This document shows positions 1 through 64,000 of a stretch of DNA of 64,000 bases, one piece after another. Source of the DNA: Candidatus Enterousia sp. (GTDB lineage Bacteria; Pseudomonadota; Alphaproteobacteria; Rs-D84); assembly GCA_045617905.1 (NCBI GenBank), contig JAZLJO010000003.1, positions 3,988-67,987 on the forward strand, in the 5' to 3' direction. The position numbers were made by a program, and so were the translations under genes. Position 1 is the stretch's first letter. The number at the start of each line of letters is the position of its first letter. The notes beneath the pieces are model-generated. The model searched no databases. It was given only the letters and a program-made list of their open reading frames with translations, and had not been told where the DNA came from.

Positions 1-8289: not shown

Positions 8290-8517
8290 TTATTTTTTAA
8301 TAATGCCCTGACCACTATGCTTTACAGACTTTAACCCCATACGTAACGAATCTTCTGCAATTTGACGAATTTTCGGGGCAAATGTACGCATTTTCATTGC
8401 ATCTGCAACCCCATCCGCAAATATCTTGGCAATACTTTCTATCACAGCCGGCGTAACATAGTAAACTTCACCCACTATCTTCGTTGGCGATAAATTTTGC
8501 ACTTTTTCCATTCTCAT
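8290..8517 (-). CDS. hypothetical small protein
   Basis: 75-aa ORF in an otherwise empty interval; no motif recognised. Confidence 0.4.
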   Translation of the reverse strand: MRMEKVQNLSPTKIVGEVYYVTPAVIESIAKIFADGVADAMKMRTFAPKIRQIAEDSLRMGLKSVKHSGQGIIKK

Positions 8518-8592
8518 CCCCCCAAATATTGGAAATAAATTAATCTACAACACTTGTTAATATTTACACACGTATTATATACATAAAGAACC

Positions 8593-8621
8593 TTGACCGC
8601 AAGTCGCAAAATTGATATAAA
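8593..8621 (+). promoter_or_regulatory. sigma70-like promoter for secA
   Basis: TTGACC, 17-nt spacer, TATAAA. An AAGGA ribosome-binding site sits 7 nt before ATG 8649. Confidence 0.45.
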
Positions 8622-8648
8622 ATATGCAGAAATATTAAGGATTTGATT

Positions 8649-11255
8649 ATGTTAAATACAATCATTGGTAAATTTTTAGGATCGGCGAACGATAGAATCG
8701 TTAAATCGTATGACAAAACTGTTTCCCTAATTAACGATTTAGAACCCAAATATCGTGCAATGTCAGATGATCAATTGCGGGCCCAAACAATTGCATTACG
8801 CGAACGCTTAATTGGCGGCGAACATGAACACAATATTTTACCAGATGCATTTGCCCTGGTCCGCGAGGCTGCAAACAGATCAATCGGTCTGCGCCATTTT
8901 AACGTTCAAATGATTGGCGGAATGGTTTTAACACATGGTCAAATCGCCGAAATGCGTACCGGCGAAGGAAAAACATTGGTTGCAACATCTGCTCTGTTCT
9001 TAAAGGCATTATACGGACGCGGGGCACACTTGATTACGGTTAACGATTATTTGGCATCACGCGATGCCCAATGGATGGGACAAATTTATAAATTTTTGGG
9101 ATTAAGTATCGGCATCATTCAACATGATATGACTGATGACGAACGTCGTGCGGCGTATGCATGCGATATAACATATGTTACAAATTCTGAATTAGGCTTT
9201 GATTATTTACGGGATAATATGAAATTTTCCAAAGAACAACAGGTGTTACGTCCATTCTTTTTCGCAATTGTTGACGAAGTTGACAGTATTTTAATTGACG
9301 AAGCACGTACACCATTAATTATTTCTGGCCCATCTGAAGACAGCAGTGAATTATATGCTCGTATTGATGACGTAGTTATTCAATTAACCCCCGCAGATTT
9401 CAAAAAAGACGAGAAAGATCGCCATGTTACATTAACTGATTCTGGTGTTGATAATATCACAACTCTTTTAAAAAATACTGGTTTATTGGTTGGAGATAAC
9501 TTGTATGCCCCAGAAAATGCTGCATTAGTTATGCATATTCAACAATCTTTATTAGCCCACCATTTGTATCAAAAAAATGTTAATTACGTTGTACGCAACG
9601 GTGAAATTTTAATTGTTGATGAATTCACAGGACGCGTTATGACGGGACGGCGTTTTGGCAAAGGTTTACATCAGGCAATCGAAGCCAAAGAACATGTTAC
9701 CGTCCAACCAGAAAACCAGACTGTTTCCAGTATTTCATATCAAAATCTGTTCCGTCTGTATCCAACATTATCCGGTATGACGGGAACTGCCATGACCGAA
9801 GCTGCAGAATTTGAAGAAATATATAAATTACGTGTAGTTTCAATTCCAACCAATCGACCGGTTGCCCGTATTGATCATCATGACGAAATATATCGAAACA
9901 AAACTGAAAAATTTGACGCAATTGTAAAACAAATCCAAGATTGTATGAGCCGTGGGCAACCTGTATTAGTTGGAACATCTTCGATTGAAAAATCCGAAGA
10001 ATTGGCCACAATTGTTCGCAATCGTTTAGGAATTAATCCGGCGGTATTAAATGCAAAACAACACGAATCAGAGGCAAAAATCGTTGCCCAGGCTGGTGCC
10101 CCAGGGGCCGTTACAATCGCAACCAATATGGCAGGACGTGGAACCGATATTAAATTGGGTGGTAATGCCGAGGCATTAATTTCAGAATTAGATAACACCG
10201 CACCGGATTACGAAAGCAAAAAACAAGAAATTTATAATCGTATTGAAGAAAACAAAAAAAAGGTATTAAACGCAGGTGGCTTATATGTTATTGGAACCGA
10301 ACGACACGAATCACGACGCATCGACAATCAATTACGTGGCCGTTCCGGTCGTCAGGGCGATCCAGGGGATTCAAAATTCTTTTTGGCATTAGATGACGAT
10401 TTAATGCGTATATTTGGTGCAACGCGTTTAAATGGAATGTTAACAACCTTAGGATTAAAACCAGGCGAAGCCATAACACACCCATGGATAACCAAGGCAT
10501 TAGAAAAAGCTCAAAAACGGGTTGAAGCCAGATATTTCGAAGCACGTAAAGAGTTATTAAAATACGATGATGTTATGAATGAACAACGTGGTGTTATATA
10601 CAAACAACGCGACGATTTGATGACCAGCACTGATTTATCGCCATTGGTTCACGAAATAATTGGCGATGTGGTGGAAATTATTTGTGAAAATAATATTCCG
10701 GAAAAGTCACACCCAATGGATTGGAATATTGCGGGCATTCATAACGCAATGATGCAGATGTTTGCATTAGATATAACAGATATTGAAAAATGGAAATCTG
10801 ACGAACAAATCAGTGAACGCAAGGCATATGAAACATTACACAACTTAGCATTACGTCGTTTTGAAGCACAATCGACAAAACATGGCCCAGAATTAATGCA
10901 AATGGCAATGCGTCAAATGATGTTAGGTGCATTAGATAATGTCTGGAAACGCCATCTGCAACAAATGGATTATCTACAAACAGGCATAGGATTACGCGGT
11001 TATGCTCAAAAAAATCCATTATATGAATATAAACGTGAAGCATTAGAATTGTTCAGAAATACTTTTAACAATTTCAAAATAATGTCTATCGCATATATAT
11101 CCAGAATGGATTTAACACGTAATGATATCGCACAAAACGAACAAAAACAGACAGAACACGATGAAAATTTAAATCCTGCCACCGAACATCGTAATACACC
11201 ATGTCCATGTGGTTCAGGATTAAAATACAAACATTGTTGTGGTAAATTGAATTAA
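8649..11255 (+). CDS. secA: preprotein translocase ATPase SecA
   Basis: MLNTIIGKFLGSANDRIVK N-terminus, MRTGEGKT Walker A, DEVDSILIDEARTPLIIS, TNMAGRGTDI, and C-terminal Zn finger CPCGSGLKYKHCCG. I moved the start to ATG 8649, in place of the TTG at 8643 in the track. Confidence 0.97.
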   Translation: MLNTIIGKFLGSANDRIVKSYDKTVSLINDLEPKYRAMSDDQLRAQTIALRERLIGGEHEHNILPDAFALVREAANRSIGLRHFNVQMIGGMVLTHGQIAEMRTGEGKTLVATSALFLKALYGRGAHLITVNDYLASRDAQWMGQIYKFLGLSIGIIQHDMTDDERRAAYACDITYVTNSELGFDYLRDNMKFSKEQQVLRPFFFAIVDEVDSILIDEARTPLIISGPSEDSSELYARIDDVVIQLTPADFKKDEKDRHVTLTDSGVDNITTLLKNTGLLVGDNLYAPENAALVMHIQQSLLAHHLYQKNVNYVVRNGEILIVDEFTGRVMTGRRFGKGLHQAIEAKEHVTVQPENQTVSSISYQNLFRLYPTLSGMTGTAMTEAAEFEEIYKLRVVSIPTNRPVARIDHHDEIYRNKTEKFDAIVKQIQDCMSRGQPVLVGTSSIEKSEELATIVRNRLGINPAVLNAKQHESEAKIVAQAGAPGAVTIATNMAGRGTDIKLGGNAEALISELDNTAPDYESKKQEIYNRIEENKKKVLNAGGLYVIGTERHESRRIDNQLRGRSGRQGDPGDSKFFLALDDDLMRIFGATRLNGMLTTLGLKPGEAITHPWITKALEKAQKRVEARYFEARKELLKYDDVMNEQRGVIYKQRDDLMTSTDLSPLVHEIIGDVVEIICENNIPEKSHPMDWNIAGIHNAMMQMFALDITDIEKWKSDEQISERKAYETLHNLALRRFEAQSTKHGPELMQMAMRQMMLGALDNVWKRHLQQMDYLQTGIGLRGYAQKNPLYEYKREALELFRNTFNNFKIMSIAYISRMDLTRNDIAQNEQKQTEHDENLNPATEHRNTPCPCGSGLKYKHCCGKLN

Positions 11256-11262
11256 TTAAAAG

Positions 11263-11288
11263 TCCCACCGAATTGGTGGGATTTTTTT
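11263..11288. terminator. rho-independent terminator between convergent genes
   Basis: TCCCACC-gaatt-GGTGGGA followed by T7. Confidence 0.6.
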
Positions 11289-11289
11289 A

Positions 11290-11670
11290 CTAACGGTTTC
11301 TATTTCTGCGGCTAATATTTTGCCAAAACACACATTTTCCCGTCACGGGACTGGCCCGTACTACAATCGTATCCGTCGGCAACGTATCCCACCCCTGGAA
11401 AGGATCCGTATCAGACGTTATCATATTATACTCGTGCAGCATTTTCCCTTCATTTCGATGAAAAACAATGTTTTTTCTATTGTTCAAAGCATCTTGAAAA
11501 ACATAATCAACGATACATGTATCTACCTCAGCATTAGAACCACGGGGAATACATGTTCCCATATGTTTATCCAATGCATTTGCGGCATGTACAGACAACA
11601 TCGTTGCGAATAATGTCGACAACCCAGCAAGCGCAAAATTACCAACTAACAAATTTCTATTACTAGACAT
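11290..11670 (-). CDS. hypothetical secreted protein
   Basis: Start chosen at MSSNRNLLVGNFALAGLSTLFATMLSVHAANA (signal peptide, GGGG ribosome-binding site 5 nt upstream). The ORF in the track extends to 11727. Confidence 0.5.
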   Translation of the reverse strand: MSSNRNLLVGNFALAGLSTLFATMLSVHAANALDKHMGTCIPRGSNAEVDTCIVDYVFQDALNNRKNIVFHRNEGKMLHEYNMITSDTDPFQGWDTLPTDTIVVRASPVTGKCVFWQNISRRNRNR

Positions 11671-11789
11671 ATTAACCCCTATATCTTTTGATATCATAGA
11701 AGATTTATTTTCAATGTCAAGGAACACAAAATATCCATAACCATTATTGTTTTGGGTTTATTTCAAAAAAACAGAATAGAATTCCAATA

Positions 11790-12536
11790 TTATTTTTTTA
11801 AGCCAATATCTTTATTAAATAAACGCCAATATTCGCGTTCAACCGCATCAAACAACGCCCGTTTTTCCGGTCGATGTGTCCGATACAGGCGCCAATAAAA
11901 ATCACCAAATTGTGCATTTTCCCAATCAATTACAGCAATTATTTTCAATGTTTTTTTATCAACAATAAAATTTTCTAAATTATCCCAATCTTCATGATTC
12001 CAACCATAAAATGGTCTTGGAATATCCACACCATGATTTTTATATTTTTTCAAACCATCAGGATCTTGTTTCGCAACAACAAATAAAAATTCTGCAATTT
12101 GTTTGCCCAACATATCTGCATTTTTTATAATTGTTTTTGGTGCAACATGTGCCAAATCCGTTCCACGAATAAATTTGTATTTACGAACAACTTCCCGCCC
12201 CATATCAAATAATTCAACATCCAACACCGGTAATGGTGAAACATTTTTCATATAATCTACAATTTCTTTTTCCCGTCGTGCAACGTTAACGCCATTGCGC
12301 ATACATGAAAATTTATAGACATATTTTTTATCAACACCCAAAACCAAACTTTTACCCCCCGCCCCATAAAACCGTTCTATATTTACGTTTTTACCATGCA
12401 TACGACGCACAAATCGCATACACCGCGACAATGGGGCCGCAACATTTACACGGGTCCGTAAACGTGCCCCGTGATTATATACAAAACCTGCAATTATATT
12501 TGCATACATTTTTCTTATTGCAATTGGTGGTATCAT
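11790..12536 (-). CDS. phosphotransferase (APH/choline-kinase-like) family protein, paralogue 2
   Basis: Kinase-like motifs WNHEDWDNLENFIVD and AVIDWENAQFGDF. Tandem paralogue of 12533-13264. Confidence 0.6.
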   Translation of the reverse strand: MIPPIAIRKMYANIIAGFVYNHGARLRTRVNVAAPLSRCMRFVRRMHGKNVNIERFYGAGGKSLVLGVDKKYVYKFSCMRNGVNVARREKEIVDYMKNVSPLPVLDVELFDMGREVVRKYKFIRGTDLAHVAPKTIIKNADMLGKQIAEFLFVVAKQDPDGLKKYKNHGVDIPRPFYGWNHEDWDNLENFIVDKKTLKIIAVIDWENAQFGDFYWRLYRTHRPEKRALFDAVEREYWRLFNKDIGLKK

Positions 12537-13264
12537 TTTTTATCCCTATCACATAAATTTAAATATTTTGTCCGAACCATTTGCATAAAATCGGTTCCTA
12601 AATCCAAAGAACTTGTAAATATTTTAGAAAAATCACCATATTTGAAATCTTCCCAATCAATAACAGATATAATTTGCATTGTATTTGAATCAACAATAAA
12701 ATTACCACATATATCCGTATGACACCAACCATTCATTATAGCACGTGGTTTGGCGTTATCTGGAACCAAATCGGCAATTTCATCGGGGGCTGATTTTGCA
12801 ATAACATACATAAACTCCGCAATTTCGTCTGAAAAATTATCCCAATTTTCCAATATTTCATTTCGTTTCAATTCACCAAAAGTTTTTCCTGCAATATATT
12901 CATATTTACGAACACATACGCCCCCCATATCTACAATTTGCATATCAGGAATATGAATAGGTGAAATAGCTTTCATTGCCTTAACAATACGTAATTCTCG
13001 ATTAGCCAGCGCATTTATATTCATATTACCAACCGGAAATTTATACGCCCATTTATTGTTAACCAATATTATAATATTTTTTGTTCCATACCCATACTTA
13101 ATATGAACATTATACAAAGCAACACCCAAATCATGACGAATAAAACGTTTATACCGCCAAATATCAGAATTTAAATATGCCCTAACCTGTTTACGACGTG
13201 CTTTTCCGGGGATAAAACCACAAATAATATTTACCAAAACGCGTCTTGCTTTATTCAAATTCAT
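12533..13264 (-). CDS. phosphotransferase (APH/choline-kinase-like) family protein, paralogue 1
   Basis: CHTDICGNFIVD (HxD...N catalytic loop) and SVIDWEDFKYGDF. 4-nt overlap with the downstream paralogue. Confidence 0.6.
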   Translation of the reverse strand: MNLNKARRVLVNIICGFIPGKARRKQVRAYLNSDIWRYKRFIRHDLGVALYNVHIKYGYGTKNIIILVNNKWAYKFPVGNMNINALANRELRIVKAMKAISPIHIPDMQIVDMGGVCVRKYEYIAGKTFGELKRNEILENWDNFSDEIAEFMYVIAKSAPDEIADLVPDNAKPRAIMNGWCHTDICGNFIVDSNTMQIISVIDWEDFKYGDFSKIFTSSLDLGTDFMQMVRTKYLNLCDRDKK

Positions 13265-13310
13265 AAGAACCCTTTGTTACACACAAGTGTAAAGTATATT
13301 TACATATTTT

Positions 13311-13345
13311 CAACCAAATAAAACGGGCACCATTTGGTGCCTGTT
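13311..13345 (-). terminator. hairpin terminator downstream of the MerR-family gene
   Basis: aacgggcacc-attt-ggtgcctgtt stem followed by a T-rich run on the minus strand. Confidence 0.45.
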
Positions 13346-13732
13346 TTATTTGCCTGTTAATATACTGCGGGCACGTTGTAACATATCAATTGCCAAATTA
13401 ACAGAATCAATGTCCGGTGACATGCGTTCTATATCGTTATTTGGTCCAACATTCCCAACAATAATATTTTCAATATCTGCAGATGTTGGCAATTCACCTT
13501 TAAGTAACATTTTTTTTACACCTGCAATCGTCATACCACGATTATATAATAAATCTTTGATAACAACCAATGTATCAACCGTTTCTGGTCGATAATAACG
13601 ATGCCCACCAGCCCCTGTGGTCGGTTTAATCGCCACAGGAAACTGCTTTTCCCAATACCGTAATGTATGTGCAGGGATATTCAACTGTTTGGATACCTGT
13701 TTTATCGACGCAAAATATTCGTTTTCCATCAC
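13346..13732 (-). CDS. MerR-family transcriptional regulator
   Basis: IKQVSKQLNIPAHTLRYWEKQF...GHRYYRPETVDTLVVIKDLLYNRGMTIAGVKKML is a typical MerR helix-turn-helix plus wing. Confidence 0.8.
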   Translation of the reverse strand: MMENEYFASIKQVSKQLNIPAHTLRYWEKQFPVAIKPTTGAGGHRYYRPETVDTLVVIKDLLYNRGMTIAGVKKMLLKGELPTSADIENIIVGNVGPNNDIERMSPDIDSVNLAIDMLQRARSILTGK

Positions 13733-13735
13733 CCG

Positions 13736-16474
13736 TTACCCTATTTCTGTTTCATTTTCCACAACATCGGCATCTGCCTCATCATCACTAACAATCGATA
13801 TTGCAGATACAACCTTTTCGTTATCAGCCGTACGTAACAATGTTACACCCGCGGTACTGCGACCGGCAATACGAACATCATCAACCGGCGTACGAATGAT
13901 TTTTCCACCATTTGTTACCATGATTATATCATGCCCATCACAAACTGGGAACGATCCAGCCACCGCGGTATTTTTACCACCCAGCTTAATATTCGCAAAT
14001 CCATTACCACCACGATGGGTCGTTCGATATTCATATGAGCTGGTCCGTTTACCAAAACCATTTTCAGATACAGTCAAAATAAATTGTTCTTTGGCGGCCA
14101 ATTCTGACATTTTTGCATCATCCAATACCAAATCTGTTGTCTCTTCATCTGCATCAGATTCTTCCTCAACCCCGCCCGCGGCCCGTCGTGCCGCACGACT
14201 TTGTTTAATATATGCTGCACGAACAGATGCATCATCTTCGCCATGGGTCAACATCGCCATACCGATAATCCGATCGTCGGAATTTAAATTCAATCCACGA
14301 ACACCGGTTGAATTACGTCCGGCAAATATACGAATTTCTGGAACCGGGAATCGAATACACCGACCACGATATGTCGCCAAAAATACATCTTGATTTTCAT
14401 CACATGGCAAAACGGATACCAAACTGTCTCCTTCATCTAATTTCATTGCAATTTTACCATTTGCACGAATCGAATCAAAATCAGACATACGATTACGACG
14501 AACCGTCCCTGATGCCGTTGCAAACATCAAGAAACGTTCTGCAACCGTTGCATCAACATTTTGTTCATTTTCTTCTGGAACAGGCAATATTGCTGTAATT
14601 GTTTCACCATCAGATAACGGTAACAAATTAACCAATGGGCGCCCCTTGGCCGCAGCCGCAGCCTCTGGCAATTTATATGTTTTCAACTTATAACACAATC
14701 CCTTAGAACTAAAGAACAACAATGGGGTATGTGTATTTGCAACAAACACCTGAACGACATAATCGTCTTCTTTGGTTGTCATTGCATTACGTCCTTTGCC
14801 ACCGCGTTTTTGTGCACGATATGTATCCAACGCAACACGTTTAATATACCCCGTATTGGAAACAGTGATAACCATATCTTCACGTGCAATCAAATCTTCA
14901 ATATCAATATCAATTTCTGCATCAGATATTTCTGTACGTCGATCACTGGCCCAATTATCACGAACCGTTGTCGTTTCTTCACGAATAATTTGAACAATAC
15001 GCGCAGCACTGCCCAATATATCTAATAAATCTTTAATTTGTCCCCCTAACACCGTTAAATCATTGTGTATCTTATCGCGTTCCAAACCGGTCAAACGATG
15101 TAATTGTAATTCCAAAATCGCACGTGCCTGATCTTCGGACATATAAAACATACCATCCTTGTATTCAGTATTTGGATCATCAATCAACTGAATATACGCT
15201 TCAATATCCGATGCACGCCATCCGCGGGAAATCAATGCTTCGCGTGCAATATCTGGATTGGCACTGGTCTTAATTAATTCAATAACTTCATCTAAATTTC
15301 CAACCGCTACCGACAACCCTAACAATGTATGTGCACGAGCACGGGCCTTATTCAAATCAAAGATTGTACGACGGCGTATAACCTCTGTTCTAAAATCAAT
15401 AAAAGCATCCAACACCCCACGAACATTAAATAACATAGGTCGTCCACGATTCAACGCCATCATATTTACCGGGAAATTTGTTTGCATTTCAGTATATTGG
15501 AACAAATGATTTAACACAACATCATACATTGCATCACGTTTCAATTCGATTACAACACGAACACCCTCTTTGGACGATTCATCACGAATTTCAGAAATAC
15601 CTTCGATACGTTTATCTTTAATCAATTCGGCAATTTTTATAATCATTTGTGCCTTATTAACCTGATACGGAATTTCATCAACAACAATAGCCTGATGATC
15701 ATGAAATGTTTCCGCATGCGTTTTTGCACGAACAATTATCGATCCACGTCCAGTTGTATGTGCTTTATAGGCCCCGGCACGTCCCATAACAATTCCACCG
15801 GTCGGAAAATCAGGTCCAGGAATAATCGAAAACAACTCATCATCACTGATTTCATTATTATCTAAAATCGCCAAAATACCGTTACAAATTTCCCCCAAAT
15901 TATATGTTGGAACATTCGTCGCCATACCGACCGCAATACCCGAACCACCATTAACCAAGAAATTTGGAAATTTCGTCGGCAATACAATCGGTTCTTGTAA
16001 AGAACCATCAAAATTAGGTTGCCAATCAACCGTATCTTTATCCATATCATCCATCATGGATGCACCCAACTTTGACAAACGGGCCTCCGTATAACGCATT
16101 GCCGCTGCCTTATCACCATCACGCGACCCAAAATTACCTTGTCCCTGAACCAACATTTCCCCCATAGAAAAATCTTGTCCCATACGAACCATGGCTTCGT
16201 AAATAGAACTATCTCCATGTGGGTGATATTTACCCATAACATCACCAACAATACGTGCCGACTTTACTGTTGCACGCGTTGCAGGGGCCACATCATTCAT
16301 CACATACAAAATTCGACGATGAACAGGTTTACAACCATCCCTAACATCAGGCAATGCACGATCAACAATAACCGACATAGCATAGTCCAAAAAGCTTGTT
16401 CGCATTTCATGTTCAATAGACGATTGCGGAACTTTAACTTCATTAATTTCATTATTGTTTTGTATTTCAGACAT
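13736..16474 (-). CDS. gyrA: DNA gyrase subunit A
   Basis: [46 protein letters not shown], and C-terminal beta-pinwheel repeats. Confidence 0.97.
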
Positions 16475-16942
16475 ACTAATTTTTCCCCTATATTTAATAC
16501 AGAAAGAATAGCAAATTTTTGGTCATCTGGTCAAGAAATAACCCTAAAAAAACTATTTGACAAAGAGCATATTTGTAATACAATTAATTACATGGGATTG
16601 ATAACTGAATCTTTAAAAGAAGCGCGCGATATTGCAGACGCCTATTTAAACTGTTCTAAAACATTAAATTGGACTGATAAAATATCATTTAAAATCAGCA
16701 AATATAATTTAGAACAGGCAATTAGATTGATTCAATACATCAAATCACTGAACCAAAAAGGCAAGTAAAACTAAGGGATTATAAATGTTTTACCCGTTAT
16801 GGCGTTTATTTATTTTATTATTATCGTATAACCTGATGTTGGAAGGTTTAAAGAAATTAGGAATAATAAACGAAAAATCTAAATAAAAAGGTTGCGTTTT
16901 TCAAAAACGTATGGTTTAATATACGCACAAAAGGATTTAATT

Positions 16943-17095
16943 ATGGCAACAAAACGTACATATCAACCATCGAAAACACGTCGTGTTCAGACACACGGAT
17001 TCCGTGAACGTATGGCAACAAGGGGTGGTCGCGCGGTATTAAATCGTCGTCGCGCATGTGGCCGCAAAAGATTGGCAGTTAGTGCTGCAAATTAA
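16943..17095 (+). CDS. rpmH: 50S ribosomal protein L34
   Basis: [37 protein letters not shown]. Start moved to the internal ATG of the track ORF. Confidence 0.95.
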
Positions 17096-17118
17096 AAAAC
17101 GCCAATCGGCGTTTTTTA
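17094..17118 (+). terminator. rho-independent terminator after rpmH
   Basis: aaaaAACGCC-aatc-GGCGTTtttt. Confidence 0.6.
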
Positions 17119-17183
17119 ATTTAAACAAAATTCCATAAATAAATTATGGGATTTTTTATTTTTTCATATTCTTACCCAAACCA

Positions 17184-17216
17184 AACATATAAACCAACAG
17201 GTTTATATGTTTTTTA
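17184..17216. terminator. perfect 12-bp hairpin terminator between convergent genes
   Basis: AACATATAAACC-aaca-GGTTTATATGTT followed by tttt. Confidence 0.55.
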
Positions 17217-17284
17217 GTATTTTTTATGTCTCATTTATTATTAGAAACATAATTTATTATAGGAAATAACCGCGTTACCGATTT

Positions 17285-18019
17285 TTACTTATCCAAATCT
17301 TGCCATATACATTTAATCTGAGCATGTGTCGATTCGCCGGTACGAATTTTATGATGCGACACCAATCCATCAATCGCAACATCAATCGCAACTGAGGGAG
17401 TATTGGGATTAATTTCTTTTTGAAAATTTATTTCAATCCCACTTAACCTATGTTGATTACGATATTCATACCCAACACTTTCGGTTGCCCACACCACATA
17501 TACCGCATTATTAATATGTTGATTAACATCAATATCATCGAATCGACATTTAAAGACGTGTGTCTTTGATGGTTCAAACCCTGGGAATTTATCAAATCCA
17601 CGTTCCCACGCACGTTCTGATAAATTCAAACTATCTGGAACATGTTCTGTCAAACGAACAGGCCGTCTGGTATTTAAATCAATTAATATCCATTGTGACG
17701 TTGCCCTAACCATTAAACGGTTATCTGTCCCACGAATTTCGAAATCACGAACTGCACGCAAACTATCTGAAACCGACGGCCACGTTGATATACAAATTTC
17801 TTCCCCCGTTCTTGGCATTTCAATAATATCAACCAAATAATGGGTTACGACCCACGCCAAACCGTGTGCAATACAATACGAATAACCAAAGCCCAATTGT
17901 TCGGCGTGCTTATCCGCCACCCCTTGCAATTCGTTCATCAAAATCAAAGGTCGTACATTACCATAACGATCGCATTGATATGCCTGTAATACGCGTGATT
18001 CTATTAATTTTGTTGTCAT
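17285..18019 (-). CDS. acyl-ACP thioesterase family protein
   Basis: Double hot-dog layout. The N-terminal YQCDRYGNVRPLILMNELQGVADKHAEQLG and the second-half DIDVNQHINNAVYVVWATES match the FatA/B-type acyl-ACP thioesterase pattern as I recall it. Confidence 0.7.
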   Translation of the reverse strand: MTTKLIESRVLQAYQCDRYGNVRPLILMNELQGVADKHAEQLGFGYSYCIAHGLAWVVTHYLVDIIEMPRTGEEICISTWPSVSDSLRAVRDFEIRGTDNRLMVRATSQWILIDLNTRRPVRLTEHVPDSLNLSERAWERGFDKFPGFEPSKTHVFKCRFDDIDVNQHINNAVYVVWATESVGYEYRNQHRLSGIEINFQKEINPNTPSVAIDVAIDGLVSHHKIRTGESTHAQIKCIWQDLDK

Positions 18020-18023
18020 TTAA

Positions 18024-20426
18024 TTACCCCTGAATATTTGGTGCCACAACAAAATCAATTGTATCACCTAACACAATTTCATTTGCGCGTGCCGCGGATT
18101 TTATTAAACCATGCAAAACATCTGGTACATTTAATGGAATGATCAATGTTTCCAACTTTGCACCATTACCAACCTTGCGTTCAGTACGCAAACCACGAAT
18201 ATTTTTTAATATATCTAACGCAATCTGCATTTGCGATACATCTGTATCATATTCCTGTAACACTTCTGGATAATTGGTCAAATGTAATGTTTGCCCACCC
18301 TCAATACTTTGGTATATTTTTTGCCATAATTCTTCGGTCAAAAATGGAATAAATGGTGCATACAACGCAATTACTGCACGTAAAACAGTATACAACGTCC
18401 ATTGCGCCGATAATTTTGATTCTGCACTATATTTTTCAGGTGACCAAAAACGATCTTTGATAAATTCTAAATATTGATCACAAAAAACATCATAAAAGAA
18501 CGAATCAATGGCACTGCGTGCATTGTAATTATCATATTTATCCAAATTACGACGAACATCCAAAACCGTTTTGTTTAACTCTTTCAAAACCCAACGGTCT
18601 TCAATAAATCGATCCGATACAGGTATCATCTGTGCTGTTTTAGGATCAAAATCATTTAAATTCATCAAAACATATTTAGCCGCATTCCATAATTTAGTCA
18701 GCAATTTTGATCCACGTTTAACCTCGTCATCGCTGTAACGTAAATCCGTTCCAATTGGGGCGGTTGCTGCCCAATAACGTAATGCATCAACCCCAAATTT
18801 ATCAACCGCAGTTAATGGATCAACGCCATTACCCTTGGTTTTTGACATTTTTAATCCTTTGGCATCACGGACAATACCATGGAAATTAACCGTATGGAAT
18901 GGAACATCACCCATCACATACATCCCCATCATTGCCATACGTGCAACCCAAAAGAATATAATATCAGCCGCCGTATACAACAATGTTGTTGGATAATATT
19001 TCTTCAACTCTGGCGTATCATCGGGCCACCCAAGTGTTGAAAATGGCCATAAGCCCGACGAAAACCATGTATCCAAAGACGCTGTATCACGTGTTAATTC
19101 TTTACCACCAGATTGTACAACAGCATCCTCTTCTGTTTCAGCCACATAAATATTACCATCTGTATCATACCATGCAGGCACCTTATGTCCCCACCATAAT
19201 TGGCGCGAAATTGACCATTCATGAATATCTTTCATCCATGCCATAAATAAATTATACCGATGTTCTGGCAAAAATTTTATTTTTCCAGATTCAACCGCTT
19301 CAATAACGGGGACCGCCAATTTCTTTGCATCAACAAACCACTCGTCACGAACCATATATTCGACAATAACATTTCCGCGTTCTGAATACGGGGTTGGAAT
19401 AATTTTGTCATCAATTTTAATTAACAATCCCGCTTCTTCAATATCTTTGATAATCTCTGCTCTGGCTACAAATCTGTCCATTCCACGATATTTTTCGGGT
19501 ACAACATCAATATTTGCCATTTTTGCATCATTGGTCAAAACACCAACAACTGGCAAATTATGACGCAAACCAACCGCCCAGTCATCTTTATCGTGTGCCG
19601 GGGTAATTTTTACGGCCCCCGTTCCTTTTTCTGGATCCGCATGAACATCACCAATAACAGGAATTTCAATATCCGTTAATGGTATAATTGCAATTTTACC
19701 AATCAAATGATTTAATTTTTCATTATCTGGATGAACCGCGATTGCTTGATCACCAAATAATGTTTCAGGACGGGTTGTTGCAATATCAATAAAGCCCCCA
19801 TCTTTTAATGGATATTTGAAATAATAAAACTTACCGTGTTCTTCACGAATATCAACCTCCAGATCTGAAATTGATGTTTGTTGTTTGGGGCACCAATTAA
19901 CCAATCGACGTGCACGATAGATTAAACCTTCATTGTACATTTTTACGAAAATTTTAATGACGGCACGTGATAATCCCGCATCCATGGTAAAACGTTCACG
20001 CGACCATGCTGGTGTAATTCCCAAAATATGCAATTGATTCATAATTTGGCCACCTTTGTCCGCTTTCCACGCCCAGGCGGCATTCATCAATTCATCATGT
20101 GACAACGAACGTGGATTTATACCACGTTTAGATAAATCACGTTCCAACATCAATTGCATTGCAATTGACGCATGATCCGTCCCCGGTTGCCATAATACAT
20201 CATACCCACACATACGCTTATAACGGCACATTATATCAGTCAAAACATTATCTAACGCATGTCCCATATGTAAATTTCCGGTAACATTTGGTGGTGGCAT
20301 CATAACACAAAACGGTTCTTTACCAGATTTTACATCATTTTCCCAAAAATGATTTTTATCCCAAAATTCCTGAATTCGCGTTTCAATTTCACGTGCATTT
20401 ATATTTTTTCCAAGTTCAACATTCAT
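18024..20426 (-). CDS. valS: valine--tRNA ligase (short form, ~800 aa, no long C-terminal coiled coil visible)
   Basis: PPPNVTGNLHMGHA (HIGH motif), KMSKTKGN (KMSKS motif), and an editing domain. Start moved to MNVELGKNINAREIE (ATG 20426). Confidence 0.95.
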   Translation of the reverse strand: MNVELGKNINAREIETRIQEFWDKNHFWENDVKSGKEPFCVMMPPPNVTGNLHMGHALDNVLTDIMCRYKRMCGYDVLWQPGTDHASIAMQLMLERDLSKRGINPRSLSHDELMNAAWAWKADKGGQIMNQLHILGITPAWSRERFTMDAGLSRAVIKIFVKMYNEGLIYRARRLVNWCPKQQTSISDLEVDIREEHGKFYYFKYPLKDGGFIDIATTRPETLFGDQAIAVHPDNEKLNHLIGKIAIIPLTDIEIPVIGDVHADPEKGTGAVKITPAHDKDDWAVGLRHNLPVVGVLTNDAKMANIDVVPEKYRGMDRFVARAEIIKDIEEAGLLIKIDDKIIPTPYSERGNVIVEYMVRDEWFVDAKKLAVPVIEAVESGKIKFLPEHRYNLFMAWMKDIHEWSISRQLWWGHKVPAWYDTDGNIYVAETEEDAVVQSGGKELTRDTASLDTWFSSGLWPFSTLGWPDDTPELKKYYPTTLLYTAADIIFFWVARMAMMGMYVMGDVPFHTVNFHGIVRDAKGLKMSKTKGNGVDPLTAVDKFGVDALRYWAATAPIGTDLRYSDDEVKRGSKLLTKLWNAAKYVLMNLNDFDPKTAQMIPVSDRFIEDRWVLKELNKTVLDVRRNLDKYDNYNARSAIDSFFYDVFCDQYLEFIKDRFWSPEKYSAESKLSAQWTLYTVLRAVIALYAPFIPFLTEELWQKIYQSIEGGQTLHLTNYPEVLQEYDTDVSQMQIALDILKNIRGLRTERKVGNGAKLETLIIPLNVPDVLHGLIKSAARANEIVLGDTIDFVVAPNIQG

Positions 20427-20544
20427 TGTATTTATCCCATGGTATATTTGTAAAAAATGATAACAGAATAAAATCAAAATTCAAGCAAGGATACACTCAC
20501 CACATATATCCACTAAATAACAAATTTAAAAAATTATATATAAA

Positions 20545-20568
20545 TTAAAAATCGCCCAAAAAGGGCGA
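20545..20568 (-). terminator. hairpin terminator downstream of the DUF2147 gene
   Basis: TCGCCC-aaaaa-GGGCGA with a T-run on the minus strand. Confidence 0.45.
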
Positions 20569-20573
20569 ATTAT

Positions 20574-21059
20574 TTAATCATTATTTGTTTTTGGTGTCCA
20601 ATCTGTAACACTTAATGATTTTAGTTTTTTTGGCAATTGTGCGTTATCCAAAACAACCCAGTGCTGTGTACGCCCAAATGGGCCAATTTTACCGCGAACA
20701 TTTAATTTATCTTTTTCATCATCCTGCCATATAACTGATGAATAAACTTTACCATTTTTTGGATCTCGTATTTTACCGCCATTGTATTGATTATCATCCA
20801 CATCCCATTTCATATTCCATATGATATCCATACCAATATAGGACGTATCAAACACAGGTACCCCATTTGCATCATACGTTGCAACAATCCGACCCGCCAA
20901 CTCTGACTTTTGGCCGTGTTCATATTCGTACAACACGACTATCGCCTTTGGCTGATTTGTTGCATCATCAATTGTTTGATAAAACCCAGTTAACGGTAAC
21001 GCCAATGCAATCGTCGGCAAAATCAAACTACAAAAAAAACATGAACAAAACTTTAACAT
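20574..21059 (-). CDS. DUF2147 domain-containing secreted protein
   Basis: Signal peptide, then GFYQTIDD...GKIRDPKNGKVYSS...LNVRGKIGPFGRTQHW, which matches the DUF2147 pattern. Confidence 0.7.
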   Translation of the reverse strand: MLKFCSCFFCSLILPTIALALPLTGFYQTIDDATNQPKAIVVLYEYEHGQKSELAGRIVATYDANGVPVFDTSYIGMDIIWNMKWDVDDNQYNGGKIRDPKNGKVYSSVIWQDDEKDKLNVRGKIGPFGRTQHWVVLDNAQLPKKLKSLSVTDWTPKTNND

Positions 21060-21192
21060 ATCATTTTCCCCTTTGTTTACATATTCATGATAGCAATCAA
21101 CAATAAAAAATCAAATTTTTATACCCATAAAAATATTTGACAAATTAAAATTATGTAATACAGTTAATATTAACACAACAAAAGAAAATATA

Positions 21193-21519
21193 ATGGGAAT
21201 CAACAAAACAAATATTTTTAAATTATTCGAAACAATACGAAAAAATAATATAGAGCAAGACGCAAGTGTACCTGGCAATGTAAATTTCATCATAAAAAAT
21301 GCATTGAATCAAAAATTGATGATCATTAAAAATGATAAAAATTTCCCAGATTTATTGCAAATTTTTATTATGAACAATGATTCAGAAAGTCTGTACATAA
21401 CATACACGGGCAAATACGTAGAAGAAATAAAAAAAGAAATTTATACTAATTTACGTAATCAGGTACGCATTAAAAAATTTGGATACGCTATATACAACAG
21501 TGCGTTAAACAGAATTTAA
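21193..21519 (+). CDS. hypothetical protein
   Basis: 108-aa ORF in a gap; no motif recognised. Confidence 0.35.
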   Translation: MGINKTNIFKLFETIRKNNIEQDASVPGNVNFIIKNALNQKLMIIKNDKNFPDLLQIFIMNNDSESLYITYTGKYVEEIKKEIYTNLRNQVRIKKFGYAIYNSALNRI

Positions 21520-21525
21520 ACAAAA

Positions 21526-22269
21526 TCAAAACGTGTGTCCCACACGACAGAATGTTACCGCATAAACTTCACGTGCCCCAGCACGTCGCAGAACACGTGT
21601 CAATTCATTAAACGTTGCCCCAGACGTCATAACATCATCAACCAACAAAATACATTTTCCACAAATTTTATCGGGCCGCCCAACAGTAAATACACCACGA
21701 ATATTTTCACGACGTCCACGTGCTGTTTTATGTCCCATATCCGGTCGATATTTTCTATGAACAGATGACACATCCAATTTTGCCCCATATAAACGTGCAA
21801 TTGGACGCGCTAAAATTGTTGCCTGATTATAACCTCGATACAACAAACGCAAATATGATAAAGGAACCGGCATTACAATATCTGGTTTAATATCTGTATC
21901 ACGTAATGCCCAGATCATTGCACGTGCCATTGCATAACCAAAACGAATCTTTCCACCATGTTTAAACGGTAACATTATTGCACGTGATACATCATCATAA
22001 ACACAGGCGCTGCGAATTAAGTCCGGTCCTTTTTTATTTGTAATACAATTTGGGCACAATGCATTCTCATCAAAATCTGCGGGCAATGGGATACCACATT
22101 TAACACATCGAGTCCCATCAATCCAACCATAATTTGGCCAACAATCTGCACAAAATTCACCATGCGTTGAAACCAATCCCCCACACACCGGACACGTGGG
22201 TGGAAAAATAAAATCCAAAAATCTGTGTAACACACCGGCAAAATACAGATGCCATCTTACCATAATCAA
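21526..22269 (-). CDS. comF: ComF-family phosphoribosyltransferase-like protein
   Basis: N-terminal double Zn-ribbon (CPVCGG...CADCW...CVKCG...CPNC) and PRTase motif ILLVDDVMTSGAT. Confidence 0.75.
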   Translation of the reverse strand: MIMVRWHLYFAGVLHRFLDFIFPPTCPVCGGLVSTHGEFCADCWPNYGWIDGTRCVKCGIPLPADFDENALCPNCITNKKGPDLIRSACVYDDVSRAIMLPFKHGGKIRFGYAMARAMIWALRDTDIKPDIVMPVPLSYLRLLYRGYNQATILARPIARLYGAKLDVSSVHRKYRPDMGHKTARGRRENIRGVFTVGRPDKICGKCILLVDDVMTSGATFNELTRVLRRAGAREVYAVTFCRVGHTF

Positions 22270-22289
22270 AAATTATTTTTCGTTTTGAA

Positions 22290-23525
22290 CTACCAACTCA
22301 TACTCTTGTATGTTTTTTTACCAACGGTGTCTCCAAAAATATTATTTTGCTGTTTGGTTAACGTTTCATATTGATCACTGGAAATCATACGTAAAACAAA
22401 ACCATTTTCATCACGTTGACTTAATACTGGTAAAATACGATATTCTGAAACCCCACTATCACGCAATGCTTGTTCAACAATTGCCAAACGACGAGCCGCC
22501 AACTTACGTTCATCGGCATTTTTTGTAACACTTTGCGGGATTGCAACCTGAATTGCACGTGTCGGATTTGCCAAAACAATACCCGCATACTCCGTTAACA
22601 AATTATAATTATCACGCGACAAGGCTGAATCATCATTACGGAATTTTATCTTTATTTCCAAAGGTCGAATTCCACCCTGCTCTGACAAATCACGTCGGGC
22701 TGTAAACCCTTCAACCGACGTTGTCATATCACTGACCACATCAAAGCGATTATCAATCTGATATGTAGACAAATGTTTATTTTCAGATAAGAATGTTTTT
22801 TTGAACGCCTTGCGTAATTCTGTTGGAGACATTTTAGACATATCATCATTTAATGATGCAACACGCACAGGTTCCGATTTTTCAACCGTACGCACAATAA
22901 CATCACGTTCCATAGGAACAACCATACGTGATAACGTAACATCATCCGTTACACTTTCAATCGGTTTGGCTGCATTTTTAATACTTTCATCGGCCCGACG
23001 CTGTAAATCATTCAAACGTGCAATTTGCATATCAAATTCACTATTAACAGTCGAACGTTTTGCAACCCTTTCAGAAACAGGTGTTGACACAATATCAACA
23101 ACAGGATTAGCAACAATCATGCTGTCTAAATCTTCCTCAGGCAACACGTCATCCGACCGTATAACAGAAAATTCTGAAACATTCGGCATACGCAATGGTG
23201 CAACGTCTGTTTGCGCCCACAAATCAGCACTTGGCCGATGTGGGTTCAACACATCATTTGTATGTTTTTTTATAATATTGTTCTCTGTCAATTTGGCTAA
23301 CGTCGTCTTTTTTTCAACATTCTTTGCAGAACGAGCCACCAAACGTTTTTGACCTTTCACCTTATCTGGTGCATTTTCCCGTTTTTTTTGTACCGGCATT
23401 GCTTCACCAAACATCGCACGTGCCGAAACACCATTTGCAGTCACATCCACAACCGGCAAACGTGCATCAGCCATCGCAGACGCCACAGCAAACAAAGACA
23501 ACAATGAAACGGTAAAAAAACGCAT
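22290..23525 (-). CDS. hypothetical secreted protein, possibly with a degenerate OmpA-like C-terminus
   Basis: Signal peptide MRFFTVSLLSLFAVASAMA. The C-terminal ...ERKLAARRLAIVEQALRDSGVSEYRILPV resembles an OmpA/MotB-type tail only loosely. Confidence 0.55.
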   Translation of the reverse strand: MRFFTVSLLSLFAVASAMADARLPVVDVTANGVSARAMFGEAMPVQKKRENAPDKVKGQKRLVARSAKNVEKKTTLAKLTENNIIKKHTNDVLNPHRPSADLWAQTDVAPLRMPNVSEFSVIRSDDVLPEEDLDSMIVANPVVDIVSTPVSERVAKRSTVNSEFDMQIARLNDLQRRADESIKNAAKPIESVTDDVTLSRMVVPMERDVIVRTVEKSEPVRVASLNDDMSKMSPTELRKAFKKTFLSENKHLSTYQIDNRFDVVSDMTTSVEGFTARRDLSEQGGIRPLEIKIKFRNDDSALSRDNYNLLTEYAGIVLANPTRAIQVAIPQSVTKNADERKLAARRLAIVEQALRDSGVSEYRILPVLSQRDENGFVLRMISSDQYETLTKQQNNIFGDTVGKKTYKSMSW

Positions 23526-23603
23526 TTTCCCTTACCTTTTTTTGATAATAATAGAACAAATATCAAATTGGGCGCAAGCAGAAAAATGCGTTTTTTATTT
23601 AAA

Positions 23604-24650
23604 TTATTTCGTTATTTCATCAGAAATTTTACATACTGCATTATTTTCAACCCGGGCCTTATCGGACATTTTATCCAACCGCAAAGGATTACCAAACAAT
23701 TCATCCAGTGTATTCGTCAACCACCGTTGTGTAAACTTAGATTGTTCAATTGCAACACCACCACCATCTTTGGCAAAACATGCAGCATTTGCAGCCTGAT
23801 CCGGATTTATCCCCAGTGGCACTAAAATTGCCCCACGACCAATTGTCTGTAATTCAACAACCGTACTGGCACCGCTGCGTCCAATTACTAAATCCGCCCC
23901 CGCAATAGCCCCCGCCATATCATGAACAAACGATAATACATTTGCACGAATTTTATTTTCCGCATAAAACTTCTGCAACCGGGCCACATTTTCCGGCCGT
24001 GTCTGGTGCATAACAAAAATCTTTTTATTTTTCATCGCGGCCACGGCACCAGGTACTGTATCATCTAAAATCTGCGCCCCAAGCGATCCACCCGTCACAA
24101 ATATTTTTCCAGTATTTGGACGTTTACTTCCAGACAATGCAATAAAATCAGACCGAACGGGCAAACCCGTATAAACAACTTTTACAGACGTTCCCGCCGG
24201 GATACCAGATACCGTCGGGAATGACGTCATTAATGTCCTAACAAACCGTAATGCAAATTTATTGGCCCGACCGATTGCGGCATTTTGTTCATGTAAAAAG
24301 GTTGGCACATTCCAAATACGTGCCGCAACAATCACAGGAACTGATGCATATCCACCAAACGCAACAACACGTGATGGTCGAAATAATGCAAAACGTAACG
24401 TTAATGCAGCCGCGGATACAGCAATCTTAATTAACGACCATACTTGTCGAACACGACTTTTGGCCCCAACACCCGATGCCCAAACATGTGAAAAATGCGC
24501 CCCCTGCGGTGCACCGTTGTGCACCATTTTTTTTACCCGCCCATCGCAAGATATTGTAACTCGATGACCGCGTGCAACCAATTCTGCGGCAACACTTAAT
24601 GCAGGAAACACATGTCCACCGGTTCCACCTGTTGCAATCCATATTTTCAT
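23604..24650 (-). CDS. murG: UDP-N-acetylglucosamine--N-acetylmuramyl-(pentapeptide) pyrophosphoryl-undecaprenol GlcNAc transferase
   Basis: MKIWIATGGTGGHVFPAL, and GGSLGA in the C-terminal half. Start at ATG 24650 (GGGGG ribosome-binding site), 1 nt after the ftsW stop. Confidence 0.93.
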   Translation of the reverse strand: MKIWIATGGTGGHVFPALSVAAELVARGHRVTISCDGRVKKMVHNGAPQGAHFSHVWASGVGAKSRVRQVWSLIKIAVSAAALTLRFALFRPSRVVAFGGYASVPVIVAARIWNVPTFLHEQNAAIGRANKFALRFVRTLMTSFPTVSGIPAGTSVKVVYTGLPVRSDFIALSGSKRPNTGKIFVTGGSLGAQILDDTVPGAVAAMKNKKIFVMHQTRPENVARLQKFYAENKIRANVLSFVHDMAGAIAGADLVIGRSGASTVVELQTIGRGAILVPLGINPDQAANAACFAKDGGGVAIEQSKFTQRWLTNTLDELFGNPLRLDKMSDKARVENNAVCKISDEITK

Positions 24651-24651
24651 A

Positions 24652-25818
24652 TTACCCCCTTTGATTCCATTTATCTTCACGAATTAATGCCAATATTATA
24701 CCAAATAAAAAACAATATGACACAAACGAACTACCACCATAGGATATAAATGGTAAAGTCATACCTTTGGGTGGAATTATATATAATGCTGTTGATATAT
24801 TTATACATGTTTGCACGCTAAACAACACAGCCGCACCAACCACAGCATAAAATACAAATGGATTATTTGCCCGCATCGCCCGTGATATCAAATGACGAAA
24901 AATATAAAACATCAACCCCAACACAAATGTGCATGCAAATATTGCCCCTGCGTCTTCAACAATCGATGCAAAAACAAAATCCGTATGTGTATCGGCCAAC
25001 GATTGTTTCACGAACGAATTATCCCCGCGCCCCAACAAGCCCCCATGTTTAATTGAATTTATAGAATTTGTAACCTGCGTTTTATCACCAGTCCCATACC
25101 ACCATGTAATCACACGGTTATGAAAATGCGGCATGATATTAAACATTGTAAACAACAATACCACACCACCACAAAAAATAACCGGTAATGTAATCCATGG
25201 CAACCCAGCCACAAATAACATTGCCCCGAAAACGCACAAATATAATGCCCCCGTTCCAAGGTCAGGATGAAAAAGAATAATTGTGCAGGCCAGTACAGCC
25301 AACATTAAAAACATCCACCAATTTATTCTTTTTAAATCAAATTGACTAAACAACCATGCACGTGCATTAAAAAACATTTTTTTTCCATATACCTGGCGCA
25401 TTTTATCCAAAAAATATGCTGTTAAAACAATAGCACCTGGTTTCATTATATCGGCCGGCATAACATTAAATCCCAACAAATTAACGAATCGATTTGAACC
25501 GTTTATTTTATGTGTAACCACCAACGTCACCACCAACAGAACCATTCCAACAAAAACATTTAATACAGACAAACGCAATACCCATTTTTTGCTTAACATA
25601 CTGGTTCCAAACAATGTAACCAAACCGATAATATAAAACGGTATTGATTTTTTAATAAAAAAGTACCATGGTTCATTAATATCGTCTGCCTTGGCGGCAC
25701 CCGCTGATAACAAAAACAGCATACCCACAGCAATCAAAAGCAACACCAAAAACAATAATTTTCGGTCAATCTCATAATACCAACTGGTAAATTTGCTATT
25801 TTCGGTTCGTTTCAACAT
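24652..25818 (-). CDS. ftsW: SEDS-family lipid II flippase / peptidoglycan polymerase FtsW
   Basis: 10-TM SEDS pattern, LPFISYGGSS motif, and position immediately upstream of murG. Confidence 0.9.
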   Translation of the reverse strand: MLKRTENSKFTSWYYEIDRKLLFLVLLLIAVGMLFLLSAGAAKADDINEPWYFFIKKSIPFYIIGLVTLFGTSMLSKKWVLRLSVLNVFVGMVLLVVTLVVTHKINGSNRFVNLLGFNVMPADIMKPGAIVLTAYFLDKMRQVYGKKMFFNARAWLFSQFDLKRINWWMFLMLAVLACTIILFHPDLGTGALYLCVFGAMLFVAGLPWITLPVIFCGGVVLLFTMFNIMPHFHNRVITWWYGTGDKTQVTNSINSIKHGGLLGRGDNSFVKQSLADTHTDFVFASIVEDAGAIFACTFVLGLMFYIFRHLISRAMRANNPFVFYAVVGAAVLFSVQTCINISTALYIIPPKGMTLPFISYGGSSFVSYCFLFGIILALIREDKWNQRG

Positions 25819-25899
25819 ATCGACAAATATTATATCATTTTTTTTATGAAAATATACTGATTGAAATAAAAAATATAGCGGGTTTTAACCGCCATATTT

Positions 25900-27060
25900 T
25901 TAAGCAAACTTTAATAACACCAATGCGAACCCAGAAAACAACATTGATACTATAAAAAATCGTTCTACAATTTTCGTTTCCGTCCATCCCATTTCTTCAA
26001 AATGATGATGCAACGGGGCACGCAAAAACACGCGACGCCCTGTACCTGTGATTTTACGGGTTGCTTTAAAATACAGTGTTTGAATCATTGATGACAACAA
26101 TATTAAAACCATCATTCCTGCGGCAATACCCATAACTATTTCAGATTTTAACAACATCGCAACCGTTCCCATAAAACCACCCAACGCCAAAGAACCAACA
26201 TCTCCCATAAATATGGCCGCAGGTTTAGAATTATACCACAAGAACCCCAAAGTCGCACCAAATGCTGCCCCCAAAACGGCATATAACCCACTGGCCGCAG
26301 GCATAAATAAAACGGTATCCATAAAACCAATTCGCGTGGCACCATATAATGCCACAGTTAAAACAACCAATACTGGCATGTATAATTTTGCCAACATACC
26401 ATCCAATCCATCTGTAATGTTTGTTGCATTGGCACTGCCACAAATTACGAAATACGAAAAAACATAATATAAAACAATTCCACCAAACAACGTCAACACG
26501 GATGGGACAACATCCATAAACACCCCAAACGCCCCACCAACAATTTCAGAAAACGGCATCACAACCCCCAACCCAAGTGACAAAGAATATTCGGGTACAT
26601 ATGGTGGCATAACGCGATTAATCAAAAATGCCAATACAGCAACACACAGTGCTTCCAACCCAAGGCGAGCTTTAGCAGACAAACCATTTGATGCTTTTTT
26701 TGACTGACTGGTTACCTTTTTATAATCATCTGCAAAACCAATTACTGCGAACATAATCAACGCCATCAATGCGATCCAACCGGATGGATTATGAATTGGC
26801 ATGAACAATACCGATGCAATTAAAATAGAAACAATAATCAAAATACCGCCCATTGTCGGTGTTCCCGTCTTTACCAAATGGGATTGTGGAACATTTTCAC
26901 TGATTGGTTGCCCCTTTTTTTGCCAACGCATCATCGCACGAATAAATGGACGTCCAAACAATAACATCAATAAAAATGACGTTGCAAATGCCATAGCAAA
27001 CTGCGTCCAACCACTGGCAAAAAATTTAACACCATTTGACAACCAAAAATCTGTCAGCAT
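25900..27060 (-). CDS. mraY: phospho-N-acetylmuramoyl-pentapeptide transferase
   Basis: KKGQPISENVPQSHLVKTGTPTMGG, NATNITDGLDG, FMGDVGSLALGG, PLHHHFE. Confidence 0.95.
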   Translation of the reverse strand: MLTDFWLSNGVKFFASGWTQFAMAFATSFLLMLLFGRPFIRAMMRWQKKGQPISENVPQSHLVKTGTPTMGGILIIVSILIASVLFMPIHNPSGWIALMALIMFAVIGFADDYKKVTSQSKKASNGLSAKARLGLEALCVAVLAFLINRVMPPYVPEYSLSLGLGVVMPFSEIVGGAFGVFMDVVPSVLTLFGGIVLYYVFSYFVICGSANATNITDGLDGMLAKLYMPVLVVLTVALYGATRIGFMDTVLFMPAASGLYAVLGAAFGATLGFLWYNSKPAAIFMGDVGSLALGGFMGTVAMLLKSEIVMGIAAGMMVLILLSSMIQTLYFKATRKITGTGRRVFLRAPLHHHFEEMGWTETKIVERFFIVSMLFSGFALVLLKFA

Positions 27061-27166
27061 AATAATTTTCCTTTTTATTTAACAACGCTTTCATTTTATC
27101 ACAAATATTTGTTAAAAAAAATATTTATAACGATAAAAAAATACCAGATAATAATCTGGCATTAAA

Positions 27167-29206
27167 TCAGAATACCCCCCCCATAACAGGTCCAGTTTCC
27201 GCTGCGTGTGTTGATGGTGCCGGATTCGGTTTTTGACCAGGTTTAAAGGCCTCTGTTATAATGGTACCATCCGGATCCTGCGAAGCTGCAACACCGCTGC
27301 GACGATTTACGCGCATAAATGTCAAACCGTTTGGAACAGCAAAAGCCTGATCTTTTTCACCATCTAATGCCTTACCCATAAAATCAGAAAATACACGTGC
27401 GGCCATATGACTGCCTGCACCGCCCCCCAATGGACGCGGTGTATCAAATCCCAAATACACACCCGCAATTAAATTCTTTGAAAAACCAACAAACCAAACA
27501 TCTTTAACATCATTAGTTGTCCCCGTTTTTCCCGCAATCGTATGTCCATAAACACGTGCCTGTTTACCTGTTCCACGTTCAACAACCCCCTGCAATATAG
27601 AAACAATTTGATACAAACTTTGTTCATCCGACAATGGATCTGCAATATGCGAATTTTCTGGCGGGACCATACCATCTACCCAATCAATAATTTTTGGACT
27701 GTCCCCATCTAAAACCCGACCATATCTATCTTCAATATAATCAACCAACTTTGGTTGAATTGCACGTCCCCCATTAACAAATGCAGAATATCCCAACACC
27801 AAACGTTCCAATGTAGTTTCACCAGATCCCAACGCCAACGATAAATTAATATTGTTTAAATTATCTGGATAAACCCCGAAACGCTGTGCAACCTCTATTG
27901 CATTTGCTACACCAATCTGTTCTACTAAACGAACCGCTGGGACATTACGCGATGTTTCTAAAACCAATCTTAACGGCATATTACCCAAAAATTTCTTATC
28001 ATAGTTTTCGGGTTTCCATTGACTGTTATCTTCACGCATTCCAACAATCGGTGCATCTAATATCAATGCTTGGGGGGACATACCACGTTCCAATGCTGCC
28101 AAATAAACAAATGGTTTAATCGTTGATCCAATTTGACGCATAGCCTGGGTTGCACGATTAAACGAACTGTCCGCAAAAGAACGTCCCCCAGCCATAGCAA
28201 CGATTCGTCCTGTGTGCGGATTCATTGCAATAATTGCACCCTGTAATTTTTCACTGCGCCCTTCGTTATATTTATCCAATTCTTTATTTAACGCAGCAGA
28301 TGCCGCACGTTGCAAATCGGGGACAATTGTTGTTTTTATATACAAACCATCATTATATAACTTTTCACGACCAATTTTTCCAACCAATTGTCGGCGAACA
28401 TCTTCGGCAAAATATTGAAATTCTGGTTCCATCTGTGCAGTAAAACCACTGTTTATATTTAATGGTTCCGCCGCAGCCGACACCGCCTGTTCTTTGGTTA
28501 CAAAACCTTCTTCAACCATACGACGTAAAACATAGTTACGCCGTTCAATCGCACGATCGCGCGCATTTGGTGCCTTTGGCAATGACGCCAAAAACGCACA
28601 TTCTGCCAATGACAATTCCGATACAGGCTTATTAAAATACATTAAGGCCGCGGACCCAATCCCATATGCACGGGCACCCAAAAATATCTGGTTCAAATAC
28701 AGGGTCATTATATGTTGTTTTGAAAACGTACGTTCCAAACGCAGTGCTAATATTGCCTCTTTTATTTTTCGTGACATTGTACGCTCGGATGATAAAAAGA
28801 AATTCTTAGCAACCTGTTGTGTAATCGTAGATGCCCCAGAAAAACTGGATTTAAACCCTAACATTCCCAACGCATTATTTGTCGCCGCACGAATAATTCC
28901 CTGAACATCAATACCTGGGTGCGTCCAAAAATTTTGATCTTCGGCTGCAACGAATGCATTAACCACCTGTTCTGGAATATCTTCATAATCAATAAACACA
29001 CGACGTTCCTCGGCATATTCAATCAACAACGCACCATCCGACGCATATAAACGCGTTGCGACCGGTGGCGCATACGTTGCCAATTTTTTATAATCTGGCA
29101 AATCATTCCCATAAATCAAAACCAATACAGCCAATGCTGCAATTGCAAATGTAAAACCCCAGAATACGGTATTTAAAAATATACGAAGTACTTTACGAAT
29201 TTTCAT
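27167..29206 (-). CDS. mrcA: class A penicillin-binding protein (PBP1A-like)
   Basis: Glycosyltransferase motifs EDQNFWTHPGID, GASTITQQ and RKIKEAILALRLE. Transpeptidase motifs STIKP, SRN and KTGTT. Confidence 0.9.
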   Translation of the reverse strand: MKIRKVLRIFLNTVFWGFTFAIAALAVLVLIYGNDLPDYKKLATYAPPVATRLYASDGALLIEYAEERRVFIDYEDIPEQVVNAFVAAEDQNFWTHPGIDVQGIIRAATNNALGMLGFKSSFSGASTITQQVAKNFFLSSERTMSRKIKEAILALRLERTFSKQHIMTLYLNQIFLGARAYGIGSAALMYFNKPVSELSLAECAFLASLPKAPNARDRAIERRNYVLRRMVEEGFVTKEQAVSAAAEPLNINSGFTAQMEPEFQYFAEDVRRQLVGKIGREKLYNDGLYIKTTIVPDLQRAASAALNKELDKYNEGRSEKLQGAIIAMNPHTGRIVAMAGGRSFADSSFNRATQAMRQIGSTIKPFVYLAALERGMSPQALILDAPIVGMREDNSQWKPENYDKKFLGNMPLRLVLETSRNVPAVRLVEQIGVANAIEVAQRFGVYPDNLNNINLSLALGSGETTLERLVLGYSAFVNGGRAIQPKLVDYIEDRYGRVLDGDSPKIIDWVDGMVPPENSHIADPLSDEQSLYQIVSILQGVVERGTGKQARVYGHTIAGKTGTTNDVKDVWFVGFSKNLIAGVYLGFDTPRPLGGGAGSHMAARVFSDFMGKALDGEKDQAFAVPNGLTFMRVNRRSGVAASQDPDGTIITEAFKPGQKPNPAPSTHAAETGPVMGGVF

Positions 29207-29302
29207 AGTAAACGAATGTTACGATATGTTATTTACATTTGCAAGTGTCATCAATATTTTATTTTTAACACTCAATCATGCAAATGCTTATTATTTCTGA
29301 AA

Positions 29303-29326
29303 TAAAAAATCCCCCAACAGGGGATT
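29303..29326 (-). terminator. hairpin terminator just after the IMPase-like gene
   Basis: aaaaaATCCCC-caaca-GGGGATtttt. Confidence 0.45.
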
Positions 29327-29327
29327 T

Positions 29328-30044
29328 TTATAATTCAACCTTACCATTGGTGGCAATTAAATCTGCCCCCATTTCAATTTTTCCGCCTGCTTCACGGACC
29401 AACAAATCACCAGCGGCAATTTCTGCAAAGTCCAATGGTCGCGACACAAATGCATCCAATTTTCCCGATGCAACCCAGGCTAAATCCAACGCTGGGCATC
29501 CCGTTGAACGCATATCACCAAATGACGAAACTATACTATCGGTATTGTATGCAATCATTAAATCAGCCGGATTTACTAAATTTGAAACCCGAACACGTGC
29601 TGAATGGAAGGCCGAATAAACATATGTCCCCATTCCTGCTTCTGCATAATACAGACGTTCATCAATCGGCGAATACACCAATGCAATCTTTGTTTCATCA
29701 TTTGAACGCAATGCCAACGATATAGCAAAGTGTGGGTTTGCACGAACAAAATTTGACGCCCCAGATAACGCTAAAACAAATTCGTCACGTCCATCACCAG
29801 ACAGTGACACATTCGATGTCAACAAACCTGCCGCAGGACGCACCAACCGCAGGTCTGATAAAATACTTTCTTCGATTCGCTGGGATGCCTTTTGTACAAA
29901 ATCACGTGCACCACGCAATGATTGTTGTAAATTTTCAACTTCGCCAAAATCACGACGTAAACCAGATGCCGTACGTTGCAACGCCATAAACATCTTGTTC
30001 AATTCCGTTGAACCCTTAATCAACAATTCCATTGTATGCCCCAT
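29328..30044 (-). CDS. inositol monophosphatase (SuhB) family protein with degenerate metal-binding motifs
   Basis: Collinear with SuhB (NFVRANPHFAISLAL, STGCPALDLAWVASGKLDAF, AAGDLLVREAGG). However, EE..G is replaced by TSNVS, and DPxDGTxNF by ALSGASNF. Confidence 0.75.
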   Translation of the reverse strand: MGHTMELLIKGSTELNKMFMALQRTASGLRRDFGEVENLQQSLRGARDFVQKASQRIEESILSDLRLVRPAAGLLTSNVSLSGDGRDEFVLALSGASNFVRANPHFAISLALRSNDETKIALVYSPIDERLYYAEAGMGTYVYSAFHSARVRVSNLVNPADLMIAYNTDSIVSSFGDMRSTGCPALDLAWVASGKLDAFVSRPLDFAEIAAGDLLVREAGGKIEMGADLIATNGKVEL

Positions 30045-30068
30045 CCAATCCCAATACAGTTAATATCT

Positions 30069-30284
30069 TTATAAATCGCCAAATCCAGCGAATTTACCTT
30101 TGAACTTAGCAACGCGTTGTCCCTTTTCAGCGGCATTTGAACGTTGACCAGTCCATGCAGAATGATTCAAATTATCCGTAGACAAAACCAAATCTTTTTT
30201 AACAGATGAATACATTTTTACTGTTTTTCCGTCCGTACGTGTGACGTTGATTTCATAATATTCAGGATGAATACCTTTTTTCAT
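30069..30284 (-). CDS. rpmE: 50S ribosomal protein L31
   Basis: MKKGIHPEYYEINV...HSAWTG...KFKGKFAGF. Confidence 0.9.
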   Translation of the reverse strand: MKKGIHPEYYEINVTRTDGKTVKMYSSVKKDLVLSTDNLNHSAWTGQRSNAAEKGQRVAKFKGKFAGFGDL

Positions 30285-30357
30285 ATTATACCCTTTTTAT
30301 TTTAAATAGCGCCCAGATTATACAAATATTTTTCAAAAAATCAAGAATTTAATAAAA

Positions 30358-30870
30358 CTAATATCGCCCAATACACCCCAAATAAGAATTCCCAGTCGAT
30401 TCTAAAATATTCACGAACTGGGTTTGATTCTTGCCTGAAAACAATGCTAATATTGTGCCTGTATCTGTTGCCAACATATCTGCAACGGTTGCAATGCCTG
30501 AATTCATTTTCTTGAAAAAGCCACTGCTAGGGTGAATTTCGGCGGCCAACAAGTGATTTACCCCCAAATGTTTATGCATAACCGCCTGTTTTTCAATAAC
30601 CATCAATTGACACTCTGGAGAAATTATAACTTTATCAGTAACAACGGCATCACTGCCTAACAATTCCCCCCACCATCCGGTTGATTCACAAAAAACAGGA
30701 TAATAAATAGCCGCATTAGGGTTTTCATTTAACACAGCCGCCAAATCAATATCCCCCATGATAACATCCGGCATAACACCAGTATTGGCATTTATAATCC
30801 TGCGTGCCATCTGATAATCCGAATCACCAGTTGTCTTGTGTGGCCAATAAAGAATCGGAAACTGCTTCAT
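30358..30870 (-). CDS. hypothetical cytoplasmic protein, downstream of membrane paralogue E
   Basis: 170-aa ORF on the same strand, 75 nt after the 651-aa gene; no motif recognised. Confidence 0.45.
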   Translation of the reverse strand: MKQFPILYWPHKTTGDSDYQMARRIINANTGVMPDVIMGDIDLAAVLNENPNAAIYYPVFCESTGWWGELLGSDAVVTDKVIISPECQLMVIEKQAVMHKHLGVNHLLAAEIHPSSGFFKKMNSGIATVADMLATDTGTILALFSGKNQTQFVNILESTGNSYLGCIGRY

Positions 30871-30945
30871 GCTGTGAATTATATCAAATTTAGGTTTTAT
30901 AAAAAAGTCCCCCAGGTTGAATAAATGACTTGATTTTTTATTTTT

Positions 30946-32901
30946 TTATCCTGCGACAAATGAACCGCTGCCAGAATTTACAAAAAACTGTCCACTTTCA
31001 ACATCATACATTCCCAACACATTATCAGAAATGCGCCGTGCCGGCCTAAAATCGTGAACGACCCGCCCGCCACGGGTAAATACAACCTGATAAATTCTAT
31101 CCCAACAAACCGAATCAGAATCATATCCATTGGCATTATATCCAAATATATACGCGGGCCAGCCAGAACCACCGGAAACTAACGAATCGGTAATATTAAA
31201 TATCGTTGTATCATCGACTTTGCATAATTTATCGTTTTTATAATTAACATCTATTTTTACGCGCCCCCCAACCGCAACGGGTTTTGTGCCATATTCAGCA
31301 ACATTCCAACCAAAAAATATATCTGCGGTGGCCCCAATCGCCCATTTAGAATTCGAATCTGTTCGTGATGTACATGTTCCTACAAATGCCCGCATCGCCG
31401 TTCGGGACGAATCGCCATCAACATACAAACGAATACCTGATGTTCCATCCGGAACAAATCCGGTATTAATATATGCCCGTCCATCACTTTGTAACCAATT
31501 TAAAAATACAACATTATTTTGTGCACCTGATGTTTCCCCGGCACCACTACCACCGCCACCACCAGACGTGCCACCTGAATTACTGTTTGTAACACTGGGG
31601 GTATTAACACCGCGTGCTTTATCAATCCATGTTTTAACCTTATCCGCCAAAATTTTAAAGTCAGATATTGCGTTATTAAACATATTTTCTGGAATTGCAA
31701 CATTCGCAAACAACGTTTTAACCAATACAGGGATCATTGTCATAAACATAGCAATAAATATCCCCAACATTACAATGACAAACAAACTGTCATTACGCAT
31801 ATTCATACCATCTATCAACAATTTCGAATCATTTTGTTGTAATGCAACCTGTAACGTATCAGCACCATTCCATGTTCCAAACATCGCATTTAATAACATA
31901 ATTGCAAATGTTATGAACACACACACCATTGCAATTCCAACAGTATTTTTAACAACATCATTTATAATACCACGAATATCCTTCGCCCCCATTCCTGGAA
32001 ATATTTTCCACCCCTTAAATAACCACGAAAAAAATGCCAGGGGCAACATTATCAAATCCAATGTTAATTCTAAAAATATTTCTAAAAAATACATCGGCAC
32101 AGGTAACATAGCCCAGAAAAATAATACCATTATCGCCAATCCAACAAAAAACATTACAACATTTGGAAATATTGGAACAGTATCGGCAATTTTATGCATA
32201 TAATCCGCATCAAATGCCATATTCAACATTGTCCAGCCAACCGTCATCCCCAACCCCGTCATTTGATGTACATTACCAATCTCGCATGCCAAATTATGCC
32301 GCAAACGCACAGGATAGGCCCCAAAATCATCCTGTTTTTCTCCATCAACCGACACCGCATCAACCAGCGCAGTTGCAACAAGACAATTTGCATATGAATC
32401 ATTATCCGTAATAACATGATTTATAGACAATCCAACATTAAACAACGGTTCAAAAACAATATTTGACATCAAACGTGGCAATGGGGCCAATAATAACGCC
32501 ACCACCACCCCCAACTTTATTAATTGTGTTGTAAACATTTCGGTAACCCGCCACGGGTCATCAATTTTTGCATTTAAAAAACCTGAAAATATGTTCCACG
32601 CGAACCATACAGCACACAACCCGGCAGATACAGGAACCAAAACCATCCCAATCCCAGTGTATGCATTTGCAGCAATTTTAGATAAAACTGCCAATATATC
32701 TGAAAACATTTGGCATGACCAACAACTGGTAAAAAAATTTAATGCACTGGACATATCAGCTGGCACATACGTTCGATACAATGAAAAACCTGCAATTACC
32801 CCCAACCCCGCAATTCCACCAATAACAACAGGCGCAACTGCACCCGCGGAAAACGGCAAAAACGATAATAATACAACCCAAAATTTTTTTATCACATTCA
32901 T
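30946..32901 (-). CDS. polytopic membrane protein, paralogue E, with Gly/Ser linker and C-terminal extracytoplasmic beta-rich domain
   Basis: 651-aa ORF with multiple hydrophobic helices. It has the SCWSCQMF and FEPLFNVG motifs shared with the A-D genes, the linker SGGTSGGGGGSGAGETSG, and a ~185-aa C-terminal domain (YINTGFVPDG...GMYDVESGQFFVNSGSGSFVAG). Confidence 0.75.
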   Translation of the reverse strand: MNVIKKFWVVLLSFLPFSAGAVAPVVIGGIAGLGVIAGFSLYRTYVPADMSSALNFFTSCWSCQMFSDILAVLSKIAANAYTGIGMVLVPVSAGLCAVWFAWNIFSGFLNAKIDDPWRVTEMFTTQLIKLGVVVALLLAPLPRLMSNIVFEPLFNVGLSINHVITDNDSYANCLVATALVDAVSVDGEKQDDFGAYPVRLRHNLACEIGNVHQMTGLGMTVGWTMLNMAFDADYMHKIADTVPIFPNVVMFFVGLAIMVLFFWAMLPVPMYFLEIFLELTLDLIMLPLAFFSWLFKGWKIFPGMGAKDIRGIINDVVKNTVGIAMVCVFITFAIMLLNAMFGTWNGADTLQVALQQNDSKLLIDGMNMRNDSLFVIVMLGIFIAMFMTMIPVLVKTLFANVAIPENMFNNAISDFKILADKVKTWIDKARGVNTPSVTNSNSGGTSGGGGGSGAGETSGAQNNVVFLNWLQSDGRAYINTGFVPDGTSGIRLYVDGDSSRTAMRAFVGTCTSRTDSNSKWAIGATADIFFGWNVAEYGTKPVAVGGRVKIDVNYKNDKLCKVDDTTIFNITDSLVSGGSGWPAYIFGYNANGYDSDSVCWDRIYQVVFTRGGRVVHDFRPARRISDNVLGMYDVESGQFFVNSGSGSFVAG

Positions 32902-32912
32902 TTGTGTTAAAG

Positions 32913-32942
32913 TATATCACATTTTGCCTTAAATGTGATATA
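32913..32942. promoter_or_regulatory. perfect 12-bp inverted repeat TATATCACATTT-N6-AAATGTGATATA in the 62-bp divergent intergenic region; each arm contains an extended -10-like TGTGATATA(AT/CT)
   Basis: Read directly. A third half-site, ATCACATT, lies at 32891-32898 inside codons 2-4 of gene E. Confidence 0.6.
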
Positions 32943-32963
32943 ATTGATAAAAAATATACAAAT

Positions 32964-34223
32964 ATGAATCCGGTTCAACATTTATTTATTTGGATAATAT
33001 CCCATCGTATTCCTATGTTGATTATAACATCAATTGTTATGATCCCGGGAACCGCATTGGCAGATTGGGATTTCGTTGATGCATTAAATTTGGCACCATT
33101 TGTTTCAATGGTATTAGATGCCATGATGATGGTCGCAACCGGCGGATACGAATTTTTTGTAAAACCAACATCCGGCATCGGAATTATTCAAATGTTGATA
33201 TGGGGATTCTTTAGTTTATCTGTTACACTGTATTTAATAAAAATGTATTTCCCAAAAACATGGGTTGAATTTGCCGGTTTTTCCGGTGGCGGTGAAATGA
33301 TATCGGGGGAACAACCAGAAAAAATCGCAACAAACATTTTACGCCCCGGCCTGCGTGCAATAATTGCGACCGTTGTATTATTACAAATCAAACCGACATT
33401 TGTAACAGATGTTTTGGTTAATCCATTTTTACAATTTGGTGCCATTTACACGAATGGGGTTTTATCAACAATAAATGTTCCAACCGCCCAATCGGTGGTA
33501 TGTCCCCCCGAAATTATATCAAATGGATGGATATCCCAAGCGTCTTGCAATTATTTATTGCAACCGGTATCCGATTTATCACATGCCAACAATCAAATTG
33601 TTAAACACGGATTGGATTTTGTTGTAAATGGGTTAAGCGGTCTATTTACACCGATATTTCATGGTGGTGCAGATTTTATGAATATATTAACAGGCATATT
33701 ATTAATTATCGCATTTGTTGGATGCAATATATTTATGGCGTTATTAATAATTGGGGCGATATTTGAAATGGGAATGTCTTTAATATTATATCCTTTTCAG
33801 GTATTAACATGGGTTGTTACCGCAAAAAATACCGATGGCTGGTTTGATGTTTGGCCTGCATTTTCCGGCATTGTCAAAGCATTACAGCAATTAATAATCA
33901 CAATGATTGCATGTGCAATTATTTTGGGAATAAATATTGCCATTGCCAATTCTATGTTGGGATGGCTTAACACACTGTTTACTAATGCATCCGGTGACAA
34001 TTTTTCATTCGGTTCACACACAATTATATGGATAACCGCAATACTAACAATTTATATAATGTATGAATTATTTAATAAAACCCGCCAAATATTATTAAAA
34101 TTTGCCGGTTCAAATGCAGATGCATTTTATAAAACCGCAACTGCCGACACAAAAAATTTTGCAAATACTATAAAAAACAACGCGGTAACAATTGGCAAAG
34201 CATTAGGATGGATTAAAAAATAA
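32964..34223 (+). CDS. polytopic membrane protein, paralogue A
   Basis: Start placed at MNPVQHLF (the track ORF from 32904 would abut gene E on the opposite strand, leaving no divergent promoter region). Multiple TM helices; VNPFLQFG motif; Lys-rich tail ending KALGWIKK. Confidence 0.7.
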   Translation: MNPVQHLFIWIISHRIPMLIITSIVMIPGTALADWDFVDALNLAPFVSMVLDAMMMVATGGYEFFVKPTSGIGIIQMLIWGFFSLSVTLYLIKMYFPKTWVEFAGFSGGGEMISGEQPEKIATNILRPGLRAIIATVVLLQIKPTFVTDVLVNPFLQFGAIYTNGVLSTINVPTAQSVVCPPEIISNGWISQASCNYLLQPVSDLSHANNQIVKHGLDFVVNGLSGLFTPIFHGGADFMNILTGILLIIAFVGCNIFMALLIIGAIFEMGMSLILYPFQVLTWVVTAKNTDGWFDVWPAFSGIVKALQQLIITMIACAIILGINIAIANSMLGWLNTLFTNASGDNFSFGSHTIIWITAILTIYIMYELFNKTRQILLKFAGSNADAFYKTATADTKNFANTIKNNAVTIGKALGWIKK

Positions 34224-34225
34224 CA

Positions 34226-35404
34226 ATGACAGATTTGGCAAACATTTTAATTGATTCATCAGTACAGTGTTGGGGATGTGCTGTATTTGACCGGTTGTTT
34301 CAAATCGTTTCAACGATGGCGGCGGCAATATACCATAAAATGGCAATTATTTGCATGATATTGTTTATCATATTATTGGCATTTTATATTTTAAACGTCG
34401 TATGGAAAAACATTCGTGAAAACAACGCCCAAGATACATTGTACAAAGATTCATTACAACGCGTATTTATAAATGCAATTGTTGCATTCGCATTACTTAG
34501 TACCGGTGTAATATTTCCACGTTTTTTAACAACCATAACATTTGAACCGGCCGCACAAATCGCATTAATTTATACAGATTCAATGTTGCAAACCGACCCG
34601 GCAACCGTTAATGAACGCGTAACATATCAACCCGAAAAAATATCCCAGGACGGATTTTTCCGACCACAATTACGGGACACAATAATAACGTTAATGAAAT
34701 CATCTGTTACAATGTTTCAATCGTTTATTAAATTGGGCATTGCAATAATGGATCAGGCGTTTTCATGGTCCGCCATGTTAAGTATCGGAATGTTTATTAA
34801 ACATATAATTATATTTTTTATCGGTTTATTTATATCATATAAATTTTTTGAATTGTTCTTACGTTATTGTTTTTATTTTGTAGATATCATAATTGCAATG
34901 GCATATTTTTCATTTTTCTTTCCGTTATCGTTATCAATGGTCGCGTTTAATGGTGCCAAAGACGTTCCGTCTTGGATGGCGGGAATCGGCAAAGAATTTG
35001 GGACGGGATATTTCAAACGTGTTATTAATGCCATTGTTGGCTTGGTTGCGGCCGTAATTTCATATACCATAATAATGGTAATAATTGCAAAATTTTTTAC
35101 CGCCAACGGGGTATCTGCATCAGATTTAATGTCAAAAATATTATCGGGCAATATATTTGAGGCACAATTATCAGAAAACAATCTGGCGATATTGGGAATT
35201 TTTAGCACGATTGTATTGATATATGTTTTAGATTTTATTTCAAAAAAGATTCCAACAATTCAAAAAATGATATTGGATGTATTCAAAGTATCGGCGGATA
35301 CAAAAATGAATGAAAATATGGCCACAGATATGTTCAGACTACCTGAAAATATAAAAAATTTCGGTCAAAAGATTAATGATATTATTAAAAAAATTAAACC
35401 ATGA
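34226..35404 (+). CDS. polytopic membrane protein, paralogue B
   Basis: QCWGCAVFDRLF motif, FEPAAQIA motif, multiple TM helices, and a Lys-rich tail. Starts 2 nt after the stop of A. Confidence 0.7.
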   Translation: MTDLANILIDSSVQCWGCAVFDRLFQIVSTMAAAIYHKMAIICMILFIILLAFYILNVVWKNIRENNAQDTLYKDSLQRVFINAIVAFALLSTGVIFPRFLTTITFEPAAQIALIYTDSMLQTDPATVNERVTYQPEKISQDGFFRPQLRDTIITLMKSSVTMFQSFIKLGIAIMDQAFSWSAMLSIGMFIKHIIIFFIGLFISYKFFELFLRYCFYFVDIIIAMAYFSFFFPLSLSMVAFNGAKDVPSWMAGIGKEFGTGYFKRVINAIVGLVAAVISYTIIMVIIAKFFTANGVSASDLMSKILSGNIFEAQLSENNLAILGIFSTIVLIYVLDFISKKIPTIQKMILDVFKVSADTKMNENMATDMFRLPENIKNFGQKINDIIKKIKP

Positions 35405-36834
35405 AAAAAGTAATTATTTCTTTTTTAGTCAAAGCCATTTTGCCGATAATCACTATCAGCATTGCGATATGGTATGTTTACACATCAATTGGCGGTGGTG
35501 CAATCACATATTCCAGCATGGACCGTTTTTTGAACGCCGTTGGGGCAAACGGTGACATTGCAAATACAAATGGTTGCTTTTTATGTGAAATATTGGAAAA
35601 AACATTTGGTGTACTGGGCGATGCCACAGAAAAATTTTGGTCTACAATTGTAAACGCCCTGTGGGTTTTGATGGCGATTGGATTTGGTATTTACATATTT
35701 GTATATTCTGGTCAATACATCTTAGACGCTGCAAAAACAACAACCAAATTGGACACAAATGAAAAGAAAATCGATTTTAGTAAATGGTTTGAAACGATTC
35801 GTAAATTATTAATTCGCATTTTAATCGTTGGGGCATTAATTGGTGTTTTGGGTATGGGGGGCAACACTGTATTACGTGCAGTATCATACGTTTTAATTAC
35901 CCCCGTATTATATGTTGGCAGTGTATTGTCAATGATGGCAACGGGCGCAATAGACGGGGCATCATGCTATGCATTAACAAACGCTGCAAACGATGTTATG
36001 GGGCCCGTATTCCAATCATTCATGTGCGTTATCGGAAATTTAAACAGCGTTATGTTGGCCGGTGTCGCAGGTGGTTTTTCATTAATGAATTATGCTTGGA
36101 TGGGTATGGGGGGCGGGATATTTACATGGATGGCGGGATTAACATTGGTTATTATGTTCATAATAATCGGATTTGATTTATTTTTTCAAATTTTAACAAT
36201 TATTTTCAAATTAATATTTATAATAATATTTTTACCATTTTTATTGGCAGCGGCGGCATGGGACAAAACATGGTCAGTTGCATCAGGCGCAATTAATGGT
36301 GCAATAAATATGATTGTAACATCGGCCCTAAGCATAATTTCAATAACCCTTAAAACAATAATTACATACGCAACAATAACCGTTGCAGCCGATGCATATT
36401 TTCCAGCCCCGATGGACGGATATACGGCTATTTTTCCACCAACATTTGGACAAAATATTCAAAATCCAGACAATCAAACATTATCTGTTGTAAACGTATT
36501 CAAAACCTGTGAAGAAAAGGCAAGCGTATCTGGAACATTAGATAAAGATACATTTGTAACATGTTTTACTGCACAACGTGCAATGGTTGAACGTAAATAT
36601 CCGCATGCATTTGATTTTATGTCAGATGGGTGGGAATTCATAATGATTATGATTTTGATATTCTTTTTATATTACTATGTAATATCGCCAAAAATTGATG
36701 ATGTTTTAGTTAAACCTGCAACTGACAACTTTGATTTTGGCGGCACATTAAAAACATTGGGGAAAAACACATATAATCAGGCACAAAAATATATTACTGC
36801 ATTTGCAAAAAATCGGGGATGGATTAATTCATAA
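35401..36834 (+). CDS. polytopic membrane protein, paralogue C
   Basis: GCFLCEILEKTF motif, ITPVLYVG motif, and tail KNRGWINS. ATGA overlap with B. Confidence 0.7.
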   Translation: MKKVIISFLVKAILPIITISIAIWYVYTSIGGGAITYSSMDRFLNAVGANGDIANTNGCFLCEILEKTFGVLGDATEKFWSTIVNALWVLMAIGFGIYIFVYSGQYILDAAKTTTKLDTNEKKIDFSKWFETIRKLLIRILIVGALIGVLGMGGNTVLRAVSYVLITPVLYVGSVLSMMATGAIDGASCYALTNAANDVMGPVFQSFMCVIGNLNSVMLAGVAGGFSLMNYAWMGMGGGIFTWMAGLTLVIMFIIIGFDLFFQILTIIFKLIFIIIFLPFLLAAAAWDKTWSVASGAINGAINMIVTSALSIISITLKTIITYATITVAADAYFPAPMDGYTAIFPPTFGQNIQNPDNQTLSVVNVFKTCEEKASVSGTLDKDTFVTCFTAQRAMVERKYPHAFDFMSDGWEFIMIMILIFFLYYYVISPKIDDVLVKPATDNFDFGGTLKTLGKNTYNQAQKYITAFAKNRGWINS

Positions 36835-38144
36835 TGAAACAATATTTAATGAGATTTTTTAAAATTATTACCTGCGGTATGTTTATATTAAACATCGGTC
36901 TGGGTAATGCATTTGGCGATGCGATACCACAATTTTCCGAAAACGGCGATAACACCGGTATAATTAATCAAAGTGCAATCAATAATATCACATCAAATTT
37001 ATCCGCTGATTTGAATCAATTTGGAAAAAATGTCCATTCCATACAATTGGTTGATGATTTTGTCCCGATCGAGGCCAAGGTTGGTCTGGCATTAATGAAT
37101 GGTATTTCATTGGTTGGACACATGTTAGACATATCATTATTTAGATTTGCAATATTGTTTATGGTTACCATGTTCGCATTTTGGATAATGGGCGAAACAT
37201 ATAAAATGATGCAAAGCAGCAGTAATATCATGGATTTATTACAATCAATTGTCCGCCAAGGGGTAAAAATTGCCATTTGTATCATAATATTACGCTTTGG
37301 TCCCGCAAAAATATTTATGGCAGTTGCGACACCAATAATATTATTTGGCGTATATGTATCTGACATGATTTTAAACACGGTAACAAACTTTGCCGGAATA
37401 CAAATTCCAGATACCTGCAATGCAATTTATCAATACGCCGCCGCAAACACATCACAACAAATGTTAATTGACCCAGATGCAGCGGCTGGTTTAATGTGTA
37501 TCCCAACACGATTAACCGGTTTTTTATACACGGGTGTTGCCACCGGATTTCATTGGATGCGTTTTGGAATCGGCAACAGTGGTTTTACATTTTTAATTGG
37601 TTTTGCGTTTGTTGTTTTATTTATTTTGGCCGCTTTTAAATTTGCATTTATTTCATTGGGGGTAATATTAGATTTGTTTTTATCAATTTTATTATTACCA
37701 TTGACCGCAATTGCAGAAACAACGGCAAAAACAAAATATGATGGAATTGTTGGCAATATTATAAACAGTTTTATGGGCTTATTTAAAACAGATAAATTTA
37801 AATTGGAATCTGTTATAAAAAAATTCATAAATGCATCGTTATATTATGTATCATTGGCGGTATCAATTGGATTTTGTGGGGCGTTATTATCATGGTTAAT
37901 GCCAATTGATATACAAACACATATTCCAACCCCAACGGATTTAGGTTTTATTTCAACATTATTATCAATTTGTTTGGTCATATATTTTATTGATGGCACC
38001 GAAGATATTGCAAAAAAATTGACCGGCAATATTGATAGCAGCACCGGATTGGCAAATCAAATTAAATCAGATTTAACAAATACATGGAATTTATCAAAGG
38101 CACAAACCGAAAAAATATGGAAACTAATCAAAGATAATTTGTAA
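36834..38144 (+). CDS. polytopic membrane protein, paralogue D (cleavable signal peptide, then TM bundle)
   Basis: Signal peptide MKQYLMRFFKIITCGMFILNIGLGNAFG, ATPIILFG motif, and tail EKIWKLIKDNL. TAATG overlap with C. Confidence 0.7.
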   Translation: MKQYLMRFFKIITCGMFILNIGLGNAFGDAIPQFSENGDNTGIINQSAINNITSNLSADLNQFGKNVHSIQLVDDFVPIEAKVGLALMNGISLVGHMLDISLFRFAILFMVTMFAFWIMGETYKMMQSSSNIMDLLQSIVRQGVKIAICIIILRFGPAKIFMAVATPIILFGVYVSDMILNTVTNFAGIQIPDTCNAIYQYAAANTSQQMLIDPDAAAGLMCIPTRLTGFLYTGVATGFHWMRFGIGNSGFTFLIGFAFVVLFILAAFKFAFISLGVILDLFLSILLLPLTAIAETTAKTKYDGIVGNIINSFMGLFKTDKFKLESVIKKFINASLYYVSLAVSIGFCGALLSWLMPIDIQTHIPTPTDLGFISTLLSICLVIYFIDGTEDIAKKLTGNIDSSTGLANQIKSDLTNTWNLSKAQTEKIWKLIKDNL

Positions 38145-38185
38145 AACCTGTGTGATTATTTGGTGTGAACAACATTTATTTTACG

Positions 38186-38247
38186 TGTCTGCGACGCAGT
38201 GGATTCCGGCCTGCGCCGGAATGACGGCACTGGGGGTGAATACGCCA
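38186..38247. repeat. GC-rich REP-like palindromic element (core ATTCCGGC-ctgc-GCCGGAAT)
   Basis: gtctgcgacgcagtggATTCCGGCctgcGCCGGAATgacggcactggggg forms a local GC island in an AT-rich intergenic region. It resembles the ATTCCC-N8-GGGAAT type extragenic palindromes known from other proteobacteria. Confidence 0.5.
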
Positions 38248-38378
38248 TTTACAGACAATTTTAAATCAAAAAACACCAAAATGCCTGACACTTTGCTTGG
38301 TACTTTTTGAATTTATCGCGTTTTTTGTTTATAACTTGTTAATCTTTTAATATAATGTTTACATAAACAGGAAAGACC

Positions 38379-39374
38379 ATGACAGATGTAAATAATCAAA
38401 TTGCTATATATATTGCTGAAAACGGGCAAACACAAATTGATGTTCGTGTTCAGGATGACACGGTATGGTTAACCCAGGACGCAATATCAAAATTGTTTGG
38501 AACGACGATACCTAATATAAATATGCATATTAAGAATATTATATCCGAAGGCGAATTGGACGAAAATTCAACTATTAAGGATTTCTTAATAGTTCGTTCA
38601 GAAGGGAAACGCAGGGTTTCTCGTCAAATTTCGCATTACAACCTTGATATGATTCTGTCTGTGGGATATCGTGTAAAATCTAAAACAGCAACACAATTTC
38701 GTATCTGGGCAACAAAAACATTAAAAGATTATTTGTTAAATGGGTATGTTGTAAATCAACAGATGTTATCCGAACAAAAATCAAAGATGTTAATGTTGCA
38801 AAGAACATTAGATTTAATGAGTCGCAGTATTGAAAATCAAGCACAAACCATTGACCAGGCGCAACAGGTATCACGTGTTCTGAATGATTTTGTAAAAGGG
38901 TTGAATTTACTTGATGATTTTGACCATAAAACATTGGACAACCAAGGAAAAACTGAATCAACTGCAATCGTAATTACCCCAGATGAATTTTTATCCGTGG
39001 TTGATAAAATGAAGGGAAATTTTGCCAGTGATGTATTCGCAAAACCCAAAGATGAAAGTTTTTATAGTTCCATCGGTCAAATATATCAAACATTTGATGG
39101 CAAAGACTTGTATCCAACATTGGAAGAAAAAGCGGCAAATTTACTATATTTAATCGTAAAAAATCACAGTTTTGTTGATGGAAACAAACGTATCGGCGCC
39201 AGTTGCTTTTTATATTTCTTGGATAAAAACAATATGTTGTATGGGAATAATGGTCAAAATATTATAGATAGTGCCACATTATTTGCATTGACATTATTGA
39301 TAGCGGAAAGCACACCATCCGAAGCAGATACCGTTAAACAGGTTGTTATCAGTATATTAAATCGCAGACCATAA
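38379..39374 (+). CDS. RhuM-family N-terminal domain fused to a Fic/Doc-family domain
   Basis: N-terminus IAIYIAENGQTQIDVRVQDDTVWLTQDAISKLFG...SVGYRVKSKTATQFRIWATK (RhuM-like). C-terminus HSFVDGNKRIG fits the Fic/Doc motif HxFx(D/E)GN(G/K)R. Confidence 0.85.
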   Translation: MTDVNNQIAIYIAENGQTQIDVRVQDDTVWLTQDAISKLFGTTIPNINMHIKNIISEGELDENSTIKDFLIVRSEGKRRVSRQISHYNLDMILSVGYRVKSKTATQFRIWATKTLKDYLLNGYVVNQQMLSEQKSKMLMLQRTLDLMSRSIENQAQTIDQAQQVSRVLNDFVKGLNLLDDFDHKTLDNQGKTESTAIVITPDEFLSVVDKMKGNFASDVFAKPKDESFYSSIGQIYQTFDGKDLYPTLEEKAANLLYLIVKNHSFVDGNKRIGASCFLYFLDKNNMLYGNNGQNIIDSATLFALTLLIAESTPSEADTVKQVVISILNRRP

Positions 39375-39595
39375 AAATTTTACCACCAATTTTATATTTG
39401 CAAAATGGTATAATCTAAAATATGTTTATCAATACACAAATGGATTTTGGTGTGTTTATCATTAACCCACCATATAATATGAATTATTGGTTAATGTAAT
39501 ATGCACACAGATACGCAGTGAATTGCCACAGTGATACAAAATTATCATTAAATGGGTATTTAATAAATCACCCTGGGGATTACGTTGGCAATAAT

Positions 39596-39623
39596 AAAAA
39601 ATCCCCCAATTGGGGTTTTTTTT
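39596..39623. terminator. bidirectional rho-independent terminator
   Basis: aaaaaatCCCCaattGGGGtttttttt between convergent genes. Confidence 0.6.
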
Positions 39624-39624
39624 A

Positions 39625-42600
39625 TTATTCAACGGTTAACATAACTGTATCACCATAACCACCGGCCTCGGTCGTGCCGATATAACACCGGATTTTAGAA
39701 CCAATTTCCGTCATAAATTCTTCCCATGCGGCATCTTTGGCCTCGTCATTTTTGGCTTCTTGAATGTTTTCGGCAATTTTATGTGCCGCAATACCAACAC
39801 CAACCGCCCCAACCGTTGCCCCGATTGCCGTACCAAACTGTGCACCGGTTAATTTACCTTTTAATACACCTTTTGATTCAGTAACAACCCGTGAGCAATC
39901 AACACTGGTCGCAAATTCTTTTATCATCTTTGCGGCACAGTCACTAAGAGTAGTAGTAGTAGTAGTAGTAGTAGCACAGCCTTCCCCAGTTTTTGTTGCC
40001 CAGTTTTCGTCGGCTTTGAAAGGTTCTGATAGGCCATTCAAATGATTTTTCACAATACTAATTATGGAGTTAGTATTAACATTTTTTAGATATGATACAT
40101 GTGCTTTACAATCATTCAGATTTTTCGTATCATCCTTATTACTGGTCAAATTTGGTAAAATATCACCGTTTCCGATTTTATTACCCAATACGCCACCACC
40201 GACGCCACCGCCCAAGATGCCGGCCCACGTTGCAATACGACGATTTCTTTTTTGACGTCTTTCATCTGCCGATGATATCGCATCCGAACGTACCGCATCT
40301 TCTATTTTATCCATATCCGCATCTTTCAACCAAGACCCACAGATAAATGCATCACCAACCGCAAAATACCGCGTTGCTTTTGCAGAATTGTCTTCCAAGA
40401 ATTTTTTAATCTTTGGATCGGTTGATGTCATTGTTACACGTACACGGCAAAATGAACCATACAAATCATTCGACGCAATCAATTGTGCACCCTCCAAACC
40501 ATTTGTTGAATAATCGGATGGAACCTTGCCTGATTTCAATTTAGCCCACATATATATGCCGGAATCATTTCCACCAAATGCCCCCACAACACCACCATTG
40601 TTGTTTTTCAAACAAACATTTTGTTCCTTGGTCAATTTGGCGTTATATTTGGCCTGAACCTCTATTTCAATATCGTTCAAAACCTCGGCAAATATGGTAT
40701 TTGCAGCCAATCCCTGTTGATATTCTTCTTTGGTTGCATATTTTTGATCACCCGCACTAGCATCATAATCATCACAACTTTTGCTTTCACCATCCTTGTT
40801 TGTGCAGGCGTATTCTGACTTATCGTTTAATTCAGATATGCCTCCGGCCAACCAACCTTCACGAACTGTATTATTATCCCCCCAACTGTCCGCAGCATTT
40901 TTATTTGCATATGTATCAGAAATTTCCGCCAATTTGATTGCCAAATGATCTTCACATGCGGCATTATTTTTAACCGTATTCATGCACAAACCAATAACAA
41001 TTGTTCGATCCAATACACCGCCAACCTTATTCATGCTGTTATCATATGCCGCTACAGTCGTTTTTGTAATACCAGACATTATGTCTGTACGATTACGATA
41101 ACAATTTTCATAATCATCCCCACACATTGATTTTACACAATTTTGTGCGGTCTTGATACATTGTTTACGTTTTTGTGCAATCGCGGGTGCATTAAACGCA
41201 GATGACAATGATGCATTTAATTTTGCAACTGCACCGATTGGATCAGTCTTATTCGTTTCATCATACGCCGGGAACAGAGTTGCAAACGCATCCGCATCTG
41301 AATAGATATTCAACGTATTTGATGTTATCGTATCACCCAATACCGCCATCTTTGAATATATGCAATACGGATTTGTATTAACAATCGCAGCACAACCAAC
41401 CTGAATATTACCATACGATGCAACATCGTTTATAGATCCATTAATACTACCACTTGTCCCGAATACGGATGCATAGCATGCGGCGCCATTACCGTTACCA
41501 CACGAACGCATTGCACATGATTTAATTGTTTCATAACATTTATTTTTCGCACGTGCATCGAACTCTTCAGATAATTTTTTAATCTTTTCTTTTGCCGACG
41601 CATTCATACGGGTTGCAAACGCTTCGGCAAAAACATCTGCCTGGGCATCTTCATCCAAAACAACCCGATCTGACGGAATTTCGCCTTTGTTTGCCAATTC
41701 ATCATTAAATACTAAATGACAATATTTATTCGTACCAATGACATCTTGACATGCGGAACGAATATACTTAGCAACATCACTGTTTGAAATTGCATCTGTA
41801 AATGCGGCACTGCCCTGTCCCACCACTTTGGACTGATCATATTTTGCCAATATTGTTCCCAGTATATCATCTGACGTTTGATCACCCGCACCGGCAGCAG
41901 TTTCCGCCTGGGCTGTGGTAGTTCCTTCAATACATTTAAATGGATTTTTTGCACATGCACCAATAATACAACTGTCTACAACCTTATAACATGTATTAAC
42001 CGCATTTTTGGCCGCCAACGCTGCTCCATCATCAATCATCTGTCCGATACGGCTGTCTGCGCTGTTTAACTGAACCGTTCCCTTTAATGATCCATCCGGA
42101 TTAATATCAATATCCTTACCAAACAGGGCAATTATCCCTTCTTTGGGGCACCGAACCAATGTCGATGCACAAAATGACATTTGTTTTTTAAATTCTTTTA
42201 TCCCAGTACACAATTCAAAATCCGGCCCACAAACGGTATCTTTGTGAACACAATTTGTATATTTTTTTACACATTGCGATGTATCATAACGATTTGATAT
42301 CGCGCCACCCGCAACACGCTGTCCCATAATACTGGTATCTGTTGGATACGCATATTTGGCATCTTCTTTACCGGCGGTACCACTGGAAACTGTTCCTAAC
42401 GCTGTTACAGAATTCGTCCCAAACAATGCCGTAATTCCATCTGGCTTGCATTGGTACAATGTACTGGAACATTTCGCCATTTGCCCGTGAAATAATTCTG
42501 TTGTTGTGCATTCTTCAAAATTCGTTCCACAGGCATCACTTCCCGTTATACATTCGGTATATGCGTCGATGCATTCTGCATTATCCATCAAATTTGTAGT

Positions 42601-42804
42601 CCCCGTCACCGTCGTTGTAACCGTCGTGGCAGGACGCCCATTTGTGGTTGTATATTTAAACTGATTATTTGGGTTTATAAAATTCGGCATATTTGAACGC
42701 GATGCCACAGTTGTCACAACACTGGGCCGTGCCGTTACAGCAAATACACTTGAAAAACATGCCATAAACGCCAGAAAACTAACAGTTTTTTTCATAAAAA
42801 ACAT
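39625..42804 (-). CDS. large secreted Cys-rich (Cx6C-module) protein with C-terminal glycine-zipper segments
   Basis: Start set at MFFMKKTVSFLAFMACFSSVFA (GGAG 7 nt upstream). Internally duplicated ~55-aa Cys module, poly-Thr tract, and C-terminal GILGGGVGGGVLG and GTAIGATVGAVGVGIAA. Confidence 0.75.
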   Translation of the reverse strand: MFFMKKTVSFLAFMACFSSVFAVTARPSVVTTVASRSNMPNFINPNNQFKYTTTNGRPATTVTTTVTGTTNLMDNAECIDAYTECITGSDACGTNFEECTTTELFHGQMAKCSSTLYQCKPDGITALFGTNSVTALGTVSSGTAGKEDAKYAYPTDTSIMGQRVAGGAISNRYDTSQCVKKYTNCVHKDTVCGPDFELCTGIKEFKKQMSFCASTLVRCPKEGIIALFGKDIDINPDGSLKGTVQLNSADSRIGQMIDDGAALAAKNAVNTCYKVVDSCIIGACAKNPFKCIEGTTTAQAETAAGAGDQTSDDILGTILAKYDQSKVVGQGSAAFTDAISNSDVAKYIRSACQDVIGTNKYCHLVFNDELANKGEIPSDRVVLDEDAQADVFAEAFATRMNASAKEKIKKLSEEFDARAKNKCYETIKSCAMRSCGNGNGAACYASVFGTSGSINGSINDVASYGNIQVGCAAIVNTNPYCIYSKMAVLGDTITSNTLNIYSDADAFATLFPAYDETNKTDPIGAVAKLNASLSSAFNAPAIAQKRKQCIKTAQNCVKSMCGDDYENCYRNRTDIMSGITKTTVAAYDNSMNKVGGVLDRTIVIGLCMNTVKNNAACEDHLAIKLAEISDTYANKNAADSWGDNNTVREGWLAGGISELNDKSEYACTNKDGESKSCDDYDASAGDQKYATKEEYQQGLAANTIFAEVLNDIEIEVQAKYNAKLTKEQNVCLKNNNGGVVGAFGGNDSGIYMWAKLKSGKVPSDYSTNGLEGAQLIASNDLYGSFCRVRVTMTSTDPKIKKFLEDNSAKATRYFAVGDAFICGSWLKDADMDKIEDAVRSDAISSADERRQKRNRRIATWAGILGGGVGGGVLGNKIGNGDILPNLTSNKDDTKNLNDCKAHVSYLKNVNTNSIISIVKNHLNGLSEPFKADENWATKTGEGCATTTTTTTTLSDCAAKMIKEFATSVDCSRVVTESKGVLKGKLTGAQFGTAIGATVGAVGVGIAAHKIAENIQEAKNDEAKDAAWEEFMTEIGSKIRCYIGTTEAGGYGDTVMLTVE
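39949..39972. repeat. trinucleotide repeat (AGT)8, which is (ACT)8 on the coding strand and encodes Thr8
   Basis: Read directly. It lies in frame inside the 1068-aa ORF (CATTTTTTTTLSDC). Confidence 0.95.
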
Positions 42805-42829
42805 CGACTCACTCCATATTTTATGTATC

Positions 42830-42838
42830 ATTATATCA
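42830..42838 (-). promoter_or_regulatory. candidate extended -10 (TGATATAAT) upstream of the 1068-aa gene
   Basis: The minus strand reads cgttttATGATATAATgatac, about 26 nt upstream of ATG 42804. Confidence 0.3.
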
Positions 42839-42897
42839 TAAAACGCGGGGTTAAAAAAGCCAAAAACACAAAATTATTCAGGATTTATTAATGCGTA

Positions 42898-43860
42898 TTA
42901 TCCGATATCATCCAAAATCGCCTGTAATTCCAACATATCTGCAGGCAAACGTGATTTAAAATGCATCTTTTCACCGGTTACGGGGTGGACAAATTCCAGA
43001 TACTCGGCGTGTAACATTTGCCCGTCATGTGTACGCAAAAATTCTAATAATTCAGGATTTTTTACACTGGCCAAACGATTTGTTCCGCGTCCATATAATG
43101 GATCACACAACACCGGAAAACCATGTGCCGATAAATGAACACGTATTTGGTGTGTCCGTCCCGTTAATAACGTACAACGAAACGCAGATACCCCACTGCG
43201 TGTCCAAACAGACATGACATTTACATTTGTTTGGGCCGCCTTGCCCCCAGATTTAACCATTGACATTTTTTGCCGATTACGAGATGAACGTGCAATATTA
43301 CCGGTGATTTCGGCACCATCCCAATTCGGCACCCCCCAAACAAACGCAACATAACGCCGTATTAAATCATGCCGGGAAAATATATCAACCAAACCACGAA
43401 ATGCAGAATCCGATTTCGCAAAAACCATAACACCACTGGTGTCTTTATCCAAACGATGAACAACACCGGGACGAATATCACCGCCCAATGCAGATAAATT
43501 AGTATGAGACAACAAATTTTGAACCAACGTTCCAGTTGTATTTCCCGCCGATGGGTACATAACGACACCACGCGGTTTATCAATTACGATTATATCGTCA
43601 TCTTCATATAAAATATCAAAATCCAAATCAGATGAAGTATTTTCTGTTGCAACCATCGATTGTTTTGATTCAACGACATCAACCGAAACACAATCATTTG
43701 CACGCAATTTTATTGAAAATTTAGCAATATTCCCGTTTACATGGACGCAAAAACGTTGAATCTGGGCACGCGAAAAATCTGGCATCTGCATGGCCAAATA
43801 TTTATCCAATCGCATACCAACAGAATTCAAATCAACCATAAAATCACGTATTTCACCCAT
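42898..43860 (-). CDS. rluD: RluA-family 23S rRNA pseudouridine synthase (RluD-like)
   Basis: S4 domain (GMRLDKYLAMQMPDFSRAQIQRF) and catalytic HRLDKDTSGVMVFAK, plus TGRTHQIRVHL. Confidence 0.85.
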   Translation of the reverse strand: MGEIRDFMVDLNSVGMRLDKYLAMQMPDFSRAQIQRFCVHVNGNIAKFSIKLRANDCVSVDVVESKQSMVATENTSSDLDFDILYEDDDIIVIDKPRGVVMYPSAGNTTGTLVQNLLSHTNLSALGGDIRPGVVHRLDKDTSGVMVFAKSDSAFRGLVDIFSRHDLIRRYVAFVWGVPNWDGAEITGNIARSSRNRQKMSMVKSGGKAAQTNVNVMSVWTRSGVSAFRCTLLTGRTHQIRVHLSAHGFPVLCDPLYGRGTNRLASVKNPELLEFLRTHDGQMLHAEYLEFVHPVTGEKMHFKSRLPADMLELQAILDDIG

Positions 43861-43876
43861 ATCAATATACCCACAA

Positions 43877-44344
43877 TTATTTGTATTCTGACCAATTTTT
43901 AGATTTATCACATTTTGATAAATTAATTTCTATATCACGCCCATTTACATCAACATTACAAACCAACATTCCGGTACTAATCCCCTGGTCTGCATTTTGT
44001 TTTGAATTACGATAGGCAAAATTCAACTGTTTTGGGGGATATAAACATACAATATTTAACGTTCCATCATGCCCCCCGTTTGGTCCAACCCATACACGAA
44101 CACCATACCCCAAACCATAACATGGGAACGAATCCAAATAATATAATTCCAAACCCTTGGCTACCAATTTTGTATCACTAATAAATGTCCCCCGATATTG
44201 ATTTAATTGTAACCCCGTCAAAGCCTGCCAATCCGTACTGGTGGAAAAAAGGCTGATCCGTGATGTTGCCGTATCGGTTGCAGAAAACGCCGCCCTGGTC
44301 ACCATTGATACAATTATTACAAGCAAAAAATATGCACGTTTCAT
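43877..44344 (-). CDS. hypothetical secreted protein
   Basis: Start at MKRAYFLLVIIVSMVTRAAFS (signal peptide), 1 nt after the stop of the upstream gene. Confidence 0.5.
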   Translation of the reverse strand: MKRAYFLLVIIVSMVTRAAFSATDTATSRISLFSTSTDWQALTGLQLNQYRGTFISDTKLVAKGLELYYLDSFPCYGLGYGVRVWVGPNGGHDGTLNIVCLYPPKQLNFAYRNSKQNADQGISTGMLVCNVDVNGRDIEINLSKCDKSKNWSEYK

Positions 44345-44345
44345 A

Positions 44346-44858
44346 TTATTCACCCTGGGTTGAAAATTTAACAATTATCTTTTTAACCTTATCGGCGGGG
44401 CTGGTTAAAACCTGGCTGAATGGAACAGATGTCCCGGCATCAATCAATGTTGCCGATGGAATAAATTTTTGACGTCCAATAACCATGCCATTGGCATCAT
44501 ACGAAATCGCAACCAAATCCGGTGCCCCATATATTTCATCAGATTTATTTTCCACAACCCCCGTCACAATAAATCGTGGTACACCAATCGCATCGGGGGC
44601 CGTACGTGTATCTGTTACACGAACAACCAATGGCTGTTGCATTTTCTTTGCTGAATTATGATTTGTAATCATAACCGCTGCGGCAAAAACCAATGCCGCC
44701 AATGCTGCACACATTGCAGCAAACAATGTCAACACCGCCCCACGACGTGGTGCATGTGTAACATTCCACACATAACCACAAACCGCACACCGAACGGGCC
44801 CCGATGTTGCACCATCAATAGAATATTCCGTTTTACAAAAATTGCATACCGTTTTCAT
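44346..44858 (-). CDS. MJ0042-type zinc-ribbon / DUF3426-like membrane protein
   Basis: N-terminal CNFCKTEY...CAVCGYVW zinc ribbon, one TM helix (LTLFAAMCAALAALVFAAAV), then a ~100-aa beta-rich domain. This is the typical Zn-ribbon plus DUF3426 layout. Confidence 0.65.
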   Translation of the reverse strand: MKTVCNFCKTEYSIDGATSGPVRCAVCGYVWNVTHAPRRGAVLTLFAAMCAALAALVFAAAVMITNHNSAKKMQQPLVVRVTDTRTAPDAIGVPRFIVTGVVENKSDEIYGAPDLVAISYDANGMVIGRQKFIPSATLIDAGTSVPFSQVLTSPADKVKKIIVKFSTQGE

Positions 44859-44878
44859 ACAAACATTTATACCATAAA

Positions 44879-46186
44879 TTATTCTAAATTCAACAAACGA
44901 TATTTTGCACGCACACGGGCCTGAATTTCAATAATCGCATTGGCAAAATCTGCGATTGTGGCATTTGAATTTGACGATACAGATGAAAATATTCGTGTTG
45001 AATCCGATCCGGACACCTGTTCTTGTTTCAAAACCAATGGTGCCATTCGATTCAATTCTGATAATATCATATCATTAAAATTTGCAGTTTCATTATCTAT
45101 GTCCCAATAATAATCTGGATTAATTGAATCAGAAATTTTATTACGAACAATCAACCGTGGGGTAACAGATCCAGAAAAACCAACGGTTACCATCAATGCA
45201 TTTATACGGCCCAACACCATATCCAGGGTTTCATTAATACGCAATATTGCGGGTTTGTCCGAATTGCTGTCAACAGAAAAACCGGGCAACGTTAATTTTG
45301 AAATCCATAAATTTTTAACATTAAAACCGGAAAATTTTCCAACATCTTCTAATTTAAAAGATTTCACAACCTCCATCGACCGTCCATCCGCAGACAACAC
45401 ACCATTTACACTGGCATTTTTTGTTTGATAATTAGAATCAATCGCAGTTCTGTTTTGAAAAACAACCGTATCAACAACACCTGCACCAAATTTTAATCGA
45501 TCGTTTATATTTATCATTGTTGTATTTAATGATAAAACATTCTTTAAATCATGTTGTCCCAAATTTAATGCAACATTCATTGTGGCATCCATTACATCAT
45601 CCGATGGCAACCGCCATAAATATAACGCATTATCTTGATTTACGGTCGTTGTTTTAACAATCCCGTTTAATCCACCAATTCCTAAATCCACATTATCCAC
45701 ACGCCACGTACCATACGCACCATATGTCCGCTTTCCATCAACAAAACCAATATTTTGCCCACCAATTGCAACAATTTCACGGGTTCTGATTGGTGTGATA
45801 TCATCACTGTTATAAACAATCACCCCTTGTAAAGATGCCCGACCATCTGCGGTGCCCGATTTTAATATTCGTAATTGATAATTCGCATTATATTGAATAT
45901 TTATTCCGTATTCAGCCAACGCATCAATATTTACACGTGTGATTGTATTGCCAACCGTATTCAATAAATGTTCACGATTTTCTGCAATATAGCGTTCCAA
46001 TGCAACACGAACACTATCCATCTGTTGTGTAATGGCAATATTTTCTGCACGGCGCACAGTTCTGCGATGATATTGAATAACAAATGGCATTATAACCGTA
46101 ACCAACGCAACACTTAACAATAATTCAATTAACATATTTCCTGAATTTGAATTATTTTTCAAAAAATTAAATTTTTGTTTAATCAT
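44879..46186 (-). CDS. large prepilin-type N-terminal domain protein (P3)
   Basis: MIKQKFNFLKNNSNSG/NMLIELLLSVALVTVIM is a class III signal with Glu at +5. ATGA overlap with P2. The track ORF extends to 46216. Confidence 0.7.
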   Translation of the reverse strand: MIKQKFNFLKNNSNSGNMLIELLLSVALVTVIMPFVIQYHRRTVRRAENIAITQQMDSVRVALERYIAENREHLLNTVGNTITRVNIDALAEYGINIQYNANYQLRILKSGTADGRASLQGVIVYNSDDITPIRTREIVAIGGQNIGFVDGKRTYGAYGTWRVDNVDLGIGGLNGIVKTTTVNQDNALYLWRLPSDDVMDATMNVALNLGQHDLKNVLSLNTTMININDRLKFGAGVVDTVVFQNRTAIDSNYQTKNASVNGVLSADGRSMEVVKSFKLEDVGKFSGFNVKNLWISKLTLPGFSVDSNSDKPAILRINETLDMVLGRINALMVTVGFSGSVTPRLIVRNKISDSINPDYYWDIDNETANFNDMILSELNRMAPLVLKQEQVSGSDSTRIFSSVSSNSNATIADFANAIIEIQARVRAKYRLLNLE

Positions 46187-47394
46187 TGCAAATTCTCCGG
46201 CTGAAATGATTGCCAATTATCACCCATTATGATGTAAAATTCATCTTTGGACGGCACACTTGGGATTTCGGTCCGTGAAAATGTTATGCTGTGAAAATTT
46301 GGCAGTGACGCCGATGGATATACCCAAGTCCCGATTTTCAATGGTGCGGTGGCTGAATTTAGCAATTCTCCGGACACCGTCAAACCAAAATTTTCAAAAA
46401 ACAACAATTGTTCTGTTCGTAAAAATGGCACTGCAACACGATTGGCCTTAATACCAGAAAATCCGGAAATTGTTCGAACATAATCAGATTTAACAACAAA
46501 ATCTTTAGCAACATTTAATGTTTCTGAAATATTTGCACGATCTGCAATAACACGTCCAAATGTTGTATAGGTATTGCCGTTCATATTATCTGCATATATA
46601 TTGCGAAAACCAGACACATCACCAGAGACACGAATATTTTCAAATTGTGCATTTCCACCCTCTAAATTGGCACCTGACGAAAAATGTACCGTTCCCGCGA
46701 CCAATTCATCTGTTTCGACAAACGTTGTAATTGCCCCCTTGCCAAGAACACTTTTGGCATCAATTTTTCCAACATTTTCAATATTATGCCCAGACATATT
46801 CAAATCACGTTGCATAATATTTAAATCCAAATCACCAGATGCCGTGCGGTGCAAATAACGCGACGAATCTATTTCCGAAACATCGCGTGATATTTTGTAA
46901 ACTAAATATCCTGGTTCAAAATTTGGTACTGCAACCGCCCACGTATTTCCATAAACAATTCCATCCGTCATCACAACCGCTGCGGCTTCACCAATATGAC
47001 GTGCAATTTTATTTGCACGCACATAATTATCATCAATATCAAACGCTAAATAAACATCTGTAACAGATGAACCATTAACTTTATACTTATCAATAAATCC
47101 TGCAACCGCATCACTGGACATATTTTTTAAATCATCTGACGATAAATTTATTTGTGCCACATCAGGCCATGATTCTTGATTAAAACGAATAAAATTCAAT
47201 ACATTATCACGACTGGATACAATTTGATTGGCAACCGCTACATCACGAACAGCATCGTTGGCCCGTTGCATCTGACCATATAAAAACGGTGTTGCCATTG
47301 CAATAATCGCCAACGACAAAACTACCTCAGTCATAGAGGCGCCAAATTCCTGATTAATAAAAACAAATTTATTAATTACAGCCACTTTTCCCAT
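46183..47394 (-). CDS. large prepilin-type N-terminal domain protein (P2)
   Basis: MGKVAVINKFVFINQEFG/ASMTEVVLSLAIIAMATPF, with Glu at +5. Confidence 0.7.
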   Translation of the reverse strand: MGKVAVINKFVFINQEFGASMTEVVLSLAIIAMATPFLYGQMQRANDAVRDVAVANQIVSSRDNVLNFIRFNQESWPDVAQINLSSDDLKNMSSDAVAGFIDKYKVNGSSVTDVYLAFDIDDNYVRANKIARHIGEAAAVVMTDGIVYGNTWAVAVPNFEPGYLVYKISRDVSEIDSSRYLHRTASGDLDLNIMQRDLNMSGHNIENVGKIDAKSVLGKGAITTFVETDELVAGTVHFSSGANLEGGNAQFENIRVSGDVSGFRNIYADNMNGNTYTTFGRVIADRANISETLNVAKDFVVKSDYVRTISGFSGIKANRVAVPFLRTEQLLFFENFGLTVSGELLNSATAPLKIGTWVYPSASLPNFHSITFSRTEIPSVPSKDEFYIIMGDNWQSFQPENLQ

Positions 47395-48730
47395 CCAATA
47401 AACATTGTTTTATATTTATTCTGTGCTCCAAACGTTGCCAAAAAACATATTGGCAAATCATATTTTGTACCACAGATTTCGCATTATATACACCGCCCAA
47501 ACCAGATATAATTGACTTACAATCAACTGTTTTTGAATTATCGGCCTGTGCATTTGCCAGAATTGCAAAACCTGCATTATCAACGGTATCCACTGAAATA
47601 TCCGGCAATACAGATGTTCCCGCAGGTCGAATATCCAACAATACCCCACCGGTTCGTCCCATAGATAATGCACGTGACGTTTGATTTCGTAATGTTATAT
47701 TGGATGCATTTACATAATCGACATCAATACCACTGGATGCCGAATATTCCAAATCATCCGTATTTATATAAACATCTTGCCCCCGCGCCGCATCCAAATA
47801 AGATTCAATATCCAACTGATTAACACTTAAATTTATACGACTGGTCACAACATTACCATGCACTTTCCAATCAATCGGCCCAACAAAATTCGTGTATCCC
47901 GCCGTCATCGCGAATTCATTTAACGCTGCATCATTGGCATTAAATGTTCCACCCTCCCCAAATCTCGACACTGTACGAGCTGTAACATTTTCCGCCACAA
48001 TATTACCACGCAATAACGATAACGCCGCTGTTCCATCATTGGTTTGAAATATTGTTTTATCTGCTGTAACCATTTTTATTACATTTTTTGAACGACGTCC
48101 ATTTTCAATTCCCGATATATTCAACATTCCAAATTCTGCTGTTTCAAATTCCCCATCCTGCCCAAACACATTTCCAACATTATTAACCGCAAAACCACCC
48201 ATATCCAAATCCGTCAAAAATGCATTATTAATTTCATCGACACCATTTCTGGACACAACATCTATATACCCCGATTCTAACGCCAATCCAACCGATAAGG
48301 CATCACCATCCGGCATGGCATAAAAACCGATACGACGCGCCAATTCTGCAATTTTTAATTGTGTTAAATTACCACCAATTATTTTCAAATATGCATTTAT
48401 CTGATTTTCTGTTTTATCTAAAACTAACACTATATCTTGTCCTAATGCGGTTTTTGGAACAAAACCCAATGGCAACCCATACGGTTCTAATAAATCAGAA
48501 AATCCATTTCCCCGAACAACAACCGTTCCATAATTCAATTTAGACGCATTTTCATGCACATAAATTCGTGCCGCCGTTTGTGCAACTTCGATCTGTTTTG
48601 TTGTCGCATACATTTGTGCATTCAAATTCCGTTCAACCAAATTTTTTGCAATGAACGGCACAAACATAAATACCAAGGTTAACGCCAACAATGCTTGTAA
48701 TAAAAAATTTCCACCTTGACGCGAATACAA
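47372..48730 (-). CDS. large prepilin-like N-terminal domain protein (P1)
   Basis: TTG start 9 nt after AGGAGG. MYSRQGG/NFLLQALLALTLVFMFVPF, with Gln instead of Glu at +5. Confidence 0.65.
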   Translation of the reverse strand: MYSRQGGNFLLQALLALTLVFMFVPFIAKNLVERNLNAQMYATTKQIEVAQTAARIYVHENASKLNYGTVVVRGNGFSDLLEPYGLPLGFVPKTALGQDIVLVLDKTENQINAYLKIIGGNLTQLKIAELARRIGFYAMPDGDALSVGLALESGYIDVVSRNGVDEINNAFLTDLDMGGFAVNNVGNVFGQDGEFETAEFGMLNISGIENGRRSKNVIKMVTADKTIFQTNDGTAALSLLRGNIVAENVTARTVSRFGEGGTFNANDAALNEFAMTAGYTNFVGPIDWKVHGNVVTSRINLSVNQLDIESYLDAARGQDVYINTDDLEYSASSGIDVDYVNASNITLRNQTSRALSMGRTGGVLLDIRPAGTSVLPDISVDTVDNAGFAILANAQADNSKTVDCKSIISGLGGVYNAKSVVQNMICQYVFWQRLEHRINIKQCLLDGKSGCN

Positions 48731-48888
48731 AATAGAAAACCTCCTACAAATTACAGAATAGCAATTGAAAAAAAATATTGCAATCGGTTTTAAGATGTTT
48801 TATATTTCACCCTGTTACAGGTTGACGATAATGTTTATACCAGCATGCATTAACGTCCAATTGAATTCCAATTAAATAAAGAAATGAA

Positions 48889-49197
48889 ATGCAAAATAAA
48901 AAACAACAATCATCTGTCGGTTCGATGATTCAGCGCTGTCACAAATGGCGTCAAAAAAGAAAACAATATATGGATTTAGCACGCCAAACCGTCGATGAAA
49001 TTGAACGTGAACGTCTGTTACAGGCCGCAGAACATTATGGACGCATTGTTAACGAAGAACAGAATAAAATCGATCAAAGCAGAACACCGGCCGAAAAAAT
49101 TGCTGCAGAAACGGCCGCGGTTGAATCATCTGAAACCACCGACGGTGCCGATGATGATGACACACCATTCCCAGATTTTATTACAAACCTGAAATAA
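48889..49197 (+). CDS. DUF4167 domain-containing protein
   Basis: KQYMDLARQTVDEIERERLLQAAEHYGRI matches the KY..LARDA....AE...QHAEHY.RI core I recall for alphaproteobacterial DUF4167. Acidic C-terminal tail. Confidence 0.6.
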   Translation: MQNKKQQSSVGSMIQRCHKWRQKRKQYMDLARQTVDEIERERLLQAAEHYGRIVNEEQNKIDQSRTPAEKIAAETAAVESSETTDGADDDDTPFPDFITNLK

Positions 49198-49223
49198 AAA
49201 TTACACAAATAAAATCAAAATTC

Positions 49224-49264
49224 ATACGTAATGTTATAAATCACACATTACGTATTTTTATTTT
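49224..49264 (+). terminator. 11-bp-stem hairpin terminator
   Basis: ATACGTAATGT-N10-ACATTACGTAT followed by ttttatttt. Confidence 0.55.
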
Positions 49265-49324
49265 GTTTTAATTGTTGAAATTGCGGATGTTTTTGATATT
49301 CTGTCTATTAAAGGAAGTTTTCAC

Positions 49325-50875
49325 ATGGACAGTAATTATACCGTTTTGGCGCGCAAATATCGCAGTCAAGATTTTCAATCACTGATTGGGCAAGATGTTT
49401 TAGTAAAAACATTAACAACCGCCATAAATACATCACGCATTGCGCATGCATATATTTTTACCGGGATTCGTGGAACTGGAAAAACCAGTACTGCCCGTAT
49501 TTTGGCCAAGGCATTAAATTGTCAATCATCGGATCGTGCAACGGCAACCCCATGTGGCCAATGCGAAAATTGCCGTGCAATTGCCGCAGGCCAACATATT
49601 GACGTTATGGAAATCGACGCAGCATCACATACTGGTGTTGATAATATGCGTGATATCTTAGATGCCGCCCAGTATCGTCCAACAAACGGCCGATATAAGG
49701 TATATATTATCGACGAAGTTCATATGTTATCAACCAGCGCATTTAACGCATTATTAAAAACATTAGAAGAACCACCGGCACATGTAATATTTATTTTAGC
49801 AACGACTGAAATTCGCAAAGTTCCTGTCACGATTTTATCACGTTGTCAACGTTTTGATTTAGTCCGCGTTCCTGTGGAAACGTTAAAAAAACATTTTGCA
49901 TGGATTGCAGAAAAAGAAAACGTTAAATTAACAGACAGTGCAAACGAACTGTTAGCACGTGCAGCCGACGGTTCTGTACGCGATGGCTTGTCATTGTTCG
50001 ATCAGGCAATTGCCCAAACCGGTGGCAATGTTGATGAAAGTGCAGTTTTGGACATGTTAAAACGTGCCGACCGTGGGGTTGTTGTTGATTTTATGAAAAC
50101 AGTTCTGTCGGGCGATACCGCGGCCGCATTAGATAAAGTTGACCAAATATATACAAATGGTGCCGACTTATCAATGTTGTTAACCGATATGATGGAATGG
50201 ACACATTGGGCAACCCGCATGCACCCCGCATTACGTGCAGGCAATGTACAAAACACACCATTTACGGCAGACCAACGCGAACAAATTCATGAAATTATAT
50301 CGAACATATCATTAAATACCCTGTCCAGAATATGGCAGGTGATGGTTGCAGCCGTTTCTGAAATGCAGGCCGCCGGCAACCAAAAGCAATGTTTCGATAT
50401 GTTAATAATTCGCATGATGCATATTGCGGATATGCCATCTGTTGCAGAAATATTAAAAAAGCAACCAGACTCTCAAATACCACAACCAATACAACGAACT
50501 GTAACAATATCACAACAAACACCACCAACAAAAACGATACGCACAATAACAAATGCAACAGAATTGGGGACCGCATTACAAGAAACCAAAGAAATTCTGT
50601 TATATTCGTATTTCAGTGCAAATATTGAAATAATAGAAATTTCTGATAATAAAATAAAATATTTTGATCGTCATGGTGATGCAGATTTTGCACACAAATT
50701 ATCAACATGGCTGTTTAATATAACCGAAAAAAATTGGGTATTGGAACGTGCAGATGAATCACAAAATGTTCAAACTGTATCTGAACAAAAACGAACCGAA
50801 TTGGAATCTGACCCAATGATTGCCAGTGCAATGAGTTTATTCGAAGGTGCCCAAATTACGGGCGTTTCAAAATAG
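49325..50875 (+). CDS. dnaX: DNA polymerase III subunit gamma/tau
   Basis: LARKYRSQDFQSLIGQD, GIRGTGKTSTARILAKALNC, Zn module CGQCENC, IDEVHMLS, SRCQRF. Confidence 0.95.
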   Translation: MDSNYTVLARKYRSQDFQSLIGQDVLVKTLTTAINTSRIAHAYIFTGIRGTGKTSTARILAKALNCQSSDRATATPCGQCENCRAIAAGQHIDVMEIDAASHTGVDNMRDILDAAQYRPTNGRYKVYIIDEVHMLSTSAFNALLKTLEEPPAHVIFILATTEIRKVPVTILSRCQRFDLVRVPVETLKKHFAWIAEKENVKLTDSANELLARAADGSVRDGLSLFDQAIAQTGGNVDESAVLDMLKRADRGVVVDFMKTVLSGDTAAALDKVDQIYTNGADLSMLLTDMMEWTHWATRMHPALRAGNVQNTPFTADQREQIHEIISNISLNTLSRIWQVMVAAVSEMQAAGNQKQCFDMLIIRMMHIADMPSVAEILKKQPDSQIPQPIQRTVTISQQTPPTKTIRTITNATELGTALQETKEILLYSYFSANIEIIEISDNKIKYFDRHGDADFAHKLSTWLFNITEKNWVLERADESQNVQTVSEQKRTELESDPMIASAMSLFEGAQITGVSK

Positions 50876-50883
50876 GATAAAAA

Positions 50884-51345
50884 ATGAAAAACGAATCTGG
50901 CCGTTCTTTAATTGAATTAATCGGTACAATGGCAATTGCAGGAATTATTACAGCATCCAGCATTCACTTGTATCATGCAATACGCCACAGTCATATACAA
51001 AAAATGGCAGACCTACAGTTGGAACAAATTGCCAATGACACCAAATTATTATTTGGAATGCGTGGAAACTATGACGGGGTATCTGTTGAATATTTAATCA
51101 AGGCCGGGGCATTAAAATCTGACATTCCCCCAATTGGTGACAATGGATGGAGTGTTACATCATCATACGATGGTTTATCATTTTCCATCAATTTAACAAA
51201 TTTAAACAATAGTGATTGCGAATATTTTGCATATGTAAAACCTGATTGGGCAAAGACAATTTTGGTTAATGGATATGAAATGTCTGATGGGATTTCACAT
51301 TGCACAACAAATACAATGAATCAAATTTCGTTTATCGTAGAATAA
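50884..51345 (+). CDS. type IV pilin-like protein (small)
   Basis: MKNESG/RSLIELIGTMAIAGIITASS is a class III signal with Glu at +5. 153 aa, with a C-terminal Cys pair (CEYF...SHC) typical of a pilin D-region. Confidence 0.7.
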   Translation: MKNESGRSLIELIGTMAIAGIITASSIHLYHAIRHSHIQKMADLQLEQIANDTKLLFGMRGNYDGVSVEYLIKAGALKSDIPPIGDNGWSVTSSYDGLSFSINLTNLNNSDCEYFAYVKPDWAKTILVNGYEMSDGISHCTTNTMNQISFIVE

Positions 51346-51350
51346 AGTTA

Positions 51351-52031
51351 ATGTCCATATACAACAAAACACTTTTAACACTGCTAACGTTTTCTTTAAT
51401 GGCATGTGCCCGATATGTCAGTCCAGCCCGTTCAACATGGTCTGCATATTTGCATGGTGCCAGTTATAATGATATGAATGAAAACGAAAAAATCGCAAAA
51501 CGCCCAGTATATTTGGGTTCTGGGGGCCACTTAGTAACAAATGAAAAAATTCCAGTCAAATTAAATTACGGCGATAAAAATCAGAATGATAATACACTAA
51601 GTGTTACATATATGTCTGCACTGGAAGATGAACTGTATAATTCTTTATTGAAACCAGGAATGTCGGTCCAACGTGCGGGAACAGATGTTACCGTTGTTTT
51701 AGTTCGTGATGCAATTATGGATATATCAGCACCAGAAATTTCTGTATCTGGTGACAATGCATTAAAACGTATTGCCAAAATATTAACAAAATACGACGCG
51801 ACATTTATTGAAATTTCCGGTTATACAGATGCCATGACAAATAAAAATGCCGCCAACGCACTGTCAACCGACATGGCACAACGTGTTGCGGTACATTTAT
51901 CACAGCATAAAATTAACCCTTTTCGCATGTTTATTATTGGACGGGGCTCTGCCCGTCCAATCGCAGGTCAAGATGACATTGGACGACGTATGAATCGCCG
52001 CGTTGAAATAAAAATAACACCGGCCCGTTAA
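51351..52031 (+). CDS. OmpA-family (peptidoglycan-associated) lipoprotein
   Basis: Lipobox LTFSLMAC and an OmpA C-terminal domain (EISGYTD...NRRVEIKITP). Confidence 0.75.
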   Translation: MSIYNKTLLTLLTFSLMACARYVSPARSTWSAYLHGASYNDMNENEKIAKRPVYLGSGGHLVTNEKIPVKLNYGDKNQNDNTLSVTYMSALEDELYNSLLKPGMSVQRAGTDVTVVLVRDAIMDISAPEISVSGDNALKRIAKILTKYDATFIEISGYTDAMTNKNAANALSTDMAQRVAVHLSQHKINPFRMFIIGRGSARPIAGQDDIGRRMNRRVEIKITPAR

Positions 52032-52110
52032 GGATAATCCGGATAACTTTCCCTTTCATTTCAATCAAATTATTGATATACTATGGCCGAATATAACAAA
52101 GGATAAAATT

Positions 52111-52785
52111 ATGGCAAATAAAACATCAAATAAAAAAGTTGCACCTGTTGCACAAAACTATGCACGCATCGGTATTATTGCAACCGCGGTTGTATTGGTT
52201 GCGGCACTGGGGGTATTGGCGATAAATGCTGTGTCAGGTCACAAAGATTCATCCGTATCAGATGTAATCGAAAGCGTTTCATCTGATGCAACTAATGCAG
52301 CGGATGTCCGCATTGCGGTTGTTCGCATGGATGCAATCCAAACAGATGCCGCTGTATTAAAAGATTTACGCAAACAAAAAGAATCATTCGAAGAAAAATT
52401 ACGTAAAGAATTAACAAAAACACAAAAAGATTTGGAAAAAGAAAAAACTGAAATCGAAAAATCACAAGATGTTTTATCGCGTGAAGCACTGCAACGTCGT
52501 GTTGTAGATTATCAAAATCGCGTAAATAAATTACAACGTGATTTGGCAGAACGTGCCCAAAGTATCGAGGCCTCATATCAAAAAGCATTGGCCGAAATTC
52601 AGACAAAACATCTGGATCCAATTATCGAAGGTATAATTGCGAAAAAGAATTTATCCATTGTAATTGATGGTCGTTTTGCCCGTTTGGGTTCTAACGCTCA
52701 AAATTTAGATATCACAAACGATGTTGTAAAATCTTTGGATAAAAAGGTTTCTAATATTAAAATGAATACACCATTAGGATTCTAA
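52111..52785 (+). CDS. skp: OmpH/Skp-family periplasmic chaperone
   Basis: N-terminal hydrophobic segment, a long Lys/Glu coiled region, ...NLSIVIDG... at the C-terminus, and the conserved position upstream of lpxD-fabZ. Confidence 0.7.
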   Translation: MANKTSNKKVAPVAQNYARIGIIATAVVLVAALGVLAINAVSGHKDSSVSDVIESVSSDATNAADVRIAVVRMDAIQTDAAVLKDLRKQKESFEEKLRKELTKTQKDLEKEKTEIEKSQDVLSREALQRRVVDYQNRVNKLQRDLAERAQSIEASYQKALAEIQTKHLDPIIEGIIAKKNLSIVIDGRFARLGSNAQNLDITNDVVKSLDKKVSNIKMNTPLGF

Positions 52786-52794
52786 ATCAAACAA

Positions 52795-52823
52795 AAAATA
52801 CCGCCATCCATGGCGGTATTTTT
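52795..52823 (+). terminator. rho-independent terminator after skp
   Basis: TACCGCCAT-cc-ATGGCGGTA followed by ttttt. Confidence 0.55.
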
Positions 52824-52891
52824 ATCGCATCATTAATTTGTCAATATAACTTTCTGCTTTTAATTTAAAAAATATTTCGTATAATCAAATT

Positions 52892-53935
52892 ATGTTAAAT
52901 AAAATTAAATCGTTATTTGCCCCCACGGCAACAAAAACTTCGGCCGGGGCGTTGGCAAAGAAATTTGGTTTGGAATTGCGTGGCAATCCAAATACTGTTA
53001 TCCGTGGCATTGCCCCAATTGCAGATGCAAAATCTGGCCAGTTGGCATTTTATTCAACCGAACGTAACAGTGCTGCGTTTAAAATTTTACCAATCGATGT
53101 ATTAAAAAACACCAAAGCCAGCGTAATTCTGGTTCAACCAGAACATATTGATGACGCACCAGCTGGGGCAACATTATTGATAACAGACACCCCGCGTGGA
53201 AATATCGTAAAAATATTGGGTGAAATTTACCGTGAAAAACCACGTTTTGGAATTTCCAGGGACGCAACCGTCGAACGGGGGGTATATTTTCGTGCCAAAC
53301 GCACCGTGTATATTGGCCAATACGCAACAATTGAACGTGGGGCGGTAATTGAACCCGATGTAAAAATATACCCGGGGGCATTTATTGGACGCAATGTGAC
53401 AATTGGTCGTGGAACAATTGTTCAAACGGGGGCGCACATTGAAAATGCCACCATTGGTGCAGAATGTGTAATTAACGCAGGTGCCGTTATTGGTAAAGAT
53501 GGTTTCGGATATACCCGTCAAGACGGGCATAATGTATTTATCCCACATGTCGGTCGTGTTGTTTTGGGCAACCGGGTATCTGTGGGCGCCAATACATGTA
53601 TCGATCGTGGTGCAATGACAGATACAATGGTTGGTGATGGAACAAAAATTGATAACCTGTGCCAAATCGCACACGGCGTGGTTGTTGGACGTGAATGTTT
53701 TCTGGCGTCCGGCGTTGGCCTGGCGGGTGGCGTGGTTATTGGCGACCGTGCTTTGTTGGGTGGCCAAGTTGGGATTGCAAATGGTGTTCATATTGGCAAC
53801 GATGCCGAGGTTGGTGCACACAGTGGTGTGTTCCGCCCCGTCCCCGATGGTCAGCGTCACATGGGTTACCCGGCCGGTCCAGGTACCGAATTCTTGCGTC
53901 AATACGCATGGATTAAAAAAAACGCTCATAATTAA
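52892..53935 (+). CDS. lpxD: UDP-3-O-acylglucosamine N-acyltransferase
   Basis: N-terminal LpxD domain (IAPIADAKSGQLAFY), then a long run of hexapeptide repeats. Confidence 0.93.
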   Translation: MLNKIKSLFAPTATKTSAGALAKKFGLELRGNPNTVIRGIAPIADAKSGQLAFYSTERNSAAFKILPIDVLKNTKASVILVQPEHIDDAPAGATLLITDTPRGNIVKILGEIYREKPRFGISRDATVERGVYFRAKRTVYIGQYATIERGAVIEPDVKIYPGAFIGRNVTIGRGTIVQTGAHIENATIGAECVINAGAVIGKDGFGYTRQDGHNVFIPHVGRVVLGNRVSVGANTCIDRGAMTDTMVGDGTKIDNLCQIAHGVVVGRECFLASGVGLAGGVVIGDRALLGGQVGIANGVHIGNDAEVGAHSGVFRPVPDGQRHMGYPAGPGTEFLRQYAWIKKNAHN

Positions 53936-53953
53936 AAACCAAGGGAGACTTTT

Positions 53954-54403
53954 ATGATTGGGGCAAAAGAAATTGAACAAGCGATTCCACATCGTGGTGC
54001 AATGCGTCTGATTGATGAAATCCGTGAATTCGATGAAACACACGGTGTTGGTATTCACTATGTTCGCGATGATGAATTCTGGTGTGCAGGACACTTTCCA
54101 CAAAAACCGGTTATGCCGGGTGTTTTACAAATCGAAGCGTTGGCACAAACCGCATGTTTTATTATTTTGCACCATTTAGGCGTAAAGGATGGAAATGCAC
54201 TGGGGTATTTTACCACAATGGATAAAATCCGTTTTTCAAATATGGTAAAACCAGGGGATGTTTTGGAATTACATGTTGAATTATTAATGAGCAAAATGCG
54301 AATGTATAAATTTCATGGCGTTGCCATGGTCGGCGATAAAAAAGTAGCCGAAGCCACATTTTCTGCGATTATGGATTTAGAAAATTCTAATATTGCACAA
54401 TAA
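53954..54403 (+). CDS. fabZ: 3-hydroxyacyl-ACP dehydratase FabZ
   Basis: IPHRGAMRLID..., GHFPQKPVMPGVLQIEALAQ. Confidence 0.95.
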   Translation: MIGAKEIEQAIPHRGAMRLIDEIREFDETHGVGIHYVRDDEFWCAGHFPQKPVMPGVLQIEALAQTACFIILHHLGVKDGNALGYFTTMDKIRFSNMVKPGDVLELHVELLMSKMRMYKFHGVAMVGDKKVAEATFSAIMDLENSNIAQ

Positions 54404-54404
54404 A

Positions 54405-54427
54405 AACGCCCATTATGGGCGTTTTTA
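54405..54427 (+). terminator. rho-independent terminator after fabZ
   Basis: AACGCCCA-tta-TGGGCGTT followed by ttt. Confidence 0.6.
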
Positions 54428-54466
54428 TTGGTTGCCAATATATTTTATTTCGGGTATTTTTTATGT

Positions 54467-56530
54467 ATGAAAAAAGAATTGTATGATTTTTTAAATACAG
54501 ATTTACAATTTGTTCGTGGGGTCGGCCCAGTATTGGCGGCACGTTTTTGTGACGTGTTGGGCGGGCGACGAATACTAGACTTTTTATTACACATACCATC
54601 ATACGTCCGACCACGCGAAATAACTGAATGTATTGCCGATGCAACCCCAGGTGATACAATAAAAATTCCATTACAAATAAAATCACACAAACCGGGGCGT
54701 TTTTTTCGTGGCAGACGCAGTCCAACACAAGTAATTTGTGCTGATAAAACAGGTGCAACCGTTACAATACAATTTTTTAATGGTAAGTTTTTAGATTATT
54801 GGTTGGAAAAACTGCCAATTGGCACATGGCGTATGATCAGTGGAAAACTGGAAAAAACATCCAAATCAACAATTAATCATCCCGATTTTATTGAAGAATT
54901 GCAAAATTCGTCAAAAATTCCATCCGTTCAAGCAATCTATCCAGCAGGCGAAGGTTTAACCCAAAAAACATTTTCAAACATACGTGATAAAATTTTTGCA
55001 TTATTAGATGATAAAATAACACTTTCTAACGATACGAATGAATGTGAATTCTTTGATGCATTGCGTCATGTACATTATCCATCATCTACAGATGATTTAA
55101 CCCCACAATCACCATTTATTGTAAAATTAGCCTATTGGGAATTATTGGCCCAACAAACGGCCATAACAATCAGTCGAAATAATCGCAGAACCTCACAAAA
55201 TAAACGGATTATACGTCAAAGAAAATATAATTTATTAACACACTTTTTCAATACAATTCCATTTGAATTAACCAATGCCCAAAAAAATACAATTGATGAA
55301 ATCTTTAATGATATGGAAAAAGATATTCCTATGATGCGATTGGTCCAAGGCGATGTTGGCAGTGGCAAAACAATTGTTGCATTGGCGGCAGCTGTTAAAA
55401 TGGCAGAATATGGTGGGCAAACCGCAATATTAGCACCAACGGATACATTGGCCATTCAACACTTTACAAAATTAAACGCGTTGTGTGAAAAAATCGGTAT
55501 TATGTGCGATATATTGACAGGACGAGACAAAGGGGTAAAACGACGTGAAAAATTAACATCCATTCGATCAGGACGAACACGTATTGTTGTTGGAACACAC
55601 GCATTGTTCTCAGAAGATGTTACATATAAAGATTTGGGATTGGTTATTATTGACGAACAACATCGTTTTGGTGTATCTCAACGTGAATCTTTACGAAACA
55701 AAGGTCACAATACAGATATTTTAGCATTATCGGCCACTCCAATTCCACGAACATTATCTATGACAATGTATGGGGACATGGATGTTTCGATTATAAATGA
55801 AAAACCTGCAGGTCGCATACCAATAAAAACAACCAAATTGCCCGTTGGGCGTATAACAGATTTAGTTAATCGATTAAAAATACAAATTACCGATGGCGCC
55901 CAGATATTTTGGATATGCCCATTAGTTTGTGATGATGAAAATATTGATACTGGTAACTTAGCAACCGCCACAGATAGACATGAATATTTAAAACAGTTTT
56001 TTGTAAATGTTGGTCTGGTTCACGGTCAAATGGATAAGCGGGATCGTGATAAAATAATGACCGATTTTGCATCCCCAAAATCCAATATTCCAATACTGGT
56101 CGCTACAACCGTAATCGAGGTTGGAATAGATGTCCCTAATGCCACAATTATCGTAATTGAAAACGCCGAACGCTTTGGTTTGGCAGCATTACACCAACTG
56201 CGTGGACGTGTTGGTCGTGGGAACAAGCAATCATACTGCATATTATTGTATGGTAATAATATTTCTGAAACTGGAATAAAACGGTTGGAAACATTATGCG
56301 AAACCGATGACGGTTTTGTAATTGCAGAACAAGATTTAATGATGCGTGGAACCGGCGAATTAATCGGAACCAGACAAAGTGGTTGGATAAATTATCATTT
56401 TGTTGATTATCGTGAGCACCGTGATTTATTTCGTTTAGCATCACGTGCAGCAATGAATATGACAACACCCGATGATTGGACACATGATTTAATGTTTATA
56501 TTTGATCAGGGGGCAAAAATCAGTGTATAA
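54467..56530 (+). CDS. recG: ATP-dependent DNA helicase RecG
   Basis: Wedge domain, GDVGSGKT, DEQHRFGV, LSATPIPRT, QLRGRVGRG. Start moved to MKKELYDFLNTDLQFVRGVG. Confidence 0.93.
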   Translation: MKKELYDFLNTDLQFVRGVGPVLAARFCDVLGGRRILDFLLHIPSYVRPREITECIADATPGDTIKIPLQIKSHKPGRFFRGRRSPTQVICADKTGATVTIQFFNGKFLDYWLEKLPIGTWRMISGKLEKTSKSTINHPDFIEELQNSSKIPSVQAIYPAGEGLTQKTFSNIRDKIFALLDDKITLSNDTNECEFFDALRHVHYPSSTDDLTPQSPFIVKLAYWELLAQQTAITISRNNRRTSQNKRIIRQRKYNLLTHFFNTIPFELTNAQKNTIDEIFNDMEKDIPMMRLVQGDVGSGKTIVALAAAVKMAEYGGQTAILAPTDTLAIQHFTKLNALCEKIGIMCDILTGRDKGVKRREKLTSIRSGRTRIVVGTHALFSEDVTYKDLGLVIIDEQHRFGVSQRESLRNKGHNTDILALSATPIPRTLSMTMYGDMDVSIINEKPAGRIPIKTTKLPVGRITDLVNRLKIQITDGAQIFWICPLVCDDENIDTGNLATATDRHEYLKQFFVNVGLVHGQMDKRDRDKIMTDFASPKSNIPILVATTVIEVGIDVPNATIIVIENAERFGLAALHQLRGRVGRGNKQSYCILLYGNNISETGIKRLETLCETDDGFVIAEQDLMMRGTGELIGTRQSGWINYHFVDYREHRDLFRLASRAAMNMTTPDDWTHDLMFIFDQGAKISV

Positions 56531-64000: not shown

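Follow-up and report, generated by a model that had tools for sequence, protein, structure and literature searches.

[quoted passage not shown] Three independent lines of evidence, i.e., structural models, Pfam-positive relatives, and profile-profile comparisons, support membership of the five proteins in the VirB6/TrbL superfamily. A first-pass annotation had proposed an uncharacterised membrane system; its five conserved paralogues bear this out, but they belong to a known family, as a branch that has diverged very far, and do not form a wholly new kind of system.

Organization of the Array and Its Host

We analysed a window of 64,000 nt (positions 3,988 to 67,987 of the forward strand of JAZLJO010000003.1, assembly GCA_045617905.1) from Candidatus Enterousia sp., a gut alphaproteobacterium with a genome of ~0.9 Mb, of which the five genes represent ~0.8%, and with a presumed partner-dependent lifestyle. 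The loci carrying the array are from Candidatus Enterousia, which falls in the GTDB order Rs-D84 and thus not in the order Rickettsiales (PMC12306168); some records of these loci bear only the submitter label "uncultured Rickettsiales". Rs-D84 genomes are <1 Mb, lack standard transporters, and encode numerous membrane proteins of no assigned role in genome reconstructions, and an obligately symbiotic or parasitic life has been inferred for these bacteria (PMC12306168). The features of the locus are:

30358..30870, minus strand: u170, soluble 170-aa protein with no family match
30946..32901, minus strand: gene E, ORF of 651 aa, VirB6-like paralogue
32913..32942, no strand: inverted repeat with perfect 12-bp arms, E/A intergenic region
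32964..34223, plus strand: gene A, ORF of 419 aa, VirB6-like paralogue with signal peptide
34226..35404, plus strand: gene B, ORF of 392 aa, VirB6-like paralogue without signal peptide
35401..36834, plus strand: gene C, ORF of 477 aa, VirB6-like paralogue with N-terminal TM anchor
36834..38144, plus strand: gene D, ORF of 436 aa, VirB6-like paralogue with signal peptide

All five ORFs were confirmed at these coordinates, and the junctions are as first described: A and B are separated by 2 nt, B overlaps C by ATGA, and C overlaps D by TAATG. A–D are translationally coupled, and of four related loci examined, three show the A-B and B-C overlaps as well. The base composition of the array resembles that of its flanks.

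Gene E encodes a conserved core (residues ~1–435) followed by a Gly/Ser linker and a beta-rich soluble domain (residues ~440–651; DNA 30946–31581). The extra soluble domain previously assigned to E is thus present, but it is restricted to the window's own sublineage (the window, L001, and L002); E orthologues are 420–438 aa long, except P0190 and P0221. No relative of this domain was found among PDB sequences, phages, the rest of the window, or loci outside the sublineage, and the AF2 confidence for it is <50. A signal peptide had been attributed to D only; this attribution does not hold, as A orthologues have a clear, cleavable signal peptide and the E N-terminus is signal-like. The mature N-terminus of A (DWDFVDALNLAP) stands where B, C, and E carry a helix with a CxxC motif (e.g., CWGC in B and CFLC in C). 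The C[WF]xC motif is kept in 73/79 E, 74/81 B, and 80/80 C orthologues, and was not found in orthologues of A or D; Cys pairs in the central loop occur in four of the five paralogues. At 392 aa, B is shorter than the other four and comes nearest in size to a minimal VirB6.

Immediately downstream of E and on the same strand, u170 adjoins the array in 73 loci (63–97% identity) and may be co-transcribed with E. No match to u170 was found in Pfam, NCBIfam, or PDB sequences, and it was not found beside sister-lineage arrays. It was also considered as a sixth paralogue and rejected (hhalign <1%).

The Five Proteins as Paralogues

Profile-profile comparisons indicate that E, A, B, C, and D are true paralogues, as had been supposed from their appearance as diverged copies of one architecture. 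E and B align to each other with an hhalign probability of 100% (E-value 2e-55), and each family aligns over 248–358 columns with a hub profile built from sister-lineage proteins, i.e., E at 100% (E-value 1e-40), B at 99.9%, D at 99.6% (E-value 2e-24, 339 columns), A at 99.0% (E-value 3e-18, 334 columns), and C at 98.9% (E-value 1.5e-17); reversed-sequence controls in the comparison of the hub with the five families reached ≤3.9%. The motifs quoted in the first-pass annotation are all present, each at one position in the protein named, and the (E/N/T)-P-x4-G motif forms a single column in independent profile alignments (G157 in E, G159 in A, A113 in B, G173 in C, and G172 in D).

The sister-lineage proteins used for the hub are homologues of the five (hhalign 99–100%) and are themselves encoded in arrays, with exactly five tandem paralogues in each of L083, L086, and L099 and four or five in L084. 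These arrays resemble the Enterousia array in having about five tandem copies, housekeeping neighbourhoods, and no nearby VirB4 gene. They differ from it in that all five paralogue genes lie on one strand, behind a leading gene for an 85–88-aa protein with two TM segments, and a divergent operon whose last gene encodes an RHH regulator lies opposite; the proteins are also larger than those of Enterousia (500–1018 aa). Position 4 of the sister-lineage arrays is orthologous to C (78 bits for the family C HMM on position 4 of L099), and position 1 passes the Pfam TrbL threshold; among the five Enterousia proteins, E is the closest to the TrbL-positive sister-lineage proteins. In NCBI records, part of the genes in the sister-lineage arrays bear the name "type IV secretion system protein". 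No description of the sister-lineage arrays was found in the literature searched.

Assignment to the VirB6/TrbL Superfamily

VirB6 is a hydrophobic, inner-membrane-anchored T4SS subunit that, as a pentamer, forms the stalk base and a platform handling pilin or substrate. None of the five proteins matched Pfam PF04610 (TrbL), even at E ≤ 1, or any NCBIfam model, and no Pfam domain was found in any of 896 B homologues; ten other window proteins without a known family likewise yielded nothing in Pfam or NCBIfam. A match to an unrelated transporter family, which the first-pass annotation had named as counter-evidence, was not obtained in Pfam or NCBIfam. PDB sequence profile searches with the B family and with a mixed outgroup alignment gave nothing meaningful, and the mixed outgroup alignment matched the single TrwI sequence only over an LPLxxxxW stretch, which was not significant (E-value 0.05, Prob 1%). 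A tblastn search of plasmids with P0199 returned one isolated match, annotated "type IV secretion system protein", on a megaplasmid of Erythrobacter; it lies outside a T4SS operon and was of no use as a reference.

B (pLDDT 65) and E (pLDDT 56) were both modelled by AF2 with an all-helical core, and a Foldseek search of 350,000 PDB chains gave TrwI/VirB6 of plasmid R388 as the best natural match for both (8rt9_F for B, E-value 7.5e-3, prob 1.0; 7o3v_J for E, prob 1.0). TrwI/VirB6 chains matched the two models with prob 0.9–1.0 and target-normalised TM-scores of 0.39–0.52 (0.52 for E against 7o3v_F), and the remaining membrane-protein matches had prob ≤0.3. The E-values are weak (~1e-2) on models of pLDDT 56–65; because of this model quality, there is weak to moderate support for a VirB6 fold in B and E, i.e., ~7 long, mostly hydrophobic helices as in TrwI.

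In an exhaustive hmmsearch, the B profile found only 100 representatives; 6 of its 21 distant matches have Pfam TrbL hits, including P0208, which is reached at an E-value of 4.7e-5 and scores 34.2 bits against TrbL (cutoff 25.9). A relative of P0208 is named "type IV secretion system protein" by NCBI, and five other sister-lineage homologues score 19–25 bits against TrbL. The sister-lineage core was also compared with a reference profile of 11 canonical plasmid VirB6 proteins from VirB5-EexN-VirB6 operons; the two align with a probability of 96% (E-value 4e-9, score 72.7) over 275 collinear columns, covering nearly the full length of VirB6, and 24 controls (2 reversed and 22 block-shuffled) gave probabilities of ≤15.6% and scores of ≤32.7. 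Homology of the five proteins to canonical VirB6 over the hydrophobic core is thus reached transitively, through the intermediate sister lineage, since direct hhalign comparisons of each Enterousia family with canonical VirB6 were not significant (0.5–9%); identity to canonical VirB6 is only 10–13%.

At the residue level, the conserved Pro of the TM core (P181 of TrwI) is matched by a Pro in each of the five (P277 in A). At the column of the invariant VirB6 Trp (W199 of TrwI), which is part of the VirB6 TM-core motif and is described as essential (PMC2653234), the five proteins have I, A, Y, A, and V, and N205 of TrwI is retained in B and D, with the alignment register uncertain after the loop; E, A, B, and C each have a Trp 6–20 residues past the Pro, out of register.

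Conservation and the E/A Intergenic Region

The block formed by E on the minus strand and A-B-C-D on the plus strand is intact in every spanning locus among 80 species-level genomes, with stable lengths for all five genes; loss or pseudogenisation of the array in relatives, which would have spoken against a conserved system, was thus not observed. With dN/dS values of 0.07–0.20, the array is under purifying selection; D evolves the fastest of the five (dN/dS 0.16–0.20).

The 62-nt region between the divergent genes E and A contains a perfect inverted repeat with 12-bp arms (TATATCACATTT-N6-AAATGTGATATA). Its core, ATCAyATTT-N6-AAATGTGAT, was found with ≤2 mismatches at the same place in 72 of 77 species loci; no further occurrence was found in ~1.5 Mb of loci, and the core occurs once in the window. 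The repeat overlaps promoter-like sites on both strands. Two readings fit it, namely an operator bound by a dimeric regulator and a pair of extended -10 elements set back to back (TGaTATAAT on the plus strand and TGaTATACT on the minus strand); E and A–D share this conserved promoter/operator element. As a whole, a scan for sigma-70 promoters and terminators was uninformative, with 52 sites as compared to 54 expected.

Neighbourhood of the Array

To the left of E lie u170, a gene of the inositol-monophosphatase family, and the PBP1a gene, and not rpmE as first reported. A RhuM/Fic gene adjoins D in the window; this gene is a local insertion present in the window and L001 only. No enzyme or ATPase gene adjoins the array, in agreement with the earlier description. 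The same agreement holds for T4SS genes: homologues of VirB2-5, VirB7-11, and VirD4 were not found in the 64-kb window, and none was found within ~10 kb of the array in 80 Enterousia and 6 sister-lineage loci. In many genomes, the array has genes for Cys-rich secreted proteins nearby. Signs of a mobile element, such as an integrase, repeats, or a tRNA border, were not seen. The literature searched contained nothing relevant on secretion systems in Rs-D84.

Comparison with Known Type IV Secretion Systems

In published rvh gene maps, the rvhB6 arrays directly follow rvhB3-rvhB4, and, to our knowledge, virB6 lies beside virB4 in every well-studied system, Rickettsia included. Rickettsiales VirB6/TrbL paralogues had been named as the nearest precedent for the array, a view that the profiles and models support. 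Rickettsia has five RvhB6 genes (RvhB6a-e), whose products are ~80% diverged even within the domain, and an rvh component set that includes duplicated B4, B8, and B9 (PMC2653234). Like the Enterousia array, the rvh T4SS of Rickettsia, Orientia, and Anaplasmataceae is found in host-dependent Alphaproteobacteria with reduced genomes, is chromosomal and not borne on a mobile element, and includes four to five tandem, same-strand, extremely diverged VirB6 paralogues, every copy of which is kept under constraint; some copies carry long hydrophilic extensions, comparable to those of E and of the 500–1018-aa sister-lineage proteins. However, every RvhB6 protein hits PF04610/COG3704 and has the essential Trp in place (PMC2653234); neither was observed for any of the Enterousia five. 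The Enterousia array also lacks VirB3/VirB4 genes alongside, with no virB4 within 10–30 kb, its proteins are short (390–480 aa, as compared to 670–1150 aa for RvhB6), E is inverted, so that two operons diverge from a region that holds the conserved inverted repeat, and CxxC and the central-loop Cys pairs are specific to its clade.

TrwI of R388 (PDB 7O3V, 8RT9, and 8RTD), the best structural match for the B and E models, shares with the five proteins an N-terminal amphipathic helix and a Pro motif in the TM core (GP/LP), and is close to B in size. It forms a pentamer (PMC9259494), which fits the recurrent copy number of five. Canonical VirB6 differs in being a homo-pentamer encoded by a single gene in a virB2-virB11 operon, beside virB5 and an EexN/VirB7 lipoprotein gene, and the CxxC motif is present in none of the 11 canonical proteins. 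Extended VirB6 proteins combine a VirB6-type hydrophobic core with large hydrophilic domains (PMC12857230). E, with 651 aa and a beta-rich C-terminal domain, resembles members of this class such as F-plasmid TraG, MPF_FA VirB6 homologues, and Anaplasma VirB6-4, and the 650–1018-aa sister-lineage proteins fit it too; however, the known extended proteins are single components of recognisable T4SS loci, and their added domains are unrelated to that of E.

Proposed Role and Alternative Explanations

The products of E, A, B, C, and D may assemble together, in the simplest form as one hetero-pentameric VirB6-type platform containing a single copy of each paralogue; the recurrence of sets of about five in at least four lineages is circumstantial support for a pentameric assembly. 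On the periplasmic side would lie the N-terminal helices and the central loops, stabilised by Cys, and the platform would be the inner-membrane/periplasmic core of a chromosomally scattered, Rickettsiales-like T4SS or T4SS-derived apparatus, which these reduced, partner-dependent bacteria could use for interaction with another cell. E, with its C-terminal domain, would count as an extended VirB6 in which this domain serves as an additional binding module that is possibly exposed.

Alternatively, the five proteins may form a VirB6-derived inner-membrane/periplasmic complex that is independent of any T4SS, operates without a VirB4/VirD4 ATPase, and perhaps includes u170 or other lineage-specific proteins. 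It would have been recruited to some other essential function of the envelope in these reduced bacteria, e.g., as a channel through which metabolites or lipids of a partner cell are taken up or as a platform for Cys-rich surface proteins. This reading is somewhat unlikely, and there is evidence on both sides. None of 86 loci from at least four lineages has a T4SS gene near the array, which is a core chromosomal feature amid housekeeping genes with its own conserved promoter/operator. The CxxC motif and, in four of the five paralogues, the loop Cys pairs are foreign to canonical VirB6, and many genomes have Cys-rich secreted protein genes nearby. Against it, we know of no VirB6-family protein that functions without VirB4. 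In its favour, no secretion system is mentioned in the published genome reconstructions of the order, which describe bacteria that lack standard transporters and have many membrane proteins of no assigned role (PMC12306168), but the silence of a metabolic survey on T4SS is not evidence of absence; likewise, the lack of T4SS genes in the neighbourhood is weak evidence because Rickettsiales scatter theirs over several islands (PMC2653234). A more specific version, in which Rs-D84 and several sister gut lineages use a stand-alone hetero-pentameric VirB6-type platform without VirB4/VirD4 ATPases, seems unlikely; here, the stalk base of a T4SS would have been co-opted for another, essential task, e.g., for acquiring partner-cell material or displaying Cys-rich surface proteins.

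It is very unlikely that the five represent a new polytopic transporter or permease family that resembles VirB6 only because it, too, has long hydrophobic helices. The empty Pfam, NCBIfam, and PDB sequence profile searches, the Foldseek E-values of only ~1e-2 on medium-confidence models, and the apparent lack of the hallmark Trp would fit such a family, but it is largely refuted by the reversed and block-shuffled controls, which keep hydrophobicity and score ≤32.7 as compared to 72.7; in addition, the VirB6 alignment is collinear over nearly its whole length, two independent models both lead to a single PDB protein among 350,000 chains, and a sister-lineage orthologue exceeds Pfam's curated TrbL threshold. 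That the array is what remains of a conjugative element that integrated and is now decaying, with leftover VirB6 genes that have no current function and the rest of the T4SS lost, might be suggested by the RhuM/Fic gene next to D and by the absence of other T4SS genes nearby. This explanation is hardly credible and was rejected on the conservation and selection data, i.e., five intact genes of stable length in all spanning loci among 80 species and dN/dS values of 0.07–0.20; the flank-like base composition, the restriction of the Fic insertion to the window and L001, and the lack of any integrase, repeat, or tRNA border also argue against it.

Implications

With the assignment to the VirB6/TrbL superfamily, five conserved membrane proteins hitherto called "hypothetical" are identified in widespread, little-studied gut bacteria of humans and livestock, a VirB6 branch that standard annotation (Pfam and NCBIfam) misses entirely. 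Tandem VirB6 sets of about five very diverged copies arose or persisted in several reduced alphaproteobacterial lineages besides Rickettsia. If the genomes lack VirB4, the array would represent a VirB6 platform working outside a T4SS and, if truly stand-alone, the first complex of the VirB6 family known to function independently of such a system. The Enterousia proteins are easier to model and express than RvhB6 because they are much smaller, and the recurrence of about five copies, together with the pentameric state of VirB6, leads to a testable hypothesis for why Rickettsiales have four to five VirB6 genes, i.e., that their products may form a hetero-pentameric ring with one copy of each.

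A conserved array of five membrane protein genes

The window represents a chromosomal segment (~37% G+C) with mainly housekeeping genes, including mraY-ftsW-murG, PBP1a, leuS, gyrA, secA, dnaX, lpxD, and recG. An ORF check showed that the five ORFs proposed in the first-pass annotation are real and have the following coordinates:

30946-32901, minus strand: E (651 aa)
32964-34223, plus strand: A (419 aa)
34226-35404, plus strand: B (392 aa)
35401-36834, plus strand: C (477 aa)
36834-38144, plus strand: D (436 aa)

Each of the motifs quoted in that annotation was located in the sequence, and the tight coupling of A to D was verified (a 2-nt gap between A and B, an ATGA overlap between B and C, and a TAATG overlap between C and D). 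Scans of the five proteins against Pfam (PF04610 included) and NCBIfam yielded zero matches, even at E ≤ 1, and placed none of them in an unrelated transporter family.

All homologues identified (896 for B and 761 for E) originated from uncultivated Alphaproteobacteria, and none contained a Pfam domain. A scan with one genome per species found 184 encoding stretches, and the analysis used the best 80 loci; they carry the label Candidatus Enterousia or that of unnamed gut Alphaproteobacteria and represent horse, ruminants, chicken, mouse, and human sources, with one locus on a circular chromosome of 958,618 bp. The host group corresponds to GTDB order Rs-D84, members of which have genomes of <1 Mb, lack the TCA cycle, respiration, and standard transporters, and are inferred to be obligate symbionts or parasites (PMC12306168). 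Among the best 80 of the 184 loci, gene order was constant in all that span the region, i.e., an inositol-monophosphatase (IMPase)-family gene, a gene for a 170-aa protein (u170), E on the minus strand, and A-B-C-D on the plus strand; E, A, B, C, and D were all intact in each of these loci, rather than being absent or pseudogenised in close relatives. Identity to the five proteins encoded in the window was 40-64% for most loci and reached at most 98% for the two nearest relatives. Protein lengths were stable across loci, and the soluble C-terminal domain of E was confined to the sublineage of the window. In a comparison of the window with two relatives, the five genes presented dN/dS values of 0.07-0.20; for PBP1a and the IMPase gene, which are neighbours of the array, the values were 0.02-0.05.

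The 62-nt intergenic region between E and A contains a perfect 12-bp inverted repeat, TATATCACATTT-N6-AAATGTGATATA (window positions 32913-32942). In 72 of 77 species, the core of this repeat was found at the equivalent position, the spacer being variable, and it was found nowhere else in ~1.5 Mb of loci; the window has a single copy. The repeat could be an operator, for which it is a candidate; it could equally represent two back-to-back extended -10 elements serving two divergent operons. Under either reading, E and A-D have one conserved control region in common, an argument in favour of regarding them as a single unit.

For the paralogy of the five proteins, plain BLAST provided a good link for E and B only and short local matches for A-B and C-D. 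Comparison of family profiles (~80 orthologues per gene) gave Prob 100% (E 2e-55) for E-B and Prob 78-95% for E-C, A-D, E-D, C-D, and E-A. Against a profile of 29 sister-lineage proteins (hereafter, the hub), all five families reached Prob 98.9-100% over 248-358 columns (reversed-sequence controls ≤3.9%), supporting the paralogy suspected initially. The recurring (E/N/T)-P-x4-G motif likewise turned out to occupy a single alignment column shared by E, A, B, C, and D. The proposed C-W-x-C loop stood for part of the array: E, B, and C have a conserved C[WF]xC, as do 24 of the 29 sister-lineage proteins; the motif is missing in A, where it had been called degenerate, and in D. The central loop has retained a Cys pair in each of E, A, C, and D.

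Probable assignment to the VirB6/TrbL family

Fold, a sequence bridge, and profile-profile comparison indicate that the five proteins very probably belong to the VirB6/TrbL family, a homology that the first-pass annotation had raised as not confirmable by eye. B and E were modelled with AlphaFold2 (pLDDT 65 and 56, respectively), and both models form a helical bundle in the conserved core. When these models were compared with 350,542 PDB chains, the top natural match for both was TrwI/VirB6, in chains from the R388 T4SS (probability 0.9-1.0, target-normalised TM-score ≤0.52); other membrane proteins had probabilities ≤0.3. When the B profile was searched exhaustively against 1.84 billion representatives, only 100 proteins were retrieved; six of 21 distant matches (450-1018 aa) also match Pfam TrbL, over a shared central segment (profile positions ~85-195). 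One of these six, P0208, lies above the curated Pfam TrbL threshold; it belongs to a PF04610-positive family, one member of which is listed by NCBI under the name "type IV secretion system protein".

For profile-profile comparison, we assembled 11 reference VirB6 proteins from annotated plasmid T4SS operons, in each of which the gene closely follows a virB5-type gene; in nine of the 11 operons, the two are separated by a lipoprotein gene, either EexN-type or unnamed. The hub aligned with these proteins over 275 collinear columns, nearly the full VirB6 length (Prob 96%, E 4e-9, score 72.7), while two reversed and 22 block-shuffled controls scored ≤32.7. Because direct profile comparison of each Enterousia family with canonical VirB6 was not significant, the assignment is transitive. 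P181 of TrwI, a conserved Pro of the TM core, is matched by a Pro in each of the five proteins. The VirB6 family has an invariant, essential Trp (PMC2653234); in the alignment, the register of which is uncertain beyond the loop, none of the five has a Trp in this column, and E, A, B, and C have one nearby, in the same loop.

Arrays in sister lineages

The contigs of the sister-lineage proteins showed that these, too, are encoded in tandem arrays in housekeeping neighbourhoods:

L083: five paralogues (770, 781, 857, 474, and 650 aa); array head and divergent genes at 1567-5227
L086: five paralogues (533, 659, 645, 524, and 843 aa); array head and divergent genes at 861-4484
L099: five paralogues (557, 678, 687, 514, and 858 aa); array head and divergent genes at 5811-10000
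L084: four or five paralogues

The arrays in L083, L086, and L099 are headed by a gene whose product is a conserved two-TM protein of 85-88 aa; this protein has a Lys-rich tail and is VirB3-like in shape only. Divergently transcribed, unannotated genes lie opposite each of these arrays; in L086 and L099, this divergent operon encodes four unannotated proteins (~504, 361, 188, and 148 aa) and ends with an RHH_4 regulator. The 361-aa family adjoins arrays in four loci, and the 137/148-aa protein resembles, by eye, SUKH/SMI1-type immunity proteins. L086 and L099 are orthologous at each array position, and position 4 is clearly C-like (78 bits); these sequence relationships tentatively suggest an ancestral 1-2-3-4-5 array, of which gene 1 would have been inverted in Enterousia and would now be E.

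Genes near the array and elsewhere in the window

The soluble protein u170 (30358-30870, minus strand) is always encoded 70-90 nt downstream of E and, with a dN/dS of 0.05-0.10, is more conserved than the VirB6-like proteins. Pfam, NCBIfam, and PDB sequences yielded no match for u170, and it was not found at the sister-lineage arrays. The Fic/Doc gene previously noted as a flank does adjoin D, as a RhuM-family/Fic-domain gene (38379-39374, plus strand). Only the window and L001, its closest relative, have this gene, which is absent from this position in 78 other species and is a recent local insertion outside the system; in other species, D is followed by genes for a UvrD-like helicase and a DnaQ-like exonuclease.

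The window also encodes large Cys-rich proteins, none of which had a family match:

39625-42831, minus strand: 1068-aa Cys-rich protein
1895-5038, minus strand: 1047-aa Cys-rich protein
58670-60922, minus strand: 750-aa protein with 25 Cys
5035-5907, minus strand: 290-aa ORF in an operon with the 1047-aa protein gene

Signal peptides are present in at least the first two. In other species, genes for relatives of the 1068-aa protein lie downstream of the array, at a distance of a few kb, and the 290-aa ORF is homologous to a gene following the L086 array (E 2e-13). Upstream of the 290-aa and 1047-aa genes, and on the same strand, lies a gene (6059-7153, minus strand) for a BspA-type leucine-rich-repeat protein (Pfam LRR_5, E 3e-23), which may be co-transcribed with them; BspA-type repeats are a typical surface or adhesion module in host-associated bacteria. 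A secreted 411-aa protein without a Pfam match is encoded next to murG (22290-23525, minus strand). Its C-terminal 130 aa present 35% identity to the protein encoded immediately after the L083 array, which has a faint OmpA match, and it may be a peptidoglycan-binding partner.

A separate minus-strand region (44879-48730) and the genes that follow it comprise:

47372-48730, 46183-47394, and 44879-46216: three weakly paralogous proteins of 400-450 aa without family match
44346-44858 and 43877-44374: a Zn-ribbon membrane protein, then a small secreted protein; an RluD-like gene lies downstream

The N-termini of the three paralogues resemble type IV prepilin signals (...QEFG/ASMTEVVLSL, ...NSNSG/NMLIELLLSV, and ...RQGG/NFLLQALL, the last with Q at +5), and this region may represent a cryptic pseudopilin or type IV filament module. 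In a published survey covering three gut lineages with reduced genomes, type IV pili were noted only for a lineage other than Rs-D84.

Comparison with Rickettsiales and proposed platform

Within a known family, the array represents a new branch that is unannotated and very diverged; literature searches found no published description of it. The VirB6 expansion of Rickettsiales, named as the nearest precedent in the first-pass annotation, is the closest analogue here. However, the Enterousia array occurs in a different host order, has a layout of two divergent operons with a conserved inverted repeat, and lacks adjoining virB3/virB4, and its proteins differ in size, do not match the family model, do not have the hallmark Trp in register, and have added CxxC and loop Cys pairs.

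At the base of the R388 stalk, VirB6 is pentameric (PMC9259494), and it has been proposed as a pilin assembly platform (PMC9259494; PMC12857230); its Legionella counterpart DotA has a pentameric arrangement (PMC12857230), and Rickettsia has five RvhB6 paralogues (PMC2653234). Beyond the VirB6 homology, paralogy, conservation, translational coupling, and shared control region documented above, we propose that the five products co-assemble, in the simplest form as one hetero-pentameric VirB6-type platform; a strict 1:1:1:1:1 ring of E, A, B, C, and D is a tentative and less probable version of this arrangement. The periplasmic side would hold both the N-terminal helix and the central loop with its Cys residues, with the helix exposed through signal-peptide cleavage in A and D and through an N-terminal anchor in C; in B, the positive-inside rule would place it outside, as for canonical VirB6. 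The N-terminus of E (32776-32901) has a signal-peptide-like segment (...FLPFSAGA) followed directly by a second, Gly-rich hydrophobic segment and then CWSC; if both segments cross the membrane, the CxxC of E would be cytoplasmic, opposite to the side proposed for A, B, C, and D.

Readings of the array as something other than VirB6, or as a mobile-element remnant, are largely excluded by the controls and the conservation data. The main rival is a VirB6-derived machine operating without a T4SS. As had been observed for virB2/3/4/8-11 and virD4 in the window, no homologues of VirB2-5, VirB7-11, or VirD4 were found within the 64-kb window or 86 related and sister-lineage loci. We consider this rival unlikely and favour, as reasonably probable in its entirety, a co-assembled platform with periplasmic helix and loop that would be part of a scattered rvh-like T4SS, or a derivative of one, and would serve interaction with a partner cell.
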